64,000 nt of DNA from an uncultured Candidatus Saccharibacteria bacterium (lineage in GTDB: Bacteria > Patescibacteriota > Saccharimonadia > Saccharimonadales > JAGQNJ01). The stretch covers positions 682 to 64,681 of the forward strand of contig CAZPVO010000003.1 in NCBI GenBank assembly GCA_964590205.1, in the 5' to 3' direction. Positions within the stretch are counted from its first letter, which is position 1; the number at the start of each line of letters is the position of its first letter. Positions 1 to 64,000 of the stretch are shown here, in pieces. Under the pieces are notes generated by a model that was not told the DNA's origin, did no database searches, and was given only the letters and a program-made list of their open reading frames with translations. The position numbers and the translations under genes were made by a program.

Positions 1-1
1 C

Positions 2-811
2 CACAAAACTCACCAGCGCAAACCAATCAAACCGCGCTCAATCGCCGATGTTAAAGAACAGATAGCTTCCAAGGTCGGTACCCGGGGCAAATTATCAAAA
101 AAACATCACCTGCAGTCGATTGTATTTGGCCTGGGTATGGGTGCAGTCGTGTTATTTATTCTGATGTTCAGTTTCTTTAATGATCGAATCATCGCACCAT
201 TTATCAGCCCAAGTCGTGATGTCAGCAACACACCAATAATTGTGGACCAAAATTCCACCGCCGTTAACAATGATCCGAAAGTTATTATTCCAAAAATTAA
301 TGTTGAGATTCCTGTTGTCTATGATGTGCCGTCAATTGATGAGCAATCAGTAGACAACGGCCTAGAGCGCGGCGTAGTGCATTACGCGTCCACACCTAGC
401 CCTGGAGAGCAGGGAAATGTAGTTGTTGTTGGTCACTCCAGCAATAATATTTTCAACAAAGGTAAATATAAGTTTGCATTTGTCTTACTCAAAAAGCTCG
501 AGGTAGGTGACACCTTCATGCTAGACAAAGATGGCAAACAATATGTCTACCGCGTTTACGACAAGAAAATTGTTAAGCCAACCGATGTATCTGTGCTCGG
601 TCCTGCAGACAAACCATCGACCGCAACGTTAATTACTTGTGATCCGCCTGGAACTTCACTGAATCGTTTGGTTGTAACTGGTGAGCAAATCAGCCCAGAC
701 CCAGGCGCCAACGTTACCAGCACAGTAGTTAACAATAATCAAAAGCCAGCTATCGTGCCAGGCAATGCCGAAAGCCTATGGCAACGCTTTAAAAACTGGA
801 TCACTGGTTAG
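2..811 (+). CDS. sortase family transpeptidase (5' end probably outside window)
   Basis: VVVGHSSN His motif, TLITC catalytic Cys motif and downstream NRLVV Arg. The frame is open back to base 2 with no in-frame start before M137, and a TM helix spans residue 137. Confidence 0.8.
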   Translation, partial: HKTHQRKPIKPRSIADVKEQIASKVGTRGKLSKKHHLQSIVFGLGMGAVVLFILMFSFFNDRIIAPFISPSRDVSNTPIIVDQNSTAVNNDPKVIIPKINVEIPVVYDVPSIDEQSVDNGLERGVVHYASTPSPGEQGNVVVVGHSSNNIFNKGKYKFAFVLLKKLEVGDTFMLDKDGKQYVYRVYDKKIVKPTDVSVLGPADKPSTATLITCDPPGTSLNRLVVTGEQISPDPGANVTSTVVNNNQKPAIVPGNAESLWQRFKNWITG

Positions 812-817
812 GCAAAC

Positions 818-2302
818 CTATTGATCTGTTCGTAGGCTTGCTCGGGTAAGTGCAAACTTTGTCTTATCATTTTCTTGGGTGGAAATATTGTAGATAGCCG
901 TAAAATCGCGGTCGAATTGTGGTGTGCTGCCGCTGAGCGCACCATTGAGGGTTTGCAAATTGTTACCATCAAAATCAAACATGATAACTTGATTGTTACT
1001 AATTGCTACCAGACGATCCCCGTCCATCCATGAGGCTGGCTCATTCAGGTCAAATGGCTTATTGATACTGTAGCGATACTGGCGGTCTGTCTGCGCATCA
1101 TAAACAGCAAAAGTTTGGTTTTTACCTTGGGCCGAAATAAATTGAGCATTAGCCGAGAACAAAACCTTTTCAGGTGCGTCGACACGCAACGTTCGTGCAG
1201 GCAAATTTTGTTTTTGTTTTTCGTTTTGCAGAATGGTTATCGGATCTTCATAAATGTAGACCTGATTTTCACTTTGTGCACCAGCCACCACAAACCAATG
1301 ATTGTCGAAGCGTGCCAAGTCTAATAGGTATGGTGTTCCTACGGGTAATTCGCGTAAAACATGGTCGTCATTATTGTTCTTAAGACGAACATCGACCTTA
1401 CCAGGTGTAATTGTTGGATCGTTGGAAATATATTCAATCGTATCAGTGCCATGTGGCTTAAAATTAACGACGTGCGGCAGCAGTGGAGTTATATTTTTGT
1501 CTTTAATAACGCCTTGTTGCAGCAACCCGCCTGTCAGCAAAAAAACCTGGTCAGTCGACTTATTAAATAGGGCAACTTCGTCCGGAGTTTGGCTAAACTG
1601 TTGGTTGATATTCACACTTTCAGTCGGATTTACAAAGTTGAAAATAATAAATTCTTTTTTGCCATCAAAATCATGCTGCAGTAATAAATGGGTATTGTCG
1701 GTTGACCACTCTACAACTTTGAGTTGCTGATTAGCGCCAGGACTCAATACGCTTGCTGGAATAGTTGTAAGCGTGGAAGTTGGTTGCTTTTTACTAGCAT
1801 CAAAAACTTCAAACTGGTTAAAACCACCTGGCTTGAGTACTAGCACCCAATGTCGATCCGGACTGCCTGTAATAATTGCCGGAGCAGAGTTATAAGTCTG
1901 CGTATTCGTCGTTTTCAGTTGGTTCGGAATAAGCAGCGGATAATCCAGACGCACGACACTGCCACCATCGATTTCAAAACTTCGCTGCCAATTACGGTAG
2001 CCGTCTTTGCTGAGTGTTACGCTATATTTTGCCGCCTGCAAGGTTATACGGGCGTTGGTCGATGACTCTGGCAAATGTCCACCGTTTTGATCAGTTAAAT
2101 CAATCTTGGCTCCGCTCGGGCTTGATGCCAAAAATACTAAACCGTTTTGAATAATTTTACCGGTGTGGCGATCGACACCATAACCAAAAGAACTATAAAG
2201 CACAATAATTGTGCACATAGTTATAGCAATGGCCATCAGCGCGTAGCCGATGTATAGGCGAATGGTATGAGCTCGTTTTTTGTGAGGGTCAAGAAAATCC
2301 AT
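818..2302 (-). CDS. membrane-anchored PEGA-domain protein
   Basis: N-terminal TM helix followed by a PEGA-like segment (SSPSGAKIDL...YSVTLSKDGYRNWQRSFEI). The rest is beta-rich and uncharacterised. Confidence 0.45.
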   Translation of the reverse strand: MDFLDPHKKRAHTIRLYIGYALMAIAITMCTIIVLYSSFGYGVDRHTGKIIQNGLVFLASSPSGAKIDLTDQNGGHLPESSTNARITLQAAKYSVTLSKDGYRNWQRSFEIDGGSVVRLDYPLLIPNQLKTTNTQTYNSAPAIITGSPDRHWVLVLKPGGFNQFEVFDASKKQPTSTLTTIPASVLSPGANQQLKVVEWSTDNTHLLLQHDFDGKKEFIIFNFVNPTESVNINQQFSQTPDEVALFNKSTDQVFLLTGGLLQQGVIKDKNITPLLPHVVNFKPHGTDTIEYISNDPTITPGKVDVRLKNNNDDHVLRELPVGTPYLLDLARFDNHWFVVAGAQSENQVYIYEDPITILQNEKQKQNLPARTLRVDAPEKVLFSANAQFISAQGKNQTFAVYDAQTDRQYRYSINKPFDLNEPASWMDGDRLVAISNNQVIMFDFDGNNLQTLNGALSGSTPQFDRDFTAIYNISTQENDKTKFALTRASLRTDQ

Positions 2303-2443
2303 ATTTAGCTTCTCCAGTTTATACTTATCTGTCTCCAGCGTCTATACATCCTGGTGAAAATGCTAATCCTTAATGCTTGCTCTTGAGGCCAATCAGCGGT
2401 AAGATATCAGTGAAATGTAAATCACCGAGGGTACCTTACAAGC

Positions 2444-3547
2444 GTGAGTGATCACAAAAACGTCATTGAACTAAATGGAAAGCTATATGATAGCGTAAGC
2501 GGTCATATGGTGGGCAACAAAGGCAACGCCGGGCCAACGGTAATTAAGCCTGGTACGGCCGTTGATGGATTTGTGAGAAGTGCTCCCGTAAAAGAGCCTA
2601 AGGCCCATCACACACAAACCGCACCAAAACCAATCCACGTGCAAGCTCCAACTCATCACAATAAAGCACATAAAGCAGCCAAGAGCATTGCTGCTCATAC
2701 GCAACATCACTCCAAAACCTTAGTTCGCCGGGGTCTTAAGAAACCGATCGCCGAACGTCCTGAAGAATCTGAAGTTTACACTAAAGGCACACCTCAACCA
2801 GAACGACTGGCTCGGGCCAAATCAACACCACAGAGTCCTCATATATCAAGGTTCGGTCTGCCGAGCGCAGCCACTTTTCAAGTAACCAAAAAAACAACTC
2901 ATATGCCTGTTAAACATTCGCCGAATCAATTAAAAGCCCGCGCCGCGATTCAGCAGGCATCGGTGCCAATTGCCAGCCAAAATCAAATACTAAAAGAGCA
3001 GATGGTTTCCAAAGCACTTAACGATGCGCGTGTTGATGAAGTGCCGCATAAAAAGGCAAAAAAGCACAACACCGCTCGTAGACTTGGTGTTAGTCCAAAA
3101 GTTGTTCATTTTGGCGCTGCAACTCTAGCAGCTGTTTTGCTATTCGGCTTTATTGCATATCAAAATGCACCGAATATTAGCATGAAGATTGCTGCATCTA
3201 AAGCTGGTATTAGCGCCGTTTTGCCATCATACAAACCAGCTGGTTTTGGCTTGAGCGGACCTATTGAATACGGCCCAGGTCAGATAACATTGAATTTCAA
3301 GTCTCACACCGACAATCGTAATTTCCATATTACTCAACGCGCTTCTGATTGGAATAGCGAAGCATTGCTCAGTAATTTTGTCTCAACTAACAGCAAATCT
3401 TACCAAACAGTACAGGACAAAGGCCGTACTATTTATATTTACGATGGCACGAATGCAACCTGGGTGAGCGGTGGCGTGTGGTATCAAATTGAAGGTAATT
3501 CTTCCTTAAGCTCTGAACAATTAGTCAAGCTCGCTGGCAGTATCTGA
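2444..3547 (+). CDS. membrane-anchored protein with DUF4367-like C-terminal domain
   Basis: GTG start. His/Lys/Pro-rich N-terminus, one TM helix, and a C-terminus (GRTIYIYDGTNATWVSGGVWYQIEGNSSLSSEQLVKLAGSI) that resembles the DUF4367 pattern. Confidence 0.4.
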   Translation: MSDHKNVIELNGKLYDSVSGHMVGNKGNAGPTVIKPGTAVDGFVRSAPVKEPKAHHTQTAPKPIHVQAPTHHNKAHKAAKSIAAHTQHHSKTLVRRGLKKPIAERPEESEVYTKGTPQPERLARAKSTPQSPHISRFGLPSAATFQVTKKTTHMPVKHSPNQLKARAAIQQASVPIASQNQILKEQMVSKALNDARVDEVPHKKAKKHNTARRLGVSPKVVHFGAATLAAVLLFGFIAYQNAPNISMKIAASKAGISAVLPSYKPAGFGLSGPIEYGPGQITLNFKSHTDNRNFHITQRASDWNSEALLSNFVSTNSKSYQTVQDKGRTIYIYDGTNATWVSGGVWYQIEGNSSLSSEQLVKLAGSI

Positions 3548-3566
3548 TGAGGCGGCTTCGCCTTTT

Positions 3567-3620
3567 GAGAGGGGATATCCCCTCTCAACGCGCAGAGCAA
3601 AAAGTGTGATTTTTGCTCTG
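3567..3620 (+). terminator. two tandem hairpins downstream of CDS 2444..3547
   Basis: GAGAGGGGATATCCCCTCTC palindrome at 3567-3586. An 11-bp stem CAGAGCAAAAA/TTTTTGCTCTG lies at 3593-3620. Confidence 0.5.
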
Positions 3621-3630
3621 GCTCTCTCCC

Positions 3631-3658
3631 CTGAAATTCTTCAATCATCTGGTACAAT
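3631..3658 (+). promoter_or_regulatory. extended -10 promoter of gltX (leaderless geometry)
   Basis: TGgTACAAT at 3650-3658, 6 nt before the ATG at 3665, with a weak -35 CTGAAA. Confidence 0.4.
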
Positions 3659-3664
3659 ACAGAG

Positions 3665-5095
3665 ATGAAAGTAAGAACTAGGTTTGCTGTTAGTCCAACT
3701 GGTTATATGCACGTTGGCGGTGTGCGTAATGCACTATTTGATTGGCTCGTTGCCAAACAGACTGACGGGCAGTTTATATTGCGCATCGAGGATACTGATC
3801 AAGCCAGGGAAGTAAAAGGTGCTCTCGAGCATATCATTGAAACACTACATATTCTTGGTATTACATGGGACGAAGGTCCGGATGTTGGCGGGCCAGCTAA
3901 AACTTACGTGCAAAGCCAGCGACTAGATATTTATAAAGAATGGGCTCAGAAGCTCGTTGATGCCGGCAAGGCTTACGCTGATCCATACACGTCCGAGCAA
4001 GTACAACAATTCCGAGAACAAGCTCAAAAAGATAAAAAGCCCTTTTTGTATCGCGATCATCGGCCAGAGAACCCTCCCAAATGGGACGGTACGCAACCAT
4101 TACGCCTCAAGTCAGAACCCAAAGCTCATAAATGGCACGACGAAGTTATGGGTGATTTGTCTGCTGGCGAGGAAGCTGTTGACGATTTTGTGCTCATAAA
4201 ATCTGATGGTTATCCAACGTATAATTTTTGCCACATTATTGATGATCATCTCATGGATGTAACTCATGTGATTCGATCACAAGAATTTTTGGCCAGTATG
4301 CCAAAGTATCTTAATCTTTATGAGTCACTCGATATTTCTAAACCAAAATTTGCCACTCTACCGTGGATTATGGCTGAAGGGGGCAAAAAGAAACTCAGTA
4401 AACGTGACGGCGCTAAAGATGTTTTAGACTACATCCGTGAAGGTTATTTGCCCGAAGCATTGGTTAGTTTTATCGCCACACTCGGCTGGAATGATGGTAC
4501 AGAACAAGAAGTTTTTACTGTTGATGAGCTCATTAAAAAATTCAGTTTGGAACGAGTGGGCAAAAGCGGCGCGCACTTTGACGAGCAACGCTTAACATGG
4601 GTCAACGGTCACTTTATTCGACAACTCAAACTCGATGAACTCTATACAAAAGTAAAAGACTTTTGGCCAGCAGAAGCCGAGGGTTCAGACGAAGATTATA
4701 AAAAACAGGTTTTGGCACTTGTACAAGAACGGCTCAAATATTTTACTGAGCTGCCCGAGCTCACCAAATTTTTCTTTGAAGAGCCCAGCCCTGACATAGA
4801 GCTAATTGACAATAGCAAGCAACTCAAAAAATTCTCGCATGATGAGTTGGCAAAACTGTTGCGCACAGCAATTGATAGTTTAGAAACCAGTAATTTTAGC
4901 ACCGAAGACCTTACCAAAAAGCTCAATGATTTATTAGAAACCACCGAGCAAAAGCCTGGCGTGCTGTTTAGCTTAATCCGCGTGGCAACAACATGGTCAC
5001 CAGCATCGCCAGCTCTTGCAGAAAGCCTACATGTACTCGGCAAAGACAAATCGCTGAACAGGCTCAAAGCCTCTCAACAATACATTGGTAAATAA
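3665..5095 (+). CDS. gltX: glutamyl-tRNA synthetase
   Basis: Class I motifs PTGYMHVGGVRNALF (HIGH-type) and KLSKRDG (KMSKS-type). Similar to GluRS over the full length. Confidence 0.93.
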   Translation: MKVRTRFAVSPTGYMHVGGVRNALFDWLVAKQTDGQFILRIEDTDQAREVKGALEHIIETLHILGITWDEGPDVGGPAKTYVQSQRLDIYKEWAQKLVDAGKAYADPYTSEQVQQFREQAQKDKKPFLYRDHRPENPPKWDGTQPLRLKSEPKAHKWHDEVMGDLSAGEEAVDDFVLIKSDGYPTYNFCHIIDDHLMDVTHVIRSQEFLASMPKYLNLYESLDISKPKFATLPWIMAEGGKKKLSKRDGAKDVLDYIREGYLPEALVSFIATLGWNDGTEQEVFTVDELIKKFSLERVGKSGAHFDEQRLTWVNGHFIRQLKLDELYTKVKDFWPAEAEGSDEDYKKQVLALVQERLKYFTELPELTKFFFEEPSPDIELIDNSKQLKKFSHDELAKLLRTAIDSLETSNFSTEDLTKKLNDLLETTEQKPGVLFSLIRVATTWSPASPALAESLHVLGKDKSLNRLKASQQYIGK

Positions 5096-5121
5096 GCATA
5101 AGCGCTTGTATAATGTAGCCC

Positions 5122-6423
5122 ATGGACGATACAGATAAGTCATCTGGCACTGACCCGATGGCTAAACATCATCATGTTGATACCAGTAAAACTCTAGAGC
5201 AACTCGAAAAAGATCACGGCACCCAAAAGTCACCCCAAAAGTTAGCCGCTGACGCTTTCAAAGACGATGACGAAGGTTTTAAAACCCCCGAAGAAGTTGC
5301 CCAGGCTGAAGACAAAGTAGAAGGAGACGACCCACAAGTGAAGAGCAAAAAACAGGGATTTTGGTCAAAATTCAGCCATAAAAACCTGACTAAAAAGCAG
5401 AAAATAATTTTGATCATTGTATTGATAGTCGCTCTGTTTGGTTTGTTGGTTGGTGCATGGATGTGGAAAAACAAGAAAATGCCGATATCCATGAACAAGC
5501 CAGCTCAAAAGAAAGAAGCAGCAAAGCCAACTACCGTTCCATCAACATTGACTGGTCGGCCAGTTTCACCTGATGTTAACGAACGGCAAGTTACTGCTGT
5601 TATGATCGAAAACAGTCCCGACGCTCGACCGCAGTCAGGACTTATCGACGCCGGTGTTGTGTTCGAAGCCGTCGCCGAAGGTGGCGTGACACGTTTTGTG
5701 GCATTGTTTCAGGACACCGCACCCGATTATGTTGGTCCGATCCGCAGCGCACGCTCTTATTACATTGACTGGATGCGTGGTTTTGACGCCGCGTACGCTC
5801 ATGTTGGCGGTAGCCCAGAAGCATTAGCTATCATCAAAGGTGACAGCAGTATAAAAGACCTCGATCAATTTTCTAACTCTGGCAGTTATGACCGCGTAAC
5901 GAGTCGTTATGCACCACACAATGTCTACACCAGCATTGGCAGATTAAACGGACTGGAAGCTTCTAAAGGCTACACTAAAAGCACCTTTACAGGCTTCGTG
6001 CGTAAGAAAGATGCGCCGTCGCCAGCACCAAACCAAAATAAAATTGATATCAATATGTCTGGATTTTTGTACAACCCGCATTGGGATTACGATAAAACGA
6101 CAAATACATACATACGAAGTGAAGGTGGTAAGCCACACACCGATGAAAAAACAGGGCAGCCAATTCGCGCCAACGTGATTGTTGCACTCGAAACTCAAAA
6201 GGGCATTATGGCCGACGGCTACCACTCAACCTACACGACTATTGGGAGTGGAAAAGTAATGGTCTTCCAGGACGGCGCCATGGTTGGCGGTACTTGGAGC
6301 AAAAAAGATGCCAAAAGTCAGATTGTATTTACTGGTGATGACGGCAAGCCACTAGCGCTTAATACAGGCATCACATGGATAACAGCAGTGGGCGGAGCTC
6401 AAGACGTTACTGCCGGGCCATAA
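5122..6423 (+). CDS. DUF3048 domain-containing membrane-anchored protein
   Basis: An acidic N-terminus and one TM helix are followed by VTAVMIENSPDARPQSGLIDAGVVFEAVAEGGVTRFVALF...GPIRSARSYYIDW, which is typical of DUF3048 (YerB-like). Confidence 0.75.
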   Translation: MDDTDKSSGTDPMAKHHHVDTSKTLEQLEKDHGTQKSPQKLAADAFKDDDEGFKTPEEVAQAEDKVEGDDPQVKSKKQGFWSKFSHKNLTKKQKIILIIVLIVALFGLLVGAWMWKNKKMPISMNKPAQKKEAAKPTTVPSTLTGRPVSPDVNERQVTAVMIENSPDARPQSGLIDAGVVFEAVAEGGVTRFVALFQDTAPDYVGPIRSARSYYIDWMRGFDAAYAHVGGSPEALAIIKGDSSIKDLDQFSNSGSYDRVTSRYAPHNVYTSIGRLNGLEASKGYTKSTFTGFVRKKDAPSPAPNQNKIDINMSGFLYNPHWDYDKTTNTYIRSEGGKPHTDEKTGQPIRANVIVALETQKGIMADGYHSTYTTIGSGKVMVFQDGAMVGGTWSKKDAKSQIVFTGDDGKPLALNTGITWITAVGGAQDVTAGP

Positions 6424-6435
6424 AGGTGGGCAACT

Positions 6436-7971
6436 TTGAATAATCTCAAGAAACTTCAGAACCAGATACAGCAGCAAGTCTTATTAGTTCTGGCTGGAGT
6501 TAATATTTTAGTCGTATTAGCTGTTCTAATACTTATTTATTTCTTGAAATTACACATATTGATCGTGGCAGCACTCGCGCTAATAGCCGTAGCAGCTTCA
6601 TCATTTTTAGCGGCGCGCTGGGCAGCTCGATTTAGCACAGAGCCAATCGAGAAACTTTCTCAGGCGATTGTCCACGTATTGCCGGAGCATCAGGGAAGTC
6701 CAGCACCAGATTTAGACCATCTTAAGGTTGGTCGCGAACTTGTAACGACTATGGCGTTGCAGGTTTATCAATTGGGTAGCTCCTCGCAAACAAAAAGTGC
6801 ACCTAAACCTACCCAAACTGATAACCGTAGTCAGAGCGTGCTTAATAATTTGCCGATGCCAGTAATTGTGCTAGATCAGAACCAAGTTGTAATTTACGCC
6901 AACACTTCAACGGCTGCCTGCTTGCAACTACCAATAAACGAAGTGATCGGCAAGGATATGTACTCATTATTTGATTTGGCGTTTCCAAATGACCAAACCT
7001 TTGACAGTTGGTTAACACAATGTCGTAAAGATAAGCTGACGGCCACCATGAACTGGGAACGCGTACGCCTGCAAACCGCTGGCCAAAAAGTTCGTCACCA
7101 GTTCGATATGGTCGCTTATTACAATAAGAACAACCCGAATAATGTGGAAACAATCATTGGGCTCTTTGATCAAACCGAAAAATATAAACAAGACGACAGT
7201 GGTGTTGGCTTCATTGCGCTGGCAGTGCATGAACTTCGCACGCCACTCACCATGCTGCGCGGCTACATTGAAGTACTTGAGGAAGAATTGCGAGGCAAAC
7301 TGGACCCCGAACTCAACGGTTATTTACAAAAAATGCAGGTAGCTTCTCAACAGTTGGCTAATTTTGTCACCAACATTTTAAATGTCGCACGTGTTGAAGA
7401 AAATCAGCTATTTCTACAACTAAAAGAAGAAAAATGGGATAGCTTGCTACGCGATACATTAAAAGAAATGAGTTTGCGTGCGCAGGTGCACCACAAGCAA
7501 ATCGTACTGCAAGTGCAGCCGGATTTGCCAAATGTAGCGGTTGATCCCATCACTATTACTGAAGTTATCATCAATCTCGTCGACAATGCCATTAAGTACA
7601 GCGGCAGTGGCAATAAAATCATCGTAAAAACTTATATGAATAACGAAGGTTTTGTTGAAACCACCGTGCAGGATTTTGGTGTTGGCATTCCAACCAATGC
7701 TCTCGGCAATCTGTTCGAAAAATTTTATCGCAGTTATCACAGCAAATCACACGTTGGTGGCACCGGCCTAGGCTTATATTTGAGTAAATCAATCGTAGGT
7801 GCGCACAATGGACAGATCTGGGTCAAGTCTAAAGAAGGCGAGGGCAGCACGTTTGGTTTCACGCTCGTACCTTATGCAAAACTTGCCGAAGACCTTAAAA
7901 AACCTGATAATAACGATGTCACCCGTATAGCGCACGGCTGGATTAAAAATCACTCATTCTATAGGAGATAA
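6436..7971 (+). CDS. sensor histidine kinase (TM + PAS-like + HisKA + HATPase)
   Basis: TTG start. H-box AVHELRTPLTMLRGY, N-box LVDNAIKYS and G2 box GGTGLGLYLSKSIV. Confidence 0.88.
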   Translation: MNNLKKLQNQIQQQVLLVLAGVNILVVLAVLILIYFLKLHILIVAALALIAVAASSFLAARWAARFSTEPIEKLSQAIVHVLPEHQGSPAPDLDHLKVGRELVTTMALQVYQLGSSSQTKSAPKPTQTDNRSQSVLNNLPMPVIVLDQNQVVIYANTSTAACLQLPINEVIGKDMYSLFDLAFPNDQTFDSWLTQCRKDKLTATMNWERVRLQTAGQKVRHQFDMVAYYNKNNPNNVETIIGLFDQTEKYKQDDSGVGFIALAVHELRTPLTMLRGYIEVLEEELRGKLDPELNGYLQKMQVASQQLANFVTNILNVARVEENQLFLQLKEEKWDSLLRDTLKEMSLRAQVHHKQIVLQVQPDLPNVAVDPITITEVIINLVDNAIKYSGSGNKIIVKTYMNNEGFVETTVQDFGVGIPTNALGNLFEKFYRSYHSKSHVGGTGLGLYLSKSIVGAHNGQIWVKSKEGEGSTFGFTLVPYAKLAEDLKKPDNNDVTRIAHGWIKNHSFYRR

Positions 7972-7972
7972 T

Positions 7973-8365
7973 GTGGACGCCACTAAATCAACACCACGCT
8001 ACAAAAATATTCTCGTGATTGAAGACGAGCACTTTATTGGCGAGCTTTACATGCGTGCACTCACTAAAGCCGGTTACAACGTTAAGGTAGTTATTGATGG
8101 CAATGAAGGCCTGAAAGAAGCGTCAAGCGACGCCTATGATATTATCCTGCTGGATATAATGGTGCCAAACATGACCGGCATCGACATTTTAAAGAAGATT
8201 CACGAACCCCAAAATAAGCCAATTCACGCCAAAATTATTATCACAACCAACTTGGAACAAAAAGAAGAAACTCGCAAAGAAGTTGAAAAGCAAGCTGATG
8301 GTTATATTGTAAAAGCCAACGTCACACCACGAGAATTGGTTGGCGTACTACAATCGCTCGAATAG
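7973..8365 (+). CDS. single-domain response regulator (receiver only)
   Basis: GTG start 1 nt after the kinase stop. ILVIEDE, DIILLDIMVPNMTGIDIL and YIVKA receiver motifs. There is no output domain. Confidence 0.85.
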   Translation: MDATKSTPRYKNILVIEDEHFIGELYMRALTKAGYNVKVVIDGNEGLKEASSDAYDIILLDIMVPNMTGIDILKKIHEPQNKPIHAKIIITTNLEQKEETRKEVEKQADGYIVKANVTPRELVGVLQSLE

Positions 8366-8533
8366 GCTTGATCCGTAGCGTATAATAAGCAATAGCAATG
8401 TGCGGGCTGAGCAATCTTCCTCCGTACAAGCTTAATCCATTGCAGATCTAATCTGCCAACAACTTACTCGTCGTGGTGAAGGGCAACCGGAGCGACAAAC
8501 CTCTCTTATAAACCGTTAATCGGAGTTTTTGCA

Positions 8534-8884
8534 ATGGACTCAAATCTTATAGATGGAACGCTGGAAGAAGGTGTTGTGACTGAGCATCGCGGGTTTCCGA
8601 ATCCTGCGACCGACACCAATATTGTTCCACTTGATCTCACCAAGCTACTTGTTAAACACCCGCTCGCCACATTTTTTATGCGCATTGATAGCAATGAGTG
8701 GGAGCGATTTGGCATTTTCAAAGAAGACCTAGCGATTATTGATCGTTCGCTCAAACCAACACAGATTGATCTAGTCATTTGGTGGGACGAAACTACCTTT
8801 GTGCTCGCCAAATTTCATAAATTGCCCCTTGATACAACCATTTGGGGCGTCGTTACTAATATTATTCATCGATACAGGAGTTAG
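8534..8884 (+). CDS. umuD: short UmuD/LexA-like S24 peptidase-fold protein
   Basis: GFPNPATD...LDLTKLLVKHPLATFFMRIDSNEW...DLAIIDRS aligns by eye to the UmuD core. GGAG lies 8 nt upstream of the ATG, and the gene sits immediately upstream of umuC. Confidence 0.65.
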   Translation: MDSNLIDGTLEEGVVTEHRGFPNPATDTNIVPLDLTKLLVKHPLATFFMRIDSNEWERFGIFKEDLAIIDRSLKPTQIDLVIWWDETTFVLAKFHKLPLDTTIWGVVTNIIHRYRS

Positions 8885-8887
8885 AAA

Positions 8888-10174
8888 ATGAAACAACCAA
8901 TCTTCGCGTTAATAGACTGTAATAATTTTTTCGTCAGCTGCGTCCGCGCGTTCAGGCCTGATCTGGAAGGCAAGCCAGTCGTGGCATTATCGAGCAACGA
9001 CGGCTGTGTAGTCGCGCGCAGCAACGAGGCCAAAGCGCTCGGCATTCCAATGGGAGCACCAGTGTTCAAATGGAAAGAAATTTTCAAGCGACACAACGTT
9101 ATCCAATTTTCCGGCAATTTTGAACTGTACGCCGACATGTCCCGCCGCGTTACCGCCATGCTCAAATCAATCACGCCGCATATCGAGATTTACTCAGTCG
9201 ACGAATCGTTCTTAGATTTGTCAGAACTTGAAATTGAGGATTACACCGCTTGGGCCAAGCAGGTGAGAGCGATGGTTTTACAGTGGACAGGTTTGCCGGT
9301 TGCCATCGGTATTGCTGGCAGTAAAACACTGGCCAAATTAGCCACTGATCGGGCTAAAAAAGAATTCGAACTTGGTGGTGTGCTGGATTTATATTCACCA
9401 CACCCAGAAGACCGTGCACCGTACATGGAACGCACGCGACTAAAAGATATTTGGGGAGTTGGCTGGCGACTGGCGCCTAGACTCAAAGCCGAAGGTATTC
9501 ACAGTGCTATGGATATTGCCAACATGCGACCGCAGTTCGCCCAAAGTCTGATGGGCATTCACGGTCGGCAATTAGTTGCGGAGCTTAATGGTGAATGTTG
9601 TTTACCGCTCACCAAAGTTGGCAAGCCAGCACAGAGTATTGCTAACACCCGAACATTTGGCGAAGACACCAATCAATTTCATGTGCTCGAAGCTGCTATT
9701 GCATCGTTTGCATCTAAAACTACTCAGAAGTTGCGGGCTGGCCACCAGCTCACTACCAAGGCTGGCATTTTTATTGCCACCAACAAGCATAAACCGGGTT
9801 ACCGTATGCAAACTGAGACAGTTGATTTTTTGGCACCAACAGCCGACACCGGGAAGATCACCCAAGTTTTAACCGAGAAATTGCGTGATATGTTTAACTC
9901 CCATAGTTCCTACCACCGCGCTGGCGTGTGGCTCTACGATTTTATTCCCGAGCGGGCTTTTCAGATTGATCTGCTCGGCAATGCGCGGCCGGATATACAC
10001 GAGCAATCAACAGACCGAATGAGCGCCGTTGATAATCTCAACGAGCGCTATGGCAAGCACACAATATATTACGCAGCCGAGGATCTAGGCAATTCCTGGC
10101 AGCCACAGCGCAAACAGCAAATGCCACGCTTCACGACCCGTTGGGATGAACTCGCCCCCGTTACAATCAAGTGA
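8888..10174 (+). CDS. umuC: Y-family translesion DNA polymerase (UmuC-like)
   Basis: The N-terminus FALIDCNNFFVSCVRAFRPDLEGKPVVALSSNDGCVVARSNEAKALGI closely parallels UmuC. Confidence 0.88.
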   Translation: MKQPIFALIDCNNFFVSCVRAFRPDLEGKPVVALSSNDGCVVARSNEAKALGIPMGAPVFKWKEIFKRHNVIQFSGNFELYADMSRRVTAMLKSITPHIEIYSVDESFLDLSELEIEDYTAWAKQVRAMVLQWTGLPVAIGIAGSKTLAKLATDRAKKEFELGGVLDLYSPHPEDRAPYMERTRLKDIWGVGWRLAPRLKAEGIHSAMDIANMRPQFAQSLMGIHGRQLVAELNGECCLPLTKVGKPAQSIANTRTFGEDTNQFHVLEAAIASFASKTTQKLRAGHQLTTKAGIFIATNKHKPGYRMQTETVDFLAPTADTGKITQVLTEKLRDMFNSHSSYHRAGVWLYDFIPERAFQIDLLGNARPDIHEQSTDRMSAVDNLNERYGKHTIYYAAEDLGNSWQPQRKQQMPRFTTRWDELAPVTIK

Positions 10175-11040
10175 AAAAGTGTTCACTGCAACTGACGCCC
10201 ATTGCGCCCACAATGGGGCACATGAGATTTGATATAGCAGAAAAAGCACCATATAGAAACTTTGACTTGCCAGTTGTACACTTACCAGAATTTGTCGAAG
10301 GGCATTATGCTCCCGACAAGCCATTCATGTCTGGTGATGAGGCGCGTGCTGAAGGTGACGAGTTCGTAACCTGGAAACCACAAGTCGCTATTGAGCAATT
10401 AATCGGCACACGAGTTGCTACCAGCAATATTCGCCTCGTTGAAAGTCCTGAAGCGCTCAAATTTAGCAGCCGCTTTATTGCAGCCAGTGGCTTGAATGCC
10501 GCCTGGTATAGTTTTGCCAGGTACCAAGAAGATGTTCAAAGGCGCGTTTTAAAGCTACCTGTTCTTGATAGTGACAATGTAGATTGGCGACCAACAAGCG
10601 CGGAGCTACACCAAACGGCTCTTGATAAGTTTGAGTATGCACAGTGGGAAGCGTTCAAAATTGCTAAAGCCTATGAAAAAGGCAAGGCAAATCTTATTGA
10701 TTTCAACCCAGCCTACGGCAGGACAATCGGCAACATTGCCCTTACACTAAGCGCTATCGATCTTGGTGATAAAGTACGCGGCAATCGCTTAGTCAGTAAC
10801 TTCTTTGCTTCGCATCTTGCACGCGAGCGGGCTAAAGATACTCTTCGTGACTCAGGCATGCTCATTAAAGAGATTAAGAGTTTTCCATCGATTGCGCAGC
10901 TCGGTAATCCAAACAGCGATCTTTCAACTTATCTGCGCCACAACGGTCCGCAAGAAAGTCGAGCAGCATTTAATGTAAGTCTGGAGGAGGCACTGGCATA
11001 TGGAACAGAAATACCAGAATTCATGGCAGCAGTCCGATAA
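10171..11040 (+). CDS. hypothetical protein, possibly third gene of the umuDC unit
   Basis: The GTG start overlaps the umuC stop (GTGA); alternative ATG starts lie at 10213 and 10222. No recognisable motif. Confidence 0.4.
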   Translation: MKKCSLQLTPIAPTMGHMRFDIAEKAPYRNFDLPVVHLPEFVEGHYAPDKPFMSGDEARAEGDEFVTWKPQVAIEQLIGTRVATSNIRLVESPEALKFSSRFIAASGLNAAWYSFARYQEDVQRRVLKLPVLDSDNVDWRPTSAELHQTALDKFEYAQWEAFKIAKAYEKGKANLIDFNPAYGRTIGNIALTLSAIDLGDKVRGNRLVSNFFASHLARERAKDTLRDSGMLIKEIKSFPSIAQLGNPNSDLSTYLRHNGPQESRAAFNVSLEEALAYGTEIPEFMAAVR

Positions 11041-11041
11041 T

Positions 11042-11710
11042 TTAGATCTGCAGCGTCTTCTCGATCAGGAAAGGTTTTCCGGCCGCGTAGTACTCGGCAA
11101 GGGTCGGCATATTTGGGAGCATCGCCTTGTCCGTAAAATCTGGCTGCTCCTGCCAATAGTAATCGGCGTAGTCGTCGTTTTGAACAAGTGTACCTTCGGC
11201 ATTTTCGCAAATCAAAAGCGAAAAGTGGGTAAAGCTTTCAAGGGAACCAGCTTCAAACACACGAAAGTATCCACCTCCTAGCACGCTGAAGGTACACCTG
11301 AGGCCTGTGATTTCTTTACAGGCCTTTTTGGCTGTTTCGATTGTGTTCTCACTAGCATTTGGCGTGGTGTGCATGAAACCAACACGGTCAATCAATGGGT
11401 GAACTTTTCGTTTGTATAGCAACCAGGCGCCGTTGGACTTGCGACGAATCACCAAAAACAGTACCGATTCGGGCTGATCGATGAGTGCTTGCGGGTTTTG
11501 TAGTACGCGAATACCAAGTCTGCGACCTTCTGGGGTTAGGCTATACAAACCATCTTCATTTTTGCTTACATAGCCGGCTTTTTCGACTTTGTGCAGATGA
11601 TAGGTGAAAAGTTTATTATCGATTGTATCAGGCTTGAGCTCTGAAAATTTTAACTCGTGGCTAAGCGCCAGGCGGTAGACAATTGATCGTTGCAGGTGAT
11701 GATCGAGCAT
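11042..11710 (-). CDS. wHTH + Nudix-like hydrolase domain protein
   Basis: N-terminal winged-helix pattern (LKFSELKPDTIDNKLFTYHLHKVEKAGYVSKNEDGLYSLTPEGRRLG) followed by a Nudix-like fold. I chose the start at M34 (11710) because the ORF upstream of it contains the tRNA terminator hairpin. Confidence 0.5.
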   Translation of the reverse strand: MLDHHLQRSIVYRLALSHELKFSELKPDTIDNKLFTYHLHKVEKAGYVSKNEDGLYSLTPEGRRLGIRVLQNPQALIDQPESVLFLVIRRKSNGAWLLYKRKVHPLIDRVGFMHTTPNASENTIETAKKACKEITGLRCTFSVLGGGYFRVFEAGSLESFTHFSLLICENAEGTLVQNDDYADYYWQEQPDFTDKAMLPNMPTLAEYYAAGKPFLIEKTLQI

Positions 11711-11839
11711 ATTACTAGTATATATAAAATCATGCAAGCTGAGAGGATTCAGCTTGCAAAAAGGAGAAGCAATGAAGATCCCGCAAAATTTTGGCCACTT
11801 GATGGGCAAATTTAAGCGGGATTGTAATTTGCTTGGACG

Positions 11840-11914
11840 TGGTGACCTCTACGGGAGTCGAACCCGTATTGCCAGGATGAGAACCTGGTGTCCTAACCAT
11901 TAGACGAAGAGGCC
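11840..11914 (-). tRNA. tRNA-Glu (anticodon CUC), CCA encoded
   Basis: The reverse complement GGCCTCTTCGTCTAATGGTTAGGACACCAGGTTCTCATCCTGGCAATACGGGTTCGACTCCCGTAGAGGTCACCA folds as a cloverleaf with a 7-bp acceptor stem. The anticodon loop is TTCTCAT and the T-loop is GGTTCGACTCC. Confidence 0.9.
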
Positions 11915-11990
11915 AGAGAACCCGAGAATCTTAGCATATTTTGCCTCTGTTTTCCACCTTACAAAAAATGCTACAATAGCCGTAAGCAAT

Positions 11991-13319
11991 ATGAAAACAT
12001 TAATTATTGTTGGTGGATCTGTTATAGCTTTTATGGGGCTGTTCCTCATTTTATTTGCCGTCATTAGCCGCGAGCACAAAAAGCCCAAAAAAAAGCACGA
12101 CGCAGGTGACATTGATCTGTCCGACAAAAACCTCGAGTCCGACATCATCCTTAACGCCATAGAAGACGGTGTGATTTTAATTGACGCCCATAATAACATC
12201 CGCGTGTTTAATCCAGCAGCATCGCGAATTATTGGCTGGCCAGCCAAAGAAGCCGTTGGGCTCGATTTTAATTTGGTCGTCAAACTGATCGACGAGAAGG
12301 GCAATGCCTACCAACCCGAAGTTAACCCTCTCGTACAGGTGTTTACGCAAAAGACAACCATCCGTGATCACAGCGCTATGTTACTCACTCGCTCAAATAA
12401 AAGAACGGCCGTAAACCTCAGTGTTTCGCCGCTGTTTGACAAGCAGGGCAATGTAAACGGCTCTGTCACCATTTTTCGCGATGTAAGCAAAGAACGGGGC
12501 GAGGAACGTCAACGAGCTGAATTCATTAGCACAGCCAGCCACGAAATGCGCACGCCGGTCGCCGCTATCGAGGGTTATTTAGCGCTGGCCATGAATGAAA
12601 AAGTTACTACCATCGATACTAAAGCGCGTGATTATTTACAAAAAGCTCATCTATCCACACAACATCTCGGACAGCTGTTCCAGGACTTATTAACGTCGGC
12701 CAAAGCAGAAGATGGCCGGCTGTCGAGTCATCCCGTCGTAATCGAAATGGGACAATTCTTGGAAAAACTGGCGGATGATTTACGGTTTACCGCCCAAAAA
12801 AAGAACCTCAGTATGGAATTTGTCATGGGCACCAACAATCAAACCATCGATGCCAGCGGCAGCCAAAGTACCAAGATGGTCAAACCACTCTATTACGTGC
12901 ATGCCGATCCTGATCGACTGCGCGAAGTTATAACTAACTTATTCGACAACGCTGTTAAGTACACCGACACTGGCAAAATTTCGTTGGGTATGACCGGCAA
13001 TAACGAAGTTGTTCAGTTCTATGTTAAAGATACCGGACCTGGCATTCCTCCAGAGGATATTTCGCACCTATTTGAAAAGTTTTACCGTGTAGACAACTCT
13101 GCCACTCGAACCATTGGCGGCACGGGTTTGGGCTTGTTTATTTCTCGCAAAATTGTTGAGCTGTACGGGGGTCGCATTTGGGTCGAAAGCGATCTAGGAA
13201 AGGGCAGTACGTTTTTTGTGAATCTGCCACGTATTACAAATCAAAAGGCATCCGAGCTGAAAGCAACAGAGGCGCAGGCTTCGCCATTATCATCTGATAC
13301 ACCTGTTGCCAGTTCGTGA
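11991..13319 (+). CDS. PAS-domain sensor histidine kinase
   Basis: N-terminal TM helix, PAS-like region, H-box SHEMRTPVAAIEGY, N-box LFDNAVKYT and G2 box GGTGLGLFISRKIVELYGG. Confidence 0.88.
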   Translation: MKTLIIVGGSVIAFMGLFLILFAVISREHKKPKKKHDAGDIDLSDKNLESDIILNAIEDGVILIDAHNNIRVFNPAASRIIGWPAKEAVGLDFNLVVKLIDEKGNAYQPEVNPLVQVFTQKTTIRDHSAMLLTRSNKRTAVNLSVSPLFDKQGNVNGSVTIFRDVSKERGEERQRAEFISTASHEMRTPVAAIEGYLALAMNEKVTTIDTKARDYLQKAHLSTQHLGQLFQDLLTSAKAEDGRLSSHPVVIEMGQFLEKLADDLRFTAQKKNLSMEFVMGTNNQTIDASGSQSTKMVKPLYYVHADPDRLREVITNLFDNAVKYTDTGKISLGMTGNNEVVQFYVKDTGPGIPPEDISHLFEKFYRVDNSATRTIGGTGLGLFISRKIVELYGGRIWVESDLGKGSTFFVNLPRITNQKASELKATEAQASPLSSDTPVASS

Positions 13320-13368
13320 TACAATAATCCATAAGAGCATAAGCATTTAGATAAGAAAAGGAACACTG

Positions 13369-14604
13369 ATGGCAAAAGTAATGCTGGTTGAGGACGACAA
13401 TAATCTCCGTGAGATTTATGAAGCTCGTCTGGCCGCAGAAGGTTATGAAATTGTAGCAGCGCAGGACGGCGAGGAGGCGTTAGCTTTGGCCGTTAAGGAG
13501 CGTCCTGATCTTATTATTGCCGATATTATGATGCCGAAGGTCAGCGGTTTTGATATGCTCGACATTTTGCGCAGCACGCCAGAAACCAAACACACCAAGA
13601 TTATTATGATGACTGCACTCAGCCAGGCCGAAGATAAAGCTCGAGCCGAAAAACTTGGTGCTGATCGCTATTTGGTTAAATCACAAGTGACCCTAGAAGA
13701 CGTTGTGAAAGTCGCCAGTGAAATGCTGAATGATCAGAGTGGCGGAAGCTCAAACGGACCTGCCGATGATTCGCCAGTGACCGATCCAGTCAGCGATGCG
13801 CCAACTATTGGTTCAAGCAACGACTCAGGCGCCGCACCAGCAGACGATAAACCTGCTGATGAACCAGTCACACCACCGCCAGCTGACGATCCTGCTGCTG
13901 CTTCCACGGCAACGCAGCAAAGTGATACGACCGCCACTGAGGAAGCCGATGTGACAAAGCAAATTGACGACTTTATAAGCAAGAACCCAACACTGTCGAC
14001 TGCTGCCACTCCACCACCTGAAACTGCTCCTGCTGAGCCCGCAGCCGCTACCGACGAGCCAGGCTTCAAAGAAGAAACAATCAGTGGTGCACCGGCCGTT
14101 AACGACGCCTCAAAATCTAAAACAATTCCAGTTACTGTTCATAGCGATGAGCCTGAAAAAAGCGATGCCGACAAAACTATGGCGAATGCTGTTGATACGC
14201 TCGCAAATGCCGGAGGTCCAACTCAGCCACCTGAAAATGCCGAAAACACATTGCCAAACCCAGCCACCGATGACGACGGCAAACCTAAACCAGCCGAAAA
14301 AAAGGGTGGTGAACGTGTTATCCAACCACTTACGGATCCGACGCAGTCTGCCGGCCCAAGTCTTGATGAATTACTAGCCCGTGAGGAAAGCAACAATGGC
14401 ATTGCGCCACCGCCAGTTAATGCTGTAATCGCCCCAGGTGGTGCTGTTACGCATAACAACACGCCGATTGATCCAGCCGCTCCAGCACAACCAGCTTTTA
14501 CCGATAGCAGCGCTGCACCAGGTGTTGTACAGGCTCCAGTCGATCCTGGCATAAACACACCGCCAACCACTCCTCCAGCTAACGCTAACAACATTAGTCT
14601 CTAG
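13369..14604 (+). CDS. response regulator receiver with ~280-aa low-complexity P/A/T/D-rich tail
   Basis: A canonical receiver (MLVEDD, DLIIADIMMPKVSGFDML, YLVKS) covers about the first 120 aa. The remainder is compositionally biased with no recognisable output domain. Confidence 0.8.
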   Translation: MAKVMLVEDDNNLREIYEARLAAEGYEIVAAQDGEEALALAVKERPDLIIADIMMPKVSGFDMLDILRSTPETKHTKIIMMTALSQAEDKARAEKLGADRYLVKSQVTLEDVVKVASEMLNDQSGGSSNGPADDSPVTDPVSDAPTIGSSNDSGAAPADDKPADEPVTPPPADDPAAASTATQQSDTTATEEADVTKQIDDFISKNPTLSTAATPPPETAPAEPAAATDEPGFKEETISGAPAVNDASKSKTIPVTVHSDEPEKSDADKTMANAVDTLANAGGPTQPPENAENTLPNPATDDDGKPKPAEKKGGERVIQPLTDPTQSAGPSLDELLAREESNNGIAPPPVNAVIAPGGAVTHNNTPIDPAAPAQPAFTDSSAAPGVVQAPVDPGINTPPTTPPANANNISL

Positions 14605-14636
14605 ACACACTAGTTAAAAGCCTCTAGTCTATTGGC

Positions 14637-15302
14637 ATGCGTTTAAACCAATTTATTGCCCATGCGACTGGCTTGTCACGTCGCAGCGCTGACAAAGCAA
14701 TTGAAGCGGGTAGTGTTGCCGTAAACGGACAACCTGCAAGTTTAGGTCAACAAGTGAGCGAAAAAGACGAAGTGACCTACAAAGGCCAACCCGTGAGTAT
14801 TGGCAAGACTGTGACGATTATGCTTAACAAACCGGTCGGCTATGTTTGCTCGCGTGACGGGCAGGGTAGCCAAACAGTTTATGATCTGTTGCCGGCCGAA
14901 TTTCAAAGCCTAAAACCGGTCGGGCGGCTCGACAAAGATTCTTCCGGGTTATTACTATTAACAAACGATGGCAAACTTGCGAACGAGCTCACACACCCGA
15001 GCTTTGCCAAAGAAAAAGTTTACGAGGTCGAGCTCAATAAAAATCTGTCCGAGACTGACCAAAAAGCTATCCAGCAGGGGGTTGAACTCGAAGATGGCAT
15101 CAGTAAACTAAAACTTACCGGCGCTGACAAACAGTGGACAGTCCGAATGAGTGAAGGACGAAACCGCCAAATCCGTCGCACGTTCGAAAAACTCGGTTAT
15201 AGAGTGGATAAACTCCACCGCACAAATTTCGGGGATTACTCGCTCTCCGGAGTATCTTCAGGTAACTTTACACAAGCAACGATTGTGTCAATTAAATCAT
15301 GA
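14637..15302 (+). CDS. pseudouridine synthase, RsuA/RluB family (S4 + PSU domains)
   Basis: S4-like N-terminus MRLNQFIAHATGLSRRSADKAI and catalytic GRLDKDSSGLLLLTNDG. Confidence 0.85.
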   Translation: MRLNQFIAHATGLSRRSADKAIEAGSVAVNGQPASLGQQVSEKDEVTYKGQPVSIGKTVTIMLNKPVGYVCSRDGQGSQTVYDLLPAEFQSLKPVGRLDKDSSGLLLLTNDGKLANELTHPSFAKEKVYEVELNKNLSETDQKAIQQGVELEDGISKLKLTGADKQWTVRMSEGRNRQIRRTFEKLGYRVDKLHRTNFGDYSLSGVSSGNFTQATIVSIKS

Positions 15303-16054
15303 GTTCTAGCCAAACGGGCTGCTTGTTCAGCTCGCTGTCTGTTCTCGCCGGTCACTCTATCAATTTCTGATTGCTCAGCTGAAAGAATAAGCTCGTGTAG
15401 TGCTTTTCGAGCACCAGCAATTCTACCATCTAACTCCTCTTGAGGGGTACGGCCTTGAAGTGCTTCTAACTCCTGTTTGGCGTCGGCAAGATCCCTTCGT
15501 ACATAACTACTGTCTTTACCGACTCTATTAGTAACTTTGATTTTGATTAAATCTTCCGGTCTATTTTTCGGCTGCCACTCATGAATTGCATTATCGACTA
15601 TCTTCATTCGAGCTAGCTCTTGCTGCAAGTGAAGTACTGTTCGTTCGAGCAAACTTACTTCGCGCTCGTAGTGTCTGGTTGCAAACTCGGTGCGATCTTC
15701 TGGCCCCATTGCATCAACCGCAGCAAGTCCATATTCAAGACTCTCGGCACTAACATTATGGTAAGTGAGTGACTTCCAGATAATTTGATCTTCATCTTGC
15801 TCAACACTAAGTTCAACAGTATGTGCATTCGCTCTTTCTGCAGTTGGGTTATACGCTAGTGTTCCTAGATGCTCAAGAATTAATTCGGCATCAACATCAA
15901 CAACGGAAGTAGAGTTGTGCATAACTTCAATTGCACCTGCCAAAACAATATCAGCAGGGGTAATCTCAGCACCGCGAGCATACGCCGTCAAGTATGGCGA
16001 GATCCAAACATCTTGCCGCTCAACTCGCTCAAAAGTTTCTGAAGTATCAGACAT
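15236..16054 (-). CDS. hypothetical acidic protein with coiled-coil C-terminal half
   Basis: Long ORF with protein-like composition and no recognisable motif. Its 3' end overlaps the pseudouridine synthase gene by 67 nt. Confidence 0.5.
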   Translation of the reverse strand: MSDTSETFERVERQDVWISPYLTAYARGAEITPADIVLAGAIEVMHNSTSVVDVDAELILEHLGTLAYNPTAERANAHTVELSVEQDEDQIIWKSLTYHNVSAESLEYGLAAVDAMGPEDRTEFATRHYEREVSLLERTVLHLQQELARMKIVDNAIHEWQPKNRPEDLIKIKVTNRVGKDSSYVRRDLADAKQELEALQGRTPQEELDGRIAGARKALHELILSAEQSEIDRVTGENRQRAEQAARLARTHDLIDTIVACVKLPEDTPESE

Positions 16055-16083
16055 GATGAAAATTGTAGCATAAAACTATTCTA

Positions 16084-16112
16084 TTGTCAATATCTTGTAC
16101 CTCTGTTATACT
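16084..16112 (+). promoter_or_regulatory. sigma70-type promoter of der (leaderless geometry)
   Basis: TTGTCA (16084-16089), 17-nt spacer, TATACT (16107-16112), then 7 nt to the ATG at 16120. Confidence 0.5.
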
Positions 16113-16119
16113 AGCTGTA

Positions 16120-17430
16120 ATGAAGAAGCTGCCAATTGTTGCAATTGTTGGACGAGCTAACGTCGGCAAGTCCAGCTTATTTAACTCCGTACTGCGGCGC
16201 CGTGAGGCTATTGTAGCTAATGAGCCGGGCACCACACGTGACAGCATTGCTGCCAAAGCTTCGTGGCAAAACCACGACTTTTGGCTGGTTGATACCGCTG
16301 GTATGAAAGACCCGGAAGACGATTTTGAATTTACGATTCAAGAGCAGATCACCCAAGCCACCGACAGCGCTGATATTATTTGGGTTGTCATCGAAGCCAA
16401 TGTGGCCATAACCGAGGAAGACCGCCGTGTCGCCAAGCTTGCACTCAAGAGTAAAAAGCCGGTTATTTTAGTTGTTAATAAAGCCGATAAAGCTCCCAAA
16501 GCAACTTCGGACGACTATCGCAATCTCGGTGTTAAAGACATTTTTATGACGACTGCCAGCCAAAACCGTGGTGTCGACGAACTGCTCGATAAGGTTGTAA
16601 CTGATATTCCAAAAGTTCAGATGCCTGAGGACGACAACCGCGTTCACATAGCAATTCTTGGCCGGCCAAATGTCGGTAAATCACATCTGTTTAATACGCT
16701 GGCTAAGAAGCAGCAGGCGATTGTGGCTGACCGCGCAGGTACAACACGCGACATCAACCGCACAATTATCAAATTCGAAGGTCAAGAAATTGAACTTATG
16801 GACACTGCCGGTATTCGCCGCAGTGGCAAAATAGAGCAGGGCGTTGAGAAGTTCAGCGTTATTCGCAGTTTGAGTGCCATTGAGCAGGCCGACGTTTGTT
16901 TGCTACTTATGGACGCCAATGAGCTTAATGTGCAGCTTGATCAAAAAATTGCCGGCATGATCAAAGAAGCAGGCAAGGGCTTGGTGCTAGTCGTTAGCAA
17001 ATGGGACAGTATTGATAAAGACGCTTTCACACGTGATCAGCTAGCCCCACAAATTCAACAAAACTTTATTTTCGTACCATGGGCACCGCTCATTTTTACG
17101 AGTTCTGTGACAGGGCAGAATGTGGCCAAACTATTTGAACTCACGCTCGAGATTATGAAACGCCGTGCACAGCGGATTTCCACACCAGAGCTCAATCGTT
17201 GGCTCAAAACCGTTATTGACGCACACCCGCCAGCTGGGCTCAAAAACTCCACACCAAAGCTGAATTACATCGCTCAGGAAAACGACAATCCAAACCCAGC
17301 TTTCAAAGTGTTTGGGTCGCACACCAAGCTGCTGCACTGGAGCTATAAACGCTTCATGGAACGCAAACTACGCGAAAAATATGACTTTGTAGGCACACCA
17401 ATCAAGTTCTGGTTCATCGAAAAACACTAG
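16120..17430 (+). CDS. der: ribosome-associated GTPase Der/EngA
   Basis: Two tandem GTPase domains (GRANVGKSSLFN...DTAG...NKAD and GRPNVGKSHLFN...DTAG...SKWD) plus a KH-like C-terminus. Start taken at MKKLPIVAIVG. Confidence 0.92.
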   Translation: MKKLPIVAIVGRANVGKSSLFNSVLRRREAIVANEPGTTRDSIAAKASWQNHDFWLVDTAGMKDPEDDFEFTIQEQITQATDSADIIWVVIEANVAITEEDRRVAKLALKSKKPVILVVNKADKAPKATSDDYRNLGVKDIFMTTASQNRGVDELLDKVVTDIPKVQMPEDDNRVHIAILGRPNVGKSHLFNTLAKKQQAIVADRAGTTRDINRTIIKFEGQEIELMDTAGIRRSGKIEQGVEKFSVIRSLSAIEQADVCLLLMDANELNVQLDQKIAGMIKEAGKGLVLVVSKWDSIDKDAFTRDQLAPQIQQNFIFVPWAPLIFTSSVTGQNVAKLFELTLEIMKRRAQRISTPELNRWLKTVIDAHPPAGLKNSTPKLNYIAQENDNPNPAFKVFGSHTKLLHWSYKRFMERKLREKYDFVGTPIKFWFIEKH

Positions 17431-17453
17431 TAATTTGCAATTCGCGCTGCGGG

Positions 17454-17828
17454 GTGTACAGTTTAGTTATGATTGCTCCATTGACAGAAGGTGAAAGCTA
17501 CCAAAGCTTTATAGAGCGACATTCTGGACAACTCGAAGAGGCTCGTAAAGATTTTGACCCTACGGATCCAATGGATCCAGAAGTTTTGAAGTTTGGCTAC
17601 TGTGCCGTGATGGGCGTAGACCCTCGACTGTTTATTGTTTACCCTGGTGCCGATCTATCTGCCGCCAAAGCCGCCTGCGACGCATGTGTCGTAACCGAAG
17701 AATGCCGTGAAAGGGCTGTTTCGCGTCCACCTGAAAAGATGCAAGATATGATGTGGGCCGGGAGTATGCCAGTTGCTATCCGACGAATTCGTCGATCAAG
17801 AGCCAGGGCTGCAAAACACGCCAGCTAG
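17454..17828 (+). CDS. WhiB-like (Wbl) Fe-S cluster transcription factor
   Basis: Cys pattern C-x28-C-x2-C-x5-C embedded in YCAVMGVDPRLFIV...AKAACDACVVTEECRERAV. It is followed by a WAG turn and the basic tail RRIRRSRARAAK. An ATG at 17469 is an alternative start. Confidence 0.75.
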   Translation: MYSLVMIAPLTEGESYQSFIERHSGQLEEARKDFDPTDPMDPEVLKFGYCAVMGVDPRLFIVYPGADLSAAKAACDACVVTEECRERAVSRPPEKMQDMMWAGSMPVAIRRIRRSRARAAKHAS

Positions 17829-17860
17829 CTTCTTGCATATAGTTTCGGTATTCTATTTGC

Positions 17861-18502
17861 ATGGGTTTGTTCGTAAAAAAGACCGAAACAGGTGCTAACG
17901 CAGCGCCACTCTATACACTTGGTTCGCAAAAAACTGTATTAATTGTTGGCCTTGGCAACATTGGCAAAGAGTTTGATGGGACCCGTCATAATATTGGTTT
18001 TTTCTCTGTTGACGCATTAGTGAAGGACCAAGGTTTTCCAGAGTGGATCGTAAAGCGCGACTTAAAATGTCACTTCACAGATCAGAACTTAGGGGACACG
18101 CGAGTTATACTCATCAAGCCAACAACTCTTATGAATAACAGCGGTCAAGCCGTCCAGGCAGTTCAGCACTTTTATAAAATCACCAACTCACAAACTCTAG
18201 TTGTTCACGATGAGCTCGATATAAACTTTGGCCAAATCCGCACACGTGTTGGCGGTAGCGACGCCGGCAACAACGGCATCAAATCCCTCATTCAGCACAT
18301 TGGTGAAGATTTCCGTCGGGTGAGGATCGGTATCAAAAACGATTTGCTACAGAAGCAAGACAGCGCCGATTTTGTGCTAGCCAAGTTTAATAAAGACGAA
18401 CAAGCAAAACTTCCCGACCTGAGCCGGGAAGTTGTAAGCATTTTAACCGAGTATGTGTTTGGCGGTGATCTCAACCACGAGACACGCTCGTTTCTGTCGT
18501 AA
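17861..18502 (+). CDS. pth: peptidyl-tRNA hydrolase
   Basis: LIVGLGNIGKEFDGTRHNIGF, VVHDELD and GGSDAGNNGIKS motifs. Confidence 0.9.
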   Translation: MGLFVKKTETGANAAPLYTLGSQKTVLIVGLGNIGKEFDGTRHNIGFFSVDALVKDQGFPEWIVKRDLKCHFTDQNLGDTRVILIKPTTLMNNSGQAVQAVQHFYKITNSQTLVVHDELDINFGQIRTRVGGSDAGNNGIKSLIQHIGEDFRRVRIGIKNDLLQKQDSADFVLAKFNKDEQAKLPDLSREVVSILTEYVFGGDLNHETRSFLS

Positions 18503-18503
18503 G

Positions 18504-19277
18504 CTACTGCTCTGAACTGTCCAAAGAAGGCACGCTTACCGGTGGCTGCCCGGCAGGGAGATCTTTAGTTGGCGATGGGGCACTAATGCTAACTTTGTCG
18601 TAGCTAAATGTAGCTGTATCTGTTCCATCGGCCGTAACCGTTTGAGTCTTGCGAAGTTGAAAGTCTTTAGTGTCAAACCAAATGTAATTGGTAGTAGATT
18701 TTTCAGCTGGATCAATAACCTGGTACTTGTAGCAAGTTAGATTGCCACAGGCTTCGGTGCCAAGCGACTTATAGGTCGTTTGTTGAGCAGCTGGCTGACT
18801 TGAATCCGGCTCTTTAAAGTCTTCTTTGGCAGCTGATGTTGATTTATCAGTGTCTTGCTGGCTCAGGGTTTGCTTCCACCATTTGCCGTCAGAGGTGTCC
18901 TTTGTGTAGGTGGTGTTGCCAATAGTGATAGTTTCCATTGCAGTCTCACCGGTCATAGTAAAGTGGTAACTGTCCGGCGCAACATACGCAATCTGCATCG
19001 TGGAAGTTTTTCCACCAGTCGTGCTCGAGCTGCTAATCGTATAATATTTAACATTCTTCCAGCTACTAATAAATTTACAGATGTTTTTATCTTCCGATTT
19101 ACAAGCCGCTTGGATTTCTTGGGCAGTAGGTCCAGATGAGTTAGAGACGCTGCTTTTAGTTTTTTGCTTGTTGTATACGTAGTAGCCGGCACCAGCAATG
19201 GCGACCAACACAACGACAATTAATACAATAATGAGCGGTGAGCTACCACGGTTATCTTTTAATAGATGTTTTCGCAT
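18504..19277 (-). CDS. hypothetical membrane-anchored extracytoplasmic protein
   Basis: Start taken at MRKHLLK. One N-terminal TM helix is followed by a Ser/Thr-rich beta-type domain. No motif recognised. Confidence 0.45.
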   Translation of the reverse strand: MRKHLLKDNRGSSPLIIVLIVVVLVAIAGAGYYVYNKQKTKSSVSNSSGPTAQEIQAACKSEDKNICKFISSWKNVKYYTISSSSTTGGKTSTMQIAYVAPDSYHFTMTGETAMETITIGNTTYTKDTSDGKWWKQTLSQQDTDKSTSAAKEDFKEPDSSQPAAQQTTYKSLGTEACGNLTCYKYQVIDPAEKSTTNYIWFDTKDFQLRKTQTVTADGTDTATFSYDKVSISAPSPTKDLPAGQPPVSVPSLDSSEQ

Positions 19278-19403
19278 GTTTGTTTTTATCCTGCTTATGT
19301 TTATACCAATAATGGTAGATCTAAGCGAATAGAGTGTCAACTAATTTGATCTGTTATCCCGCTTGTGGTATTTTGAATGTACAACTCAAAAAGGAAAAAA
19401 CTT

Positions 19404-20183
19404 ATGCCTCACATAGCCAAAAATCAACAGGGCTTCGCCGCGCTCGAAGTTTTATTAATTGGAGTGGTCGTCGTTCTAATTGGAGGCGTCGGCTATTATG
19501 TTTATTCTCAGCGCCAGACAACTCATAACGCTGAAACTCAAAATCAAGAAGTTCAACCAGCAGAAACTTTGCCAACAAAGCTTGATGATACAGTTTCATT
19601 CGAAGATGCCCAAAAAGTGGCTCAGGCCAAAGTTACGGATGATAAAGTTGCGAGCACCGAGCTTCAAAGCGAAGGCGGCAAGCTTGTCTTTAAGGTGCAG
19701 TTCCTAAAAGGCAAAGTCTTAGTTGTCGATGCCAAAACTGGCGCAGTAATCGGTACGCAAAACGCCGCTGTTCAGCAAGCTGACGCACTAGCCTCGTCTA
19801 ATAACGTATTAACTGTCACACAAATTTTGGCTAAGGCAAACGTTAAGGATGTACGGAGCGTCGCGCTAAGGAATAAAGATGGTAAGCTCGTGTACGTTAT
19901 TAAATACGGACATGGTGGAGAAGTAACGCTCGACGCCACAACGGGCGATACTATCAAGAGCAAACCAGCCGCAACCAATGGCCAAGACAAGAAAACGGAT
20001 AACAGCTCAAAAAAAGCCCCTAGCTCGTCGGGCAACTCAAGCAGTTCGTCGAGCTCAAACAGCACCGAGACAGAAAATAAACAATCAACAAGTAACACTA
20101 CGACTGAATCAGAAACCGAATCTCACGGCGGCAATAGCGGTTCGGGTGGTGGAAGCGGCAGCAACAGTGGTAGCAGCCATTAA
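19404..20183 (+). CDS. tandem PepSY-domain protein with type IV pilin-like N-terminus and Ser-rich tail
   Basis: MPHIAKNQQG|FAALEVLLIGVVVVLIGG matches the class III signal pattern (G|F-x-x-x-E plus a hydrophobic helix). Two PepSY-like repeats follow (..EGGKLVFKVQFLKGKVLVVDAKTGAVIG and ..KDGKLVYVIKYGHGGEVTLDATTGDTI). AAAGGAAAA lies upstream. Confidence 0.6.
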   Translation: MPHIAKNQQGFAALEVLLIGVVVVLIGGVGYYVYSQRQTTHNAETQNQEVQPAETLPTKLDDTVSFEDAQKVAQAKVTDDKVASTELQSEGGKLVFKVQFLKGKVLVVDAKTGAVIGTQNAAVQQADALASSNNVLTVTQILAKANVKDVRSVALRNKDGKLVYVIKYGHGGEVTLDATTGDTIKSKPAATNGQDKKTDNSSKKAPSSSGNSSSSSSSNSTETENKQSTSNTTTESETESHGGNSGSGGGSGSNSGSSH

Positions 20184-20186
20184 TAT

Positions 20187-20876
20187 TTATGCTGCTAAAT
20201 CATAACCCGTATGAATAGAATCGATCATGAAATCCATACAAAATAGAATTCTATTTTCGGCGCCTGCGCCACAGTGACGAGTTTGAGGTAGTCCAACTTG
20301 CTCCCCATTACATAACGCAATAGCTTGACGCACAAACAGTACGTCGCCAGGTCCGTAACTAGTAAGAAATTCAGGCATGATGCTTGCTTCACCTGTAAGT
20401 GTCTTTTCAGACAAAACAAATTTTTGATTTTTGTCATCTGTTGGTGAAGCTGCGAAGAGCGCCTCTCCACCGCAAGTAGGCACAATAACTGTAATGCCGC
20501 GTCGTGCCACCTCATCAAGATGTCCTTTGACTTCTTCTTCTGGCTCAAGATAAATACTATTAAATTTGAGTGCGATACGCGCAGCCTCGTTTTCAGGCGT
20601 AAAGAGTAGGTCCTTTACAACATGAAGTTCTGGAGCCCATGTCATCGCATCTGCTTCCGCATGATGAGGTAGGGTTCCATTATTAGCCTTATTAGTAGTG
20701 AGACTCAGCACACCAGTTTTTTTCAATTCGTGAGCTGGTCGCACATTTTTATAAAGCCGCTTTGCCGACATTTCTGAGACAAAACTGCTTACTTTTGCTA
20801 CGCCATCATTAATACAAGCCTCTAGTACTTCAGGACTAGGTTCAGCGAAAGTTTGAACAGACTTTACGTAATTCAT
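20187..20876 (-). CDS. hypothetical protein (weak HxD...H hint of a non-haem Fe oxygenase fold)
   Basis: Clean 229-aa ORF. The only hints are GHLDE and a distal TRHCG. The function call is speculative. Confidence 0.35.
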   Translation of the reverse strand: MNYVKSVQTFAEPSPEVLEACINDGVAKVSSFVSEMSAKRLYKNVRPAHELKKTGVLSLTTNKANNGTLPHHAEADAMTWAPELHVVKDLLFTPENEAARIALKFNSIYLEPEEEVKGHLDEVARRGITVIVPTCGGEALFAASPTDDKNQKFVLSEKTLTGEASIMPEFLTSYGPGDVLFVRQAIALCNGEQVGLPQTRHCGAGAENRILFCMDFMIDSIHTGYDLAA

Positions 20877-20894
20877 CGGCTCATTTTACTCTTA

Positions 20895-20917
20895 AAACAA
20901 AATAGACTTCCAGAGGG
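20895..20917 (+). repeat. direct repeat copy 1 (AAACAAAATAGACTTCCAGAGGG)
   Basis: Perfect 23-nt match to 20977-20999. Confidence 0.9.
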
Positions 20918-20976
20918 CGGAAAGGTCCAGTGGAGCTTTCCGTAGACACGAGCGAAGTGTCGCTCAAAAAGTCTCT

Positions 20977-20999
20977 AAACAAAATAGACTTCCAGAGGG
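20977..20999 (+). repeat. direct repeat copy 2 (AAACAAAATAGACTTCCAGAGGG)
   Basis: Perfect 23-nt match to 20895-20917. Its core pairs with 21011-21026. Confidence 0.9.
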
Positions 21000-21396
21000 G
21001 GTGGGCACCACTGGAAGTCTATTTTGGGGACGTCCACCTGGGACCTCCCGAAAATACACCCTTCAACCCACCACGAGCGAAGCATCAGAATCAAACTCCA
21101 CGTAAAGATCTGTGCCGAACAGTTGTTCATACTGGCGTACTCGCTGTTGAAAACCGGGTAGTTAAAGGGGTTAGTTTGTTTTAGAGCCTCGTTTGCACGG
21201 AGACTCAAAGTGGAGGGTAACAACTTTAAAGTCTATAACTCTAAAACAACCTAACGTTTTCACCACATGGGTGAAAGTTAGAATGGGGGATAAAGGTACG
21301 TAAGAAACCGCTTAAGCGGACTTACGAGTTGCAATTTTAGCAAAACAATGTCCTTATGTCAATACTAAAAAACATTTTTGTGATATATTAAAAAAG

Positions 21397-22251
21397 ATGA
21401 CAAAAAAGCATAAGCTAAAAGGGCTCGAAATCCCTGATTGTCTCCAAACAATTCCTTCGCCACCGAAGGAGTTGTTTATTTATGGAGAGTTGGCACCTCT
21501 GTTAGAAAAACCTCGTTTGGCAGTGGTTGGCAGTCGTAAAGTAACACCTTACGGTAAAGCAGTAACAGGGCAACTCACCAGGGAAGCAGCCGAAGCCGGA
21601 ATTGTCATTATAAGTGGGCTAGCCCTTGGTGTGGACAGTATTGCACATCAAGCCACATTATCTGCCAGTGGGCTCACCGTAGCCGTGCTGCCTTCGTCAA
21701 TTGAAAACATAGCGCCTAGAGCCCATATACCGCTTGCTCAGCGGATTTTAGAGCAAAATGGCGCTCTCGTAAGTGAATACCCTCAGGGCAGCGAGCCGAA
21801 CCGTGGAAACTTTATTAATCGTAATCGTATCGTGGCAGGCTTGAGCGATGCGGTACTCATCACCGAAGCCGCCGCCAACAGTGGCACCATGCACACCGCA
21901 AACTTTGCGCTTGAGCAAGGCAAACCAGTTCTTGTTGTACCAGGTAACATAACCAGCCCACAGAGCGCTGGCACCAATAATCTGCTTAAATCTGGCGCAA
22001 TACCAGTTACTGACGTCGAAGATATCTTTAGTGTGCTGGGCATTAATAAGAATAAAACAAGCCTCGTCATTAACGCTGCCAACGAGCAGGAATTTATTAT
22101 TCTTAGTCTGATTCAAGAGGGAACGAGCGATGGCCACGAGCTGCTGGCCAAGAGTGAACTCGACGCCGCCGTGTTTAATCAGACGCTCACCATGCTTGAA
22201 ATAACAGGGAAGATCAAAGCCCTCGGCAGCAACCACTGGGCAAAATTGTGA
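21397..22251 (+). CDS. dprA: DNA processing protein DprA (Smf)
   Basis: VVGSRKVTPYGKAVTGQLTREAAEAGIVIISGLALGVDSIAHQATL Rossmann-like DprA core. The dprA-topA adjacency is classic. Confidence 0.9.
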   Translation: MTKKHKLKGLEIPDCLQTIPSPPKELFIYGELAPLLEKPRLAVVGSRKVTPYGKAVTGQLTREAAEAGIVIISGLALGVDSIAHQATLSASGLTVAVLPSSIENIAPRAHIPLAQRILEQNGALVSEYPQGSEPNRGNFINRNRIVAGLSDAVLITEAAANSGTMHTANFALEQGKPVLVVPGNITSPQSAGTNNLLKSGAIPVTDVEDIFSVLGINKNKTSLVINAANEQEFIILSLIQEGTSDGHELLAKSELDAAVFNQTLTMLEITGKIKALGSNHWAKL

Positions 22252-22320
22252 TTGCACTCAACACAAAAATGCCGTAGTATCGTGCTTCGTACTATTTATT
22301 TGTTACACTAAAGCTTACAC

Positions 22321-24606
22321 ATGTCCAAAAACCTAGTTATCGTTGAGAGTCCAGCTAAAGCCAAAACCATCGAGAAATACTTAGGCAGCGATTTCACTGT
22401 TAAAAGTAGTTTTGGCCATGTTCGTGATTTGCCAAAAAAAGGTTTGAACATTGACATCGAGCACAATTTTAAGCCGACATATGAGATCAGCCCAGATAAA
22501 ACAAAGGTGATCGCTGATCTCAAAAAAGCCGCAAAAGGGAAGGAAGTTTGGCTGGCAAGCGATGAAGACCGTGAAGGTGAGGCGATTGCGTGGCACCTCT
22601 GTTCAGCACTCGGTTTGGACCCTAAAACAACCAAACGAATTGTTTTTCATGAAATTACAAAACCGGCGATTGAAGAGGCAGTAAAAAACCCTCGAACTGT
22701 CGATGAAAAGCTTGTTGATGCTCAGCAAGCTCGCCGTGTTTTGGATCGTTTAGTAGGTTATGAATTGTCGCCAATTCTCTGGAAAAAAGTTACCGCTGGC
22801 TTAAGCGCTGGTCGTGTGCAATCTGTTGCCGTACGACTTATTCAGGAGCGAGAACGCGAAATAACAGATCACGTCGCTGCGAGCGACTTTAAGGTAACAG
22901 CCGAATTTAAAGCCAGCAAAGACACCGTTCCAGCCGAGCTTACAGTGCGGCTTAAAGACAAAGCAACTTCCAAAAAATTCCTCCAAGACTGCGTCAAAGC
23001 TAACTTTACCATCAGTTCAATTGATAAAAAACCGGGCTCACGTAATCCGAGTGCACCGTTTACGACCAGCACATTGCAACAAGAAGCCTCTCGTAAAATC
23101 GGGAATTCGGTTCGCCAAACTATGCGACTCGCACAAGGCCTGTACGAGAACGGGCACATCACTTATATGCGTACCGACAGCACCAACTTATCTGGTCTAG
23201 CTATTAAATCCTTTGGAGATTACATCGAAAAGCAGTATGGCACTAAGTATCACCAAGTTCGTCAGTACAAAACCAAATCTGCTGGCGCGCAGGAAGCTCA
23301 CGAAGCTATTCGTCCAACCGACATTACCAAAACTTCAGCTGGCAGTTCGCCTCAAGAACAACGTCTGTATAAACTAATCTGGCAACGAGCGCTGGCTAGT
23401 CAAATGGCAGCCGCAAGTGTTGAGAGAACCGAAGCGTTGATTGACATTAGTACTCGCAAGGAACAATTCCTAGCTAAGGGTGAGATTCTGACGTTTGATG
23501 GCTTTTTAAAAGTGTACGATAACACCCAAAAAGATGTGATTTTACCAGAGCTCAAGCAAGGTGAAAGCTTGAAAGCCGAGCAAATTGTTGCCACTGAAAC
23601 ATTTAGTAAACCAAAAGGCCGCTACTCTGAAGCCTCACTCGTTAAAAAACTCGAGGAACTCGGTATTGGTCGCCCAAGCACCTATGCACCAACTATTAGT
23701 ACTATTCAAGATCGTGGTTACGTTGAAAAAGGCGATGTGGAAGGCGAAGAGCGCGATATCAGCGTGGTTACGCTCAAAAGTGGGAAAGTGAGTGAAGAAG
23801 TTGAGAAACAGCGCTACGGCGCCGATCAGAACAAACTAATCCCAACACACTTAGCTGAAATGACCACAGATTTTTTGGTTAAATATTTTACTGAGATTTT
23901 AGATTATGACTTTACAGCTAAGGCTGAAGAGGAATTCGACGATATCGCCGATGGTAAACACAAGTGGCAAGACAGCATTGAGCGTTTTTATAAGCTATTT
24001 CATCCGTTAATCGGTAAGGCCGAGAAAGTTTCCCGTGAGGAAACCTCTAAAGCCCGTGAGATTGGAAAAGACCCAAAGTCTGGCAAGCCAGTGATTGCTC
24101 GTTATGGCCGATTCGGTCCAATGTTACAGATAGGTGAGGCCGAGGACGAAGAGAAGCCAAAGTTCGCACCACTGCCTGAAGGCGCCAAGATCGAAACTGT
24201 TACCCTCAAAGAAGCCATGGAAATGTTCAAGTTGCCGCGAGTCGTCGGTAAAACCGAAGATGGTCAGGAAATCACCGCCAACATCGGTAGATTTGGCCCG
24301 TATATTCAGGTAGATAAGATTTTTGTATCGCTGAAAGAGGCTGATCCGTTCACTATTAAGGAACCCGAAGCCCGTAAACTATACAAAGAAAAGCTCGACA
24401 AAGAAGCCGCCAAGAATATTGCCGATTTTGGCACAATTAAGGTGCTAAACGGCATGTACGGCCCGTACGTAACAGATGGCAAAAAGAATGCCAAGATTCC
24501 AAAAGAACAAGATCCGAAGAAGTTAACAGAAATCGAAGCTCAGAAACTCTTGGATGAAGCACCCGCAAAAGGCAAAGGCCGCCGCTTCCCCCGCAAAAAA
24601 GCATAA
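22321..24606 (+). CDS. topA: DNA topoisomerase I
   Basis: Toprim N-terminus LVIVESPAKAKTIEKYLG and active-site region GHITYMRTDS. The C-terminal repeats (GRFGPMLQ, GRFGPYIQ, YGPYVTDG) lack Cys, and the tail KGKGRRFPRKKA is basic. Confidence 0.95.
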   Translation: MSKNLVIVESPAKAKTIEKYLGSDFTVKSSFGHVRDLPKKGLNIDIEHNFKPTYEISPDKTKVIADLKKAAKGKEVWLASDEDREGEAIAWHLCSALGLDPKTTKRIVFHEITKPAIEEAVKNPRTVDEKLVDAQQARRVLDRLVGYELSPILWKKVTAGLSAGRVQSVAVRLIQEREREITDHVAASDFKVTAEFKASKDTVPAELTVRLKDKATSKKFLQDCVKANFTISSIDKKPGSRNPSAPFTTSTLQQEASRKIGNSVRQTMRLAQGLYENGHITYMRTDSTNLSGLAIKSFGDYIEKQYGTKYHQVRQYKTKSAGAQEAHEAIRPTDITKTSAGSSPQEQRLYKLIWQRALASQMAAASVERTEALIDISTRKEQFLAKGEILTFDGFLKVYDNTQKDVILPELKQGESLKAEQIVATETFSKPKGRYSEASLVKKLEELGIGRPSTYAPTISTIQDRGYVEKGDVEGEERDISVVTLKSGKVSEEVEKQRYGADQNKLIPTHLAEMTTDFLVKYFTEILDYDFTAKAEEEFDDIADGKHKWQDSIERFYKLFHPLIGKAEKVSREETSKAREIGKDPKSGKPVIARYGRFGPMLQIGEAEDEEKPKFAPLPEGAKIETVTLKEAMEMFKLPRVVGKTEDGQEITANIGRFGPYIQVDKIFVSLKEADPFTIKEPEARKLYKEKLDKEAAKNIADFGTIKVLNGMYGPYVTDGKKNAKIPKEQDPKKLTEIEAQKLLDEAPAKGKGRRFPRKKA

Positions 24607-24611
24607 GAGTA

Positions 24612-24640
24612 TTGCATTATTAGCATAAACATGTTAATAT
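24612..24640 (+). promoter_or_regulatory. sigma70-type promoter of CDS 24650
   Basis: TTGCAT (24612-24617), 17-nt spacer, TAATAT (24635-24640), 9 nt before the ATG. Confidence 0.45.
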
Positions 24641-24649
24641 AGTCGTTCT

Positions 24650-25042
24650 ATGCCTATTTTTTCGTCGACAACATTTGTTATTGATCGTCCGGAGCTGGAG
24701 CTTTTTACTCACAGCACTGACTTTGATGGTTCAGTGGAATATAGAAGTAGATTGGATGACGATCTCGGTCATATGACTTGTTACTTTGATCCAACAACCG
24801 ATATTTTTGATGTCCGCCGGCTTGATACTTACAAACAGCACGAAGGATACGGCCGAGTATTACTTGGCCATGCGGTTGAGCTGGCGCATACAGCCCAAGC
24901 TGAACTTATTACCTCTACGATTACCTCGAGAGAATGTCTAGACTCAATGGTTCTAGTATTTGGCGAAAAGGCTCTGAAAATAGAAGAACCCGGGGACTAC
25001 CTCAAGCAAAACACCCGCGCATTTCTGACCTACTACCTTTAA
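24650..25042 (+). CDS. hypothetical small protein (possible GNAT-like fold)
   Basis: HEGYGRVLLGHAVELA weakly resembles acetyl-CoA binding motif A. Otherwise unrecognised. Confidence 0.35.
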   Translation: MPIFSSTTFVIDRPELELFTHSTDFDGSVEYRSRLDDDLGHMTCYFDPTTDIFDVRRLDTYKQHEGYGRVLLGHAVELAHTAQAELITSTITSRECLDSMVLVFGEKALKIEEPGDYLKQNTRAFLTYYL

Positions 25043-25165
25043 ATAGACAAATAGGGCTTTCCACAGGTTGTCATCTGTTAAGAAGTATTTCGTTGTAATA
25101 TTGGTAGGCAATGAGGGCGCAAAAAGGGCCATTTTGTGCTAAAATAAAAATATAACAATATATGT

Positions 25166-25194
25166 TTGACTTTTAGCAGCGTAAGTTTTATAAT
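25166..25194 (+). promoter_or_regulatory. near-consensus sigma70 promoter
   Basis: TTGACT (25166-25171), exactly 17 nt, TATAAT (25189-25194). AAGGAAAA Shine-Dalgarno-like element lies before the ATG at 25247. Confidence 0.6.
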
Positions 25195-25246
25195 TATACT
25201 AAATACATCGATCAGAAGTATAATTAGGTAAGGAAAATAACTCATT

Positions 25247-26290
25247 ATGGCTAACGAGCAGAAAACAGCGCAAACTTCGGTGGAGAAGTACGTTAATGAC
25301 ATTCTTGAAACCATCGACAAAGAACGTGAGCGCGAAATTGTATCTCGACGTTTTGGCTTGTTTGACCGTAAAGAGACTCTCGAGCAAATAGGGGAGTTGT
25401 TAGGTATTACTCGTGAACGTGTTCGTCAGCTGGAAAAAGCTGTTGTTTCTCGCTTAAAAGCACAGGCAGCTGAGGGCAAAGTTCCACATATCGCAGAAAT
25501 CGAAAAAGAATTTGTTGAGCGAGTAAGTACAATGGGGAAGTCAGGCCGTGTGAGCGACCTCTCGGCTAAGCTAACAAAAGACAATTCTCGTCTTGATCAA
25601 GCTCGTGTATCGTTCCTCGCACAACTATGCCCAAAGCTGGTTGTTGTTGATGAAAACGACTTTTATTACCTAAGCGTAGCGCTATCTGACAGTTTTAATG
25701 AAAAATCGCTCAAAGATGCTGTCGCTAAAATTATTGAAGCTATCAAGAAAATTGGTGAGCCAACAACTATTGATAAAGTTGCCGAAGCTATCAAGCATCC
25801 AAACGCTAAAGAAGTTGCAGCGCTTGCCAGCACTAGCAAGCAACTCGCAAATCTGAACAACCGCTGGGGACTTATTAAGTGGCCGATGGTCAATCCTAAG
25901 AACATTCGCGACAAAATCTATGTTATTTTGTTTGAGAACGGCAAACATATGCACTTCGGTGAAATCGCTGATGCAATCAAGAAATCAGAGTTCAAGCGCA
26001 AAGACGTAACAACTCAGGCTATCCATAACGAACTTATTAAAGATTCACGCTTCGTGCTGGTAGGGCGGGGAATTTACGCGCTCAAAGAATGGGGTTATAA
26101 GAAGGGAACTGTCGCTGATGTGATCAGCGATGTGCTTCGAAAAGCCGGTGAACCATTACACCGCGACGAAATCGTCAAGCGTGTATTAAAAGATCGCTAC
26201 GTCAAGGAAACGACAATTCTTCTCAACTTACAGGGCAAGAAGCAATTCAAACGTGTTGCTAAAGCAACCTACACACTAGCAGAAAGCTAA
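25247..26290 (+). CDS. sigma-70 region 4-like HTH protein with HARE-HTH-like repeats
   Basis: REIVSRRFGLFDRKETLEQIGELLGITRERVRQLEKAVVSRLK is a region-4 type HTH, and no region 2 is seen. C-terminal repeats resemble HARE-HTH (MHFGEIADAIKK...FVLVGRGIYALKEWGY; GTVADVISDVLRKAGEPLHRDEIVKRVL...FKRVAKATYTL). Confidence 0.6.
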   Translation: MANEQKTAQTSVEKYVNDILETIDKEREREIVSRRFGLFDRKETLEQIGELLGITRERVRQLEKAVVSRLKAQAAEGKVPHIAEIEKEFVERVSTMGKSGRVSDLSAKLTKDNSRLDQARVSFLAQLCPKLVVVDENDFYYLSVALSDSFNEKSLKDAVAKIIEAIKKIGEPTTIDKVAEAIKHPNAKEVAALASTSKQLANLNNRWGLIKWPMVNPKNIRDKIYVILFENGKHMHFGEIADAIKKSEFKRKDVTTQAIHNELIKDSRFVLVGRGIYALKEWGYKKGTVADVISDVLRKAGEPLHRDEIVKRVLKDRYVKETTILLNLQGKKQFKRVAKATYTLAES

Positions 26291-26302
26291 GGTTATTGTT
26301 GG

Positions 26303-26890
26303 ATGACGAACTGGAAATTACATACTCTTGAGGAAATGCCGGGCATCCCAATAACTGAAGCTGCCGACGGCATGGTTATAGAAGGTACTTTTAATAATAA
26401 TGTTTTAAATCAATATCTTGAAAGCCTGATGTTTGATGGCCGCAGTGGCGGTACAGAATACCGACAGGTCGGCTTAATATCTCATCTGTGGGGCACAATA
26501 ATTACTGATGCAAAGCCAACACTACTGGATGAAGGGGTGAGCACGAGCAAAACTAATCCGTTGCAGGCAAGTGTAACTTTCGAACCAACTCATCTCATGG
26601 GTGCTCGAGACGGTGATAATGTTATTGATCGGGAAGGGACATGGCATCCTCGTCCCTTTGATGACAGAGGACGAGCCGTGCTACCAATAATGGCCGATAA
26701 AGAAGTCCGTTTCCGCGGAATGGCCGATATCGACCAATTCGTCAAAGAGGTCAGTACTCTAGGTGGAGATACAAAACTACAACCTATAGATCAATTACCG
26801 CTGTACGAACCTGCATATCTCATACTTGGTGAAACTGCCTTCAAACTAGTAACACGCCCAATTGACCGCCCCGAGCCAACAGAAGTGTAG
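26303..26890 (+). CDS. hypothetical protein
   Basis: 195-aa ORF starting 12 nt after the preceding stop. No motif recognised. Confidence 0.45.
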   Translation: MTNWKLHTLEEMPGIPITEAADGMVIEGTFNNNVLNQYLESLMFDGRSGGTEYRQVGLISHLWGTIITDAKPTLLDEGVSTSKTNPLQASVTFEPTHLMGARDGDNVIDREGTWHPRPFDDRGRAVLPIMADKEVRFRGMADIDQFVKEVSTLGGDTKLQPIDQLPLYEPAYLILGETAFKLVTRPIDRPEPTEV

Positions 26891-26892
26891 AT

Positions 26893-27564
26893 ATGGCACA
26901 TTCATCTCGAAGCCGCAGGGAAGTCGACAGACAAGAGAAACACCCTGAGGTTCTTGTCGCCAGAGGCGATTTAAGTCCGGATGACAAACGCTTTATTACA
27001 GAATTTTTGAAACGGGTAGCAGGGTTTTCTGCAATTCAATATACACCAGCCGATGAATATGATGCCAGACCACAGCAGCCTGTTCATATAAGTTTGCTCA
27101 AGCCAGGTGTAACCGAAGGATTATTTCGGTTTGACGAAATTGTAAATCCTGATGATTTCGTTGTTCGCGAACATGTCGAAGACTTTAAGCGAAGATACGT
27201 TTACCCCAACGAGCTTTGTAATACGTTTGTGGGCCGAACCTTTAATTATATTGTCGATGGCCGTGGAAGCCGATTCGTTTCTAGTTGGAGCACAAATCCT
27301 GAACAGCCCGGCCGCTTTTTTAGGGATCCAGCACCAATTGCTAAGGCAGATGTTCGTTTGCGCGATGAGATTGATCTTCCGCCATATCCAAATACAATCG
27401 ACGGCACCAGTAAGAGTGCGTACTGCGCCCGCTTCGCAATCAGGGCAGGGAGCATTATAGAAGCCACTGACGCCCTCTGGGAACATGTGGACATAGATAA
27501 CCTAAAAGTAGCAGAATATGGCTTACACCTTGTTGCTACGCAACTGCAAGCTCAGCTCACTTAA
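26893..27564 (+). CDS. hypothetical protein
   Basis: 223-aa ORF starting 2 nt after the preceding stop. No motif recognised. Confidence 0.45.
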   Translation: MAHSSRSRREVDRQEKHPEVLVARGDLSPDDKRFITEFLKRVAGFSAIQYTPADEYDARPQQPVHISLLKPGVTEGLFRFDEIVNPDDFVVREHVEDFKRRYVYPNELCNTFVGRTFNYIVDGRGSRFVSSWSTNPEQPGRFFRDPAPIAKADVRLRDEIDLPPYPNTIDGTSKSAYCARFAIRAGSIIEATDALWEHVDIDNLKVAEYGLHLVATQLQAQLT

Positions 27565-27762
27565 TGATTTTCAAAATATAGAACATTTTGCGAACATGAT
27601 TATAGTCATGGGTAGTAAAGAAATAGTAGGAATAAAATGCTGGGTATAACTACGGGCAGTGCAGTCAGGTAAATAAAATTCAAAAACAAAATTTTGAAAG
27701 CGAAGATTTAAAAACGTCTGCACAGACGCAAATATACAGCAGCGCAAAAGGCCATAGATCTC

Positions 27763-27790
27763 GTGTCGCACAATGTATATTTTGCGACTC
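27763..27790. other. dif-like Xer recombination site candidate
   Basis: GTGTCGCACAA-TGTATA-TTTTGCGACTC has an 11-6-11 layout with near-palindromic arms (GTCGCAcAA / TTtTGCGAC). The central hexamer is identical to E. coli dif TGTATA as I recall it. It lies in the convergence gap. Confidence 0.45.
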
Positions 27791-28192
27791 ATATATAGTC
27801 TCTCAAAGATGATTAACTCATACCTGCCTAACAGGGGAGTTTTAACGTAAAAACGTGTTTGGACGTGTTTTTGTGATGTCACTGCACTACACGCATACTT
27901 GCATTTCAATAAGCACCTAGACACTCAAATATCCTTCTAGTGTCTCGTTACATTTTTAACCACAATTTGACTTTTCCACAGTGCGGTGTTGCTATATTTG
28001 CTTTTTCGTGTGATTTATGTCGCTTTTTATTTATCCCCTGTCCTGCTATATTTCACGGAAAATTTGACTTTTCACGATTTCGATATGTTCGTATAGTTTT
28101 TTTAGAATAGCAGGTGTCACTCACTAATGAACAAAATCCGAACATTGAGGGGAGAGTGGCAGAAGGCCTATCGGGTTCAGCTCAGAGGCCTA

Positions 28193-29098
28193 CTACTTGT
28201 AAAATGCGTGTCCTTCAACTCGAACGTCCACATATTCAGCCGGCGTAACCTTATCAGCCTCTAGTTTCCCCTTCACCGCCAGATACGTACCTGACTGCAA
28301 GCGAGGATCACTGGCAAAGGTCATTTTGATGTAATACGGCTTATCGGCAAGTTTTACATACACCTCGTTCGCTAACGGGGGTAGGATGAATGAAATATTT
28401 TTGACTCCTTTATCCGCTAATTGTGCCTGAACGTTTTGTAAAAACTGAATCTGTGAGGAAGGCAAATATTGTTTGCCAACAGTGGTGTCTTGATTAGTCT
28501 GGTCTTCAATATGAACGAGGTTACTTTGCGGCAATGTTTGATCGCCTTTCATGATGATTCGCCCTTGTTCATCGAGAGCGTAAATATCATTGCTGCCTTT
28601 TTGCAGTAAAAAGGTCGGTTGGGTAATTTGCAAATAGTACACGGGTCGCCGATTTATCAGAGGTAAACTGACGTTAGCACCGGCAATTTCCGGGAATAGT
28701 TTTTGAATATTACGAGCTAATCCTGTCGTGTTAATCGTGATCTTGGTTTTACTTAAGGGTGAGCTTTTTAAATCCTTTTCGGCAGCCTGTTTATAAGCGC
28801 CCGAACTCCGTAGTAGCGATGGTGTTGCTTGATCATGCTCGTTAACAATAACAATCTTCGGATTTGGATCAATCGTCAAAATATACAAAAAACATCCCGC
28901 AATGACTATCAGCGTTAGTATGGTAGTAATATGCAGTCGGCGTAGGCCAGATTTTGTTTTCTTAGTACGCTGTTGAACCGCATCTACGCTGTCGTTTTTA
29001 GGGATCACACGGTTCTGGTAAAAGGAAAATACCGCTCGATCACTTTGAGTGTTTGTTATCCGGCCTGGTTTATTTTGTTTTTTTCTCAATATGCTCAC
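28193..29098 (-). CDS. ftsQ: cell division protein FtsQ/DivIB-like
   Basis: Cytoplasmic N-terminus, one TM helix, and a POTRA-like plus beta domain. It occupies the last position of the dcw cluster, after murG. Confidence 0.6.
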   Translation of the reverse strand: MSILRKKQNKPGRITNTQSDRAVFSFYQNRVIPKNDSVDAVQQRTKKTKSGLRRLHITTILTLIVIAGCFLYILTIDPNPKIVIVNEHDQATPSLLRSSGAYKQAAEKDLKSSPLSKTKITINTTGLARNIQKLFPEIAGANVSLPLINRRPVYYLQITQPTFLLQKGSNDIYALDEQGRIIMKGDQTLPQSNLVHIEDQTNQDTTVGKQYLPSSQIQFLQNVQAQLADKGVKNISFILPPLANEVYVKLADKPYYIKMTFASDPRLQSGTYLAVKGKLEADKVTPAEYVDVRVEGHAFYK

Positions 29099-29104
29099 TG
29101 TTTT

Positions 29105-30316
29105 CTATTTTTTCTGTTTTTCGTGTACATAATCAACCGATTCTAACAGGATGGTGGCTAGTCGTGCTGCCGCTTGGGGTTGAGCCAAGTTATGCAGTTG
29201 AGTACTCAGCTTTTCCTGCACTTGAGTGTCATTAATAAGAGCAGCAATAGCAATACCAAGCGCATGGGGGTCTTTATTGAGCACTTCCTCATGCACCACC
29301 TCCACTGCCCCACTTTCATTTAAATGTGTGGCATTGGTCAACTGATGACCGCCTGTCAAAAATGGATTCGGAACTAAAATTGTTGGTTTTCCCTGCAAGG
29401 CCAGTTCTGCAATTGTAGTTGCGCCAGCGCGAGTAACCACAACGTCGGCTGCCCCACTATAGAGGTGCATATCTGTTAAAAATTCAGCCACCTGCACTCG
29501 AGGCATTAGTTCTGAAGGAAGATTACTGTAAATACCTGTATTGCCCTTCCCTGCTTGGTGCAAAATATAAAGTTTGGGATGATTTGTCAGAAGCTCCTGT
29601 GCGTCCATACCCATGTAGGTATTAAGCCGCTCGGCACCTAGGCTACCACCAGATATAAACACAATTTGCGCATCGGACGGCAGTTTGAGCTGATTTCTGT
29701 ATTGCTGCTTTTTCGCCGGTGTTACAAACTCATATTCTTGTGCCAGCGGAATACCGACAAACTCCGTACTCTCGGCTGGGTAATTATAAAATTCCTTCGG
29801 CATACCAACGGCGTGCAAAAATGCACCTTTAGCAATCATGCGATTAGCCAGGCCTGGTAAGGTATCAGAATCGTGAGTAATATACGGAATCCCTAATTTT
29901 GCGCAGGCCTTGCCTACCGGTACGCCAACAAAACCGCCTTTTATAAACACAACATCAGGTCGAATTTGTTTGAGAAGCTTCTTTGCCTGGCCCATGCCGG
30001 CTGCAAAGCGAAAAAAATCACGTGCATTTAACAAGTTAGTTTTGACATCGAACAAATGTGACAAAAACGATTGACCATTATAGCGACGGAACTTTCCAGC
30101 ACTCACTGCATATGTCTGATCAATCAACCTCTTATCTTTGGCTAAATCAAAAAACTTACCGTCTTTTTCACCGATATACAGTAATTGGCAATCGGGCTTC
30201 TGTTTTTTTAGCTCAGCGGCTACGGCCAGGAGTGGCGTAATATGGCCGCCGCTCCCCCCGCCCACGAGTGCGATAGTCAGGGGCCGAGGTTTGATCTGTT
30301 TTTGTGTTTGATTCAT
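29105..30316 (-). CDS. murG: undecaprenyldiphospho-muramoylpentapeptide beta-N-acetylglucosaminyltransferase
   Basis: IALVGGGSGGHITP G-loop and GT28 C-terminal domain (GAGTTIAELALQGKP-type segment RAGATTIAELALQGKP). Start taken at MNQTQKQ (30316). Confidence 0.9.
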   Translation of the reverse strand: MNQTQKQIKPRPLTIALVGGGSGGHITPLLAVAAELKKQKPDCQLLYIGEKDGKFFDLAKDKRLIDQTYAVSAGKFRRYNGQSFLSHLFDVKTNLLNARDFFRFAAGMGQAKKLLKQIRPDVVFIKGGFVGVPVGKACAKLGIPYITHDSDTLPGLANRMIAKGAFLHAVGMPKEFYNYPAESTEFVGIPLAQEYEFVTPAKKQQYRNQLKLPSDAQIVFISGGSLGAERLNTYMGMDAQELLTNHPKLYILHQAGKGNTGIYSNLPSELMPRVQVAEFLTDMHLYSGAADVVVTRAGATTIAELALQGKPTILVPNPFLTGGHQLTNATHLNESGAVEVVHEEVLNKDPHALGIAIAALINDTQVQEKLSTQLHNLAQPQAAARLATILLESVDYVHEKQKK

Positions 30317-31478
30317 ACCTATATGTAGTATACCGTGAAATACTAAAAACAACACCGATAGCGAGCGTTACAAATATGATGCTTGTGCCGCCATAACTGA
30401 TAAACGGCAGCGTAATGCCCTTAAGTGGCAAAAGCCCCAACATAGCACCAACATTAATAATCGCTTGGGTACTCAGCCATGCAACAATGCCGGTCACCAG
30501 CAATCGGCTGTAGTCGTCCGGGGCTCGCTCCATAATTTTTGCCATACGCGATAATAACGCCCCAAATAAGCCGATTAATATCGCCGTCCCAATAAACCCG
30601 AACTTTTCAGCATAAATGGCAAATATCGAGTCATTTGCAGCCTCAGGCAAATAACCGTAAGCTTGTACACTCCCGCCAATGCCAAGGCCAATAATTCCAC
30701 CAGAACCTACGGCAATAAGTGCCTGGCAAGATTGATAGCCGGTATTTTGGCAATCACGAGCCGGCTGGAAAAACGTTTGCAGACGCTGTCGGCGATAGCT
30801 AAATGGCAGAATAACAATGATGGCACCGACACCAATAACCGCTCCAATCATCAGTACTTTTTTCAGCGGCAATCCGGCCACAAACGACATGGAACCCATA
30901 ATCGCAATCATTACAGCAGTTGAACCAAAGTCACTTTGTAAAATAGCAACTACAACGGCAATGATGCCAAACGCAATGATTAAAACTTTAAGCGTCTTGC
31001 TGCTGTCTTCGAGCGTACCGGTGCGAATTCGGTCACTTAAAAAGCCAGCCAACCAGATAATCAGTGCAAACTTAATAAGTTCAGCCGCCTGGAATGAAAA
31101 CCCACCAATTTGAATCCAACGATACGCACCGTTGATTCGTTCGCCAAATAACCTTACTGCAACCGAAGCGGCACCAGCTGCCACGAGCAGCGGCATTTCA
31201 AACTTACGCCACATTCTTACTGGCATATTACACACACCAACAAAAGCAATAATTCCTAAAATAATGGCTGCCAGCTGACGGGTAAAGTAATAGTTTTCAC
31301 CAACTTTCTGCTGGGCTGCCAAGCCCGGACTAATAGCGTAAACTACCATTAAACCAATGCCGAGCAGTAATACTGAAAGCATAAGTAACATATAATCTGG
31401 TTTGTGACGGCGAGTTGTAGCGCTGCCTGGCGTAGAAATGAGCGGACGTCGCCGAGCAGAATATGAGCGGATGTTCAT
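30213..31478 (-). CDS. ftsW: SEDS family peptidoglycan polymerase FtsW/RodA
   Basis: Ten-TM SEDS pattern, e.g. PLKGITLPFISYGGTSI. It has a basic C-terminal tail. Confidence 0.9.
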   Translation of the reverse strand: MNIRSYSARRRPLISTPGSATTRRHKPDYMLLMLSVLLLGIGLMVVYAISPGLAAQQKVGENYYFTRQLAAIILGIIAFVGVCNMPVRMWRKFEMPLLVAAGAASVAVRLFGERINGAYRWIQIGGFSFQAAELIKFALIIWLAGFLSDRIRTGTLEDSSKTLKVLIIAFGIIAVVVAILQSDFGSTAVMIAIMGSMSFVAGLPLKKVLMIGAVIGVGAIIVILPFSYRRQRLQTFFQPARDCQNTGYQSCQALIAVGSGGIIGLGIGGSVQAYGYLPEAANDSIFAIYAEKFGFIGTAILIGLFGALLSRMAKIMERAPDDYSRLLVTGIVAWLSTQAIINVGAMLGLLPLKGITLPFISYGGTSIIFVTLAIGVVFSISRYTTYRYESNTKTDQTSAPDYRTRGRGERRPYYATPGRSR

Positions 31479-32518
31479 AAATATTTACCTAGTACAAAGA
31501 TGATCAAGCCAACCACAGCAGCCACTTGACCTAAAATCCAAAAACGCATCGTTACCTTTGTTTCTGGCCAGCCACTGGCTTCGAAGTGATGATGGATTGG
31601 CGCGATCTTAAAGACTTTTTTACCATTTCGCAGTTTTTTGGACACGATCTGAATCATTGATGAGCCGGCTTCGGCAACAAATACTACACCGATAATTGGC
31701 AAAAGCACCACTGTGTTCGTAATCATCGCAATCACACCAAGCGCTGTTCCGAGTGCAAACGAACCAACGTCACCCATGAAGAAGCGCGCTGGATAAATAT
31801 TAAACCAAGTATAAGACAGCAAAGCGCCGACCATTGTCATACAAAAGCCTGCCACACCATATCGGCCCTCTAAGAAAGCAATGACAGCATAGGCGCCAAA
31901 CGCAATCGATGTCAGGCCACCTGCCAGGCCATCTTCCCCGTCTGTAATGTTCACGGCATTCGCTGTTGCCACAACCACCAGCACAAACAATGGAATAATA
32001 AGCCAACCGACATGCCATTCGCCGTAAACAGGAATATGAATACTTGAGACATCTAATTTTGCAAAGAAATACCAACCGCCAATTAAAGCAACCAAAATTG
32101 TCAGCAATAATTTTAATTTTGATGGCAAGCCAGCAACACCCTTACCGCTGCCACGAATGTTAATAATGTCATCGAGCAAGCCAACAGCACCAGCACCAAC
32201 AAATGCAGCCAATGGCAGCCAGGTTTGCGAACGACTAAGGTTTAAAACAAGTGTCACCGCTGTGACTGAAATAACAAATATTAAACCAGCCATCACTGGA
32301 ATATGTCGCTTGTGTTTTTCACCATGGAGACTATTGAAAACCTTGGCTGTTTCGCCAGTTACGGCAGTTGTGCGTGGTTTTTTCCACCACTGCCAATGAA
32401 AAGCCATCGACGTATAAATGGGAGTGATCAACATACTCACCAAGAAACCTAAGAAACCCAATCCAAGGATTTGAATAAGCGTACTATTGTCGACAATGAT
32501 TGTTAGTGTTTGGTTCAT
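31475..32518 (-). CDS. mraY: phospho-N-acetylmuramoyl-pentapeptide transferase
   Basis: NAVNITDGEDGLAGG, MGDVGSFALG and APIHHHFE motifs. Confidence 0.93.
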   Translation of the reverse strand: MNQTLTIIVDNSTLIQILGLGFLGFLVSMLITPIYTSMAFHWQWWKKPRTTAVTGETAKVFNSLHGEKHKRHIPVMAGLIFVISVTAVTLVLNLSRSQTWLPLAAFVGAGAVGLLDDIINIRGSGKGVAGLPSKLKLLLTILVALIGGWYFFAKLDVSSIHIPVYGEWHVGWLIIPLFVLVVVATANAVNITDGEDGLAGGLTSIAFGAYAVIAFLEGRYGVAGFCMTMVGALLSYTWFNIYPARFFMGDVGSFALGTALGVIAMITNTVVLLPIIGVVFVAEAGSSMIQIVSKKLRNGKKVFKIAPIHHHFEASGWPETKVTMRFWILGQVAAVVGLIIFVLGKYL

Positions 32519-32541
32519 TTGTATCCTTTTATTATAACGCT

Positions 32542-34311
32542 TTAGTGTGTTTGTGCAGTGACATTTCCTGTATTAATTAACATTTGAGCAACGTCAGAAA
32601 AAATTGGCGCTGCAGCTTTGGACCCCGCGTAGCCAGCAATTTTTGGTTCATTGACACGAACAACAACGACATACTGTGGTGAATCACCACCAATAAAGCC
32701 AATAAATGTTCCATTAAACTTATCCTCATAGTAGCCGCCACCAGGTTTGGCTATCTGAGCAGTTCCTGTTTTACCGCCAATATTATAGCCGGCCGGTACG
32801 CTCGACATCCCATAAACTAAGTGATTCTTATTAAAGGTGTACTGCATGAAACCTTGAAGATCCTGCGACACATCAGCCTTGATGTCATTTGGCTTGAGCA
32901 CATCGGGTTTACTCCACTGTACATTCCCGGTATCGTCACCGTAACCATCAACCAGCCGTGGCCGGTAATATGTACCGCCGTTAATAACAGTTGATAACGC
33001 TGCGCCCATTTGCAGCGGCGTGGCAGTCATACCTTGCCCAAAGGCGGTGTTTGCATATTGAATATTAAGCCCGTACCCTTTTTTGGGATCCGGTACATAA
33101 CCATCCGCCTCATAACCTTGCTCAATACCGGTCGCTTTGCCGAAGTGATAGTGATTTGCCATGTAGTCGTACCAAGTTGTTCGGGCCTTTTCATTAATTT
33201 GGCCGCCGCCCATTTGCATCAAAAGCCAGGTTGCACCAGTGTTGAGCGATAGCTGTAAAATGTCGGCAATGCTCTTGGTCCCTGCCCCGCCATCTTCCTC
33301 AATGTTCGTGATTGTGGCGTCATCAACTGTAAAGTGTGCCGGGTCGTAGTATGTTTGGTTTTTGCTTACAGCGCCGCTATTGAGTGCAGCTGCAGCAGTG
33401 AGTGGTTTCATTGACGAACCAACTTCGAGTGGCGAGCTCACAGCCGAGTTACTAAAGACACTTGCATCAGACACATTGTAAAACTCCGCTGGATTGTATG
33501 TTGGAAAGTTCGCCATGGCTTTAATGGCTCCAGAATTTGGATCCATAACTAAAACGCTTCCTGATTTAGACTGGGCTCGATCCAAGCCTTTCTTAAGCAA
33601 ATCTTCTACCTGCTGTTGCAGAGCAATATCAATAGTTAAGACAACCTGCTTGCCAGCTTTTGGCGCAGTGTTGATATTATCTTTATTGGCGACCAGCGGC
33701 ACACCTCGTGCATCAGTAATTGCCTTAAGTTGACCTGGGGTTCCTTTTAGCTGATTTTGCAGTGCCTGCTCGATGCCGTACTTACCTTCTCCATCATCGT
33801 TCACAAAACCAAGCAATTGCGAAGCAAGTTGGCCTTGAGGATACGTGCGATACGACTCCTCGCGCGTTCCGAGTCCCTTCTGATTTAAGTCATCGAGTTT
33901 TTTCTGCTGATCCTTACTTAGTTTTTTTGCTAAGATCGCGTAACGAGTATTGGCTTTCATCGCTTTGGCGTAGTCGCTGGCATTGCCGCCAATAATGCCC
34001 TGCACCTGTGTGGCCACTTTGTCAGGTTCTTTTATATACTTCGGATCGGCGAATAGCGTGTATAGTTTTTCATTCAATACAATTGGTACAACATGCGAAC
34101 CATCATGGGCTTCAATCGAACCGCGATCGGCTGGGATTTCATATTCTTTGAGTTGGTTGGCATGCGCTTGTTGCTGATAATAACTGTGGCGAATTACCTG
34201 TAAATAAAAAAGGCGAATGATAAAAACAGCACCTATAACAATAAGCACTAGATACCAAAGTCGAAGACGCTGGTGTAAATTCGAACTTGATGGTTGGCTG
34301 TTCGGTGGCAT
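32542..34311 (-). CDS. ftsI: class B penicillin-binding protein (FtsI-type transpeptidase)
   Basis: N-terminal TM helix, dimerisation domain, SSMKP (SxxK) and KTGTAQ (KTG) motifs. Confidence 0.9.
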   Translation of the reverse strand: MPPNSQPSSSNLHQRLRLWYLVLIVIGAVFIIRLFYLQVIRHSYYQQQAHANQLKEYEIPADRGSIEAHDGSHVVPIVLNEKLYTLFADPKYIKEPDKVATQVQGIIGGNASDYAKAMKANTRYAILAKKLSKDQQKKLDDLNQKGLGTREESYRTYPQGQLASQLLGFVNDDGEGKYGIEQALQNQLKGTPGQLKAITDARGVPLVANKDNINTAPKAGKQVVLTIDIALQQQVEDLLKKGLDRAQSKSGSVLVMDPNSGAIKAMANFPTYNPAEFYNVSDASVFSNSAVSSPLEVGSSMKPLTAAAALNSGAVSKNQTYYDPAHFTVDDATITNIEEDGGAGTKSIADILQLSLNTGATWLLMQMGGGQINEKARTTWYDYMANHYHFGKATGIEQGYEADGYVPDPKKGYGLNIQYANTAFGQGMTATPLQMGAALSTVINGGTYYRPRLVDGYGDDTGNVQWSKPDVLKPNDIKADVSQDLQGFMQYTFNKNHLVYGMSSVPAGYNIGGKTGTAQIAKPGGGYYEDKFNGTFIGFIGGDSPQYVVVVRVNEPKIAGYAGSKAAAPIFSDVAQMLINTGNVTAQTH

Positions 34312-34357
34312 AATCTGTTTTTCCTAGAGGTGAATCTAGTTTAGCATAACCACGTTT

Positions 34358-34702
34358 TTAGTTTTGAACACTGCCGCTTGGTGCAACACTGACTAAGCCT
34401 TTTGCTGCATCGCTATTCTTAACACGATCGACTGATTGTAAACGAGCTGCAGATACTTCAAGCTCATTATGCTCTTGTGAAAGTTGATTCTGTTGTTCTT
34501 TAAGGCTGTTAATTTTATAACCGTATGCGTTGGTTTTTGTTACCTGAGTCAGATATAAAAGTCCAAGCAAACAAGCCAAAACAATAAGAATAATCGTGTT
34601 GCTGACTGGGCCAATGCCCTTTCGTTCACCTTGGTATTTGGTGAAGTTCTGGTTCCTTGATGCGAACCGTTGGCGGTTGAGCGCCATGGTGGAGTATGTC
34701 AT
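34358..34702 (-). CDS. ftsL: FtsL/DivIC-like septation protein
   Basis: Small bitopic protein with a TM helix and a coiled coil (KINSLKEQQNQLSQEHNELEV). It sits at the position between rsmH and ftsI. Confidence 0.6.
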   Translation of the reverse strand: MTYSTMALNRQRFASRNQNFTKYQGERKGIGPVSNTIILIVLACLLGLLYLTQVTKTNAYGYKINSLKEQQNQLSQEHNELEVSAARLQSVDRVKNSDAAKGLVSVAPSGSVQN

Positions 34703-34817
34703 ATTTTTTGTTTTTGTTTTAGTTAATATTTTTGGCGTGTGAGCCCCGATTTCTCAGGACTCACACTGTTCACGCTCGAGCTATAACACTCTTACACGAA
34801 CTTTGTAGGTTCGGGAG

Positions 34818-35801
34818 CTACTTTTTACCTGAATTGGCATTGGTCTCCCTTTCTTTTGTGTTTATTTTTACTGCGGCTCGAAGTTTCGCACTTCTTGCTC
34901 GCGGATTGGAAGCTAACTCATTTTTACTCGCACTTACAGGCTGTTTGGTGAGCAGTGTAAGCTCACTATCATATCGCTCGCCACTAAATTCACTCAAAAA
35001 CTTTTTAACGATCCTATCTTCTAAACTGTGGAAGCTTATGATTACCAAACGGCCACCAGGTTTTAATAGCTGCAAGCAAATTGGTAACACTTTCTCAAGC
35101 TGCATCAGTTCGTTATTAACAGCAATTCGGAGTGCTTGAAAGGTTCGTGTTGCCGGATGCACTTTGCTATGTCCTGGCCACGCGCGAGTAACTATTTGCG
35201 CAAGCTGTGAGGTCGTTGTAATTGGACGACTGCTGACTATTAAGCTGGCGATTTTGCGAGCTTTTGGCTCTTCACCGTATTGTCTTAATAGCTCGGCAAT
35301 TGCTTGTTCGGGATATGTATTGACTATATCTGCCGCTGTGAGTGGCTGCCGATTATCCATTCGCATATCCAGTGGAGCATCATCTTTTAAGCTAAATCCC
35401 CTGCTTGCATTGTCAAGGTGCGCTGAGCTGACTCCTAGGTCGGCCAGGATCATATCGAATTGCCTGTCTTGTTCGTTCAAATGCTTTGCTGCTGTCAAAA
35501 AATCTTCGTGTAGTATTGTTACTGCTTCGTCTTTGGCAAATCGTTTTTTTAGTGTCTCTACTGCCTGCTCATCCCGGTCAACGAGTACACTATCCTGTCC
35601 GTTTAAGGTGCGCGCCAATACTTCACTAGCGTGTCCGCCGTATCCTGCCGTCAAGTCCAAATAATTTTGGCCCTTTGCTGGTTTGAGATACTGCAGAACT
35701 TCATCTAGAAGTACTGGTATATGTATTTGGTGATCTTTTTGTTTTTGCATTTTTTGTTTTTGCTTCGTTATATGTTCAAGGTCACCTGTTTCAGCAGTCA
35801 A
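34818..35801 (-). CDS. rsmH: 16S rRNA (cytosine1402-N4)-methyltransferase RsmH
   Basis: HIPVLLDEVLQYL, DLTAGYGGHA and ISFHSLEDRIVK motifs. The true start is perhaps the ATG at 35750 (MQKQKDHQIHIPVLL). Confidence 0.92.
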   Translation of the reverse strand: MTAETGDLEHITKQKQKMQKQKDHQIHIPVLLDEVLQYLKPAKGQNYLDLTAGYGGHASEVLARTLNGQDSVLVDRDEQAVETLKKRFAKDEAVTILHEDFLTAAKHLNEQDRQFDMILADLGVSSAHLDNASRGFSLKDDAPLDMRMDNRQPLTAADIVNTYPEQAIAELLRQYGEEPKARKIASLIVSSRPITTTSQLAQIVTRAWPGHSKVHPATRTFQALRIAVNNELMQLEKVLPICLQLLKPGGRLVIISFHSLEDRIVKKFLSEFSGERYDSELTLLTKQPVSASKNELASNPRARSAKLRAAVKINTKERETNANSGKK

Positions 35802-36082
35802 CTTTTTGTTTTTTCGTTGTTTTTGTTTTTGTTTGTCATGTAATTTAGTTTGATAGTAGAAAATGTTTGTATGACTTATTAGATCATAGACATTTCTTAC
35901 AACTCAATTACATTTGAGAGACTTTGTGTGAGGTGGAGTTTTGGGAGGTGTTGTTTGTCGTAATGTGCGAGGACTTTTTTAAGGTTAGTCCCATGAAACC
36001 TGTTGGCTGCCGAACAGGTACTCTCGAGTGATTCTGTTCGGTTTTTCCGAATTGTTAATGTACAGTTCTCTTAAATAACAAT

Positions 36083-36442
36083 CTATATAGCGCTTATGCG
36101 CCAGTACTTGCCTACACGCACAGCACTGACATTACGATCAATATGAGCGTAGTCCAGCAAATGCTGCTCGAGTGTTACTCGGCCCTGCTTAGTATCAATC
36201 AGGCTTTCTGTTTTACCAGTTCTGAATTGAACATTCAAATCAGCAATTTGCTCATCTAAAATGCTACCTTGCAGCTCGGGTTCCACTAATTCGTCCCATA
36301 CCGATTTGGGGTACAGGTGCAAGTAGTCTTTGAAACCTTGAGTAATCACTACGCCACTTGTGAATTCATCACGAAGTTCGGTCGGTATTGTTAACCGCCT
36401 TTTATCGTCTAGTTTCCTCTCGAAATAGTCCACTGTGGCCAT
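36083..36442 (-). CDS. mraZ: transcriptional regulator MraZ (short form)
   Basis: Two SpoVT/AbrB-like half motifs, LDDKRRLTIPTELRDEF and DTKQGRVTLEQHLLDYAHI. It is the first gene of the dcw cluster. Confidence 0.8.
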   Translation of the reverse strand: MATVDYFERKLDDKRRLTIPTELRDEFTSGVVITQGFKDYLHLYPKSVWDELVEPELQGSILDEQIADLNVQFRTGKTESLIDTKQGRVTLEQHLLDYAHIDRNVSAVRVGKYWRISAI

Positions 36443-36499
36443 AGGCTTTGATTGTTATTGTTCTTGGGTTGTTTTTGTTTTTTTGGTGGTAGTTCGTGT

Positions 36500-36588
36500 T
36501 ACCCACAATTACCCACTGCCATGAGCATACTACCCACAGCTACCCACGTGCAAGCCTTTTTATCTGTTTCTTTGCTTACTTATCCACA
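36500..36588 (-). promoter_or_regulatory. phased GTGGGTA repeat array (putative MraZ operator)
   Basis: On the + strand, TACCCAC occurs at 36500, 36510, 36531 and 36541, and TATCCAC at 36581. The offsets of 10, 21, 10 and 40 bp are all near multiples of a helical turn. The array lies 58-146 bp upstream of the mraZ ATG. Confidence 0.6.
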
Positions 36589-36656
36589 GTTTTGCCACAA
36601 AATCAAAAAAACCACAATATGTGGTGTTTTTGATAAATTAGCAAGCGCTATTTAAA

Positions 36657-37058
36657 TTAGCCTTCTTGGTTTGGCTGAGTAGTCGTGGTTGAATTGGGAT
36701 CTACTTTGACAGTATCACCTGGGTGAACATTTGGATTACCACCGTTCTGGCCAATAAAGTTTTCGGTATTGTTAGCAACAAGGTGTGGTTCGTTGGTAAA
36801 TTTCTTAGCAACAATCGAGAGATTTTCGTCCGGTTTAATATGGTAATCAACATACTTATTAGGATTGTCTTTTACATCTTGTGCGGTAGGAACGTCTGAT
36901 CCAGTAAATTTATCATTAGTGTACCCCGCAACCTTAGCGACACCCGTGCCGATAAGAGCTGCTCCTACTAGTGCACCCCCAGCGACGGCACGGCGAAGAC
37001 CATAATGTGGACGTCCTGCCGAGTTTTCTGGGGTTTGTTGTGTGACTGCTTTTGTCAT
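36657..37058 (-). CDS. membrane-anchored LysM-like domain protein
   Basis: TM helix followed by YHIKPDENLSIVAKKF...NVHPGDTVKVD, which resembles the LysM consensus. Confidence 0.45.
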   Translation of the reverse strand: MTKAVTQQTPENSAGRPHYGLRRAVAGGALVGAALIGTGVAKVAGYTNDKFTGSDVPTAQDVKDNPNKYVDYHIKPDENLSIVAKKFTNEPHLVANNTENFIGQNGGNPNVHPGDTVKVDPNSTTTTQPNQEG

Positions 37059-37067
37059 AATGTTTAT

Positions 37068-37096
37068 ACTATATCAAACATAAGCGTATTTGTCAA
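37068..37096 (-). promoter_or_regulatory. consensus-like promoter of the LysM-like gene
   Basis: On the minus strand: TTGACA (37096-37091), 17-nt spacer, TATAGT (37073-37068), 9 nt before the ATG at 37058. Confidence 0.55.
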
Positions 37097-37105
37097 TGTG
37101 ATTGT

Positions 37106-38398
37106 CTAATACTGGTCTTCGATTTCTTTAACAACTTTGGCATACTTATGCCCGCTCGGACGAATAGTCCGTTTCATAGCATGTTCACGATCCACTTCTA
37201 TCAAACCAAACTTTGGCCACCAGCCATACCCCCACTCAAAGTTATCGAGCAGACTCCAGTGGAAGTAGCCACGCAGATCAACACCTTCACTCAGAGCTCG
37301 TTCCATGGCAACAATCGTTTCATCCAGCCACCAGCCTCTATATTGATCACTGGCATCCGCAAGACCATTTTCGGTCACCACAATCGGCTTACGGTAATGT
37401 GCCCAGGCTCGCAGTAATAATGGATATAGCCCTTCCGGCTCCATATACCAGCCCATGTCATTTAAGGGAACTTTTGGATTATCAATTTTATATCCCCGGT
37501 AGTAATCGCTGAAGTAATAATTAAAACCGATGAAGTCCTGCTGTTTTTTGGTCCTGTTTAAAAACCACCAATTCCAGGCAAACCGCATAAACTGCGTGGC
37601 AATGCCGTCCCAAAAATTATGAGGACGCTTCGCCTGAATATTGGCCAAATGATGTGCCATGCCAACCATAAGACTCGGGCGCTGCCGCTTTAAAATTCGA
37701 TAAGCGCGCTTATGGGCGCTGATCAAATTAACATACACTTTCACTGCACTGACCACGCTTTTTTCTTGTGGTGGCCACTTCCCAGATGCATCGCCGGCAA
37801 GATAACAAAATGTCGTGTATACATTTGGCTCGTTTATTGTTAAAACATAGGTCACATCTTCGCAGAATTCTTCGCCAACCTTTTGGATAAAACGCTCCCA
37901 GTATTTAAGATTCGCCCTGTGCTTGAACCCACCTTTTTCATAAAACCAAACTGGCAGCGTCCCGTGCCATATATTTAGAAATGGCTCAATCTTGAGTTTT
38001 CTGAGCTCGACGATGTAATCACGGTAGTGTTCAATCTCTTTTTCGTCCCATTCACCTTCTTTTGGTTCAATTCGTGACCACTCTATACTAAAGCGAAATG
38101 AGTTAAGGTTTAGCTCTTTTATAAGTTTAAAATCTTCTTTGTATCTCTTGTAATGTTCAACCCCTGCGCCAGAAACATAACTTTCAGGATTTTCTGCCGT
38201 CTCTTTTATATCTCGCCAACCTGGCAACCAGGACAGGCGCTGATGTGCCGAGCGAGCTTGCTCTTTTGCATTGCCGAGTTCCCAAACTGTCCACTGATTG
38301 TGGTTGCCGCCCTCAACCTGGTGTGCTGATGTGCTAGCACCCCAGAAAAAGTTCGGTGGAAATTCGCGTTTATATTTGTCCATTCCTCTTAAGATCAT
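37106..38398 (-). CDS. glycoside hydrolase family 1 (beta-glucosidase-like)
   Basis: FFWGASTSAHQVEGG, the acid/base motif TINEPNVY and the nucleophile motif VTENGLAD. Confidence 0.9.
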   Translation of the reverse strand: MILRGMDKYKREFPPNFFWGASTSAHQVEGGNHNQWTVWELGNAKEQARSAHQRLSWLPGWRDIKETAENPESYVSGAGVEHYKRYKEDFKLIKELNLNSFRFSIEWSRIEPKEGEWDEKEIEHYRDYIVELRKLKIEPFLNIWHGTLPVWFYEKGGFKHRANLKYWERFIQKVGEEFCEDVTYVLTINEPNVYTTFCYLAGDASGKWPPQEKSVVSAVKVYVNLISAHKRAYRILKRQRPSLMVGMAHHLANIQAKRPHNFWDGIATQFMRFAWNWWFLNRTKKQQDFIGFNYYFSDYYRGYKIDNPKVPLNDMGWYMEPEGLYPLLLRAWAHYRKPIVVTENGLADASDQYRGWWLDETIVAMERALSEGVDLRGYFHWSLLDNFEWGYGWWPKFGLIEVDREHAMKRTIRPSGHKYAKVVKEIEDQY

Positions 38399-38459
38399 AG
38401 CATAAACAGTTTAATTATTGCTTTGCTATAAGCCAGTTACGTGCGCTACACTTATTTTA

Positions 38460-39608
38460 ATGGCCAAAAAATCTCATCTTAATATTTCACGTCTTTTTAT
38501 TTTGCTTTTTATGGGGGCTATCTTTGGGTTGCTCGCTGGCTTAGTTACAAGGGCTTTTGTGTTCGCAATCGAAGAAATCCAACACTTTTTGTGGACATAT
38601 TTGCCTGCTCAATTGCCAGCTCTGCCACGAAGTACTTACACAATTATTACCTGTGTTATTGGCGGGGTGTTGATGGGATTAGGAGTTAAATACCTCGGCA
38701 ATCATCCTCACAATATTCAAGAAGACATTACGGAGTTTAAGAAAACTGGTAAGTTTGACTACAAGCACATTCCGCAAACTTTTATTAATTCGTTAATCTC
38801 ACTTGGCTTTGGTGCAGCCTTAGGACCCGAAGCTGCGCTTACTGCAATTATTGGTGGTTTTTGCACCTGGATATCTGAAAAACTACATCTTATTTCAGCG
38901 CAGCACGATGATTTTGCGACAAAATTGCACTTTAGGCTATCGTTTATGGTGGCCACACTGAGTGGTTTTTATATATATAAAATTACTGATACGTCCTCAT
39001 CTAATTACTTCAACTTTCCTTTAATGCCGTACTCGTTTCATACAATTGATTTACTGTATGCCTTTTTGATTGGTCTTTGTGGCTTTGCCGCTGGTTTGCT
39101 GTTTCTTTTCTTTGGTAGAATCGTGCATAAGTTTCTCAAGCGTGTGCCTGGCATTTTTGGGAAAGCTATACTTGGCGGTTTAGTCTTAGGAGTTTTAGGC
39201 GCAATCTGGCCACTTGTGCTGTTTTCTGGGCATGAAGGGATTAGCCAGCTAATGACAACTTATGCCCTTTCCAGTAGTGTTCTCTTGATTGGAATTGCTC
39301 TAGCTAAAAGCTTCACAACTAATACACTGATTGCAACGGGTTGGAAAGGTGGGCAGTTCTTCCCTGTAATGTTTGCCGGATCCGCTATCGGGCTCGGCAT
39401 CGCAAACTTTGCTAACCTTCCGCCTATGATTGGTATTGTCGCCGGCATGACAGCTATGCTTGCAACCGTACTTAAACAACCACTGCTGGCCGGTTTTTTA
39501 GTTTTGTTCTTTTTCCCCGTAAATCTATACCCAGCAATTGCTATCAGTACAGCGCTTATCTATCTGTTACTGCGATATAATCGCATGGATATTCTAGAAA
39601 AAGCTTAG
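38460..39608 (+). CDS. ClC family voltage-gated chloride channel/antiporter
   Basis: GFGAALGPEAAL and GGQFFPVMFAGSAIG selectivity-filter-like segments in a multi-TM protein. Start taken at MAKKSHL, 7 nt after TACACT (38447-38452), with TTGCTA 18 nt upstream. Confidence 0.75.
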   Translation: MAKKSHLNISRLFILLFMGAIFGLLAGLVTRAFVFAIEEIQHFLWTYLPAQLPALPRSTYTIITCVIGGVLMGLGVKYLGNHPHNIQEDITEFKKTGKFDYKHIPQTFINSLISLGFGAALGPEAALTAIIGGFCTWISEKLHLISAQHDDFATKLHFRLSFMVATLSGFYIYKITDTSSSNYFNFPLMPYSFHTIDLLYAFLIGLCGFAAGLLFLFFGRIVHKFLKRVPGIFGKAILGGLVLGVLGAIWPLVLFSGHEGISQLMTTYALSSSVLLIGIALAKSFTTNTLIATGWKGGQFFPVMFAGSAIGLGIANFANLPPMIGIVAGMTAMLATVLKQPLLAGFLVLFFFPVNLYPAIAISTALIYLLLRYNRMDILEKA

Positions 39609-40024
39609 ATCCCCATCAAGCCAATGATGAGTCCCATAACCATAATGGTGATGAATTCATGTGCTAGCGTCATGGTAGTAAGTTCAGCCGGTCGCTGTTC
39701 AAACATGTCATGAGTTATAAATCGAGCGGCGACAAAACCAAGCCAGACCCACAATGATGTCATCAGTGCATCATAGAGAAACGAGTTATTAAAGAAGTGG
39801 TTTGCCAAAAATATTACATGCGCCAGTACATAGGCCGTAATAAGACTTACGACAACTGTTGAAGCGAGCGCCTTTACTGCCCCTTTTTTGGCTTTCTCGT
39901 CGGTCATACCAACAAGCTTCATCCACTTTTTACCAAAAACCGATTTGGAGTACCAAATCGAGCCAATCACCATTGATGATGCCATAGCTAAGATGACCGC
40001 TAAATAATTAACTTCTACGTTCAT
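39605..40024 (-). CDS. DUF1761 family membrane protein
   Basis: The N-terminus NYLAVILAMASSMVIGSIWYSKSVFGKKWMKLVG is typical of DUF1761. A strong AGGAGGG element lies 5 nt upstream. Confidence 0.65.
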   Translation of the reverse strand: MNVEVNYLAVILAMASSMVIGSIWYSKSVFGKKWMKLVGMTDEKAKKGAVKALASTVVVSLITAYVLAHVIFLANHFFNNSFLYDALMTSLWVWLGFVAARFITHDMFEQRPAELTTMTLAHEFITIMVMGLIIGLMGI

Positions 40025-40088
40025 AGTGCCCTCCTAAAGAGTTTATTTATGATGATAGTATGCTCCGCTTTTTTTATTTCGTCTAGAT

Positions 40089-40583
40089 TTAGTAATAACC
40101 GCCTTCAATTACATCGCCAACAGCAAAACCAAGCCCTGTCCCGACCGCACCAAATATAACTGTTAGAAAAATTTTGTTTCGTGTTTCGTTTTGCGTAGCA
40201 TCCTTTTGCTGCTTGAGTTGTTCCGTGAGAGATTTTACGGCATTAAATTGAGTCACAGCAATACTGCTGATATGATCTGCTTCAGCATTGTTTGTGGCGC
40301 ATACATCAGTAAGCTTCTGAGCTAGAGTATTTGCCGTAAGACTTACTCGATTTGAATCTTCATAATCAGTCGCCGTACTAACAACAGCATACTCACAAGT
40401 ATTTTTGTTCGTTACCTCGCCTAATGACTTTTGAGCAGCCTGCAGCTGACTGCTAGTCGCCGCTAGTTGATCTGGTGTCGGAACATTTTCGCCTGCAAGA
40501 TGGTAACCATATATAGCGCCAGCTATGGTGCCGACCGTCATAACGGCAGGAACTATTGCCTCATGCGCATCAAAGCCAAACAT
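40089..40583 (-). CDS. hypothetical protein with terminal TM helices
   Basis: Hydrophobic N- and C-termini flank a helical core. No motif recognised. Confidence 0.4.
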   Translation of the reverse strand: MFGFDAHEAIVPAVMTVGTIAGAIYGYHLAGENVPTPDQLAATSSQLQAAQKSLGEVTNKNTCEYAVVSTATDYEDSNRVSLTANTLAQKLTDVCATNNAEADHISSIAVTQFNAVKSLTEQLKQQKDATQNETRNKIFLTVIFGAVGTGLGFAVGDVIEGGYY

Positions 40584-40622
40584 AATTAAAGCAGTATAGC
40601 TGTTTTACAGATCTGATTCTAT

Positions 40623-41162
40623 TTATGCTTTCTTAGGTTTACGCCGGTAGTCTTTGTGCTCGAGTTGCCTGCGTAATTGATCAATGCGTATAATATACTG
40701 CTCGTATGGCTTTAACAGAGATGAATACTGATAATTTGGTGTCATCACATGCTTGAGCCGCTTTTTTTCTGCCAGGTATTCGGCCAAGCAGTAAAAATCG
40801 CCATCACCAGATACGATAATAGCCTGCTGATAATTTGGCATTTCTTTCATGGCGTACAGAACGAGCTCCGCGTCGATGTTACCTTTTACGATAGGCTTGT
40901 CTTTGCTTTTCTCGGTAGCTTTTATCTCTAGTGTTGGCTTAAGAACAATCAAATAGCCAAGGTCGTGCAGTTGATTGTACATGTCTTCATGCTCCTGCAT
41001 ATAACCAATAAACATGTAAGCACGACTAACGTTGTGTTCTACCTGCAAATAGTCGCGGAATTTTTTCCAGTCCATTTTCCAGCCAACCTTTTGGACACCC
41101 AAGTTTAGGTTTTGGCTATCGATAAATGCAAAAGTTGTCAACGGTTTGTTTTCTTGTTTCAT
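40623..41162 (-). CDS. NYN (LabA-like) domain protein, predicted RNase fold
   Basis: FAFIDSQNLNLGVQKVGWKMDWKKFRDYL...RAYMFIGY...IVSGDGDF matches the NYN/PIN-like acidic residue pattern. Confidence 0.7.
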   Translation of the reverse strand: MKQENKPLTTFAFIDSQNLNLGVQKVGWKMDWKKFRDYLQVEHNVSRAYMFIGYMQEHEDMYNQLHDLGYLIVLKPTLEIKATEKSKDKPIVKGNIDAELVLYAMKEMPNYQQAIIVSGDGDFYCLAEYLAEKKRLKHVMTPNYQYSSLLKPYEQYIIRIDQLRRQLEHKDYRRKPKKA

Positions 41163-41539
41163 TATTCGTGGGATTCAACAACCAAAATGTTACCATCTGG
41201 ATCTGTAAACCATGCGGCTTTCATCTTACCCATGACGTGGATATCACCATTGCGAGTCACACCCGGTAAATCGTATTGTTCAAACTTAACACCTTTGGCT
41301 TTTAGATTTTCAACGACTTCTTCAACATTTTTTACATTCCATGAAGCACCTGTCGCTTTATTGGTGCCAGCAAAGCTTGATTCATAAACAAATAGTTTTG
41401 AGTCACCGCTTTTGAACATTACACCACCTGGATCGTCACCGTCCATCTGCGCAAGCCCAAGTTTATCTGTATAAAATTTCTTCGCAGCCTCAAGATCCTT
41501 TACGGCCACTGTTGCACAAACATTTCCTTCATTTAACAT
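41162..41539 (-). CDS. VOC/glyoxalase family protein
   Basis: VAVKDLEAAKKFYTDKLGL... and the C-terminal WFTDPDGNILVV are beta-alpha-beta-beta-beta module signatures. Confidence 0.75.
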   Translation of the reverse strand: MLNEGNVCATVAVKDLEAAKKFYTDKLGLAQMDGDDPGGVMFKSGDSKLFVYESSFAGTNKATGASWNVKNVEEVVENLKAKGVKFEQYDLPGVTRNGDIHVMGKMKAAWFTDPDGNILVVESHE

Positions 41540-41574
41540 AATCTTCCTCCCTTTATATCTCCAGTATACTCCTT

Positions 41575-42753
41575 TTAGACTTTAGTTTCTGCCCGATCAG
41601 TGTGCTGCAACGAGCCAATCGCCACAAGAAGCGCAATCGCCACAATCAGCCAGCTCGCCTGAAACACTGAAAAATGCTGTGTCACAAATCCAAAAAAGTA
41701 AGCTATCGGCAGAAACACTATTTGGGCAATTGTGTTAGCGGTAGAAGTCGCTCCTGCCCGGAGCGTAGAACTGAGTTTGCTGTGTAATTTGCCCTCTAGC
41801 ACAACTGATATCGCAAATGCACTAGTGATAAGTACTGTTTGGCCAATAACTGAGCTCGCAATAGAAAGTTTAAACGTTAGGAGCACACTACTCATTACCA
41901 TCGCCACAAGTAGTCCATAGAAAACTTGTTTACCCTTCACACGTCCGGCTATAAACCCACCTGCACCAATACTCGATTGGATTAACGCGGTGAACGGTCC
42001 ATATAAAACCAGCGGTACCAACAGTGCAATATAGTACAGCTGATTAAACTCAAGTATGATCCTGAAAAGTATAGCTGCCCCAGCAATCGGCAACAAAAGC
42101 GCCACAATCGTGTGGTCTTTGACTATATTAGTCACCATTTCGCCCAAATGGCCGACAAGAGTTGCTGCAGCTGACTTACGATGGAGTTTGGGCTCTTTAA
42201 AGCAAATTAATGCAACAAAACAAAGAAGCGTTGAAGGTATACTAATGAAATATGGCGAACGAATGCCAAATTTACTGGCAATCAGGCCAGATGCTAGCGA
42301 ACTTATTACTAGTCCAGCACTATTAATAAAAAGCATGCGCCCCAGGTAGCGCTCATATAGCTTGCCACTACTTCCTTCATCCAACAGTGTATCGTACACC
42401 AATGTCTCATAAATACCCGAAAACGTCCCATAAAACACACCCCACAAAAAACCTGCAAACATATACGAAATTTGACTATGACTTAAGCCTCCGACTACTG
42501 TGCTTAAAAAAAGCATGCTTGTTGATACCATAAGCATTCCCTTGCGGCTCCATCGATCGGCCATAATCCCGCTCGGAAGCTCAGTCAACAGAACTCCCAC
42601 AACAACCGCCATTGTAACAGCGGCGATCTTTTGTGGTGTCAATCCAAGTTCCGAGGTTTCAAAAACCTTTTCGATCGCGTACCAAAATATCAGGCCATGA
42701 AAAAATGCCGCAATATAAAGTGGCAGAAAACGCTTCCGTAAAGCTCGGTTCAT
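41575..42753 (-). CDS. MFS transporter
   Basis: Hydrophobic profile of about 12 TM helices, with an MADRWSRKG loop motif between TM2 and TM3. Confidence 0.75.
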   Translation of the reverse strand: MNRALRKRFLPLYIAAFFHGLIFWYAIEKVFETSELGLTPQKIAAVTMAVVVGVLLTELPSGIMADRWSRKGMLMVSTSMLFLSTVVGGLSHSQISYMFAGFLWGVFYGTFSGIYETLVYDTLLDEGSSGKLYERYLGRMLFINSAGLVISSLASGLIASKFGIRSPYFISIPSTLLCFVALICFKEPKLHRKSAAATLVGHLGEMVTNIVKDHTIVALLLPIAGAAILFRIILEFNQLYYIALLVPLVLYGPFTALIQSSIGAGGFIAGRVKGKQVFYGLLVAMVMSSVLLTFKLSIASSVIGQTVLITSAFAISVVLEGKLHSKLSSTLRAGATSTANTIAQIVFLPIAYFFGFVTQHFSVFQASWLIVAIALLVAIGSLQHTDRAETKV

Positions 42754-43346
42754 GTTGTGTTAATTTTAGCAGTTGTAATACGGTTTTGTCTTAATAGAAT
42801 TATTGCTACCATCGCCGCGTTAATGAGCACGATGTAAATTGGGTAACTCAGCGTATAAAGAGTATAGATCTCGAGTGCTAAAATACTCAACATTCCAGCA
42901 ATAGTGTCCATCGCGTAAAAACGCCAATCTTCCGTGTTTGGATGTTTATAAGTTTTGATAAGAGCTGGCACCATGCCGACATAGTCAGCGATAATCGAAG
43001 CAAACAGTCCAACCGCTGGCTGACCACTAGTTTGCCAAAGTACAATCCCAATAAGAGCAATGATCAAGCAAGCAATATCAATCTTGGCCCAACCGCCCAT
43101 CCCCCGTTTTATGCTTAATATGAAGATAAGAAGTGCTTGAATAAAACTTGCAAGTGCTAGCCAGAAGGCAGCCCCCTTAGCATCCCACAACGCTGCCGTT
43201 GAAAGCCCAGTAATAATCAATAGTACAAATCGTGTCGTGCGATGCGGTTTTGAAATCCCCCGTAAAATTGAGCGGATATAGACCAATGGTGAGCTCAGCA
43301 CCAAAATCGTGCTCATGATAATTAGTAGTGTTTTTATTTCCACCAA
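42750..43346 (-). CDS. multi-pass membrane protein (paralog of 48534..49115)
   Basis: Six predicted TM helices. The N-terminal segment SSPLVYIRSILRGISKPHRTT parallels SFTPYLIDTIKKRVKPRLAT of the paralog. Confidence 0.5.
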   Translation of the reverse strand: MVEIKTLLIIMSTILVLSSPLVYIRSILRGISKPHRTTRFVLLIITGLSTAALWDAKGAAFWLALASFIQALLIFILSIKRGMGGWAKIDIACLIIALIGIVLWQTSGQPAVGLFASIIADYVGMVPALIKTYKHPNTEDWRFYAMDTIAGMLSILALEIYTLYTLSYPIYIVLINAAMVAIILLRQNRITTAKINTT

Positions 43347-43357
43347 ATCATTTCCTT

Positions 43358-44059
43358 CTAGTCAAAATTAAAGCCGAGCCCACCTAACGAACTTTTTACA
43401 ACTATAAGATCCACATTTGTCATTGTTGTTCCAATATCCTGCTCTTCATCGAAAAGTTCTCCAAGGTCATCAAGCTCATCGTCCGATGTTTCACCATCAG
43501 GCTGTTCATCGCTAGGTAGCTGAAGTGCTCCCTCAATGTCGCTGTCCCAAAATACACGACCGTCATCTAGCTGAAGCTCCATCTCGACTTTTGTATCCCC
43601 TGGATCATCATCATCAGTCGTGAACCAGTACGTTTCACGTTGCCATGCCGACATACCATCACGTCGCTCTTCAGTGAGTACAAAATCGGGGTCATAATGC
43701 GTTAAAGCCTTTTCCGCTCTAGCAAGCAGTTCATATGTTTGTGCAAACCTTTTGGTAAGCACTGCGATAGCCGCTAAACATAACCGCTCTCGAGGATTAA
43801 CAATTACGTCATCGCCATTATTGACTTCAGCCAGAATACAATGTGCCTGAAATTCAATTCGGAAAACTCCAAAAACTGGATCCTCAGGATCAATAACAGT
43901 TTTGGCGCACATTATGTCAGATCCCGGAAGAGCCAGGCCAACAAAGTCACCGCCAAATTGCTGGTTGACAGCTGGCCAAATAATTTCATCACGAAAATCT
44001 ATAACTTCTTGACTGGATAAGGCACGCTCACTTCCGACAGTCGGGTCGTTCACACTCAT
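43358..44059 (-). CDS. hypothetical highly acidic protein
   Basis: 233-aa ORF with an Asp/Glu-rich C-terminal half (DDDDPGD, SDEQPDGETSDDELDDLGELFDEEQD). No signal peptide and no motif. Confidence 0.45.
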   Translation of the reverse strand: MSVNDPTVGSERALSSQEVIDFRDEIIWPAVNQQFGGDFVGLALPGSDIMCAKTVIDPEDPVFGVFRIEFQAHCILAEVNNGDDVIVNPRERLCLAAIAVLTKRFAQTYELLARAEKALTHYDPDFVLTEERRDGMSAWQRETYWFTTDDDDPGDTKVEMELQLDDGRVFWDSDIEGALQLPSDEQPDGETSDDELDDLGELFDEEQDIGTTMTNVDLIVVKSSLGGLGFNFD

Positions 44060-44106
44060 GAATTAAGATTGACAGATTGTGTGCATTATTGCAAGAGATA
44101 GCCAAC

Positions 44107-44960
44107 TTAGTTTTTGATCATGACAGCAGAGATAAGCACCAGTATCGAGGCAGCGATCTTGCGCCACACATGGGATCGTTCTTTGAGCAAGAAGTAACTG
44201 AGCACAACTGTCACGACAACTTGCGCAGTTAGTAGCATGGCAACCCGCGCTGGTTCTGGAGCGTGCTTGTAGGCATAGTACGCAAACAAGAATTTAGGAC
44301 GCTTGGAATAGCTGTAAGTAACGGGATCTTAATAATCACCGCTTTGTCGGTCACTTTTTTAAGGTCACCGACGACTTGACGGAATTTTACAATCAACACA
44401 GTAAGTGCTGCCCCACCATAAGCTGTTACTAAATAAGTTGCGGCAGTAACTTGTTTTGACAGTTCGCCACTGGACAACTGAAAGATGGCAAATATAAACG
44501 CGGCGACAATCATGAGCATAACCCCTCGCCGATGTAATTCAATCTTACCTGTCGTCACGCTGATGATCGCGAGTAACAATAAGATGATGCCAACAAAATT
44601 TATGAAGCTGAGGTGCAAATTTAGAAAAGTCATAGCCAGCACCGTGTTAAAAACAAGAACAGAAGAAAACGCAATCTGAGCCGTTGAATTTGTTAAGTCT
44701 TTTAGAGCGGCAAAGTAGAAAATATTTCCCAAGCCTTGGCTAACAACAACCAATAATACGGTTGTCACGTCCACATTGCCTGTAAAGTGAATTCCTCCTA
44801 AGAATGGTGCAGCTAAAAGTGATATAAACATACCTGCAAGCGGCAGCAAAAAACCTTTGGTATACGCCGAGACGTCCAATTTGTTCGAAAGAACTTTGGT
44901 CATAATGCCATAAATTGCCCGAGCAACAACGGCAATAGCAGTAAAAAATAACCAGTTCAT
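44107..44960 (-). pseudogene. EamA/DMT family transporter, interrupted by a frameshift
   Basis: ORF 44229..44960 carries the N-terminal DMT repeats. ORF 44107..44289, in another frame, carries a typical DMT C-terminus (FAYYAYKHAPEPARVAMLLTAQVVVTVVLSYFLLKE). The frames meet at CCTAAATTC near 44290-44298. Confidence 0.6.
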
Positions 44961-44979
44961 TTATCGTAATTGTACCAGA

Positions 44980-45666
44980 TTACTGCTCGTGTGAAATTTG
45001 CCTGGCAAGCCAATTCATATGCACAATGTTGTTGTTCAAGAAATTTATTGCGCCGCGGTGTCCGCTTAGCCAAAGCGTTTCTACAGCAAGATTAGTTCCA
45101 TTTTGATCCCATTGCCTAAATCGGTTCATAGCCTCACGATAATGTATAAGGTGATCAAGTGCGCCTAAAACGACTACAAAATCAGATTCGGGTGAAGCGT
45201 GAAGTGGTCCCCAGTACTCGCGAAGACTGGTTTCATCCCAACCGTTGCGACTATAAGCTCTCCGAACCGGCAAAAATATAGGGTTGTGAGCAATAACTCG
45301 TGCAGTATCAACTCCCCCAGCTGCGAACAAACCCGGCAAAGCATTGTCATGATCAGCTCTCTGCAAATTTAAACCAATAGCAAACCCCCAGCTACCACCA
45401 ACATAGCGCTTGTACGAATAACCTTCAGCCCGCTCAGCAAAATGGGCACCAATATCATCCATTAGTTGAGGCACAAATTCTGCATGCCCAGCAGTCAAAA
45501 CGGCGTCATCATATTCATACGCAACCACATCATATTCACCTTGCACTAAGGTTTCAATCGCGGGATCGCATTGCTCAATTTTGCCACCAAGTCCGGAAAT
45601 AACTGCAGCAATCTTATCATTACCAGGAGTCATCACTTCTTTAGATCTAAATTCTACATCAGCCAT
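44980..45666 (-). CDS. alpha/beta hydrolase fold-like protein
   Basis: GGSWGF nucleophile-elbow-like motif (GxSxG) with downstream Asp and His candidates (GALDHLIHY). Start taken at MADVEF. Confidence 0.4.
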   Translation of the reverse strand: MADVEFRSKEVMTPGNDKIAAVISGLGGKIEQCDPAIETLVQGEYDVVAYEYDDAVLTAGHAEFVPQLMDDIGAHFAERAEGYSYKRYVGGSWGFAIGLNLQRADHDNALPGLFAAGGVDTARVIAHNPIFLPVRRAYSRNGWDETSLREYWGPLHASPESDFVVVLGALDHLIHYREAMNRFRQWDQNGTNLAVETLWLSGHRGAINFLNNNIVHMNWLARQISHEQ

Positions 45667-46081
45667 ATTTATTCCAGCGATGGCCATGACGCTCGGCATC
45701 ATAGCGCGAACGTGCTAGCCGCAAAGCCTGGCTCACACCAAGCCTCAGTCCGTTCAAAATTATAAGTTTCGGCTGTCGATTCAGACTTTCCCGATCCAGC
45801 CCTTCTGTAATTCCCCTATCGCCCATTGTCAAGGCCTTGTATTCATCCGAGCAGGCACCTTTAAGCGATTCACGCCATTCGGTTAAATAATCAACGACTG
45901 CGTCAGGTGTGGCTACTTTTCCCTCCGGAAATGCCACAAATTGATCCGCAACTAAAGCACTTACTGTTGCGATGGCATCCCGATGAGAAATCGGATTATC
46001 AAAAAATGCTGGATTGAGCACCCCGGGATATGCTTCTAGCTGACTCTGTAATCTTTCGGTTGCTTCAACATAATCAGCCAT
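45659..46081 (-). CDS. hypothetical protein
   Basis: ORF with protein-like composition. Start taken at MADYVEA (ATG at 46081). Its stop overlaps the next gene's start by 8 nt. Confidence 0.4.
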   Translation of the reverse strand: MADYVEATERLQSQLEAYPGVLNPAFFDNPISHRDAIATVSALVADQFVAFPEGKVATPDAVVDYLTEWRESLKGACSDEYKALTMGDRGITEGLDRESLNRQPKLIILNGLRLGVSQALRLARSRYDAERHGHRWNKYG

Positions 46082-46129
46082 GGTAGCAAATTTTACTAGT
46101 GCTGGCTGTAATTGCAAGCTTAAGCTTTT

Positions 46130-46267
46130 TCATTCTTCGTGGTGTTTGTGATGTTCGACGATTTTGTGTTCTTCGTCCTTTGCTTTCTCATATAACTTCA
46201 CAATTCCAACACCAATCAGTGCAATCAGCAAAGTCCCCAGAAATGATAATAAAACTAATGGTCCCAT
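46130..46267 (-). CDS. possible 45-aa single-TM small protein
   Basis: ATG..TGA ORF below the track threshold: MGPLVLLSFLGTLLIALIGVGIVKLYEKAKDEEHKIVEHHKHHEE. It has a hydrophobic helix and a charged, His-rich tail. Confidence 0.35.
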   Translation of the reverse strand: MGPLVLLSFLGTLLIALIGVGIVKLYEKAKDEEHKIVEHHKHHEE

Positions 46268-46296
46268 AGCTTAATTGTACCAGCTCTTTTGTATAC

Positions 46297-46483
46297 TTGC
46301 TTTTTTACCGTTATGGTTATAGAATAATTCCCATGCATTTATTTGCAAACAATACTACTTTTCAAAACACTCGCCGCGCTCGTATATAGGAGTGGCGTGT
46401 TTTGCTATTGTTTGTAAATTTTAAATCTTAAAAAGAAGCCCCCGCGCCCACTCCAAGACTTACAACGGGCTTCTTTTAATTTT
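46297..46483 (+). promoter_or_regulatory. promoter plus structured leader or small RNA upstream of the GNAT gene
   Basis: TTGCTT (46297-46302), 17-nt spacer, TAGAAT (46320-46325). A 14-bp + 8-bp extended hairpin spans 46341-46419. A 9-bp stem AAGAAGCCC/GGGCTTCTT (46433-46475) is followed by TTAATTTT. Confidence 0.5.
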
Positions 46484-46495
46484 AGGAGATTTAAG

Positions 46496-46999
46496 ATGTT
46501 TTACTATGAAATTTTAGATACGAACAATCCAATGTCGGTCGGTGAATATTGTCTCATAACTGCCAATGGCACAGCCGTTCCCTATTGGTTCACACAACAA
46601 AGTCTAGAGGGCGGCGTTAAGCCATTTACACCCCTGGATGTAGCTGGCCATGTAATTGGAGCTGCGGCTATATCACATGAGACAAATTGGCAGCGTGGCA
46701 ATCACGTTCAGTCAGAAGTTTATGGCTACGCTGGCATCGTCGATACCTATGAGTTCGAAGGTGAAAGCTATGACCAAATTGGCAGCTTTTTAGTCGACAA
46801 GAACCAACGTGGACTTGGTGTTGGAGCAGAAGTGCTTAAAACATTGATCGATGCATTGCCAGGTAAAAATCTTTCAGCAATGGTAAAAGAAAGTAATACC
46901 GCATGCGCTCATCTGTTCGAAAAATTTGGTTTTAAGGACAAAAGTGCACCAAGCATAAACAAATACGGCAAAACGCTCTATGTCAAAAAAGCCGCATAG
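46496..46999 (+). CDS. GNAT family N-acetyltransferase
   Basis: Motif A in FLVDKNQRGLGVGAEVLKTLIDAL, with AGGAG 7 nt upstream of the ATG. Confidence 0.8.
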   Translation: MFYYEILDTNNPMSVGEYCLITANGTAVPYWFTQQSLEGGVKPFTPLDVAGHVIGAAAISHETNWQRGNHVQSEVYGYAGIVDTYEFEGESYDQIGSFLVDKNQRGLGVGAEVLKTLIDALPGKNLSAMVKESNTACAHLFEKFGFKDKSAPSINKYGKTLYVKKAA

Positions 47000-47005
47000 A
47001 ACTAT

Positions 47006-47027
47006 GGGCGGCCGGTGGCAGCCGCCC
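47006..47027. terminator. GC-rich hairpin between convergent genes
   Basis: GGGCGGC-CGGTGGCA-GCCGCCC, a 7-bp GC stem between the stops at 46999 (+) and 47048 (-). There is no clear U-tract. Confidence 0.4.
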
Positions 47028-47047
47028 TCAGAGCTTTAGCCACACTT

Positions 47048-48037
47048 TTACCAGTGAGGTCCGGTTTGATGTGTACGGCCACGGTGTCGAACAGGCTTTT
47101 GGCCTTGGATTTTCTTCCACCCGTTCTTGTCTCGATGGCGATCTTTTGTTTTGTTACGAAGTTGAGGATTTGTTGGACCATTATCGATGATCGCTTTTTC
47201 TTCGTCTGGAATAAATCCAATGTTATTAATGCTGGTAATTTTAGTTTTATTAACTTTTTTACTAACAGGCACATTTTTAACTTCAGACTTTTGAACCTTT
47301 TCTTCAACAGTCTTGGTGTCATTTTCATCACCCTTTTCCGTAATCCCAATATGTGCGCCACGTCGTTTATCCAACACTTGGTCTAAAAAGATTCTTACTG
47401 CATAAGGTGATAATTCATGGTCAAGGTTATATTCATCCTCCATCTCTCTTCGGTCCTTATAATGAAATTGCTCAACAAGTTCGTCAGCACGCTTTATTTC
47501 TACGTCTGACTTCCACTCATCTTCAACGCCCTTAGTCGTGGTTTTATCTTTGATATCAACACCGTGCTCTGCAAAGTCTTCTTCGACTGCGGTTTCTGCT
47601 AATTCTGCTCGCTCATCAGCTAAGTGTTGGTTAGGTACACTTGAAGTTTGTTCGCCATTTGCATTTTCATCTTCAGCAGAAGCCATTCCTGTAACATCAA
47701 CTTTGGTTACTTTATCCCAGCCTGTGTCTCCAAGTTCTTTCTTGAGCTGTTCATCAACTTGCTCTTTGGATGCTTGAGCATCGTCCGCATCAGTTTCAAA
47801 ACCTCGTTGGTACTTGTTATGGACTTTTGCAGGTAGTTCAACGGTGAAATGTCGTGGATCGGCTGGTAATTCTTTAGTAATTGTATCTGTATGTACTTCT
47901 ACTACAGGGACAGTCATGGCTTCAGTATGCTGTTCATGTGCGACACTTGGCAACAGACTTCCAACAACTGCAACAGCAGCAACTTTAGCGAGAGCTTTGT
48001 GATTATGTTGTTCTGGTTGTGGTACTTCTGCTGACAT
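47048..48037 (-). CDS. hypothetical exported/anchored protein with basic C-terminus
   Basis: The N-terminal hydrophobic segment KVAAVAVVGSLLPSVA is followed by an acidic middle region and a Lys/Arg-rich tail. No motif recognised. Confidence 0.45.
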   Translation of the reverse strand: MSAEVPQPEQHNHKALAKVAAVAVVGSLLPSVAHEQHTEAMTVPVVEVHTDTITKELPADPRHFTVELPAKVHNKYQRGFETDADDAQASKEQVDEQLKKELGDTGWDKVTKVDVTGMASAEDENANGEQTSSVPNQHLADERAELAETAVEEDFAEHGVDIKDKTTTKGVEDEWKSDVEIKRADELVEQFHYKDRREMEDEYNLDHELSPYAVRIFLDQVLDKRRGAHIGITEKGDENDTKTVEEKVQKSEVKNVPVSKKVNKTKITSINNIGFIPDEEKAIIDNGPTNPQLRNKTKDRHRDKNGWKKIQGQKPVRHRGRTHQTGPHW

Positions 48038-48101
48038 GATTTTTGTTTTATGTTGTAATGATATTAGTATACCATAAGAGTTATGGATTTACAACTTTAT
48101 T

Positions 48102-48524
48102 TTATTGTTGCTTTGCCCAGTAGGCTTCGATAAGCTTATTGTCGGCTAAATCTTTGAACCGAGCAGTATCAGCTTTCCAATCATACAGTTCTTTGAGTGG
48201 CATAAACGGGATTCCCTCAACCACCTCAGGACTTTCAATATAATCTTTGATCTTAGGAATCCAGCGGTCATTTTTGTTATAAGTTGTGAACGCTTCGCAC
48301 TCAAACTTGCTAAATTTTTTATACAGATACGGCATAAAGTTATCGAGTTTTATTTCTTCCCACCCCTGCTTTTTAAGTTCCCCGTAAAGCTTTTGAGTGA
48401 CATATAAATCAATATCATATGTTGGGCGAATATTACGAATTGCCAATGACGAACCGCCGAACAAACAGTACTGTCCTTTTGGCAAATCAAGCTGCTCAAC
48501 AAGCTCAATAATCTCGTCTTTCAT
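48102..48524 (-). CDS. minimal nucleotidyltransferase-fold protein (ANT/Lnu-like)
   Basis: LFGGSSLAIRNIRPTYDIDLYV fits the G[GS]-x(9-13)-DxD pattern of the pol-beta NTase superfamily. Confidence 0.5.
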   Translation of the reverse strand: MKDEIIELVEQLDLPKGQYCLFGGSSLAIRNIRPTYDIDLYVTQKLYGELKKQGWEEIKLDNFMPYLYKKFSKFECEAFTTYNKNDRWIPKIKDYIESPEVVEGIPFMPLKELYDWKADTARFKDLADNKLIEAYWAKQQ

Positions 48525-48533
48525 TCTAACCGT

Positions 48534-49115
48534 TCACTTCTTAGAATGTTTAACTATCTTTTGGCGTAGATAAATTTCTAAGCCTATCGATATAGCTGAA
48601 AACAAATAGTATAGCGGAAACGCAAAATTATTAAATTTGTGACTACTTATGCCAGCGATGGCAAGGGTTGCGCCGAAAGCAAAAAGAGCAAATGGGTGCC
48701 AAGATTCCTCAAAAGGCTCAATCCACGCGTGGTAATATGTCGGTATTGCAGCAAAGAGATCTGCGATAATAGCAAACGCGATGGCCCATGTTGGGTTACT
48801 ACTCACGAGCCACAGCACCAATCCAATAATTGATATTGCCTGACAGGTTGCATCCAACCATCCATATCCCCTATCCCCATTTCGAAGTGCAAAAATCACA
48901 ATTAATATATCAATGGTCGACGCTGTTCCAGTTAATACTGCTGCCGTGTATGCATGCGCACTTATTTCAGCAACTGTAGCAATAATTCCAAGTAATCCCC
49001 AAGTAGACCATGTGGCTAGTCGAGGCTTAACTCGCTTCTTAATGGTATCAATAAGATACGGGGTAAACGACAGTGCGACAATTAGCGATCCAACGACAGT
49101 TAATAGTTCGCTCAT
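48534..49115 (-). CDS. multi-pass membrane protein (paralog of 42750..43346)
   Basis: Six TM helices, with the same length class and N-terminal pattern as 42750..43346. Confidence 0.5.
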   Translation of the reverse strand: MSELLTVVGSLIVALSFTPYLIDTIKKRVKPRLATWSTWGLLGIIATVAEISAHAYTAAVLTGTASTIDILIVIFALRNGDRGYGWLDATCQAISIIGLVLWLVSSNPTWAIAFAIIADLFAAIPTYYHAWIEPFEESWHPFALFAFGATLAIAGISSHKFNNFAFPLYYLFSAISIGLEIYLRQKIVKHSKK

Positions 49116-49121
49116 ATTGCC

Positions 49122-49499
49122 TTAGTCACTAAAATAGTTATCTTCTGGGCGGTTGTAATGAGTAAGCTTAAACATTTCTTTCATTTCTTCAGGGGTGTTG
49201 AGTCGAATAATTTTAAACTTGCCTGATGTTACCCCATTTTCATAATCATGATGAATTTCAGTTATGTAAACCAAGCCCCAGTACAACCATTTACCAGCAA
49301 GATCTTCAGACAAAAAGTTTCGCACTGGAGGGACTTTGTAAACTCGAATTCCCTTCTTCGATTTAAACTCAAAAATTTTGTCTTTAACGTCATCGAGTGA
49401 AAAGGGTTTCGCTAGGTGCTTTGTTATATCTAATTCCAATGGGAATCCCTGCTCTTTTGAGATTCTGAGCGTATCGTTAACTTCGATGAATGATCCCAC
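49122..49499 (-). CDS. hypothetical cytoplasmic protein
   Basis: 125-aa ORF tightly packed against glyQS. No motif recognised. Confidence 0.45.
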   Translation of the reverse strand: MGSFIEVNDTLRISKEQGFPLELDITKHLAKPFSLDDVKDKIFEFKSKKGIRVYKVPPVRNFLSEDLAGKWLYWGLVYITEIHHDYENGVTSGKFKIIRLNTPEEMKEMFKLTHYNRPEDNYFSD

Positions 49500-49501
49500 T
49501 G

Positions 49502-50851
49502 CTAGCTAACCTTTTTTACTAAATCTTCAATCTTGATGCGGTCTTGTTTGGTGGTGTCGCGGTCTCGGAGCGTGACGGTGCCATCTTCGAGAGTATCGAA
49601 GTCGATGGTTACGCAATACGGCGTACCGATTTCGTCCTGGCGACGATAACGCTTACCGATGTTACCGTTGTCATCCCACATAACATTGCCGAGTTCTTTT
49701 TTGAGAGTTCTGTAGACTTCTTCGGCTTTTTTAACTAGCTCTGGTTTGTTCTTGAGCAGTGGCGATACTGCTACCCGATACGGCGCCAAGTGCGATGCAA
49801 GCTTGAGGACCACGCGTGTTTCGCTGTTCACTTCTTCCTCATGATAGGCATTCACCAAAACAGCCATGAGCATACGTCCAACTCCGACTGAACTTTCGAT
49901 AACATACGGAACAAACCGTTCACCTGTTGATTCGTCAAAATAGCTGAGATCTTTTTTGCTGACACGCTGATGGTTGGAAAGATCGTAATCGGTTCGGTTG
50001 TGTGTTCCCCACAGCTCTTTAAAACCTTGCGGAAAGTTAAAGTAAATATCATGCGCCGCCGCTGCATAGTGAGCTCGTTCTTTTTCGTCGTGCTCGTGCC
50101 ACTGCAGGTTTTTCTCATCAATGCCTAGTCGCTTAGTTAGGAAATTCCAGGCAAACTCACGCCATGTTTCATACACTTCTTTTTGATCGGTATCACGAAT
50201 AAAATACTGCATCTCCATCTGTTCCAGCTCGCGAACTCGAAAGATAAAATCACGAGGGCTAATTTCGTTTCGGAAGGCTTTTCCTACTTGGGCAACGCCA
50301 AAAGGCAGTTTGGCGCGCATGGTTTCACGAACGTTTTCGTAGTTGGTAAAAATCGAACCTGCCGTTTCTGGTCGTAAATACGCCACACTTGAATCATCTT
50401 CGATTGGGCCAACCCACGTTTTCATCATCATGTTGTAAGTTCGCGGTTCAGTCAGGGCTTTTTTGCCACAGGTTGGACAAGCTTTATCTTTGAGTAGTTC
50501 CGTGAGTTCTTTTAGATCGGTCGAATCGGTGCCAGCTAAATGATCGGCTCGGTGCCGCGCCCCACAGTTTTTACAGTCAACAAGTGGATCGGTAAAACCG
50601 GCTACGTGACCACTGGCTTCCCAGAGCTTCGGATTTTGAATAATAGCCCCGTCGACTCCAAAAATGTTGTCGTGCTCGTGCACCATTGCGTCCCACCACT
50701 CTTTTTTCAGATTGTTTACCAGCTCCACACCAAGTGGGCCATAGTCGTAAAAGCCAGCCAAGCCACCATAAATTTCACTAGCCTGAAATACAAAACCGCG
50801 GCGTTTGGCAAGACTTACAATATCGTCTAAACTAACTTTTTTGTCGCTCAT
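49502..50851 (-). CDS. glyQS: glycyl-tRNA synthetase (dimeric GlyQS type)
   Basis: FVFQASEIYGGLAGFYDYGPLGVEL, class II motifs and an anticodon-binding C-terminus. Start taken at MSDKKVSLDDIV (50851), because the upstream part of the ORF looks non-coding. Confidence 0.92.
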   Translation of the reverse strand: MSDKKVSLDDIVSLAKRRGFVFQASEIYGGLAGFYDYGPLGVELVNNLKKEWWDAMVHEHDNIFGVDGAIIQNPKLWEASGHVAGFTDPLVDCKNCGARHRADHLAGTDSTDLKELTELLKDKACPTCGKKALTEPRTYNMMMKTWVGPIEDDSSVAYLRPETAGSIFTNYENVRETMRAKLPFGVAQVGKAFRNEISPRDFIFRVRELEQMEMQYFIRDTDQKEVYETWREFAWNFLTKRLGIDEKNLQWHEHDEKERAHYAAAAHDIYFNFPQGFKELWGTHNRTDYDLSNHQRVSKKDLSYFDESTGERFVPYVIESSVGVGRMLMAVLVNAYHEEEVNSETRVVLKLASHLAPYRVAVSPLLKNKPELVKKAEEVYRTLKKELGNVMWDDNGNIGKRYRRQDEIGTPYCVTIDFDTLEDGTVTLRDRDTTKQDRIKIEDLVKKVS

Positions 50852-50973
50852 CTTACGCATAAGTATAACAGATCTGAGGCGAATATAATGAGCCTGGTAA
50901 ATTGCAAAGCAATTTAGGTGACACGCAGTGGCACTAGCTGGTTCGACCTTGCAACGCAAGGTCATAACAGATG

Positions 50974-51663
50974 CTATCCGTGCGCGAACTGACTAAACAT
51001 CGTTTTAATTGTTGGGTTGATCTGGTCCGCTATTTTTTCAATTGATTCAATGTGCATTAATTTTTCCGGCGTCTGTGACAAAAATAACCTGAGGAGTTTA
51101 ATGTGGTTTGAGTTAAATTTTCCCTGATCATTCACCCCAAAAGCCATGGCGTCAAAATCGAACAAATAGCGTTGCCCTTCTTCCAATTTTTTGTTTTGTG
51201 TGTCGGTTATTAAGTTTGGTTCATGCCCTAAAAGTTGCAACAGTCGAAAACGAAACCATGATTCAATAACCACAGGTTGATTATTTGGCTCATTCAAACT
51301 TTGCAAGCCTTCAAGCAAAAGTTCAAAATATTCAGCTTCGCAACTATCCTGTGTTGATTTATCTATCATTTTTAACAACTCATAGGCAGTTTGCGTTCGG
51401 CTAATTTCTGCGACAATGTTGCCAAAATGTGAGACTAAGCGCGTTGAAATGAGCGTACTAATATCTCGTTTGCCGGGAATATAGGTAATCGTACTAACAC
51501 TAAATAGTTCGATGCCGCCAGCCAGTTTACTTTTGATTTTGCGTACACCTTTGGCCATCAGGCGTAATTTACCTTGATCTGGGGTCAGAACTGTTAAAAT
51601 CCTATCAGCTTCGGCAAAATTCAGTCGATTGAGCACTATTGCGGTTGTAACAACTTGTTTCAT
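50974..51663 (-). CDS. recO: DNA repair protein RecO
   Basis: OB-fold N-terminus TTAIVLNRLNFAEADRILTVLTPDQGKLRLMAKGVRK. Confidence 0.85.
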   Translation of the reverse strand: MKQVVTTAIVLNRLNFAEADRILTVLTPDQGKLRLMAKGVRKIKSKLAGGIELFSVSTITYIPGKRDISTLISTRLVSHFGNIVAEISRTQTAYELLKMIDKSTQDSCEAEYFELLLEGLQSLNEPNNQPVVIESWFRFRLLQLLGHEPNLITDTQNKKLEEGQRYLFDFDAMAFGVNDQGKFNSNHIKLLRLFLSQTPEKLMHIESIEKIADQINPTIKTMFSQFAHG

Positions 51664-52049
51664 GATGGTGTCTTTGCTGAGAGCAAATCCTGCACAACTT
51701 TGGTTAGCTCGGCCAGTGTAGTGTGCGGCTTATAGAGATATTTGATGATCCCAAGCTGCTGTTTGAGCATATTACTCAAGTGTAAGTCATCTTCAGGAAT
51801 AACCGTGTGAATTATGACGGGCAGCTGCCGCAAATCACTGTGTGAGCGAAGCTCGTATAAAAACTCCACACCATTATGTTTAGCAAGCTGCAATTCCAGC
51901 ACAATCAGTTCGGGGTGCTCACGATCAATAAAAGTAATCGCCCCTTGGGCTGAGGAAATCGTTCCAATCTTAATAGACGCTGCTTTTAAAGCCGCTGTGT
52001 AGGTTTTAGCCAGCAATCGGTCTGGCTCAATCAAAAGCACCTGTGTCAT
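51660..52049 (-). CDS. atypical receiver domain protein (Glu at phospho-acceptor position)
   Basis: The receiver fold is conserved (VLLIEPD, IIHT, LYKP), but the acceptor site reads ELIVLELQL instead of D. The stop overlaps the recO start by 4 nt. Confidence 0.7.
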   Translation of the reverse strand: MTQVLLIEPDRLLAKTYTAALKAASIKIGTISSAQGAITFIDREHPELIVLELQLAKHNGVEFLYELRSHSDLRQLPVIIHTVIPEDDLHLSNMLKQQLGIIKYLYKPHTTLAELTKVVQDLLSAKTPS

Positions 52050-52053
52050 ATCT

Positions 52054-52773
52054 TTATAGTAGCGCGAGTTGTTGGCTTGGCAAAAGTATCGCAGCTAAAC
52101 CTGCTTTACCACGAGTATGAGTAACCTTTAGCTGGTATGTCATGGCGTCAAATAGTGAACGGGCCACCAGCACTCCTGCACCACTGGCATGCGTCATATC
52201 CGCAAGCGGCTGACGTGCAAAACCATATAAATCTTTAGCCTGTTGCAGCAATTGGCTACTTAAATCCAGATTTGTTGTTTGAATACCTGCCAGAACTCCT
52301 TGCCGACTTCCCTGAGCGATCAGAATAATATTCGTCTTTTTTGGCTGGCTATCAACTGAGCTAATAAAACTGTAGCCCAGGCTTGTTAACGCCGCTTGCA
52401 GCGCCTGACGATGCGCCATAACCAGTCCCTTCTTCCCTTTTATGGACAGATTAATTTGGCAATCATAGAGCTTTGCAATTTTGTGCAAGTACTGTGCGGT
52501 ATCGTACATGGTTGCGCTGAGAGAAACAGGTTCAAGCTCGAGTTTTTGTTGACCAAGCATCGCTTGGGTACTGAGCACGTAGCTATCAAGTAATCTGAGC
52601 GCGGTGTCAGCAAGCACCGCTGTCCGATCAATTTCCCAGGTGTTGCCGGTTACCTGAGCAAGTTCGGCGCTGCGAGCTATTTGCATCAAGGGTAGCTTTA
52701 ATTCTTCAGCCAATGTTCGTAGTAATCGACTTTGCGACTGGTCTTCTCCACCCAGTACTACACCGCTATTCAC
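52054..52773 (-). CDS. degenerate cytoplasmic histidine-kinase-like protein
   Basis: GTG start. The DHp-like segment reads LAEELKLPLMQIARSAEL, with Glu where the H-box His is expected. The N-box position reads LTSLGYSFI (no Asn), and a G2-like ASGAGVLVARSL is present. Confidence 0.55.
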   Translation of the reverse strand: MNSGVVLGGEDQSQSRLLRTLAEELKLPLMQIARSAELAQVTGNTWEIDRTAVLADTALRLLDSYVLSTQAMLGQQKLELEPVSLSATMYDTAQYLHKIAKLYDCQINLSIKGKKGLVMAHRQALQAALTSLGYSFISSVDSQPKKTNIILIAQGSRQGVLAGIQTTNLDLSSQLLQQAKDLYGFARQPLADMTHASGAGVLVARSLFDAMTYQLKVTHTRGKAGLAAILLPSQQLALL

Positions 52774-52825
52774 GTTTCAATTACCCTCACTTAATCAGCT
52801 ATCAATTATAGCACTGTTACGGGTG

Positions 52826-53491
52826 TTATGGTGTGAAACTAAAGTTGGCGAGAATATTGTTATTAAAGTCGTCTTTGTACTGATTTGCCTCTGTTGTAAG
52901 TTTGATGGTTTTATCACGAAGAGGTAACAATACTACAACGCCTTGCTTGCCTGACTCCACTTCGCCCTCAATCCTCACACCGATAACATTTGGGACATTA
53001 ACTGGCTTATACGGAACAGCTGTGGCCTTGCCGGTTTTTACTGGTGCGTCGTAGCTCTTAATCTCATCCGCAAAACCACGATTAACTACTTCCAGATGCA
53101 ATGCATAATTTTGTTGCGGGCTTATGCCTGGCACAAAGTTCGGATGAAAGTGACCGTCGAGCGCTGCAGTGCCATTGCCGCTTTCATCAACATACGCACT
53201 CCATGTTTTTGGATAGTGAATTTGCACACTTCCATATGCACTTGGTCCTTGATACTGTTTGAGCGGCTGTTTTTCGCGCTCAATAAACTCATCATCTTTT
53301 TGAGTAGCCGTATCCTTTTTGGCAACATCAACAGCGGTAGCAATTTTTTGGTCAGTGTTGTTTTTATAATCTTGTCGGCTACTGTAGGACCAGAACGCAA
53401 AACCAAGAGTCAGCAAAAAAAAGACGACAGCAAAAATCAACGGTATAAGAAGGACATTCATGCCCTGCTCATTTGAGCGGAGTTTACTCAT
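52826..53491 (-). CDS. hypothetical membrane-anchored extracytoplasmic protein
   Basis: An N-terminal TM helix (VLLIPLIFAVVFFLLTLGFAFW) is followed by a beta-rich domain. Confidence 0.45.
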   Translation of the reverse strand: MSKLRSNEQGMNVLLIPLIFAVVFFLLTLGFAFWSYSSRQDYKNNTDQKIATAVDVAKKDTATQKDDEFIEREKQPLKQYQGPSAYGSVQIHYPKTWSAYVDESGNGTAALDGHFHPNFVPGISPQQNYALHLEVVNRGFADEIKSYDAPVKTGKATAVPYKPVNVPNVIGVRIEGEVESGKQGVVVLLPLRDKTIKLTTEANQYKDDFNNNILANFSFTP

Positions 53492-53520
53492 AACGCTAAT
53501 GGTAACCTAAACTGCCACCC

Positions 53521-54171
53521 TTAGGCAATAGTTGTGCCAGGACCTTCCTCAATTACTGCCGCAGGCCTAAAGCGCAGTGAACCGTAATTATCGTTTTGTT
53601 GAAATTGTACCCTTTGAATTTTGCCTCTGTCAGCACGATATCGACAGACAGGCGCCCACCCTGGTTCCGGCATTGTAGTCTCTCCAGTAAGCCAAGTGTC
53701 AGTATAATTATTTGCGTCAGGAATTTCTTCGCCACGCAACCGGGCATCTGAAATCATTCCGCGGTAAACATCGTATGTCATGCCGACTCGTGTATCTATC
53801 TCGCGTCCATCGACACTAACTACAAACTTATCTCGATTACGTTGATCAAATATATTTTTCCAGCTCCGCTCTTTTTCGTGATAATCTCTGCCAGGTCCAA
53901 GATCAAGACCTTTTGACGCTGCGTAAACAACTGTTAAAGTATCGCCACCCACATCGTAATTAATGGTCCGCACAATGCGGAAAAATTCCGCACTCGCCCC
54001 ATGATCCCTAAACTTTTCTGCCATAGCTTTTGCTAACTCTACTGCTTTTTCTGCTTGTTCACGATCTCGAAAATGAAACGTCTCACCCGGATTACTTATT
54101 ATCTCTCCGCTTTTCTCTGGATCATGTAAATCACTTGTGCTATCACTCATATTTGGCATATAAATCTCCAA
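53521..54171 (-). CDS. hypothetical protein
   Basis: ORF with protein-like composition; the start may be MPNMSDS at 54159. No motif recognised. Confidence 0.45.
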   Translation of the reverse strand: MEIYMPNMSDSTSDLHDPEKSGEIISNPGETFHFRDREQAEKAVELAKAMAEKFRDHGASAEFFRIVRTINYDVGGDTLTVVYAASKGLDLGPGRDYHEKERSWKNIFDQRNRDKFVVSVDGREIDTRVGMTYDVYRGMISDARLRGEEIPDANNYTDTWLTGETTMPEPGWAPVCRYRADRGKIQRVQFQQNDNYGSLRFRPAAVIEEGPGTTIA

Positions 54172-54202
54172 AAGTATAGCAGCTACTATAAACTAATATA
54201 TT

Positions 54203-54718
54203 CTACTTCGCCATCTTATTATATTCGTACAAGAATATTCCTTTTTTGGTTTTCATTGGCTTCTTATTTGGAATCGTAAATACAAAACTCACCAGCTTAA
54301 TTGGTTTTTTAAAATCGCTTTGGATTTTTTTGTCTAAACGCTCCATGTAAGGTTGCAGCAAAAAAACGAAAATCCCATCGGCTGGCGGTAATGTCCCCCG
54401 CCAATAATTACCCCATTTAATTTTGATGTGCTTGCGATATTTGCGAGTCAAAATCCAGGAGTAAATGACTAGCAACGGATTAAGTTCATAGCCAATACCG
54501 TTTATGCCGCGCTTGGCGGCTTCTATCAGTACGCGACCATCGCCACTGCCTAGCTCCAGTAAAGTCTGCCCAGGCTTTAGGTCAATCAAATCAACAGCTT
54601 TGTACATCTCAGGTTTAAGAATTGGCAAAAACGGTGCACCAAAAGCAATGACAAAGCAAAAACAAACAAACACCACTGCACAAACAATCACCGTGGTATT
54701 CCAGGCAATTTGGAGCAT
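54203..54718 (-). CDS. class I SAM-dependent methyltransferase with N-terminal TM helix
   Basis: Motif I in LLELGSGDGRVLIEAAKRG. Confidence 0.65.
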   Translation of the reverse strand: MLQIAWNTTVIVCAVVFVCFCFVIAFGAPFLPILKPEMYKAVDLIDLKPGQTLLELGSGDGRVLIEAAKRGINGIGYELNPLLVIYSWILTRKYRKHIKIKWGNYWRGTLPPADGIFVFLLQPYMERLDKKIQSDFKKPIKLVSFVFTIPNKKPMKTKKGIFLYEYNKMAK

Positions 54719-54909
54719 TATTTAGTTTTCTTTACTTTGCTTACGGTGTTTTGAGCTTGAGCAATGAATTTGTTGAGTTTTTCAGTAATTTGCAGTGCTT
54801 CGCTGTATAGCTCAGTTGCTTCCTCTATATCAACTTCGCCACCTTGCAGTGTATCCAAAATAGCATCAAGTTGCGCTTTTAAAACCTTGTAAGTATTTTC
54901 TTTAGCCAT
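54718..54909 (-). CDS. xseB: exodeoxyribonuclease VII small subunit
   Basis: 63-aa helical protein (LDAILDTLQGGEVDIEEATELYSEALQITEKL) located directly after xseA. Confidence 0.85.
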   Translation of the reverse strand: MAKENTYKVLKAQLDAILDTLQGGEVDIEEATELYSEALQITEKLNKFIAQAQNTVSKVKKTK

Positions 54910-54913
54910 AGCG

Positions 54914-56023
54914 TTATTGTACCTTACCTTTTGCTTTAATTGTTCCGTCGGCTAGTTGAATTGTTAGATCACTATTTGGCGCAATTTTTTTGACTGATCG
55001 CACAACCTTACCATTAACACGAACGATCGCATAGCCACGCTTTAAAATCGCTTCTGGATGTAACAGTTGCAGTAGTTGCACTGCATTTTTCACATATTGC
55101 TGCTGAGCTTGCAGCAGACTGGTTGTTGCGTGTGTGATAGCCAGCAATTTTTCTTTGATCTCAAACTGTTCATCGCCAAAAAGTTTTAACAAATTTGCCT
55201 GCAGTTCTTTAGTGCCGGCTAATAATTGTTGCTGGATGTCGTGCCGACTTGGTACAAGTAATTGAGCAGCGTTACTTGGTGTACTTGCACGCATATCAGC
55301 AGCAAGTTCTGCAAGACTAATGTCGATTTCGTGTCCAATCGCCACCATGGTTGGGATATGACTCGCGCTCACTGCTCGCACAACATTTTCAGCACTGAAA
55401 GCCTGCAGGTCATCTGGGCTGCCACCACCGCGTGTTATCACCAAAACATCAGGCGGATTGATTTGCTTGTTGAAATATTCAATGGCTTCGACGATTTGAT
55501 CTGGTGCTGCCTCGCCTTGAACTTGCACGTCAAACAGCTGAATACCAACACCGCCCCACCTTTCATCTAGAATTTTCATAAAATCCGCATAGGCAGCTGA
55601 TTCGCTTGATGTAATCAGCCCGATTGTCGACGGTGGATACGGTAATAATTGCTTACGGGCCTCGTCAAACAACCCTTCTTTGCGAAGTTTTGCTTCTAGC
55701 AGTTGTGCCGCTCGCTTTATGGTCCCTTCGCCGCTCAACTGAATACTGCGAACGTTGATGCTAAACCCAAACTGAGGATGCAGCTGAGGCACACCGCTCA
55801 CTGTCAGAACCATGCCTTCCTCCAGCGGTGTTTGCAAATGATACACCGTGCCAAAAAAACGCACGCTGGACATCTCATCTTTCAGATCAAAGTAAATCCA
55901 GCGATTTTTGCTGATTTTAAAATTTGCCAACTCGCCAACAATTGTTACCTGTGGATAGGCATTTGTAATAGTCTGATTAAAAACTGCGACAAAGTCGCTT
56001 ACTCCAAATGTCACCTCTTGCAT
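54914..56023 (-). CDS. xseA: exodeoxyribonuclease VII large subunit
   Basis: OB-fold N-terminus (VTIVGELANFKISKNRWIYFDLKD) and catalytic core (ITRGGGSPDDLQAF, MVAIGHEID). Confidence 0.9.
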   Translation of the reverse strand: MQEVTFGVSDFVAVFNQTITNAYPQVTIVGELANFKISKNRWIYFDLKDEMSSVRFFGTVYHLQTPLEEGMVLTVSGVPQLHPQFGFSINVRSIQLSGEGTIKRAAQLLEAKLRKEGLFDEARKQLLPYPPSTIGLITSSESAAYADFMKILDERWGGVGIQLFDVQVQGEAAPDQIVEAIEYFNKQINPPDVLVITRGGGSPDDLQAFSAENVVRAVSASHIPTMVAIGHEIDISLAELAADMRASTPSNAAQLLVPSRHDIQQQLLAGTKELQANLLKLFGDEQFEIKEKLLAITHATTSLLQAQQQYVKNAVQLLQLLHPEAILKRGYAIVRVNGKVVRSVKKIAPNSDLTIQLADGTIKAKGKVQ

Positions 56024-56025
56024 AA

Positions 56026-57066
56026 CTAAACGTTAACTTTGTCTTCTTTAATACTCTTGTGATAGTAATAATATCCCGGAGGCATTTGAATCAACATATT
56101 AAGGATTCGGTACATAATGATCACTGGCAAGCTTGTACCTGCTGGGACGCCAGCCGCAGCCAAAACACCAGTCATTAAGGCTTCGTAAATTCCCACTCCA
56201 CCCGGTAGTACCGAGATAAGCCCAGCAAAGTTGGCCACTGCGTACGCAATAATTACAGCCCCTGGGTTCACCCACTCACCGAAGGCTATAAACACCACAT
56301 ACACCGTGATAATCTCACCAACATTCGCCCACAATGAATCCCATAGCGGTTTTTTGAGCACTCTTGGGTTACTTTTAATCTGCATGTAATTTTCATGCAG
56401 TTCGGTGAACATACGCTCGACACGCGCTATGTTGATTGTTTCAGGGTGTTTTCGTCTGACAAGATGAATAGCTTTATTAACAAATTTAGTGATATAGCCA
56501 AAGAAAGCGTTAATACGTTTTTGGCTGCCCACGATATAGGCAGTAATAATTGTGCCCACAAACAGTAGTGTGGCCAGCGAGCCAGCCACCAGCAATGCTA
56601 GTCTGTTAACGCTACCGCCGAGCGCCAGACAAAGTAGCCCAACAAATAACAAAACTTGAAACGAAATAAAGGTCAGAATAAATTTCATCATGTGCACGAG
56701 TGTGGCCTTGCCTGACGTGACTCCCTCGGCTTTCATACGCAAACCAAAATATGAAAAACTAGAAACTCCACCACTCGGAAAAATATTGTTTACAAAGTTT
56801 ACCTCGAGAACAATTGGGATCATTTTTTTCAGGGATATTTTTTCGTGCAGAATATCAAATAAGTGAATATATAGATTGCTGTTGGCATAGTAGTTAAGCC
56901 CCTGGCCGACAATCATCAGCAGTAGTGCGTAGTTGTTGATCTTACCAAAGTTATCAATTGTCTCAGTGATTTGTTCGCGTGCAAAAAAGCAAAGCGCAGC
57001 CAATGCCACGAATGTAGCAATAGTTAGAATCAGTTTCCAGGTGCTTCGACGTTTTTCATCAGACAT
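56026..57066 (-). CDS. flippase-like (lysylphosphatidylglycerol synthase TM region/UPF0104) membrane protein
   Basis: About eight TM helices, with a C-terminal LPGGVGIYEALMTGVL motif typical of this family. Start taken at MSDEKRR to avoid a divergent overlap. Confidence 0.55.
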   Translation of the reverse strand: MSDEKRRSTWKLILTIATFVALAALCFFAREQITETIDNFGKINNYALLLMIVGQGLNYYANSNLYIHLFDILHEKISLKKMIPIVLEVNFVNNIFPSGGVSSFSYFGLRMKAEGVTSGKATLVHMMKFILTFISFQVLLFVGLLCLALGGSVNRLALLVAGSLATLLFVGTIITAYIVGSQKRINAFFGYITKFVNKAIHLVRRKHPETINIARVERMFTELHENYMQIKSNPRVLKKPLWDSLWANVGEIITVYVVFIAFGEWVNPGAVIIAYAVANFAGLISVLPGGVGIYEALMTGVLAAAGVPAGTSLPVIIMYRILNMLIQMPPGYYYYHKSIKEDKVNV

Positions 57067-57102
57067 AACAAGAATAGCCCTATTATACGGTACACTAGCT
57101 AT

Positions 57103-58266
57103 ATGTCTCAAACGATTGCTATTTTGGGCCGCCAACCTGCACTTGGTTTGGCGGAGCTTGAAAGTCTGTACAGCGGCAAAAACGTGCAGCCAATTGGTAT
57201 GCAGACCGTTTTAATTGATACGGATCCCGCCAATGTCGATATTAATCGCCTGGGTGGCACAATTAAGCTTGCTAAAGCGCTGACAAAACTTGATTTTACT
57301 GATTGGCGAAGATTGACTAACTATTTGATTGAGCACGTGCCAAAGCATACCTGTTGTATTGGGCCAGGCAAACTGATCTTTGGTATTAGCACATACGGAC
57401 TAAAAGTAAGCGAAAAAGATATCGAACGCACTGCCTTGTCAGTCAAAAAAGCTGTGCGCACGAATGATGGCCGCCCGGTGCGAGTTGTGCCAACCAAAGG
57501 CAACGAACTTTCCAGCGCTCAGGTGTTACATAACAAAATGTTTGAACAGCCACTTGGTATGGAACTTATCTTTGTTCGTGATGGTAACTCTGTTTGGCTG
57601 GCGCAAACTGTTGGGATCCAAAATATCGATGCCTATTCGGCCCGCGACCAAGCCCGACCAAAACGCGATGCTCGTGTGGGAATGCTGCCGCCTAAATTGG
57701 CTCAAATCATCTTAAACCTGGCTCGTCCTGGCGCCGGTGAGACAGTACTCGATCCTTTTTGTGGAACTGGCGTTATTTTGCAGGAAGCTTTATTGGCAGG
57801 CTTTTACGTGTATGGTACAGATCTAGAACCACGAATGATCGAATACACAACTGAAAACCTTAGGTGGCTTGTTGGCCCTACTAAATACCCGCTAGAGGTT
57901 GGGGATGCAACGAGTTTTAACTGGAGTGAACCTTTTGACGTTATTGCGACCGAAACTTACTTGGGCCGCCCCTTCTCGGTTGCTCCAGACGAAGCAACCC
58001 TCAAGCAAGTTATAAGCGATGTAAATACAATTCACAAAAAGTTTCTTGAAAATGTAGCCCAGCAAACCGAACCGGGATTTCAGCTGTGTTTAGCCGTGCC
58101 AGCGTGGTTTATTGGCAATCAGGTTAAGCATATGAGTGTTCTTGACCATTTAACAGATATGGGGTATACTCGTTTGAGTTTTACACACGCTGAAGATAAA
58201 GATCTTATCTATCACCGTGAGGGTCAAATTGTTGGCCGAGAATTAGTCGTACTACAAAGGAAGTAG
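57103..58266 (+). CDS. putative RNA methyltransferase (UPF0020/Trm11-like)
   Basis: VLDPFCGTGVILQEALLAGFYVYGTDLEPRMI SAM-binding motif, with an N-terminal THUMP-like region possible. Confidence 0.55.
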   Translation: MSQTIAILGRQPALGLAELESLYSGKNVQPIGMQTVLIDTDPANVDINRLGGTIKLAKALTKLDFTDWRRLTNYLIEHVPKHTCCIGPGKLIFGISTYGLKVSEKDIERTALSVKKAVRTNDGRPVRVVPTKGNELSSAQVLHNKMFEQPLGMELIFVRDGNSVWLAQTVGIQNIDAYSARDQARPKRDARVGMLPPKLAQIILNLARPGAGETVLDPFCGTGVILQEALLAGFYVYGTDLEPRMIEYTTENLRWLVGPTKYPLEVGDATSFNWSEPFDVIATETYLGRPFSVAPDEATLKQVISDVNTIHKKFLENVAQQTEPGFQLCLAVPAWFIGNQVKHMSVLDHLTDMGYTRLSFTHAEDKDLIYHREGQIVGRELVVLQRK

Positions 58267-58268
58267 CA

Positions 58269-58541
58269 ATGAGTAAAGTTAAAGCTGGTGGTTCAAGTAA
58301 AAACGTTCATGACAGTCCCGGACAGCGACTGGGCGTTAAGTTATATGGTGGTCAGAGTGTTAAGACTGGCCAGGTTATTGTTCGACAAATTGGTATGAGC
58401 AAGCGTGCAGGAGCTGGCACTAAGATGTCACGTAACTTTACTATTCACGCCGCAAAAGACGGCACTGTTAAGTTTACGCAGCGCAAGGTCCGCCTTTTTA
58501 CGGGCAAAACAGTTCCACGCACTGAAGTATCAGTCGAGTAA
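58269..58541 (+). CDS. rpmA: 50S ribosomal protein L27
   Basis: KAGGSSKNVHDSPGQRLGVKLYGGQSVKTGQVIVRQ... Confidence 0.93.
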   Translation: MSKVKAGGSSKNVHDSPGQRLGVKLYGGQSVKTGQVIVRQIGMSKRAGAGTKMSRNFTIHAAKDGTVKFTQRKVRLFTGKTVPRTEVSVE

Positions 58542-58561
58542 TTAATAAAACTGATAATCTA

Positions 58562-58591
58562 AAAAGCCCCCTATCAGGGGCTTTTCTTTTT
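58562..58591. terminator. bidirectional intrinsic terminator
   Basis: AAAAGCCCC-CTATCA-GGGGCTTTT stem-loop followed by TCTTTTT. The A-tract on the other side serves the convergent gene. Confidence 0.7.
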
Positions 58592-58609
58592 CGCAGTGAG
58601 TTCTCTTAA

Positions 58610-58948
58610 TTATTTTGGCTGTTGAGGAGTTTGGCCTTGATCAGTAGGTTTTTCTACGTGCCATTCGTTGTTTGGATTATCTGCAATAACTGGTGGCTTT
58701 GTCTCTGGTGGGGTTAAAAATGGTGGCACTAAACCTGAGGCATCGATAGGTTCAAACGTGCCTGGCTTTACAACAATGTTATTAGCACTTGCTGCTTCTG
58801 CATTTCGTTGCGATTGATAAGCAGATACCCGTGGTCTTCCAGGTCCTTTCAGTGGTGGCATATTTATGGGGCCGCTATCCATCTGATAATCTGGCGCGTC
58901 GGCCGGTTTATTGGGCTGTGCATTTGGATCTGATGTTTCGCCTGGCAT
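58610..58948 (-). CDS. hypothetical Pro-rich protein (N-terminus paralogous to 59011..59955)
   Basis: Starts MPGETSDP. 112 aa and Pro/Gln/Asn-rich. Confidence 0.45.
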   Translation of the reverse strand: MPGETSDPNAQPNKPADAPDYQMDSGPINMPPLKGPGRPRVSAYQSQRNAEAASANNIVVKPGTFEPIDASGLVPPFLTPPETKPPVIADNPNNEWHVEKPTDQGQTPQQPK

Positions 58949-58981
58949 TTTTTTCCTTTTTGTTCAATATTATCTTCTCAT

Positions 58982-59010
58982 ATACTAGAATAAATACTTT
59001 AAAAAGTCAA
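58982..59010 (-). promoter_or_regulatory. promoter of 58610..58948
   Basis: On the minus strand: TTGACT (59010-59005), 17-nt spacer, TAGTAT (58987-58982). Confidence 0.5.
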
Positions 59011-59955
59011 TTATCCAAATAGAGCTTTAAATGCCGCATCACGGTGTTGACCACGTATAATTTTACCGTTTTGATCATATGTTGTGTCGTTAGTCTCATT
59101 GCGATTGTCGAAGGTTCCATCAATTAATGATAATGCCAGTAAAGCGCTGTATTCCTGTGAGCTCATAGTAATGTCTCTAGGGTATCCCGGATAATCAGAT
59201 ACTTTTTGCTTCTTAGTGATTCTGTCCCCCAGTTGGCCATCTTCTGCTAGAACTTCAATTCGGCGTAAAAATGCCCTGCCAAGCTCCATGCGAACATCGA
59301 CGTTTTCTCGTATATAATCAACGAGTCCAAGTGTATCTTTTGGATTAATTTGATCACGAGCTGCGAACTCACCAATTACATCCTTAATAAAACCATCTCG
59401 ATTCAGCAAACTATCGAGCGTGTGTTTAGCTGCGTTTCGGGTGTAATCATCAATTTTCTCGCGACCTTCTAGCCGAACAGCTGCATCCTCAACATCTACT
59501 TTTGAAGGATCATAATCATCACTGATTAAAAAGTCGTAATCAGCCTCTTTAGCACCTTGTGGTTTAACGGGAGCGAATATTTTTTCCATGCGACTAGGGG
59601 TTTTAGTTTCGGCAGTCGCTTCAACTTCTTTAGAGATGCCTACTGTGCCAAGAGTGCCGATCAAACGCTTATCGCCCATAGTTCCTACAAGGCGATTAGG
59701 GGTTGTCGATTCAGGCTCAGCATGTTCTGGTGTAGGGCTTCCAGGTTCTGTTGAATTTAGGATTGCCTCAACTTCAGGATCTTCAAAACTTGCCAAGCGA
59801 ATTGGTGTACTTTCGGTAACTGGCGGTGTCTGTACACCGCTTGCCACAGCATCAACTCCTCGCTCAGGATCGAACATAACTACAGTTTCAGCTTGCAAGG
59901 CTGGGTCAGTTGTAGCAGGAGGTGATGTTAATCCTGGATCTGTTTCGGCTGGCAT
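59011..59955 (-). CDS. hypothetical protein with Pro/Thr/Glu-rich N-terminal region
   Basis: Start taken at MPAETDPG (59955). The C-terminal ~170 aa look globular. No motif recognised. Confidence 0.45.
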   Translation of the reverse strand: MPAETDPGLTSPPATTDPALQAETVVMFDPERGVDAVASGVQTPPVTESTPIRLASFEDPEVEAILNSTEPGSPTPEHAEPESTTPNRLVGTMGDKRLIGTLGTVGISKEVEATAETKTPSRMEKIFAPVKPQGAKEADYDFLISDDYDPSKVDVEDAAVRLEGREKIDDYTRNAAKHTLDSLLNRDGFIKDVIGEFAARDQINPKDTLGLVDYIRENVDVRMELGRAFLRRIEVLAEDGQLGDRITKKQKVSDYPGYPRDITMSSQEYSALLALSLIDGTFDNRNETNDTTYDQNGKIIRGQHRDAAFKALFG

Positions 59956-59981
59956 TTTTATTTCTGCGTTTAACAGATATA

Positions 59982-60010
59982 ATAATAGCATAAACTTTAT
60001 AAAAAGTCAA
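59982..60010 (-). promoter_or_regulatory. promoter of 59011..59955
   Basis: On the minus strand: TTGACT (60010-60005), 17-nt spacer, TATTAT (59987-59982). Confidence 0.5.
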
Positions 60011-60029
60011 TCTGGTGCTCTAGATGTAA

Positions 60030-60464
60030 CTAATTTGCGCTAAGATGGTGCTTAATACGTTCTACGACATCTGCAATCACCACTTGTGATTTGACCAAGT
60101 AATCATCGGCCCCGAGTTGGGTGGCCTTTTCTTTATCAGTGTCTTGGCTGAGTGCCGTAAGCATCACAACTTTTACATTGGCCGTTTCAGGAGTGTTGCG
60201 TAAGATATCAAGTACGTCAAAACCGCTCACTTTAGGCATCATAACATCGAGCAAAATGAGGCTTGGCTTGAATTCAATAGCTGCCGCGAGTGCATCTTCA
60301 CCATTTGGCACACGACGAACTGTAAAGCCTTCGGCCTCGAGACGAGTTTGGTATACATTTGCCAATCCGTCGTCATCTTCGACGAGTAGAATCTTTTTTC
60401 CCTTGAGGTTTTGATTTTGTGGATCCATGTTGCTCATGCTAGAGGATTTAAGCTCGTTTTGCAA
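60030..60464 (-). CDS. single-domain response regulator (paralog of the 13369 receiver)
   Basis: KKILLVEDDD, LILLDVMMPKVSGFDVLDILRNTPET and YLVKS motifs. The ORF begins with TTG; an ATG at 60437 is an alternative start. Confidence 0.85.
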   Translation of the reverse strand: MQNELKSSSMSNMDPQNQNLKGKKILLVEDDDGLANVYQTRLEAEGFTVRRVPNGEDALAAAIEFKPSLILLDVMMPKVSGFDVLDILRNTPETANVKVVMLTALSQDTDKEKATQLGADDYLVKSQVVIADVVERIKHHLSAN

Positions 60465-60480
60465 GCCTGAAGCATGCCTC

Positions 60481-62097
60481 CTATCTCTTTGCTAGTGTGG
60501 CAATAAAGCCATTAAATAATGGATGCGGTCGATTCGGTCGACTGGTAAATTCAGGGTGGAATTGGCTGGCAACAAAGAATGGGTGATCAATCGCTTCAAT
60601 AACTTCAACTAATTTGCCATCAGGCGAGGTTCCAACCGCTTTTATGCCCCACGATTCGTATTGCTCACGGTATGCATTGCTACATTCACAGCGGTGACGA
60701 TGACGCTCAACAATGTCCGTAGCACCATATAATTGCGCAGCTTTACTGTCCTTAGCCAGTACACATGGGTAATTACCGAGGCGCATGGTACCACCAGTTT
60801 GCTGCTTGCCGGCTTGGCCGTCCATAATATCAATGACTTTGGTGCTACTTTCTGGGTCAAGCTCCAGAGTGGTAGCTTTTTTAATGCCTGCATTGCGAGC
60901 AGCTGCGATAACTGCCATCTGTAAGCCGAGGCAAAGGCCAAGATATGGGATGTTATGCTTCAGCGCATATTGCGCAGCAATTATCTTGCCCTCGAGTCCG
61001 CGCGTACCAAAACCACCTGGGACCACCAGACCATCAACATCTTTGATAGTTTTCTCAATATCTTTGTCTTTTTTGATTCTCTCGGCGTCGATCCACTTAA
61101 TTTTTACTTTGCAATCATTCCACATTCCAGCTGCGTAGAGTGCTTCAAAAACCGACATATAGGTATCGGTGTTGTCCATGTATTTTGCAACCACACCAAC
61201 AGTCACCTTTTTCTTCTGAGTAGCTACAGCCCTTTTAACCACACCTCGCCACTCTTTAAGGTCTGGCTTCTTGGCTTTCACGTTTAATCGCTCGCAAATA
61301 ACATCGGCAATGCCGGTATCCTCAAGTGTCAGCGGCACCTCATAAATACTGGCCGCGTTTGGTAATAATGCAATCGAGCCTTTATCGACACCAGAGAAGA
61401 GACTTAGTTTTTCTTTCACGTTATTTAATGGTGGTTTCTCGCTGCGTGCCACCAAAATGTCAGGGCTAATCCCCAGCCCACGTAAATCTCGAACAGAGTT
61501 TTGAGCTGGCTTTGTCTTAGTTTCCTGGCTCGCACCCAAAAATGGCAGGTAAACCACGTGTACATACAAGCAATTTTCTAGGCCAACTCTGATACCCAGC
61601 TCACGAATTGCCTCAAGAAAACTCAGACTTTCGTAGTCACCAACTGTTCCCCCAATTTCGACAATGTGTACGTCGTAGCCGTCGGCTGCATCCTGGATAA
61701 ACTTTTGGATAGCCATAGTGAAATGCGGAATAATTTGGACGTCATCGCCTTCGTATTTGCCAGCTCGCTCATCAGCAATCACTTTTTGCAATACTCGGCC
61801 ACTCATCAGTGAACTTTTGCCGTTTAATTCTTGATCCAAAAAGCGCTCGTAATGGCCAAGGTCAAGATCTGTTTCGGCACCATCATAGGTAACAAAACAC
61901 TCACCATGTTCGCGTGGATTTAAAAGGCCCGCATCAACATTAAGATACGGGTCGCACTTTTGAATATTAACTTTGAGTTTTCGGGCTTTTAAGAGGTTTC
62001 CAATAGAGGCGGCGGTGATTCCTTTTCCGAGGCCAGATAACACACCCCCGGTTACAAACACATATTTAGTTGGCTGCTTGGCCACTTCGCTCGCCAT
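60481..62097 (-). CDS. pyrG: CTP synthase
   Basis: YVFVTGGVLSGLGKGI synthetase N-terminus and glutaminase YLGLCLGLQ...HRHRCE(Y-type). Confidence 0.95.
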   Translation of the reverse strand: MASEVAKQPTKYVFVTGGVLSGLGKGITAASIGNLLKARKLKVNIQKCDPYLNVDAGLLNPREHGECFVTYDGAETDLDLGHYERFLDQELNGKSSLMSGRVLQKVIADERAGKYEGDDVQIIPHFTMAIQKFIQDAADGYDVHIVEIGGTVGDYESLSFLEAIRELGIRVGLENCLYVHVVYLPFLGASQETKTKPAQNSVRDLRGLGISPDILVARSEKPPLNNVKEKLSLFSGVDKGSIALLPNAASIYEVPLTLEDTGIADVICERLNVKAKKPDLKEWRGVVKRAVATQKKKVTVGVVAKYMDNTDTYMSVFEALYAAGMWNDCKVKIKWIDAERIKKDKDIEKTIKDVDGLVVPGGFGTRGLEGKIIAAQYALKHNIPYLGLCLGLQMAVIAAARNAGIKKATTLELDPESSTKVIDIMDGQAGKQQTGGTMRLGNYPCVLAKDSKAAQLYGATDIVERHRHRCECSNAYREQYESWGIKAVGTSPDGKLVEVIEAIDHPFFVASQFHPEFTSRPNRPHPLFNGFIATLAKR

Positions 62098-62158
62098 CTC
62101 CCTCTATTAGTTAACGTATAGATACTACCATAAGGGAGATAAGTTGCAAACCTTTTTA

Positions 62159-63382
62159 TTAATGAGTTTGTAAATATTGGATAGCAGCGTCTTTTTGTGG
62201 ATCGCGCTTGGCATCAGCGTCTTCATTGCTGAGCTTAACGTTTTGGTCGGGTTGAATACCCTGTTTATCGATGTTCACTCCAGCCGGGGTGTACCAACGT
62301 GCGATAGTAATTTTAATCATCGCACCACCTGGCAGTTGTTCAATTTGTTGCACACTACCCTTGCCGTATGACTTCACACCAATCAGCGTCGCTGCGTGGT
62401 TATCTTTGAGCGCACCTGAGACAATTTCGCTGGCGCTGGCACTCCCATCGTCGATCAACACAACAGTTGGTATTCCCTGCAGTGTATCTTCGCCGTTTGC
62501 TGTATATGTTTTAATGACTGCACCGCCACGCTTTTCCTGCAGAACTGTCTGACCAGGCTTGAGCCACAAACTGCTCACATCAACAGCTGAGTCCAAAAGA
62601 CCGCCTGGATCACCACGAACATCTAAAATGACACCTTTCACATTAGCGTTCTTAAACTGCTGTGCACCTTGTTTAGCCAAGTCACCCGTATCTTCGGCAA
62701 AACGAGTAATTTGCATGTAGCCAATATTGCCCGGCAATATTTCGGTCTTTACGCTTGGAATCGTAATGTTATCTCTTGTAATCGTAAAATCAAGCGGCTT
62801 GCCATCGCGTACAACCTTTAGAGTAACTTTGGTGTCTTTTGGCCCACGTATTTTCTTGACCGCATCGGTGAGGCTCATGTTGGTTGTGGTTTGGCCATCA
62901 ATCTCGATAATGGCATCTTTTGGCTTCAGGCCAGCTTTCTCGGCCGGAAAACCACTGATTGGCGCAATAATAACGATCTGGTCATCTTGCTTGCCCAGTT
63001 CAGCGCCAATACCAGTAAATGAACCCGATAAACCTTCGTTGAAACTTTTGGCCTCTTCAGGGTTAAAATACTCCGTGTACGGATCGCCTGTTGCTTCCGC
63101 CATGCCTTTTTTAAGGCCATCAAGGATTTTGGCATTATCGAGCTTGCCATCGTAATCCTTTTGAAGAATCTGATAAACCTGATTAAGTGAGCTGTAATCG
63201 AGACTGGCCGAGGATTTGCTGGAGTTATAACCGTGCGAGCTCAGCTTGCCCTGTCCCCACGCCCAGCCAATAAATAGTAGAGCAATAGCTGCGGCAGCTA
63301 AAAGTAGGCCTTTTCCCAGTCGCTTTGGCCATTTTTTTGCATTTTTCTCAGGTGGTTTTTCAGGCACTGGCAGCTCAGGCAT
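62159..63382 (-). CDS. S41 family C-terminal processing peptidase
   Basis: TM anchor, PDZ domain (GIGAELGKQDDQIVIIAPISGFPAEKAGLKPKDAIIEIDG) and catalytic segment VLIDDGSASASEIVSGALKD. Confidence 0.9.
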   Translation of the reverse strand: MPELPVPEKPPEKNAKKWPKRLGKGLLLAAAAIALLFIGWAWGQGKLSSHGYNSSKSSASLDYSSLNQVYQILQKDYDGKLDNAKILDGLKKGMAEATGDPYTEYFNPEEAKSFNEGLSGSFTGIGAELGKQDDQIVIIAPISGFPAEKAGLKPKDAIIEIDGQTTTNMSLTDAVKKIRGPKDTKVTLKVVRDGKPLDFTITRDNITIPSVKTEILPGNIGYMQITRFAEDTGDLAKQGAQQFKNANVKGVILDVRGDPGGLLDSAVDVSSLWLKPGQTVLQEKRGGAVIKTYTANGEDTLQGIPTVVLIDDGSASASEIVSGALKDNHAATLIGVKSYGKGSVQQIEQLPGGAMIKITIARWYTPAGVNIDKQGIQPDQNVKLSNEDADAKRDPQKDAAIQYLQTH

Positions 63383-63474
63383 TACCCTTTACCCCAGACA
63401 CAAACTTTAAGCATATGCGCCTATTATACTGATCACAGCTGAGAATGTCATGAGAATATCAAAAGAAAGTTCGT

Positions 63475-64000
63475 TTAAAAGTGGATAAAGACTAATCCCG
63501 AAGTACTGATCCGCGCTTCACTATAGTAGCCATCCAGTCCTGCGTTATATTGGCTGATGTAAATTGTGCCGTCACCGTAAACATGTTCAACGTACATGGC
63601 GTGCCCATAAAATCCAGCATTCTTGATTGCAACATCGCCTTCACGCGGGTTGGTATCTACTGGAAATCCGCGTGCTCGTGCGTTGTCATCCCACTGGTTA
63701 GCATTACCGAAGCCATATGGCATATAACGGCCGGTGCTCCAGACCTTCCAAGCTGTGTAACTGACACACTCGCGGTTATACATACCCCACGTATCAACAA
63801 TTGAATCCTGTGGTGCAAAAGCCCAAGCGCCTGGATAACCACCGCCACCAGGGATACCTACCGGAACACTACCACCGAATATTTGAGCATTGATAGCAGC
63901 TTGTTGTTTACGAAGCTGAGAAACTTTGGCGTTATTAAGCTGCATTTGACCAGTAAGATCTGACTGCTGTTGTTGGTTGAGCGAGAGCAATTGATTTTGC
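63475..64000 (-). CDS. CHAP domain peptidoglycan hydrolase (5' end outside window)
   Basis: CHAP Cys (NRECVSYTAWKV) and His (GHAMYVEHV) motifs, preceded by a Gln-rich coiled coil. The frame remains open to the window edge. Confidence 0.8.
   Translation of the reverse strand, partial: QNQLLSLNQQQQSDLTGQMQLNNAKVSQLRKQQAAINAQIFGGSVPVGIPGGGGYPGAWAFAPQDSIVDTWGMYNRECVSYTAWKVWSTGRYMPYGFGNANQWDDNARARGFPVDTNPREGDVAIKNAGFYGHAMYVEHVYGDGTIYISQYNAGLDGYYSEARISTSGLVFIHF

Follow-up and report, generated by a model that had tools for sequence, protein, structure and literature searches.

The genome sampled by the window (i.e., the whole stretch of 64,000 nucleotides that was analysed) belongs, as judged from its genes, to a Saccharibacterium (TM7), and it carries between der and pth a gene coding for a divergent but intact WhiB-like (Wbl) protein. 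The best explanation for this gene, to which a probability of about 0.6 is assigned, is that it was acquired horizontally and became domesticated, its product acting as a redox- or NO-responsive [4Fe-4S] regulator on the Saccharibacterium's own sigma region 4 and RNA polymerase. Wbl proteins were called exclusive to Actinobacteria and actinophages in a family-wide study of 2026 (PMC13013590), and whiB has been used as a marker by which metagenomic phages are assigned to actinobacterial hosts (bioRxiv 10.1101/2023.05.30.542503). Such a taxonomic restriction describes the family and is no structural property of it; the window Wbl falls outside the restriction but is not thereby excluded from the family. 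A full-text literature search returned no report of a Wbl encoded by Saccharibacteria, Patescibacteria or the candidate phyla radiation, and the mentions of WhiB in that literature concern the actinobacterial host or actinophages.

The gene, its locus and its genome

The gene and its immediate surroundings comprise the following features:

15236 to 16054, minus strand: 272-aa ORF between rsuA and der, acidic, with no Pfam or PHROG match
16084 to 17430, plus strand: der (engA), coding for a double GTPase with a KH-like domain; conserved Saccharibacterial backbone gene directly upstream of the Wbl gene
17431 to 17860, plus strand: der-pth junction, 430 bp in the window
17454 to 17828, plus strand: mechanically called ORF of the same Wbl, GTG start, 124 aa
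17469 to 17828, plus strand: Wbl (WhiB-like) gene, 119 aa from the ATG at 17469, the start in public gene calls (P0001)
17861 to 18502, plus strand: pth (peptidyl-tRNA hydrolase), backbone gene, 32 bp downstream of the Wbl stop

Because a GGGG(T)G stretch is found about 12 nt upstream of the ATG at 17469, this start is the more plausible one, and the Wbl more likely begins there than at the GTG at 17454. Residue numbers given below nevertheless refer to the 124-aa version. All motifs quoted in the earlier note were found in the ORF: the first cysteine is C50, within GYCAVMGVDPRLFIV, and the C75-x2-C78-x5-C84 cluster sits in AACDACVVTEECRERAV, which results in an overall spacing of Cys-x(24)-Cys-x2-Cys-x5-Cys. 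The tryptophan of the turn is W101, in MMWAGS, and the basic C-terminal tail reads RRIRRSRARAAK. All four cysteines (C50, C75, C78 and C84) align with the ligand cysteines of WhiB and WhiB1, and ligation of a cluster is predicted here as well. In an alignment of 69 sequences the Trp and the second Gly of MMWAGS occupy (nearly) invariant columns, and in comparison to G[VI]WGG an Ala stands in place of the first Gly, which is also the case in several relatives.

Upstream, 23–38 bp separate der from the Wbl start, depending on the start chosen, and 32 bp separate the Wbl stop from pth. Nothing resembling a promoter or a terminator separates these three genes, and together with the short spacers this suggests that the Wbl gene is probably co-transcribed with two housekeeping genes linked to translation. 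Neither flanking repeats nor other insertion scars were found around the Wbl gene, and a prophage context was ruled out, the unannotated neighbours having no PHROG matches. No secretion genes adjoin the Wbl gene, and no Fe-S assembly genes were found within the window.

In most relatives pth directly follows der. Across Saccharibacteria, the two genes are between 12 bp and about 3.1 kb apart, and the small ORFs found in the gap are unrelated to one another; because both the size of the gap and its contents vary in this way, the der-pth junction qualifies as a hypervariable insertion hotspot. Some of the inserts in the loci L002 to L170 are secreted or membrane-like, others have no detectable homology. 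On the other side of der, the 272-aa ORF is missing from about 160 Saccharibacterial loci and is thus a second lineage-specific gene flanking der; it overlaps the 3′ end of rsuA by 66 bp, and its GC3 is low (0.33).

With respect to the identity of the genome, the earlier note had stated that the window does not look actinobacterial but CPR-like, had considered a Saccharibacteria-type epibiont as one possibility, and had proposed to assign the contig with marker genes. That the organism is a Saccharibacterium is borne out by Der, for which 228 confirmed relatives were found among the GTDB species genomes; the best 80 of these 228 come nearly all from Candidatus Saccharibacteria/Saccharimonadales metagenome-assembled genomes (MAGs). 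The closest one (L002) is 89% identical and resides on a closed 840-kb chromosome. The backbone of the window is syntenic with both L002 and a second lineage, L032, and comprises genes for a histidine kinase and a response regulator, rsuA, der, pth, dprA, topA and a gene coding for a Sigma70_r4/HARE-HTH protein. In line with this assignment, the GC content of the window is about 44%, and its dcw cluster is minimal (mraW-ftsI-mraY-ftsW-murG).

That the contig might be mis-binned, chimeric or truly actinobacterial is scarcely credible. The one observation in its favour is the overall GC content of the Wbl gene (0.506), which lies 2.3 standard deviations above that of the window's genes. However, this value is raised because the protein is rich in Ala, Arg and Pro, and the GC3 of the gene, which the earlier note had suggested comparing with its surroundings, is native (0.408, as against a mean of 0.410 for the window's genes). 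Moreover, the flanking genes der and pth, only 23–38 bp away, are themselves Saccharibacterial, and the 5,501 bp that span der, the Wbl gene and pth recur at 100% identity in an independent Logan assembly. As two assemblies agree over this segment, the join is not an assembly chimera.

Several other genes in the window were recorded in passing. Two PAS-HisKA-HATPase histidine kinases are encoded at 6436–7971 and 11991–14604, and the partner of the latter is a 411-aa response regulator without any Pfam domain in its output region. At 8888–10174 on the plus strand there is the gene for a UmuC-like Y-family polymerase (IMS, IMS_C and DUF4113 domains); no other gene in the window reaches its GC3 of 0.52, and next to it comes a 289-aa ORF without Pfam match. 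In the region 137–2302 a sortase gene adjoins a gene on the opposite strand that codes for a 494-aa PEGA-domain protein.

Family membership and predicted fold

The earlier note had described the protein as a bona fide Wbl with every hallmark of the family, and this description has stood up in sequence as well as in fold comparisons. Pfam PF02467 (Whib) matches with 28.8 bits (E = 1.8e-6), above its gathering cutoff of 23.6, the envelope comprising residues 52–94 only. In PHROG, five WhiB families match (top match 3.4e-6), and a search of NCBIfam gave no match and hence no equivalog. By phmmer against the PDB, Streptomyces WhiB as well as WhiB1 and WhiB7 of Mycobacterium tuberculosis (Mtb) were found, in alignments that span the DP motif, the three C-terminal cysteines, the Trp turn and the basic helix.

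An AlphaFold2 model built from an alignment of 69 homologues has a mean pLDDT of 83.5, with block means of 86–96 from residue 51 on, and displays the four-helix Wbl fold. When this model was compared with the PDB by Foldseek, all 14 matches were Wbl proteins, the highest target-normalised TM score being 0.79 (WhiB, 8dy9_H); for WhiB1 as bound to sigma-A4 (6ono_A) the rmsd is 2.4 Å across 72 columns. In a fold search of BFVD, the top matches were all phage WhiBs. The ORF is thereby confirmed as a genuine, if divergent, Wbl and not a chance match.

Like the actinobacterial Wbls (Mtb WhiB1 to WhiB7, Streptomyces WhiB and WhiD; PF02467), the window Wbl is a small monomeric protein, and it has in common with them the Cys pattern, the DPxLF helix end, the Trp turn and the Arg-rich C-terminal helix; its model superposes on WhiB1, WhiB, WhiB3, WhiB6 and WhiB7. 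In contrast to these proteins it is encoded by a Saccharibacterium, its identity with the solved Wbls is only 22–30%, it has two extra residues between the first cysteine and the DP motif (C-x5-DP instead of the typical C-x3-DP), and its turn reads MMWAGS instead of G[VI]WGG. It also differs from the WhiB7 subclass in that its tail has no AT-hook (RGRP), there being, by inspection, no GRP in RRIRRSRARAAKHAS. The N-terminal extension of about 45 residues, which had been considered unusual, turns out to be unremarkable: among 100 related Wbls the median position of the first cysteine is 30.5, and in 29% of them it is found at position 45 or later. Although divergent, the window Wbl has an ordinary architecture for its family and does not point to a new mechanism.

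Distribution and origin

The junction between der and pth was surveyed for further Wbls with an HMM made from 118 Wbl hits, about 4 kb on either side of der being covered. The two genes are neighbours in 80 of 80 GTDB loci and likewise in 71 loci from metagenomes, and amongst these roughly 150 junctions a Wbl was found in just one other lineage, L032 (CAYRSA010000001.1; protein P0037/P0149), the Der of which is 75% identical to the window Der. In the closest relative, L002, der and pth are 13 bp apart and the junction is empty, without a Wbl. At the der-pth site the Wbl is therefore rare in Saccharibacteria and not a trait of the lineage; that Wbl homologues might prove common throughout it, which the earlier note had named as fatal to its claim of novelty, does not hold there.

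The P0037-type gene is known from about 18 contigs, five of which, each from a different sample, show it in the order der-Wbl-pth. Synonymous and nonsynonymous differences among its alleles are few and too sparse for an estimate of selection. P0037/P0149 resembles the window Wbl in its position between der and pth, in the subfamily signature described below and in an acidic N-terminal extension that aligns in part; it differs from the window Wbl by the turn (TMWGGH) and by a longer, non-basic C-terminal end, and the genome of L032 has a GC content of 0.51 as compared to about 44% in the window. The alignment of the window Wbl with P0037 covers 90 aa at 33% identity and reaches into the N-terminal region. 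Yet in bootstrapped distances of the core domain the two Saccharibacterial Wbls are not nearest neighbours, ranking 97 and 76 of 115, and a sister relationship between them is unsupported by these distances.

When 1.84 billion cluster representatives were searched exhaustively by phmmer, 118 hits were obtained at E <= 1e-3, the best non-self match having an E value of 1e-6 and 47% identity over about 70 aa. Among about 15 billion collected proteins, the window Wbl stands as a singleton. When it or a two-sequence profile was used in word-indexed protein searches, nothing but the queries came back; the same profile gave no match in a metagenome scan, and none of 50,697 phage genomes was matched by tblastn at E <= 0.01.

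Within the phmmer hits, a C-x5-[DN]P motif together with a proline at position W+5 was found in 7 of the 107 that could be parsed, both Saccharibacterial Wbls included. The two characters are associated with each other (p = 3e-6, Fisher's exact test), also when the two Saccharibacterial proteins are left out (p = 1e-4). A profile of this subfamily recovers more members (P0123–P0127 and P0131), and the resulting C-x5-DP/W-x-G-x-x-P group comprises P0006, P0020, P0123–P0127 and P0131. The window Wbl shares with this minor, phage-dominated group the two-residue insertion after the first cysteine, the proline after the Trp turn and the small size, but is only 33–39% identical to its members and is chromosomally encoded between der and pth in a genome of 44% GC.

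On the contigs inspected, the subfamily members are found at contig GC contents of 0.58–0.70. Three of these contigs are phage-like and one is clearly actinophage-like: Prim-Pol primases and series of small ORFs occur on both L174 and L175, the latter also has a terminase, and its primase is 48% identical to those of Arthrobacter phages, whereas L083 (GC 0.58) is phage-like with two Whib genes (3434–3673 and 4316–4591). For P0006, the GC content of 0.63 is the only information offered by its contig of 925 bp. These contigs fit the published observation that most minor Wbl subfamilies, namely 19 of 24 small ones, are dominated by phages, which carry wbl genes between hosts (PMC13013590).

As the inspected subfamily contigs are GC-rich and three of them are phage- or mobile-element-like, a phage-type Wbl is a better guess for the donor than a chromosomal gene of the host. 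Most likely, then, the donor belonged to the phage- or mobile-element-type Wbl pool of Actinobacteria, an assignment that depends on one indel and one residue because all putative donors are only weakly similar (at most 47% over about 70 aa). The agreement of GC3 with the mean of the window's genes means that the transfer was not recent, and the window Wbl is a rare and old acquisition. The earlier note had offered host-derived horizontal transfer or a regulatory module shared with the host as explanations. A horizontal origin from the actinobacterial world remains the best reading, but the transfer is not a recent one and a phage-type donor fits better than the host itself; for a shared module no support was obtained.

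Wbl genes were also encountered on other contigs of low GC content. P0011 (L172/L173, 1681–1980) is encoded on a contig of GC 0.47, between genes for an ABC-2 permease and a DivIC/FtsB-like protein, and may be another non-actinobacterial or low-GC-actinobacterial chromosomal Wbl. P0038 (L179, 7001–7288; JACOYT010000009.1, GCA_016181725.1) has a chromosomal context of GC 0.44 between fmt and a VIT1 gene, with purS, purC, thyA and dprA nearby on its NCBI MAG contig. P0076 is a further Wbl on a low-GC contig, and in L178 (921–1608, GC 0.45) a tandem pair of Whib genes comes after a Band_7 gene.

Possible mode of action and significance

Binding of Wbl proteins to sigma factors involves a patch of aromatic residues around the cluster pocket, the positions AP1 to AP4 of which correspond to W3, F17, F18 and W60 in WhiB1, and requires a His516-Pro517 pair in the sigma factor (PMC6954389, PMC13013590). 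An aromatic patch has been defined by at least two aromatic residues at AP1 to AP4, with at least one of them at AP2 or AP3 (PMC13013590). According to the alignment with WhiB1, the window Wbl has F59 at AP2 and W101 at AP4 and hence such a patch. Unlike in actinobacterial Wbls, AP3 (I60) and the canonical AP1 (V44) are aliphatic, the latter with F47 and Y49 nearby.

As to the partner, the C-terminus of Escherichia coli sigma70 (...KLRHPSRSEVLRSFLDD) also holds the His-Pro pair (KLRHPSRS); Actinobacteria are therefore not alone in having the sigma determinant, and a Wbl could find its partner in a Saccharibacterial sigma factor. A gene for a primary sigma factor (sigma70) was found neither by motif scans of the window and of all fetched loci nor by extending the window ends. 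A 347-aa protein encoded at 25247–26290 (plus strand) consists of a Sigma-70 region 4 (residues 26–71) followed by HARE-HTH, without sigma regions 2 or 3, an architecture also found downstream of topA in L085. Because it has no His-Pro pair after the region 4 helix, this protein is not an obvious target of the Wbl.

The favoured scenario would then run as follows. A TM7 lineage would have acquired the Wbl gene horizontally, the gene landing in the variable junction between der and pth and residing there for long enough that its synonymous-site composition came to match that of the genome. By homology to WhiB1 to WhiB7, the four cysteines would hold a [4Fe-4S] cluster, and the cluster pocket with F59 and W101 might dock onto the His-Pro pair that closes region 4 of the organism's own primary sigma factor. 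The Arg-rich C-terminal helix would contact the DNA beside the –35 element, and O2, NO or redox stress could switch the regulator by loss or nitrosylation of the cluster, as homology to the characterised Wbls suggests.

Some of the same observations could be read otherwise. It appears unlikely that the gene is functionless cargo, left over from phage or mobile DNA and tolerated in a permissive hotspot. The der-pth junction does gather unrelated small ORFs in many lineages, the gene is missing in the closest relative L002, its product is without a close counterpart among some 15 billion proteins, and the differences between the P0037 alleles are too few to demonstrate selection; however, the ORF is intact and retains the four cysteines, the DPxLF motif, the Trp turn and the basic tail, the predicted fold is a confident one, the fully ameliorated GC3 implies a long residence without decay, the gene is tightly spaced within an apparent der-pth operon, and its P0037 counterpart has been kept in the same slot across five samples. 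With respect to the history of the gene rather than its function, vertical descent, i.e., a fast-evolving Wbl that the common ancestor of the two lineages (window and L032) already had between der and pth and that most descendants lost, has to be considered, since both lineages use the same slot at a Der identity of just 75%, their Wbls align over 90 aa into the N-terminal region (33% identity), and both share the rare C-x5-DP indel and the W+5 proline. It is decidedly unlikely all the same, as it would require losses in nearly all of the roughly 150 junctions, that of the closest relative included, and is at odds with the core-domain distances; moreover, as the site is one of recurrent insertion, it is just as parsimonious to assume that related phage-type Wbls were captured independently.

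Finally, the protein might be directed at another cell, being transferred from the epibiont to its host in order to target host sigma-A and to reprogram host transcription in the manner of actinophage Wbls. Phage Wbls indeed bind region 4 of host sigma-A via the same aromatic patch (PMC13013590), and cultured Saccharibacteria are obligate epibionts of Actinobacteria (PMC12369343); in addition, the subfamily is otherwise found on phage-like contigs, and the N-terminal 44 residues have no assigned function. This is nonetheless very improbable: by inspection, the N-terminus (MIAPLTEGESYQSF...) has no hydrophobic stretch resembling a signal peptide, the adjacent genes are not secretion genes, and the gene is placed between housekeeping genes. 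A domesticated regulator acting on the Saccharibacterium's own transcription is retained as the preferred reading.

Held at long odds is the broader proposal that Saccharibacteria parasitising Actinobacteria may use a captured phage-type Wbl either against host sigma-A or to synchronise their own transcription with redox or NO signals derived from the host. If true, the protein would act as a regulatory effector across phyla and become the first Wbl with a demonstrated role outside an actinobacterial cell.

For the field, the effect of the finding is modest, given that the gene is rare at its site, that its product has an ordinary Wbl architecture and that its function is deduced by homology. 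Still, a chromosomal and ameliorated Wbl in two Saccharibacterial lineages indicates that the family can persist in another phylum, and with the window Wbl there is tangible evidence that genes have passed from the actinobacterial or actinophage pool into Saccharibacteria. It also offers a natural test of whether the mechanism by which Wbls act on sigma factors depends on actinobacterial sigma-A, or whether any primary sigma factor with a His-Pro pair would suffice.

Follow-up and report, generated by a model that had tools for sequence, protein, structure and literature searches.

A probable new family of large structured RNA encoded on the minus strand upstream of dprA in Saccharibacteria

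Saccharibacteria are ultrasmall parasitic bacteria with genomes under 1 Mb and very little non-coding DNA. An intergenic stretch of about 520 bp lying 5' of dprA raises the question of what it encodes, on which strand and with what function. The stretch belongs to the window, that is, the 64,000 nucleotides of an uncultured Candidatus Saccharibacteria bacterium that were analysed. A preliminary description, made from the letters alone, had regarded it (20877-21396) as a probable unclassified structured RNA and as the second-longest gap of the window. That it is one of the longest gaps is plausible, since the other large ORF-free stretches checked hold smaller ORFs.

The locus, its strand and its distribution

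When folding energy was compared with that of shuffled sequences, the stretch gave a z score of -5.4 on the plus strand and -6.1 on the minus strand. The direct repeat reported in the preliminary description was recovered as 28 nt at 93% identity, of which 23 nt are perfect (20890-20917 and 20972-20999). Its core is complementary to an antiparallel partner at 21008-21026 over 19 nt at 95%, and the 19-mer of this core has three copies in the window against 0.01 expected. In the same way, the recurrence of CACGAGCGAAG (20947 and 21072), the 17-nt inverted repeat (21170-21186/21239-21255) and the minor helices (20918-20942, 20945-20961, 21027-21049, 21251-21281 and 21299-21326) were all found as described. 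The two ORFs of 84 and 82 aa are indeed not protein-like and have no Pfam match. Moreover, the distances between conserved blocks in homologues are spread evenly over 0, 1 and 2 modulo three, which argues for a non-coding region, and a protein-coding reading was dropped on these grounds. Judged from its sequence, the stretch is a genuine structured-RNA gene that is carried on the minus strand, and its repeats and hairpins are real.

The preliminary description had placed the RNA on the plus strand, but three kinds of signal indicate the minus strand. The first is the frequency of G·U pairs in the helices described below, whose plus-strand equivalents would be A·C. H5 has U·G in 49 of 52 sequences, P7 has G·U in 41 of 52, and the closing pair of P1 is U·G in 28 of 44. 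The second is a conserved promoter (21334..21362, minus strand), composed of a TTGACA -35 box (21362..21357), a 17-nt spacer and an extended -10 TGcTAAAAT (21342..21334), that scored 11 out of 12 plus the TG in a promoter scan. TTGACA was present in 117 of 135 homologues, the 17-nt spacer in 115 of 135 and TGnTAnnnT throughout, and the alignment A1 columns of the promoter strings GTCAATAC and ATTTTAGCA are invariant or nearly so. The third is the 3'-terminal T hairpin with its U-rich tail AUUUUGUUUAGAG (20972..20984, minus strand), which lies past and partly inside the stem and makes the hairpin terminator-like. The plus-strand A-run that matches this tail is conserved, and columns 553-560 of alignment A2 are T-rich. 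A terminator scan did not call the T hairpin because its loop limit was 8 nt. Nevertheless, the hairpin and its U tail should end transcription.

A promoter and a terminator-like end thus lie on the same strand as the supported pairs, as expected of a structured non-coding RNA, and by these signals the RNA gene is on the minus strand and diverges from dprA. The 5' end is predicted about 7 nt past the -10 box and the 3' end within the U-rich tail, giving a predicted transcript of about 355 nt (~20975..21327, minus strand). On the other side, a putative extended -10 TGATATATT (21381..21389, plus strand) precedes the dprA start codon (ATG 21397), so that the dprA promoter would stand back to back with that of the RNA and the dprA mRNA would be leaderless. 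Another plus-strand extended -10, TGTTAGAAT, located inside the RNA gene, was discarded as the dprA promoter because its TG is missing in the window and dprA has its own -10 adjoining the ATG. A -10-like box 6-9 nt 5' of the ATG is found in many genes of the window.

Of 27 Saccharibacteria loci whose sequence extends beyond the start of dprA, 26 have a homologue, at a constant position in the order der-pth-(variable)-RNA-dprA-topA. In these 26 genomes, the stretch ~20972-21379 is conserved upstream of dprA (nhmmer E 3e-74 to ~1e-10), while their DprA proteins are only 49-66% identical and their left-hand neighbours differ. A 23-base pattern taken from this stretch matched at least 120 metagenome contigs; loci L046-L165 derive from soil and rhizosphere samples. 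Altogether, 135 full copies were collected, 129 of them unique, with a single copy at each locus, and an nhmmer profile of the 129 homologues returned one match in the window (21337..20971, minus strand, E=9.8e-69). In a more divergent Saccharibacterium (L033, DprA 44% identical), no copy of the RNA was found beside dprA. In a search of DprA homologues for cultured oral Saccharibacteria, all of the 120 matches listed were environmental relatives at least 57% identical.

Predicted architecture and covariation

The aligned sequences argue strongly for a fold composed of a P1 hairpin, a P3-closed domain (12-19 bp) that presents P4, a second domain closed by H5 and a capped hairpin at the 3' end. 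Invariant blocks and variable hairpins take turns along the RNA, and insertions occur only at hairpin tips. All the elements that follow are on the minus strand. The P1 hairpin (21299..21326) pairs CGUAAG with CUUACG, contains an inner CCGC/GCGG helix and a variable tip, V1, and shows double changes at three of six pairs. It is followed by R2 (21285..21297), a conserved single-stranded C-rich block ACCUUUAUCCCCC (family consensus ACCUUAUACCCCC) that is nearly invariant in alignments A1 and A2 and unpaired in the consensus fold.

P2 (21250..21282) pairs UCUAAC with GUUAGG and closes the variable hairpin V2 (UUUCACC/GGUGAAA); alternatively, its GUUAG extends P3. The preliminary description had noticed that CTAAC/GTTAG at 21251-21255 could join either of two helices. 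This ambiguity is real and conserved, but covariation cannot choose between P2 and the P3 extension because UUCUAAC, GUUAG and CUAAC hardly vary; in the few sequences where they do, one of the two pairings is lost. P3 itself is formed by GUUAGGUUGUUUUAGAGUU (5' strand and extension, 21237..21255) and GGCUCUAAAACAAACUAAC (3' strand and extension, 21170..21188). Its 17 pairs are 99.8% paired, with GC<->AU, CG<->UA/AU and GC<->CG changes at three inner pairs; pair 91/157, for instance, is GC in 88 sequences, AU in 26 and GU in 14. One P3 strand, GUUUUAGAGC, had prompted the idea of a CRISPR/tracrRNA, which was rejected as no array or cas gene lies nearby. Within P3, the P4 hairpin (21201..21234) has a stem extension that covaries (double changes at four of seven pairs) and an invariant 11-nt loop UGUUACCCUCC (21222..21212), and AAGUUGUUACCCUCCACUU is invariant or nearly so across the 129 sequences.

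The long-range helix H5 joins CCCUUUAAC (21161..21169) to GUUGAAGGG (21059-21067) and is 99.8% paired. Its pair 182/306 is CG in 115 sequences, GC in 12 and AU in 2, and its pair 179/309 is UG in 116, UA in 11 and CG in 2. It encloses V5 (21076..21145), a variable multi-helix domain that holds P6 (AGCGA/UCGCU), two small hairpins and P7 (GGCACAGA/UCUGAUGCU) and occurs as two subtypes across the family. Up to six pair types were observed at V5 pairs 224-228/294-298 and 259-268/282-293, and seven of the eight pairs of helix 6 show double changes. The nearly invariant G-rich block R6, GGUGGGUUGAAGGGUGU (21056..21072), has the 3' strand of H5 as its centre. Next comes V6 (21027..21049), a variable hairpin GGGAGGUCC/GGACGUCCC that is missing in about one third of the homologues and covaries at pairs 321-329/336-344 (e.g. 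GC 48, AU 30). Finally, the T hairpin (20980..21026) has a covarying outer stem, with double changes at 11 of 16 pairs and 94% pairing, and an invariant cap, G(C/U)GGUGCCCACCCCCUCU (21011..20994), made of an irregular inner helix and the hexaloop CCCACC. Two further contacts were considered and rejected. A pseudoknot between CCCACC in the cap loop and GGUGGG in R6 shows no covariation, and three homologues (L113, L063 and L051) lose GGUGGG while keeping the loop unchanged; a helix between R2 and the 3' end of R6 shows no covariation either.

Eight helices are backed by compensatory changes, with 340 double-change cells against 118 in shuffles (0/500). In the 72-pair model, both-sided changes occur at 38 of the 72 pairs, and pairing holds in 87.2% of cells where shuffles give 78.6% (0/500). 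This percentage is inflated because the structure was partly derived from the same MAFFT-based alignments. The slid-partner and shuffle controls nevertheless remain far under the observed values, and the covariation score, likewise reached in 0/500 shuffles, is 0.255 against 0.04-0.07 (maximum 0.074) for slid partners. In parallel, RNAalifold predicted 42 pairs from 52 sequences, 20 of them with compensatory changes. Nearly all of the highest mutual-information column pairs belong to the nested model, and in one mutual-information ranking the strongest pairs all fall in the T hairpin. The RNA is therefore conserved across species with compensatory substitutions, as structured non-coding RNAs are.

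Comparison with known families, as advised in the preliminary description, was conducted with Rfam 15. At the gathering score, no match was found in the window or in 16 relatives; at E<=10, nothing recurrent appeared in 20800-21450 or in 20 further homologues. This negative result covers the window and 36 homologous loci in total and includes RNase P, tmRNA, SRP, 6S and the ornate RNAs. A description of the RNA family was not found in the literature, and a transcriptome paper on TM7x reports no validated small RNAs. With helices that are conserved and covary in relatives and no clean Rfam match, the initial view of an unclassified structured RNA, rather than decayed or repeat DNA, is borne out. 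The stretch very probably holds a minus-strand structured non-coding RNA gene of a new family, and there are strong grounds for regarding this RNA as single-copy, stand-alone and previously undescribed.

The duplicated arm and the viral cap hairpins

Module A (20890..20971, minus strand) lies outside the conserved RNA, nhmmer conservation beginning only at ~20972. It contains two hairpins (20961..20945 and 20942..20918) followed by a copy of the last ~23 nt of the RNA (20917..20895), made of CCCUCU, the 3' arm and U's, and it ends 13 nt short of a 229-aa ORF. Homologues of module A were observed at six loci (L048, L159, L006, L108, L150 and L114), and an analogous module B at about 13. Among the copies of modules A and B, about half have an identical arm, and in the others the arm is non-complementary. 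Just 3' of the gene, direct repeats of its last 17-26 nt accompany hypervariable cargo, with inserts of 55-190 bp.

The preliminary description had seen in the window a repeated arm competing for one partner. This view is not sustained: the distal copy is no part of the conserved RNA, only about 11 of 135 loci (~8%) have it, and in related modules the arm is often non-complementary. Since the distal arm belongs to an accessory module in only ~8% of loci, a conserved switch is unsupported, and the two alternative helices that a two-state riboswitch would keep are not both conserved in homologues. The extra arm of the window is best explained as a by-product of recurrent partial duplication of the 3' end of the gene and not as a regulatory switch. 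An integration-site model for the duplicated arm is also improbable: no integrase was found among 10 proteins of the variable cargo, and the viral copies are complete hairpins rather than att-like half-sites.

These viral copies concern the cap, GC-GGUGCCCACCCCCUC, which occurs once in the window and once per locus across 1.08 Mb of host loci. Its exact 15-mer was found in 74 distinct viral instances, of which 45 are flanked by complementary arms of their own (6-17 bp; control 2.4%), with stems unrelated to the host RNA; GC directly precedes the 15-mer in 50 of the 74, and a U tail is present in 14. Its contexts include the following two. In the first, the hairpin lies in the order portal, small ORF, hairpin, scaffold-like gene and major head protein; in the second, it occupies the slot between two tRNA genes. 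The upstream ORF is co-directional in roughly 26 of 37 instances inspected, as read by eye from a table, which points to an RNA-level element. One viral contig, L239, carries a full copy of the RNA beside phage genes and lacks dprA, pth and topA; among its neighbours are ORFs that, by eye, we take to be methylases and, for those of 310 and 644 aa, RecT-like and FtsK-like. A second viral scan with a core pattern found the full RNA in L239 only. Rfam gave no match to the known large RNAs sought in 14 viral loci; it returned tRNAs, one tRNA-like tmRNA match in a phage tRNA array and random hairpin-like matches. On balance, the cap is somewhat likely to be an autonomous recognition module.

Possible function and likeness to known RNAs

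Taken as a whole, the best explanation, which we hold with moderate confidence, is a single-copy gene for a stand-alone structured non-coding RNA of ~355 nt and of a new family. Such an RNA would most likely act in trans and be abundant, stable and probably a ribonucleoprotein component. Unpaired stretches that are invariant and for the most part rich in C (R2, the P4 loop and the cap) would serve as docking sites for a conserved partner in the cell, which could be a protein or a G-rich RNA. The cap hairpin would be an independent module with two roles, ending the transcript and binding this partner. Because the cap would bind the partner by itself, free-standing phage caps before capsid genes and in tRNA arrays could be explained. 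This trans-acting mode of action, suggested by the invariant unpaired segments and the phage copies, is tentative. The wider proposal is that of a new large-RNA class in the core genome of Saccharibacteria with a conserved partner, whose portable cap phages would have copied to tap or block this partner; it is a serious possibility that falls a little short of probable.

Other readings were weighed against this one. The RNA could be a base-pairing regulator like RNAIII, RsaE/RoxS or 6C, the loops ACCCUCC, CCCACC and ACCCCC pairing with G-rich or Shine-Dalgarno (SD)-like regions of mRNAs. Pairing seeded by C-rich loops is well established for Gram-positive small RNAs, and this precedent is in line with the three invariant unpaired C-rich segments, one of which carries an anti-SD core CCUCC, and with the stand-alone promoter and terminator. 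SD-type targets are however scarce, since only 11 of 55 window genes have an SD-like motif and many look leaderless; the idea of an anti-SD sponge was dropped for the same low SD usage. Moreover, invariance at ~50% DprA identity together with eight covarying helices exceeds what is typical of base-pairing small RNAs, so that this role is unlikely.

It is improbable that the RNA is phage-related or a self-assembling ornate RNA comparable to ROOL and GOLLD, or that it matters chiefly as an integration site with its 3' end as attB. The full copy in L239, the frequency of the cap in phage contigs including tRNA arrays, and the direct repeats with hypervariable cargo 3' of the gene speak for such readings. 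Nevertheless, at least 135 copies of the full RNA lie in conserved chromosomal synteny and only one in a viral contig, the inserts between repeats are short (55-190 bp), no integrase was found in the variable cargo examined, the ROOL and GOLLD models gave no match, and the phage hairpins are not att half-sites because each has its own complete stem.

A cis element (leader, riboswitch or antisense) for dprA or the 229-aa gene, the duplicated arm serving as terminator or antiterminator, has little probability. It would fit with the distal arm lying 13 nt upstream of the 229-aa ORF, where pairing with the T hairpin's 5' arm would be possible, and with a divergent dprA whose distance to the RNA promoter is 15-300 nt in 92 of the 107 loci with enough flank (86%). 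Yet about 12 loci retain the RNA without dprA, and the RNA is on the opposite strand to dprA and does not overlap it, as dprA appears leaderless with its own -10. The genes 3' of the RNA vary and are mostly convergent, and the distal arm has the sparse and often non-complementary distribution given above. In the same group of regulatory elements, a T-box leader had been considered from a plus-strand string, GGGGGTGGGCACCGC, that presumably resembles the T-box core; it was rejected since the string is at the wrong end and, by the G·U evidence, on the non-RNA strand, with no Rfam match.

It is very improbable that the gene encodes a housekeeping RNA (RNase P, tmRNA, 6S or SRP) so divergent that the Rfam models miss it. 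Like such RNAs, this one is ~350 nt long, single-copy, deeply conserved and under a strong promoter, and there is a precedent in CPR bacteria, since searches at default thresholds failed to find RNase P RNA in 10 of 35 circular CPR genomes (PMC8172020); in addition, one oral Saccharibacterium has only two PGAP-annotated ncRNAs (PMC8830319). For RNase P, RF00010 and RF00011 gave no match, scores of 5-15 bits, the level of divergent CPR sequences (PMC8172020), lying below the reporting range. The preliminary description had pointed to four RNase P-like strings, but these carry no weight because none falls in a conserved block: GGAAAGGTCC (20919) is in the non-conserved accessory module, AAACTCCAC and AACCGGGTAG are in the variable V5 and ACAATGTCCTTAT is in the promoter spacer. 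P4 strands of CR-I (GGAAAGUCC-like) and CR-V (ACAGAA..CCGGCUUA-like) type were not found in any invariant block, and a P4-type core is absent. The 5' and 3' ends are unpaired, each being a local hairpin, so there is no P1 or acceptor stem. For tmRNA, RF00023 gave no match and ARAGORN found only tRNA-Glu in the window; paired ends, a GGUUCGA-type T-loop in conserved blocks and a tag reading frame were not found. 6S and SRP had no Rfam match, and the consensus fold is multi-domain, lacking a rod with a central bubble or an SRP domain IV motif. Lastly, the probability is negligible that the stretch is non-functional, being decayed or repetitive DNA, or that it codes for two short proteins left unannotated. 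The repeats and the two mutually antisense ORFs of 82-84 aa could be invoked for these readings, but the compensatory changes, the insertions confined to tips, the block spacing and the lack of Pfam matches speak against them.

Newly found large and deeply conserved structured RNAs are rare. RNase P, tmRNA, SRP, 6S, OLE, raiA, ROOL and GOLLD each opened a line of biology. In the phylum of Saccharibacteria, no small or structured RNA is known to have been validated. An important function is implied for the RNA described here because ~400 bp with dozens of invariant positions are kept at ~50% DprA identity. For annotation, it is a candidate Rfam family that accounts for the conserved "gap" upstream of dprA. 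If the wider proposal of a new RNA class with a phage-copied cap is true, bacteria with minimal genomes would possess a cellular system centred on RNA that has escaped description, and their phages a strategy to counter it. The phage-borne caps offer a second, independent handle, as a 17-nt invariant RNA tip must have a reader. Some members of the phylum are reported to grow in culture and to be naturally transformable (PMC10633639), and deletion, complementation and pull-down would be feasible if such strains carry the gene.

Among known RNAs, RNase P RNA (type A/B and divergent CPR forms) is alike in length, strong conservation, multi-helix fold and the presence of a long-range helix, here H5. 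It has, however, a P4 pseudoknot core with CR-I/CR-V and P1 end pairing, which the RNA described here does not possess. The C-rich-loop small RNAs (RNAIII, RsaE/RoxS and 6C) share C-rich hairpin loops or linkers (CCUCC, CCCC) and an own promoter and terminator, but they are far less conserved and simpler in structure, and RNAIII is specific to staphylococci. The integration hot spots at tRNA and tmRNA genes resemble this gene by a re-copied 3' end (17-26 nt repeats), cargo just beyond and phage-borne pieces. Unlike at those att sites, no integrase was found here, the inserts are of 55-190 bp and the phage copies are whole hairpins instead of 3' half-sites.

The raiA motif, ROOL, GOLLD, OLE and HEARO RNAs were dropped as identities, Rfam giving no match in the window, the 16 relatives, the 20 further homologues and the 14 viral loci. 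They remain instructive as comparisons. OLE, ROOL and GOLLD are, like the present RNA, large and highly conserved, with complex folds and no assigned chemistry. ROOL and GOLLD are often associated with phages or tRNAs; here this association concerns the cap hairpin. The RNA described here is smaller than these three, and has a fixed chromosomal synteny rather than being prophage-borne. The raiA motif RNA of Bacillota and Actinomycetota is likewise a single-copy, stand-alone large non-coding RNA whose biochemical function is not established, and both RNAs combine many invariant unpaired nucleotides with covarying helices and lineage-specific variable substructures. Its family model comprises P1-P8, two pseudoknots and 51 conserved positions. 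Both have a competence gene as neighbour, comFC in 74% of raiA loci (PMC10861870) and dprA in 86% of the loci examined here. The raiA RNA measures ~200 nt against ~355 nt here, the helix plan and the phylum differ, and a cap embedded in the terminator is a feature of the saccharibacterial RNA only.

Conservation and gene context of the region upstream of dprA

The 520-bp interval lies between a 229-aa ORF (20187-20876, minus strand), for which a Pfam search gave no match, and dprA (21397-22251, plus strand), which is followed by topA. The repeats and hairpins listed there in the preliminary description are all present. A 19-nt repeat core occurs in three copies in the window (two direct, one inverted) against 0.01 expected, and the region folds far more stably than dinucleotide shuffles, with z = -5.4 on the plus strand and -6.1 on the minus strand.

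DprA relatives place the lineage of the window in the Saccharibacteria. Among 29 Saccharibacteria loci with DprA 49-66% identical, 27 include sequence upstream of dprA, and a stretch homologous to window positions ~20972-21379 was found in 26 of them (nhmmer E 3e-74 to ~1e-10). No homologue was found in a more distant Saccharibacterium (L033) or in non-CPR loci. In the alignment of relatives, invariant blocks of 10-26 nt alternate with insertions of widely varying length, which is a signature of structured RNA. A 23-base pattern built from two blocks matched at least 120 metagenome contigs, and at least 135 full-length copies were recovered, one per locus (129 unique among 135). The window itself contains a single profile match (21337..20971, minus strand, E = 9.8e-69). 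One metagenome contig, L149, carries two inverted full copies about 1.5 kb apart, at 2903-3313 (+) and 974-1381 (-); these may reflect a genuine inverted duplication or an error of assembly.

The gene order is der(engA), pth, 0-3.7 kb of variable genes, the RNA, dprA and topA, and the far-side genes beyond the RNA vary between genomes. A divergent dprA was observed immediately upstream of the RNA in 92 of the 107 loci having enough flank. About 12 loci keep the RNA without dprA there (L079, L085, L101, L105, L106, L112, L122, L129, L138, L142, L146, L152), so that its presence is independent of an adjacent dprA; in these loci, the distance from the RNA promoter to topA upstream of it is 140-1400 nt. 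Between pth and the RNA lies a hot spot of unrelated cargo, among it genes for a GDSL lipase, a sugar transferase and secreted Cys-rich proteins. Distant relatives of the 229-aa ORF (23-28% identity) occupy the same position and orientation in loci L084 and L106, directly downstream of the RNA.

Predicted fold, strand and known RNA families

In RNA orientation, the predicted fold opens with hairpin P1, followed by a single-stranded block R2 (ACCUUAUACCCCC), by P2 (UCUAAC/GUUAGA), which closes the variable hairpin V2, and by P3 (UUGUUUUAGAGCG/CGCUCUAAAACA), which encloses the variable hairpin V4 and the hairpin P4 with its invariant loop UGUUACCCUCC. A long-range helix, H5 (CCCUUUAAC/GUUGAAGGG), then surrounds the variable multi-helix domain V5 (P6, P7), of which the family has two subtypes. 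The G-rich block R6 (GGUGGGUUGAAGGGUGU), an optional hairpin V6 and the terminal T hairpin complete the model.

RNAalifold predicted 42 pairs from 52 sequences, 20 of them with compensatory changes. A 72-pair model was scored on the same alignment against 500 shuffles: 87.2% of cells were paired versus 78.6% in the shuffles, 340 versus 118 cells were changed on both sides, and the covariation score was 0.255 versus 0.043-0.074 for partners slid by 1-3 columns. None of the 500 shuffles reached the observed values on any measure. In a separate alignment of 129 sequences, the top mutual-information column pairs (at least 90% canonical) almost all belong to the nested model. Block-to-block distances are distributed evenly among the residues 0, 1 and 2 modulo 3, and there is therefore no conserved reading frame. 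It had also been proposed that CTAAC can join either of two helices, and both pairings are indeed possible: GUUAG (21255..21251) has two invariant CUAAC copies as potential partners, one giving P2 and the other an extension of P3, and covariation is indecisive between them. A pseudoknot between CCCACC of the T loop and GGUGGG of R6 was considered and is unsupported, three natural variants having lost GGUGGG with the loop unchanged.

The element had been read on the plus strand, a reading that was reversed by three features. A promoter scan identified a near-perfect sigma-70 promoter on the minus strand (21362..21334; TTGACA, 17 nt, TAAAAT with TG before it), and among 135 copies, 117 have TTGACA, 115 have the 17-nt spacer and all have TGnTAnnnT. 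At its 3' end the element has a hairpin and then a U-rich tail, which appears as a conserved A-run on the plus strand. Finally, G·U pairs are common in the covarying helices (U·G in H5 in 49 of 52 sequences, G·U in P7 in 41 of 52, U·G in P1 in 28 of 44); they would be A·C mismatches on the plus strand and thus place the RNA on the minus strand, in agreement with the other two signals. The predicted transcript of about 355 nt has its putative ends at ~21327 and ~20975 (minus strand), and lengths in the family range from ~300 to 650 nt. What these data show is a non-coding, base-paired element that is conserved, present in single copy and equipped with transcription signals on the minus strand.

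With Rfam 15, the whole 64 kb window gave tRNA-Glu alone at the gathering score and the 520-bp region gave nothing meaningful at E<=10. Likewise, 16 relative loci examined had no match, 20 further homologues showed no recurring family at E<=10, and ARAGORN found no tmRNA. RNase P architecture was checked as well, because CPR RNase P RNAs may score below Rfam thresholds (PMC8172020). The family is without CR-I/CR-V-like P4 strands and both its ends are local hairpins; the four RNase P-like strings that had prompted this lead, which proved wrong, lie at non-conserved positions. Features characteristic of tmRNA, 6S, SRP and T-box RNAs are absent from the family.

Literature searches returned no description of the RNA, and the TM7x transcriptome paper points out that validated small RNAs are lacking. 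The earlier suggestion of an unclassified structured RNA is borne out by helices that are conserved and covary and by the lack of a matching Rfam family. As far as Rfam 15 and the searchable literature extend, the RNA represents a new family.

Accessory modules at the 3' end

The first direct-repeat copy (20890-20917) lies outside the conserved RNA and closes an 82-nt unit, module A (20971..20890, minus strand), in which two hairpins are followed by a repeat of the last ~23 nt of the RNA (CCCUCU, the 3' arm and U's). Duplicates of the local 3' end like this one were observed in 11-12 of 135 loci, including tandem units of 83 nt in L150 and ~192 nt in L007. The intervening sequences group into two families, each conserved across genomes: family A in 7 loci, one of them the window, and family B in about 13 loci. 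The modules, each ending in such a duplicate, measure 55-190 bp (the window, L007, L150, L114, L048, L026, L046 and L086 among others). In about half of the cases the module arm matches the local T arm exactly; in others it is clearly not complementary to the 5' arm. This, together with the rarity of the duplicates, leaves the two-state switch that had been drawn from the repeated arm unsupported as a conserved feature. In our view the modules arose by recurrent events of partial duplication or recombination at the 3' end of the RNA gene, with slippage, recombination or miniature integrative elements as possible origins. An integrase-type att mechanism is possible, but the inserts are tiny and none of the 10 proteins scanned, from the variable cargo and its neighbours, was recognised as an integrase.

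The terminal hairpin in viral contigs and a proposed function

A scan of IMG/VR for the 15-mer GGTGCCCACCCCCTC of the cap, the invariant tip of the T hairpin, yielded 86 contigs representing 74 distinct instances. Complementary arms of their own (6-17 bp, all different) flank 45 of the 74, versus 2.4% in the control; GC precedes the 15-mer in 50, as in the RNA, and a U tail follows in 14. The position after CUC and the position before GC covary, lengthening the stem exactly as in the host RNA. Free-standing hairpins with the invariant tip GC-GGUGCCCACCCCCUC on unrelated, perfectly complementary stems are present in 45 distinct viral contigs among L167-L252 (for example L172:5817, L204:3564, L220:3038 and L199/L200). 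Often the hairpin is preceded by a portal-like or small ORF and followed by scaffold and major-head genes, one recurrent order being a portal-like gene, a small ORF, the hairpin, an acidic scaffold-like gene and the major head protein; in L199 and L200 the hairpin lies between two tRNA genes. The phage contig L174 (9128-9202 and 10205-12020) combines it with a 16-tRNA-gene array and a tRNA-like stretch of 75 nt that matches the tmRNA model. Host loci totalling 1.08 Mb contain the cap solely within the RNA, once per locus. The 3' hairpin thus forms an autonomous module, whose irregular invariant tip of 17 nt is used by the cellular RNA and, independently, by phages. No Rfam family covers the viral hairpins, and the motif common to the RNA and phages is new within the same limits of Rfam 15 and literature.

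Only one viral contig in the IMG/VR scans, L239 (38 kb), carries the complete RNA, with its promoter, at the contig end (7969-8378, +). Its neighbours are phage-type genes including two DNA methylases, without dprA, pth or topA; ORFs of 644 and 310 aa resemble FtsK and RecT, respectively, as judged by eye. A second, inverted cap hairpin lies 1.1 kb from the RNA (6863-6877, -). This copy could be phage-borne or at the edge of a provirus.

Taken together, the RNA would be a stable stand-alone molecule acting in trans, whose invariant unpaired segments may serve as contact surfaces for a conserved partner. The cap hairpin would both end transcription and bind this putative partner, a recognition that phages may exploit in turn. 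A live alternative is that the C-rich loops act by base pairing, as in RNAIII, RsaE or 6C; the degree of conservation is however unusual for such sRNAs, and SD usage is low in the window genome: among the start regions of its 55 window ORFs of 150 aa or longer (e.g. 3665, 5122, 11991, 15236-16054, 44229-44960, 57103), only 11 have an SD-like motif.

In many of these 55 ORFs, a TAnnnT -10-like box ends 6-9 nt before the ATG, and dprA is one of them, with the -10-like TGATATATT at 21381-21389 before its ATG at 21397. This sequence pattern suggests that leaderless mRNAs may be widespread.

Although homology with the present RNA is not detectable, the closest analogue in kind to the proposed trans-acting molecule is the raiA motif RNA, which is single-copy, trans-acting and abundant, of unknown chemistry, and usually adjoins the competence gene comFC.

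Follow-up and report, generated by a model that had tools for sequence, protein, structure and literature searches.

A dif-like Xer site between converging gene blocks of a Candidatus Saccharibacteria chromosome

The 64,000-nucleotide stretch of DNA analysed here (the window), which comes from an uncultured Candidatus Saccharibacteria bacterium, raises the question of what lies where its two blocks of genes converge, and whether a short palindrome in the gap between them is the dif site of the chromosome. The first-pass annotation proposed as much, and read the gap as a candidate replication terminus. We assign a probability of roughly 0.8 to the reading that the window belongs to a Saccharibacteria chromosome, that positions 27763-27790 are dif, and that the gap is the junction of two gene-orientation domains (replichores).

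The gap and its palindromic site

The conserved intergenic gap (27565-28192, no strand assigned) extends for 628 bp between the 3' ends of the converging gene blocks, and it is indeed the longest non-coding stretch in the window, the runner-up being 378 bp long. In relatives with the same flanking genes the gap measures 580-740 bp, even where the flanking proteins are only 25-35% identical. Our own gene set places 23 of 29 features on the + strand to the left and 39 of 43 on the - strand to the right, close to the 22 of 27 and about 40 of 44 counted in the first-pass annotation; the converging transcription deduced from those counts is therefore seen in the window, and the cultured relative Southlakia epibionticum shows the same convergence at its homologous locus. 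The AT-richness also remarked upon is real, in that the gap has a GC content of 37.6% compared to 44.4% for the window, but other intergenic gaps lie at 31-37%, so that this composition is ordinary and carries no weight as an argument. The sole open reading frame of at least 60 residues in the gap (27571-27924, - strand, 117 aa), which had been judged implausible, has no Pfam match and is uncalled in the related loci L003, L007, L009 and L011. To the left, the block ends in a gene for a 223-aa hypothetical protein (26893-27564, + strand) located in a variable segment of 0.2-5 kb that separates a conserved gene encoding a sigma-region-4/HARE-HTH protein from the site. To the right lies the last gene of the dcw cluster (28193-29098, - strand), which occupies the FtsQ-like position and encodes 301 residues with no Pfam match; its stop codon is found about 400-560 nt from the core of the site in nearly all Saccharibacteria, and its homologue SEML1_0275 is essential in S. 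epibionticum. A phage or mobile-element origin for the right half of the window was considered and set aside, megablast against phage records being empty and the genes being those of the dcw cluster and housekeeping functions.

Re-reading positions 27763-27790 gives GTGTCGCACAATGTATATTTTGCGACTC, in exact agreement with the letters first reported. This dif-like Xer site (no strand assigned) has an 11-6-11 layout, GTGTCGCACAA TGTATA TTTTGCGACTC, around an invariant 24-bp core at 27765-27788, GTCGCACAATGTATATTTTGCGAC. The central hexamer, first reported to be that of Escherichia coli dif, is identical to the one in the E. coli site as verified in NC_000913.3, and the two sites share 18 of 28 positions overall and 16 of the 18 inner positions. 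Arm by arm, the agreement with E. coli dif was put at six or seven of 11 positions, a figure that holds for the XerC arm (7/11) but not for the XerD arm (5/11). The outer right arm TTTTGCGACTC instead mirrors the left, XerC-like arm, and an arm of the XerD type (TTATGTTAAAT-like, with the conserved A25) is absent. The arms are near-perfect inverted copies, as had been noted, with GTCGCAcAAT and ATTtTGCGAC complementary at nine of ten positions. Moreover, the site forms five of the six inner palindromic pairs, which places it within the limits set by Kono et al. 2011 (PMC3025954), and it has the broad Xer/dif architecture of about 28 bp with two inverted arms of about 11 bp and a centre of 6-8 bp. 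The palindrome taken alone, however, is at chance level and carries no weight as an argument, given that the window contains three palindromic 24-mers with at least 10 of 12 pairs compared to 2.95 in shuffled sequence. Across the related sites, mirrored arm positions vary independently (C-G 76, C-A 27, T-G 19 and T-A 1), which argues that the arms are protein half-sites and not the two strands of a hairpin.

Conservation of the site and its use by phages

The window contains a single copy of the core when up to three mismatches are allowed. Genomes were scanned with the pattern TCGYAAAATAYACATTGTRCGA. Among the matches listed, TCGYAAAATAYACATTGTRCGA is found at least 119 times, once per stretch, in 119 different assemblies, nearly all of them Saccharibacteria, whereas we estimate that about 0.5 matches would be expected by chance. 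Two checks proposed for the site thus come out in its favour: at least 119 genomes have the core in identical or nearly identical form, and there is one match per stretch among the matches listed, which include four chromosome-level records. A second copy of the site, or a further integrated element of the IMEX type, was also sought in the 8-kb loci of 119 genomes, and none was seen apart from the prophage junction described below. The flanking G and C, which the search pattern leaves unconstrained, are invariant in 123 of 123 sites, and the edges of conservation around the 24-28-bp core are sharp. In the gene order seen almost everywhere, which has one orientation, topA and the sigma4-HARE gene precede the site and are opposed by the FtsQ-like gene, murG, ftsW and mraY; in atypical contexts the site is usually still flanked by converging genes, for example in L101, where it follows atpD-atpC.

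One metagenomic contig (L132) carries a filamentous-phage-like prophage of 5.5 kb inserted exactly at the core. Its genes include those for a Rep of the rolling-circle type (PF23343, 44.5 bits) and for Zot (PF05707, 25.9 bits), and a search of the whole element between its two junctions for a recombinase or integrase gene found none. It is bordered on one side by attL, in which ATGTCGCACAATGTATATT is followed directly at the junction by GCGATAT, and on the other by an intact site, so that 19 nt of the left arm and centre are present twice, once at each end of the prophage. Such a duplication is the signature of elements that exploit Xer recombination (IMEX). In the host flanks, block A lies 188 nt to the left of attL and block D lies 200 nt to the right of attR (both blocks are described below), spacings that match those in the window. 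As judged from the sequence of this junction, site-specific recombination at the core has occurred in nature. This is the one integration junction recovered; a free (attP) form of the phage was sought in IMG/VR and is absent there, and among the fetched loci none that is closely related to L132 has the site empty. In addition, the site is present on 26 viral contigs, many of them with perfect arms, on which terminase and portal genes are also found. The viral loci, approximately 230 kb in all, contain no XerD-like match, and the families matched by at least two of the 91 viral ORFs do not include Phage_integrase. Phages with no detectable integrase carry the same site and would, on this evidence, use it.

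These phage-borne copies might instead be taken to mean that the site is mainly an attB for phage-encoded integrases, with no role in dimer resolution. This explanation draws on the 26 viral contigs, on the one prophage inserted at the site, and on the fact that most of the viral contigs are readable only in part, so that an integrase could be encoded elsewhere on them. We nevertheless consider it improbable. A mere attB would have no reason to be invariant and single-copy in at least 119 prophage-free genomes, to agree with canonical dif at 16 of the 18 inner positions, or to be located at a gene-orientation switch; the L132 element, which is complete between its junctions, encodes no recombinase, and the viral loci show no XerD-like match. 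Extreme conservation, single copy number, the shared inner core and the prophage junction at the core are together the grounds on which we read the site as dif-like, and it is very probably the dif of this chromosome, acted on by a single Xer-type recombinase.

Flanking conserved blocks and the replication terminus

The core is not the only conserved part of the gap. Block A, GAACATTTTGCGAACAT (27581-27597, + strand), is the left-hand member of a directly repeated pair, GAACA-N5-CGAACAT, and lies 185 nt to the left of the core, while block I, ATGAACAAAATCCGAACAT (28127-28145, + strand), is the right-hand member, 363 nt to the right of the core. These are the only two perfect copies of the repeat in the window, and in many genomes block A is conserved between about -175 and -390. 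Block C, AGATGATTAACTCATACCT...TAACAGGGGAGTTTT (27807-27843, + strand), has 70-90% column conservation over 106 genomes, and its TAACAGGGG/CCCCTGTTA element also adjoins the core on the phage contigs L133, L135, L140 and L147. Block D, ATTTGACTTTTCCACAG (27965-27981, + strand), is more than 90% conserved and combines a TTGAC box with the DnaA-box-like word TTTTCCACA. The box ATTTGACTTTTC occurs perfectly twice in the window, each time inside the gap, the first in block D and the second in blocks G and H (28062-28103, + strand), where it is followed 22 nt on by TATAGTTTTTTT. Several familiar identities for these blocks were tried and rejected. The TTGAC...TATAGT blocks make unconvincing sigma-70 promoters because their spacers are 20-22 nt long, and the promoter scan offers only weaker alternatives; GAAC-N7-GAAC was set aside as a LexA/SOS box because its two perfect occurrences in the window both fall inside the gap and the Y-family polymerase cassette has none upstream; and blocks A and I cannot form a fork trap (Ter) because the repeats are direct rather than inverted.

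About 570 bp of further conserved blocks exceeds what a plain dif site explains. The dif core might be the centre of a recombination-control module of about 570 bp that is conserved as a unit, in which accessory proteins give a direction or a time to an otherwise symmetric Xer reaction carried out by one recombinase, a proposal that we offer tentatively and regard as rather unlikely. Its parts would be the GAACA-N5-CGAACAT repeats at about -185 and +365, the two TTGAC boxes and the TAACAGGGG elements, and the candidate binders are the essential sigma-region-4/HARE-HTH protein (SEML1_0294), the gene for which is always the neighbour, or a response regulator. If true, the module would be the chromosomal counterpart of the cer/psi accessory-sequence mechanism.

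The same blocks could be taken to suggest that a dimeric transcription factor uses the palindrome as its operator, or that a nucleoid- or terminus-organising protein binds it, and that palindrome and blocks together control an unannotated transcript of the gap. The other repeated blocks (GAACA-N5-CGAACAT twice and ATTTGACTTTTC twice), the nine promoter-like hexamers in the region compared to 3.7 expected, and the conserved sigma-region-4/HARE-HTH protein encoded by the neighbouring gene all point in this direction. The gap, however, lies between two 3' ends and contains no conserved ORF. Structured non-coding RNA was rejected for the gap, given that the Rfam search at gathering thresholds returned only a tRNA-Glu elsewhere in the window, permissive thresholds gave a chance-level snoRNA, and single-sequence folds have z-scores of -0.40 and +0.26. 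Class-wide invariance is rare for operators, which unrelated phages do not share, and strand exchange inside the core at the L132 junction would be left unexplained. There is accordingly little to recommend an operator over dif.

Whether the gap is also where replication ends is a separate matter, and we infer from the arrangement of genes that forks may actually terminate at the site. In three chromosome-level records the site lies at 48.7%, 47.6% and 46.6% of the length, as counted from the start of each record; circular MAGs of the project behind the chromosome-level records were processed with dnaapler (PMC12313526). In CP023991.1 the corresponding figure is 75.8%, counted along the record as deposited. 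In S. epibionticum the homologous locus, known here from its genes alone, is situated at 30.5% of the chromosome counted from dnaA at position 1, implying very unequal replichores. In that genome the dcw cluster runs on the + strand up to 263.6 kb, and dnaB, dnaX, rplJL and nusG are on the - strand at 350-420 kb. GC skew had been suggested as a check, and within the window it does turn from about zero or positive to negative at 28-30 kb, but there are also local flips with gene strand at 14-16 and 57-59 kb. Skew that flips wherever gene strand flips is not independent of gene orientation.

The opposite assignment, which makes the gap an origin of replication or a DnaA-controlled element of some other kind, appeals to the AT-rich, repeat-rich character of the region and to the DnaA-box-like word about 200 nt to the right of the core, which is conserved at +175 to +275 in approximately 100 loci (TTTTCCACA here and a perfect TGTGGATAA in L011 and L009). 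Only a single DnaA-like box is conserved, however, instead of a cluster, the genes converge so that about 85-90% of those in the window would run head-on to replication, the shift in skew from positive to negative has the direction of a terminus, and in S. epibionticum the homologous locus is distant from dnaA, dnaN and rnpA-yidC, which are located at position 1/864 kb. On gene orientation, the position of dnaA and the solitary box we reject oriC, and we give an origin of any kind almost no credence. A hairpin, bidirectional transcription terminator or structured RNA, which the location between converging operons and the 10 of 12 pairable positions might suggest, is just as implausible because paired arm positions show no compensation, there is no T-tract, the terminator scan yields merely an unrelated hairpin at 27714-27729, the two stop codons are 200 and 400 nt away, and the letters themselves are conserved beyond mere pairing.

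The recombinase, FtsK and comparison with known Xer systems

If the site is dif, a recombinase should be encoded in the genome. The absence of a xer gene from the window, as first reported, was borne out by a tblastn search with E. coli XerD and by Pfam scans that took in 40 ORFs of the window, among them every one of at least 250 aa; neither detected a tyrosine recombinase. Likewise, in 130 loci (8-20-kb loci around 123 sites) the DNA for about 4-10 kb around the site contains no XerD-like ORF. The complete genome of S. epibionticum ML1 encodes one PF00589 protein, SEML1_0117, which has 307 residues and Xer-like fold matches and the disruption of which causes a growth defect (PMC10633639 supplement); FtsK of this organism bears a gamma domain (PMC10633639 supplement). 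The idea of a single-recombinase system, raised in the first-pass annotation from the symmetry of the arms, gains from the independent half-site transitions, the palindromic phage variants and the one PF00589 protein of S. epibionticum. These observations suggest an Xer system that has a canonical dif core and in which one recombinase acts on symmetric arms.

Polar sequence words also point to the site. A KOPS-type octamer, GGGCAGGG (27443-27450, + strand), is directed at the core and lies 315 nt to its left; it is one of five GGGNAGGG words in the window. Words of the type GGGNAGGG face the site in a ratio of 5:0 within the window, and the 123 related loci, which total 954 kb, give 172:10, ratios that are confounded by coding strand and by homologous genes. 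Similarly, GGGCAGGG ranks 10th of 6455 octamers in polarity, in a measure for which G-rich polarity is confounded with coding strand and homologous genes are recounted. Inside anti-oriented genes, GCAGGG/AGGGCA still faces the site in four of four occurrences. Octamer polarity from the window alone was discarded, since the counts are too few and confounded with coding strand.

We propose that one Xer-family tyrosine recombinase encoded elsewhere would bind both of the nearly identical half-sites, GTCGYACAA and TTNTRCGAC. When a chromosome dimer is caught at the closing septum, the enzyme would synapse its two dif copies and exchange strands across the central TGTATA. FtsK, guided from both sides by polar words of the GGGNAGGG type, would probably join the copies and activate the reaction.

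We found no paper in PMC or bioRxiv linking Saccharibacteria or Patescibacteria to dif or Xer, and TM7 appears nowhere in the text of a dif survey of 16 phyla (PMC3025954). The site would provide a defined terminus landmark for a large and poorly understood radiation, of use in checking MAG assemblies, orienting replichores and estimating growth rates from coverage, and one recombinase acting on symmetric arms with a canonical core would bear on the evolution of one- and two-recombinase systems. It is also, on the evidence above, a site exploited by phages of these ultrasmall bacteria, a filamentous prophage among them. Natural transformation is available in S. epibionticum and N. lyticus (PMC10633639), and genetic tools could find a safe landing place at the site.

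Among known systems, XerC/XerD-dif, which is found in most bacteria, E. coli included, shares with the present site the 11-6-11 layout, the TGTATA centre and 16 of 18 inner positions, together with GGGNAGGG-type words that face the site, an FtsK gamma domain (here in the cultured relative) and exploitation by an integrase-less filamentous phage, as with IMEX of the CTXphi type. It differs in that the right arm here mirrors the XerC-like arm and the relative has one tyrosine recombinase; a canonical XerC/XerD dif was rejected because the right arm agrees with the XerD arm at just 5 of 11 positions and some phage variants are perfect palindromes. Moreover, the flanks of proteobacterial dif are variable (Carnoy and Roten 2009, PMC2731167), whereas here there is a conserved module of about 570 bp with class-wide synteny. 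The L132 element, of the inovirus type, resembles the IMEX CTXphi, VGJphi, TLCphi and the gonococcal GGI in leaving one intact and one hybrid site, although it is a single example and its host is a Patescibacterium with apparently one Xer.

The plasmid sites cer and psi, which have accessory sequences of about 180 bp to which PepA binds together with ArgR or ArcA, are similar in combining a core with conserved flanks (here about 60-390 bp away), in the presence here of a direct repeat in 11-bp register, of the type bound by response regulators, and in the occurrence of core copies on extrachromosomal (phage) replicons. They are unlike the present site in that the blocks here, which are known from conservation alone, lie on both sides of a chromosomal site.

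The single-recombinase systems XerS/difSL of streptococci and lactococci and XerH/difH of Helicobacter and Campylobacter employ, as we propose here, one recombinase at a site in the terminus, and the arms of difH are near-palindromic, as they are here. Both of these systems depend on FtsK, a dependence that we infer for the present site. The difSL and difH sites, however, are at least 31 bp long and have an unrelated consensus (e.g., TGAAAAC...TTTTCA) compared to a core of 24-28 bp here; the XerS and XerH genes adjoin their own sites, whereas no recombinase is encoded within 4-10 kb in 130 loci; and XerS and XerH have about 355 residues compared to 307, a size typical of XerC/D, for the enzyme of the relative. 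The lack of a linked recombinase, the shorter core and a consensus unlike that of difH led us to reject a module of either kind. Archaeal XerA/dif has in common with the system proposed here a single recombinase, the gene for which is not necessarily adjacent, and a fairly symmetric site of 28 bp in the terminus region. XerA works without FtsK, however, whereas an FtsK gamma domain in the relative and a possible KOPS-like polarity are seen here, and the sequence of the site is nearer to that of bacterial dif.

Gene neighbourhood of the gap

The gap at 27565-28192 is the point at which two gene blocks meet with their 3' ends facing. On the left, the + strand carries dprA (21397-22251), the gene for topoisomerase I (22321-24606), a 130-aa ORF, a gene (25247-26290) for a 347-aa protein with a sigma-70 region 4 and a HARE-HTH domain (sigma4-HARE), and genes for two hypothetical proteins. 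On the right, the - strand carries the dcw cluster (rsmH, ftsL, ftsI, mraY, ftsW and murG), which ends in the gene (28193-29098) for a 301-aa protein at the FtsQ/DivIB position without a Pfam match. The first-pass annotation had placed a switch of gene orientation here, in the longest intergenic stretch of the window, and both statements hold in our own gene list, with 23 of 29 features to the left on the + strand, 39 of 43 to the right on the - strand, and 628 bp of gap compared to 378 bp for the runner-up. Its appeal to AT-richness, however, carries no weight, given that the gap has a GC content of 37.6% where 31-37% is usual for intergenic DNA here. GC skew does shift, from about zero or positive values to approximately -0.1 at 28-30 kb, but it also flips wherever genes change strand and therefore adds little beyond gene orientation. 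Similarly, the quoted palindromic 28-mer (27763-27790) is present and unique in the window, although palindromes of this quality are expected about three times per 64 kb by chance.

Although the 301-aa protein matches no sequence in Pfam, NCBIfam or the PDB, it is conserved throughout the Saccharibacteria, and its homologue SEML1_0275 is essential in the cultured relative S. epibionticum. In the 347-aa protein, region 4 spans residues 4-77 and is closest to that of SigA/RpoD, and the C-terminal HARE-HTH domain resembles RNA polymerase delta. This protein is better conserved than its neighbors (60-89% identity where the FtsQ-like protein has ~30%), its gene lies beside the gap in nearly all fetched loci, and its homologue SEML1_0294, annotated as RpoS, is essential in S. 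epibionticum. Conserved TTGAC boxes lacking a properly spaced -10 element adjoin the gene. A terminator-like hairpin on the - strand (27714-27729; GCGTCTGTGCAGACGT and then a T-run), to the left of the core and shared only with the closest relative, would halt minus-strand transcripts only once they had passed the core. Elsewhere in the window, a 116-aa ORF, a Y-family DNA polymerase (IMS, IMS_C, DUF4113) and a 289-aa ORF (8534-11040, + strand) possibly form a damage-inducible mutagenesis cassette, and no GAAC-N7-GAAC box is present upstream of it.

A conserved, symmetric dif-type core

Relatives of the 301-aa protein were found only in uncultured assemblies, and contigs encoding relatives with 69%, 58%, 41% and 36% identity share the same synteny, in which a gap of 580-740 bp follows the dcw cluster and leads on to the genes for sigma4-HARE, topA and dprA, in that order. 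The five aligned gaps are 61% identical overall and contain GAGTCGCAAAATATACATTGTGCGAC almost without variation; on the other strand this reads as the motif proposed from the sequence. A single scan with TCGYAAAATAYACATTGTRCGA over 185,579 species-representative genomes matched at least 119 stretches, against an estimated chance expectation of ~0.5. Among the matches listed, each stretch holds one match and comes from a different assembly, and the labels are nearly all Candidatus Saccharibacteria, Saccharimonadia or Saccharimonadales. All 123 of 123 sequences agree at the two bases flanking the pattern used for the search, and conservation drops at once beyond them, giving a 24-bp core (27765-27788) of the form A-Y-GTCGYACAATGTATATTTTRCGAC. 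Conservation in related genomes, which the first-pass annotation had named as a check, is thus seen as a near-invariant core in at least 119 assemblies. When the loci were searched by tblastn with window proteins, arrangement and motif orientation proved alike in almost every one, the FtsQ-like stop codon lying ~400-560 nt from the motif on one side and the sigma4-HARE gene at a variable 0.2-5 kb on the other. Even in deviant neighbourhoods the site is usually located between converging genes, as in L101, a contig of 37% GC labelled Bdellovibrionales, where it lies 3' of atpD-atpC.

L101 and L015, two contigs of 35-37% GC labelled 'uncultured Bdellovibrionales', both bear the same dif-like core; they may be Patescibacteria contigs that were mis-binned, or else this type of site reaches beyond Saccharibacteria. 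The two Logan unitigs covering the flanks of the window end inside each other at 27767-27793, in the dif core, and a second species in the same sample (SRR9179560) has an identical core; the unitigs break there because the k-mer is common to two species of one sample. We found no description of dif or Xer in Saccharibacteria or Patescibacteria in PMC or bioRxiv.

Comparison with E. coli dif, the sequence of which we confirmed between yneL and hipA in NC_000913.3, shows that 18 of the 28 positions in the window 28-mer are identical, including 16 of the 18 inner ones (CGCAcAATGTATATTtTG). The earlier estimate of 6-7 matches in each 11-nt arm is correct for the left arm, which matches the XerC arm at seven positions, but too high for the right arm, which matches the XerD arm at only five and instead mirrors the left arm. 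Moreover, the variable mirrored positions (Y in the left arm, R in the right) occur as C-G (76), C-A (27), T-G (19) and T-A (1). Such independent variation is consistent with two equivalent half-sites for a protein and speaks against selection for a hairpin.

As the first-pass annotation stated for xer genes, we detected no tyrosine recombinase gene in the window, nor in any of 130 loci around the site, and the system is therefore not linked to its recombinase in the manner of XerS or XerH modules. In S. epibionticum ML1 (Southlakia), with a chromosome of 864 kb and dnaA at position 1, the gene tables contain exactly one PF00589 protein, SEML1_0117, of 307 aa (Wang et al. 2023, PMC10633639). 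It has an N-terminal SAM-like domain and XerC proteins as best structural matches, and its disruption is viable but causes a growth defect; an FtsK with a gamma domain, SEML1_0096, is also present (PMC10633639). This lone candidate agrees with the earlier suggestion of a single-recombinase system. Our analysis confirms the original observation, and supports the view that this is the dif-type Xer site of a Saccharibacteria chromosome, located where the gene-orientation domains converge, with symmetric arms that fit a single recombinase. The site is directly testable in transformable strains.

Probable terminus, polar words and further conserved blocks

The convergence of gene orientation on the site extends through at least 27 kb of the window in one direction and 36 kb in the other. 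The S. epibionticum dcw cluster lies on the + strand up to 263.6 kb, and the sigma4-HARE homologue, topA and dprA are on the - strand, as are dnaB, dnaX, rplJL, rplK, nusG and secE at 350-420 kb (PMC10633639). Between the FtsQ-like and sigma4-HARE genes (263.6-282 kb) lie 19 kb of accessory genes, including small ORFs, a type II CRISPR-Cas9 locus and a T4SS-like DNA-binding protein (PMC10633639), so that this variable flank of the dif locus appears to be a hotspot for insertions. Three chromosome-level records have the site 48.7%, 47.6% and 46.6% of the way along, measured from the record start; the circular MAGs of the study behind two of these were run through dnaapler, which reorients to dnaA (PMC12313526). 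Against a terminus opposite the origin, the homologous S. epibionticum locus is 30.5% from dnaA, a position taken from gene tables that implies unequal replichores. In CP023991.1 the site is at 75.8% of the record, as counted from the record's own start. That the dif site lies where the two orientation domains join is therefore well supported; that forks terminate there, opposite oriC, is only probable.

The word GGGNAGGG, the E. coli KOPS consensus, favours the orientation toward the site by 5:0 in the window and by 172:10 across 123 related loci totalling 954 kb, both ratios being confounded by coding strand and the latter also by repeated homologous genes. Ordinary purine-rich words reach a polarity of only 75-84%. 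The octamer GGGCAGGG ranks 10th of 6455 for polarity, subject to the same confounding by coding strand and homologues, and the top-ranked octamers mostly share a purine-rich AGGG-type core. These AGGG-type words are candidate FtsK-orienting, KOPS-like words. GCAGGG is directed 22:0 toward the site in the window, copies in opposite-strand genes included.

Further conserved blocks are present in the gap across 106 genomes. A direct repeat, GAACA-N5-CGAACAT, occurs at -185 (27581-27597) and +363 (28127-28145) from the core, has no perfect copies elsewhere in the 64-kb window, and persists in divergent Saccharibacteria lineages. Its GAACA copies, in an 11-bp register, resemble response-regulator sites; their direct orientation excludes a fork trap. 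Other blocks are AGATGATTRACT...TAACAGGGGAGTTTT, located roughly +41 to +77 from the core, a pair of ATTTGACWTTTC boxes, of which the first is fused to a DnaA-box-like TTTTCCACA, and TATAGTTTTTTT and GGGGAGAG. No Rfam match or fold signal was obtained for these blocks, and the spacing of 20-22 nt in TTGAC...TATAGT does not fit a sigma-70 promoter. That TAACAGGGG or its complement adjoins the core on several phage contigs hints that it may be functionally tied to the core. We speculate that the blocks might be accessory sequences of the cer/psi kind, or might be bound by the adjacent sigma4-HARE protein.

Phages at the dif-type site

With a relaxed pattern, 26 IMG/VR viral contigs, of 28-51% GC, bear the site as GTCGYACAATGTRTATTNNNCGA, and the arms are perfectly palindromic in many, for example ACGTCGCACAATGTATATTGTGCGACGT. 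Many are tailed phages with genes for terminase and portal, and capsid proteins also occur among the ORFs. In the portions of these contigs that were read, tblastn gave no XerD-like match, and Phage_integrase is absent from the families matched by two or more of 91 viral ORFs. On several contigs TAACAGGGG/CCCCTGTTA stands next to the site. These data support exploitation of the Saccharibacteria dif-type site by phages, and suggest that use of the host Xer site, whether to integrate or to resolve multimers, is common among CPR phages.

The original pattern matched four IMG/VR contigs, one of which (L132; IMGVR_UViG_3300025919_000034) is host DNA, as it carries the gene for the FtsQ-like protein and the blocks that usually lie to the right. 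Here the core is preceded by a 5.5-kb element (561-6098 in reverse-complement coordinates) with genes for two recognizable proteins, a replication initiator of the rolling-circle type (PF23343, 44.5 bits; phrog_3419) and an ATPase resembling Zot (PF05707, 25.9 bits), but for no tyrosine recombinase. Rolling-circle Rep and Zot proteins are hallmarks of filamentous phages. The far end of the element carries part of the site again, as ATGTCGCACAATGTATATT followed by GCGATAT. The left-hand repeat (27581-27597 in the window) lies 188 nt left of this partial copy, compared to 185 nt in the window, and the conserved block at 27965-27981 lies 200 nt right of the intact copy, compared to 199 nt; these matching spacings place the prophage precisely at the core. 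A duplicated 19-nt segment, comprising the left arm and central region, delimits it, and one intact site is regenerated. Integrative mobile elements exploiting Xer (IMEX), such as CTXphi and VGJphi, leave the same structure at dif (reviewed in PMC5357621). With a hybrid attL, an intact attR and no integrase, the L132 element resembles these phages in its junctions and appears to be an inovirus-like IMEX in a CPR bacterium.
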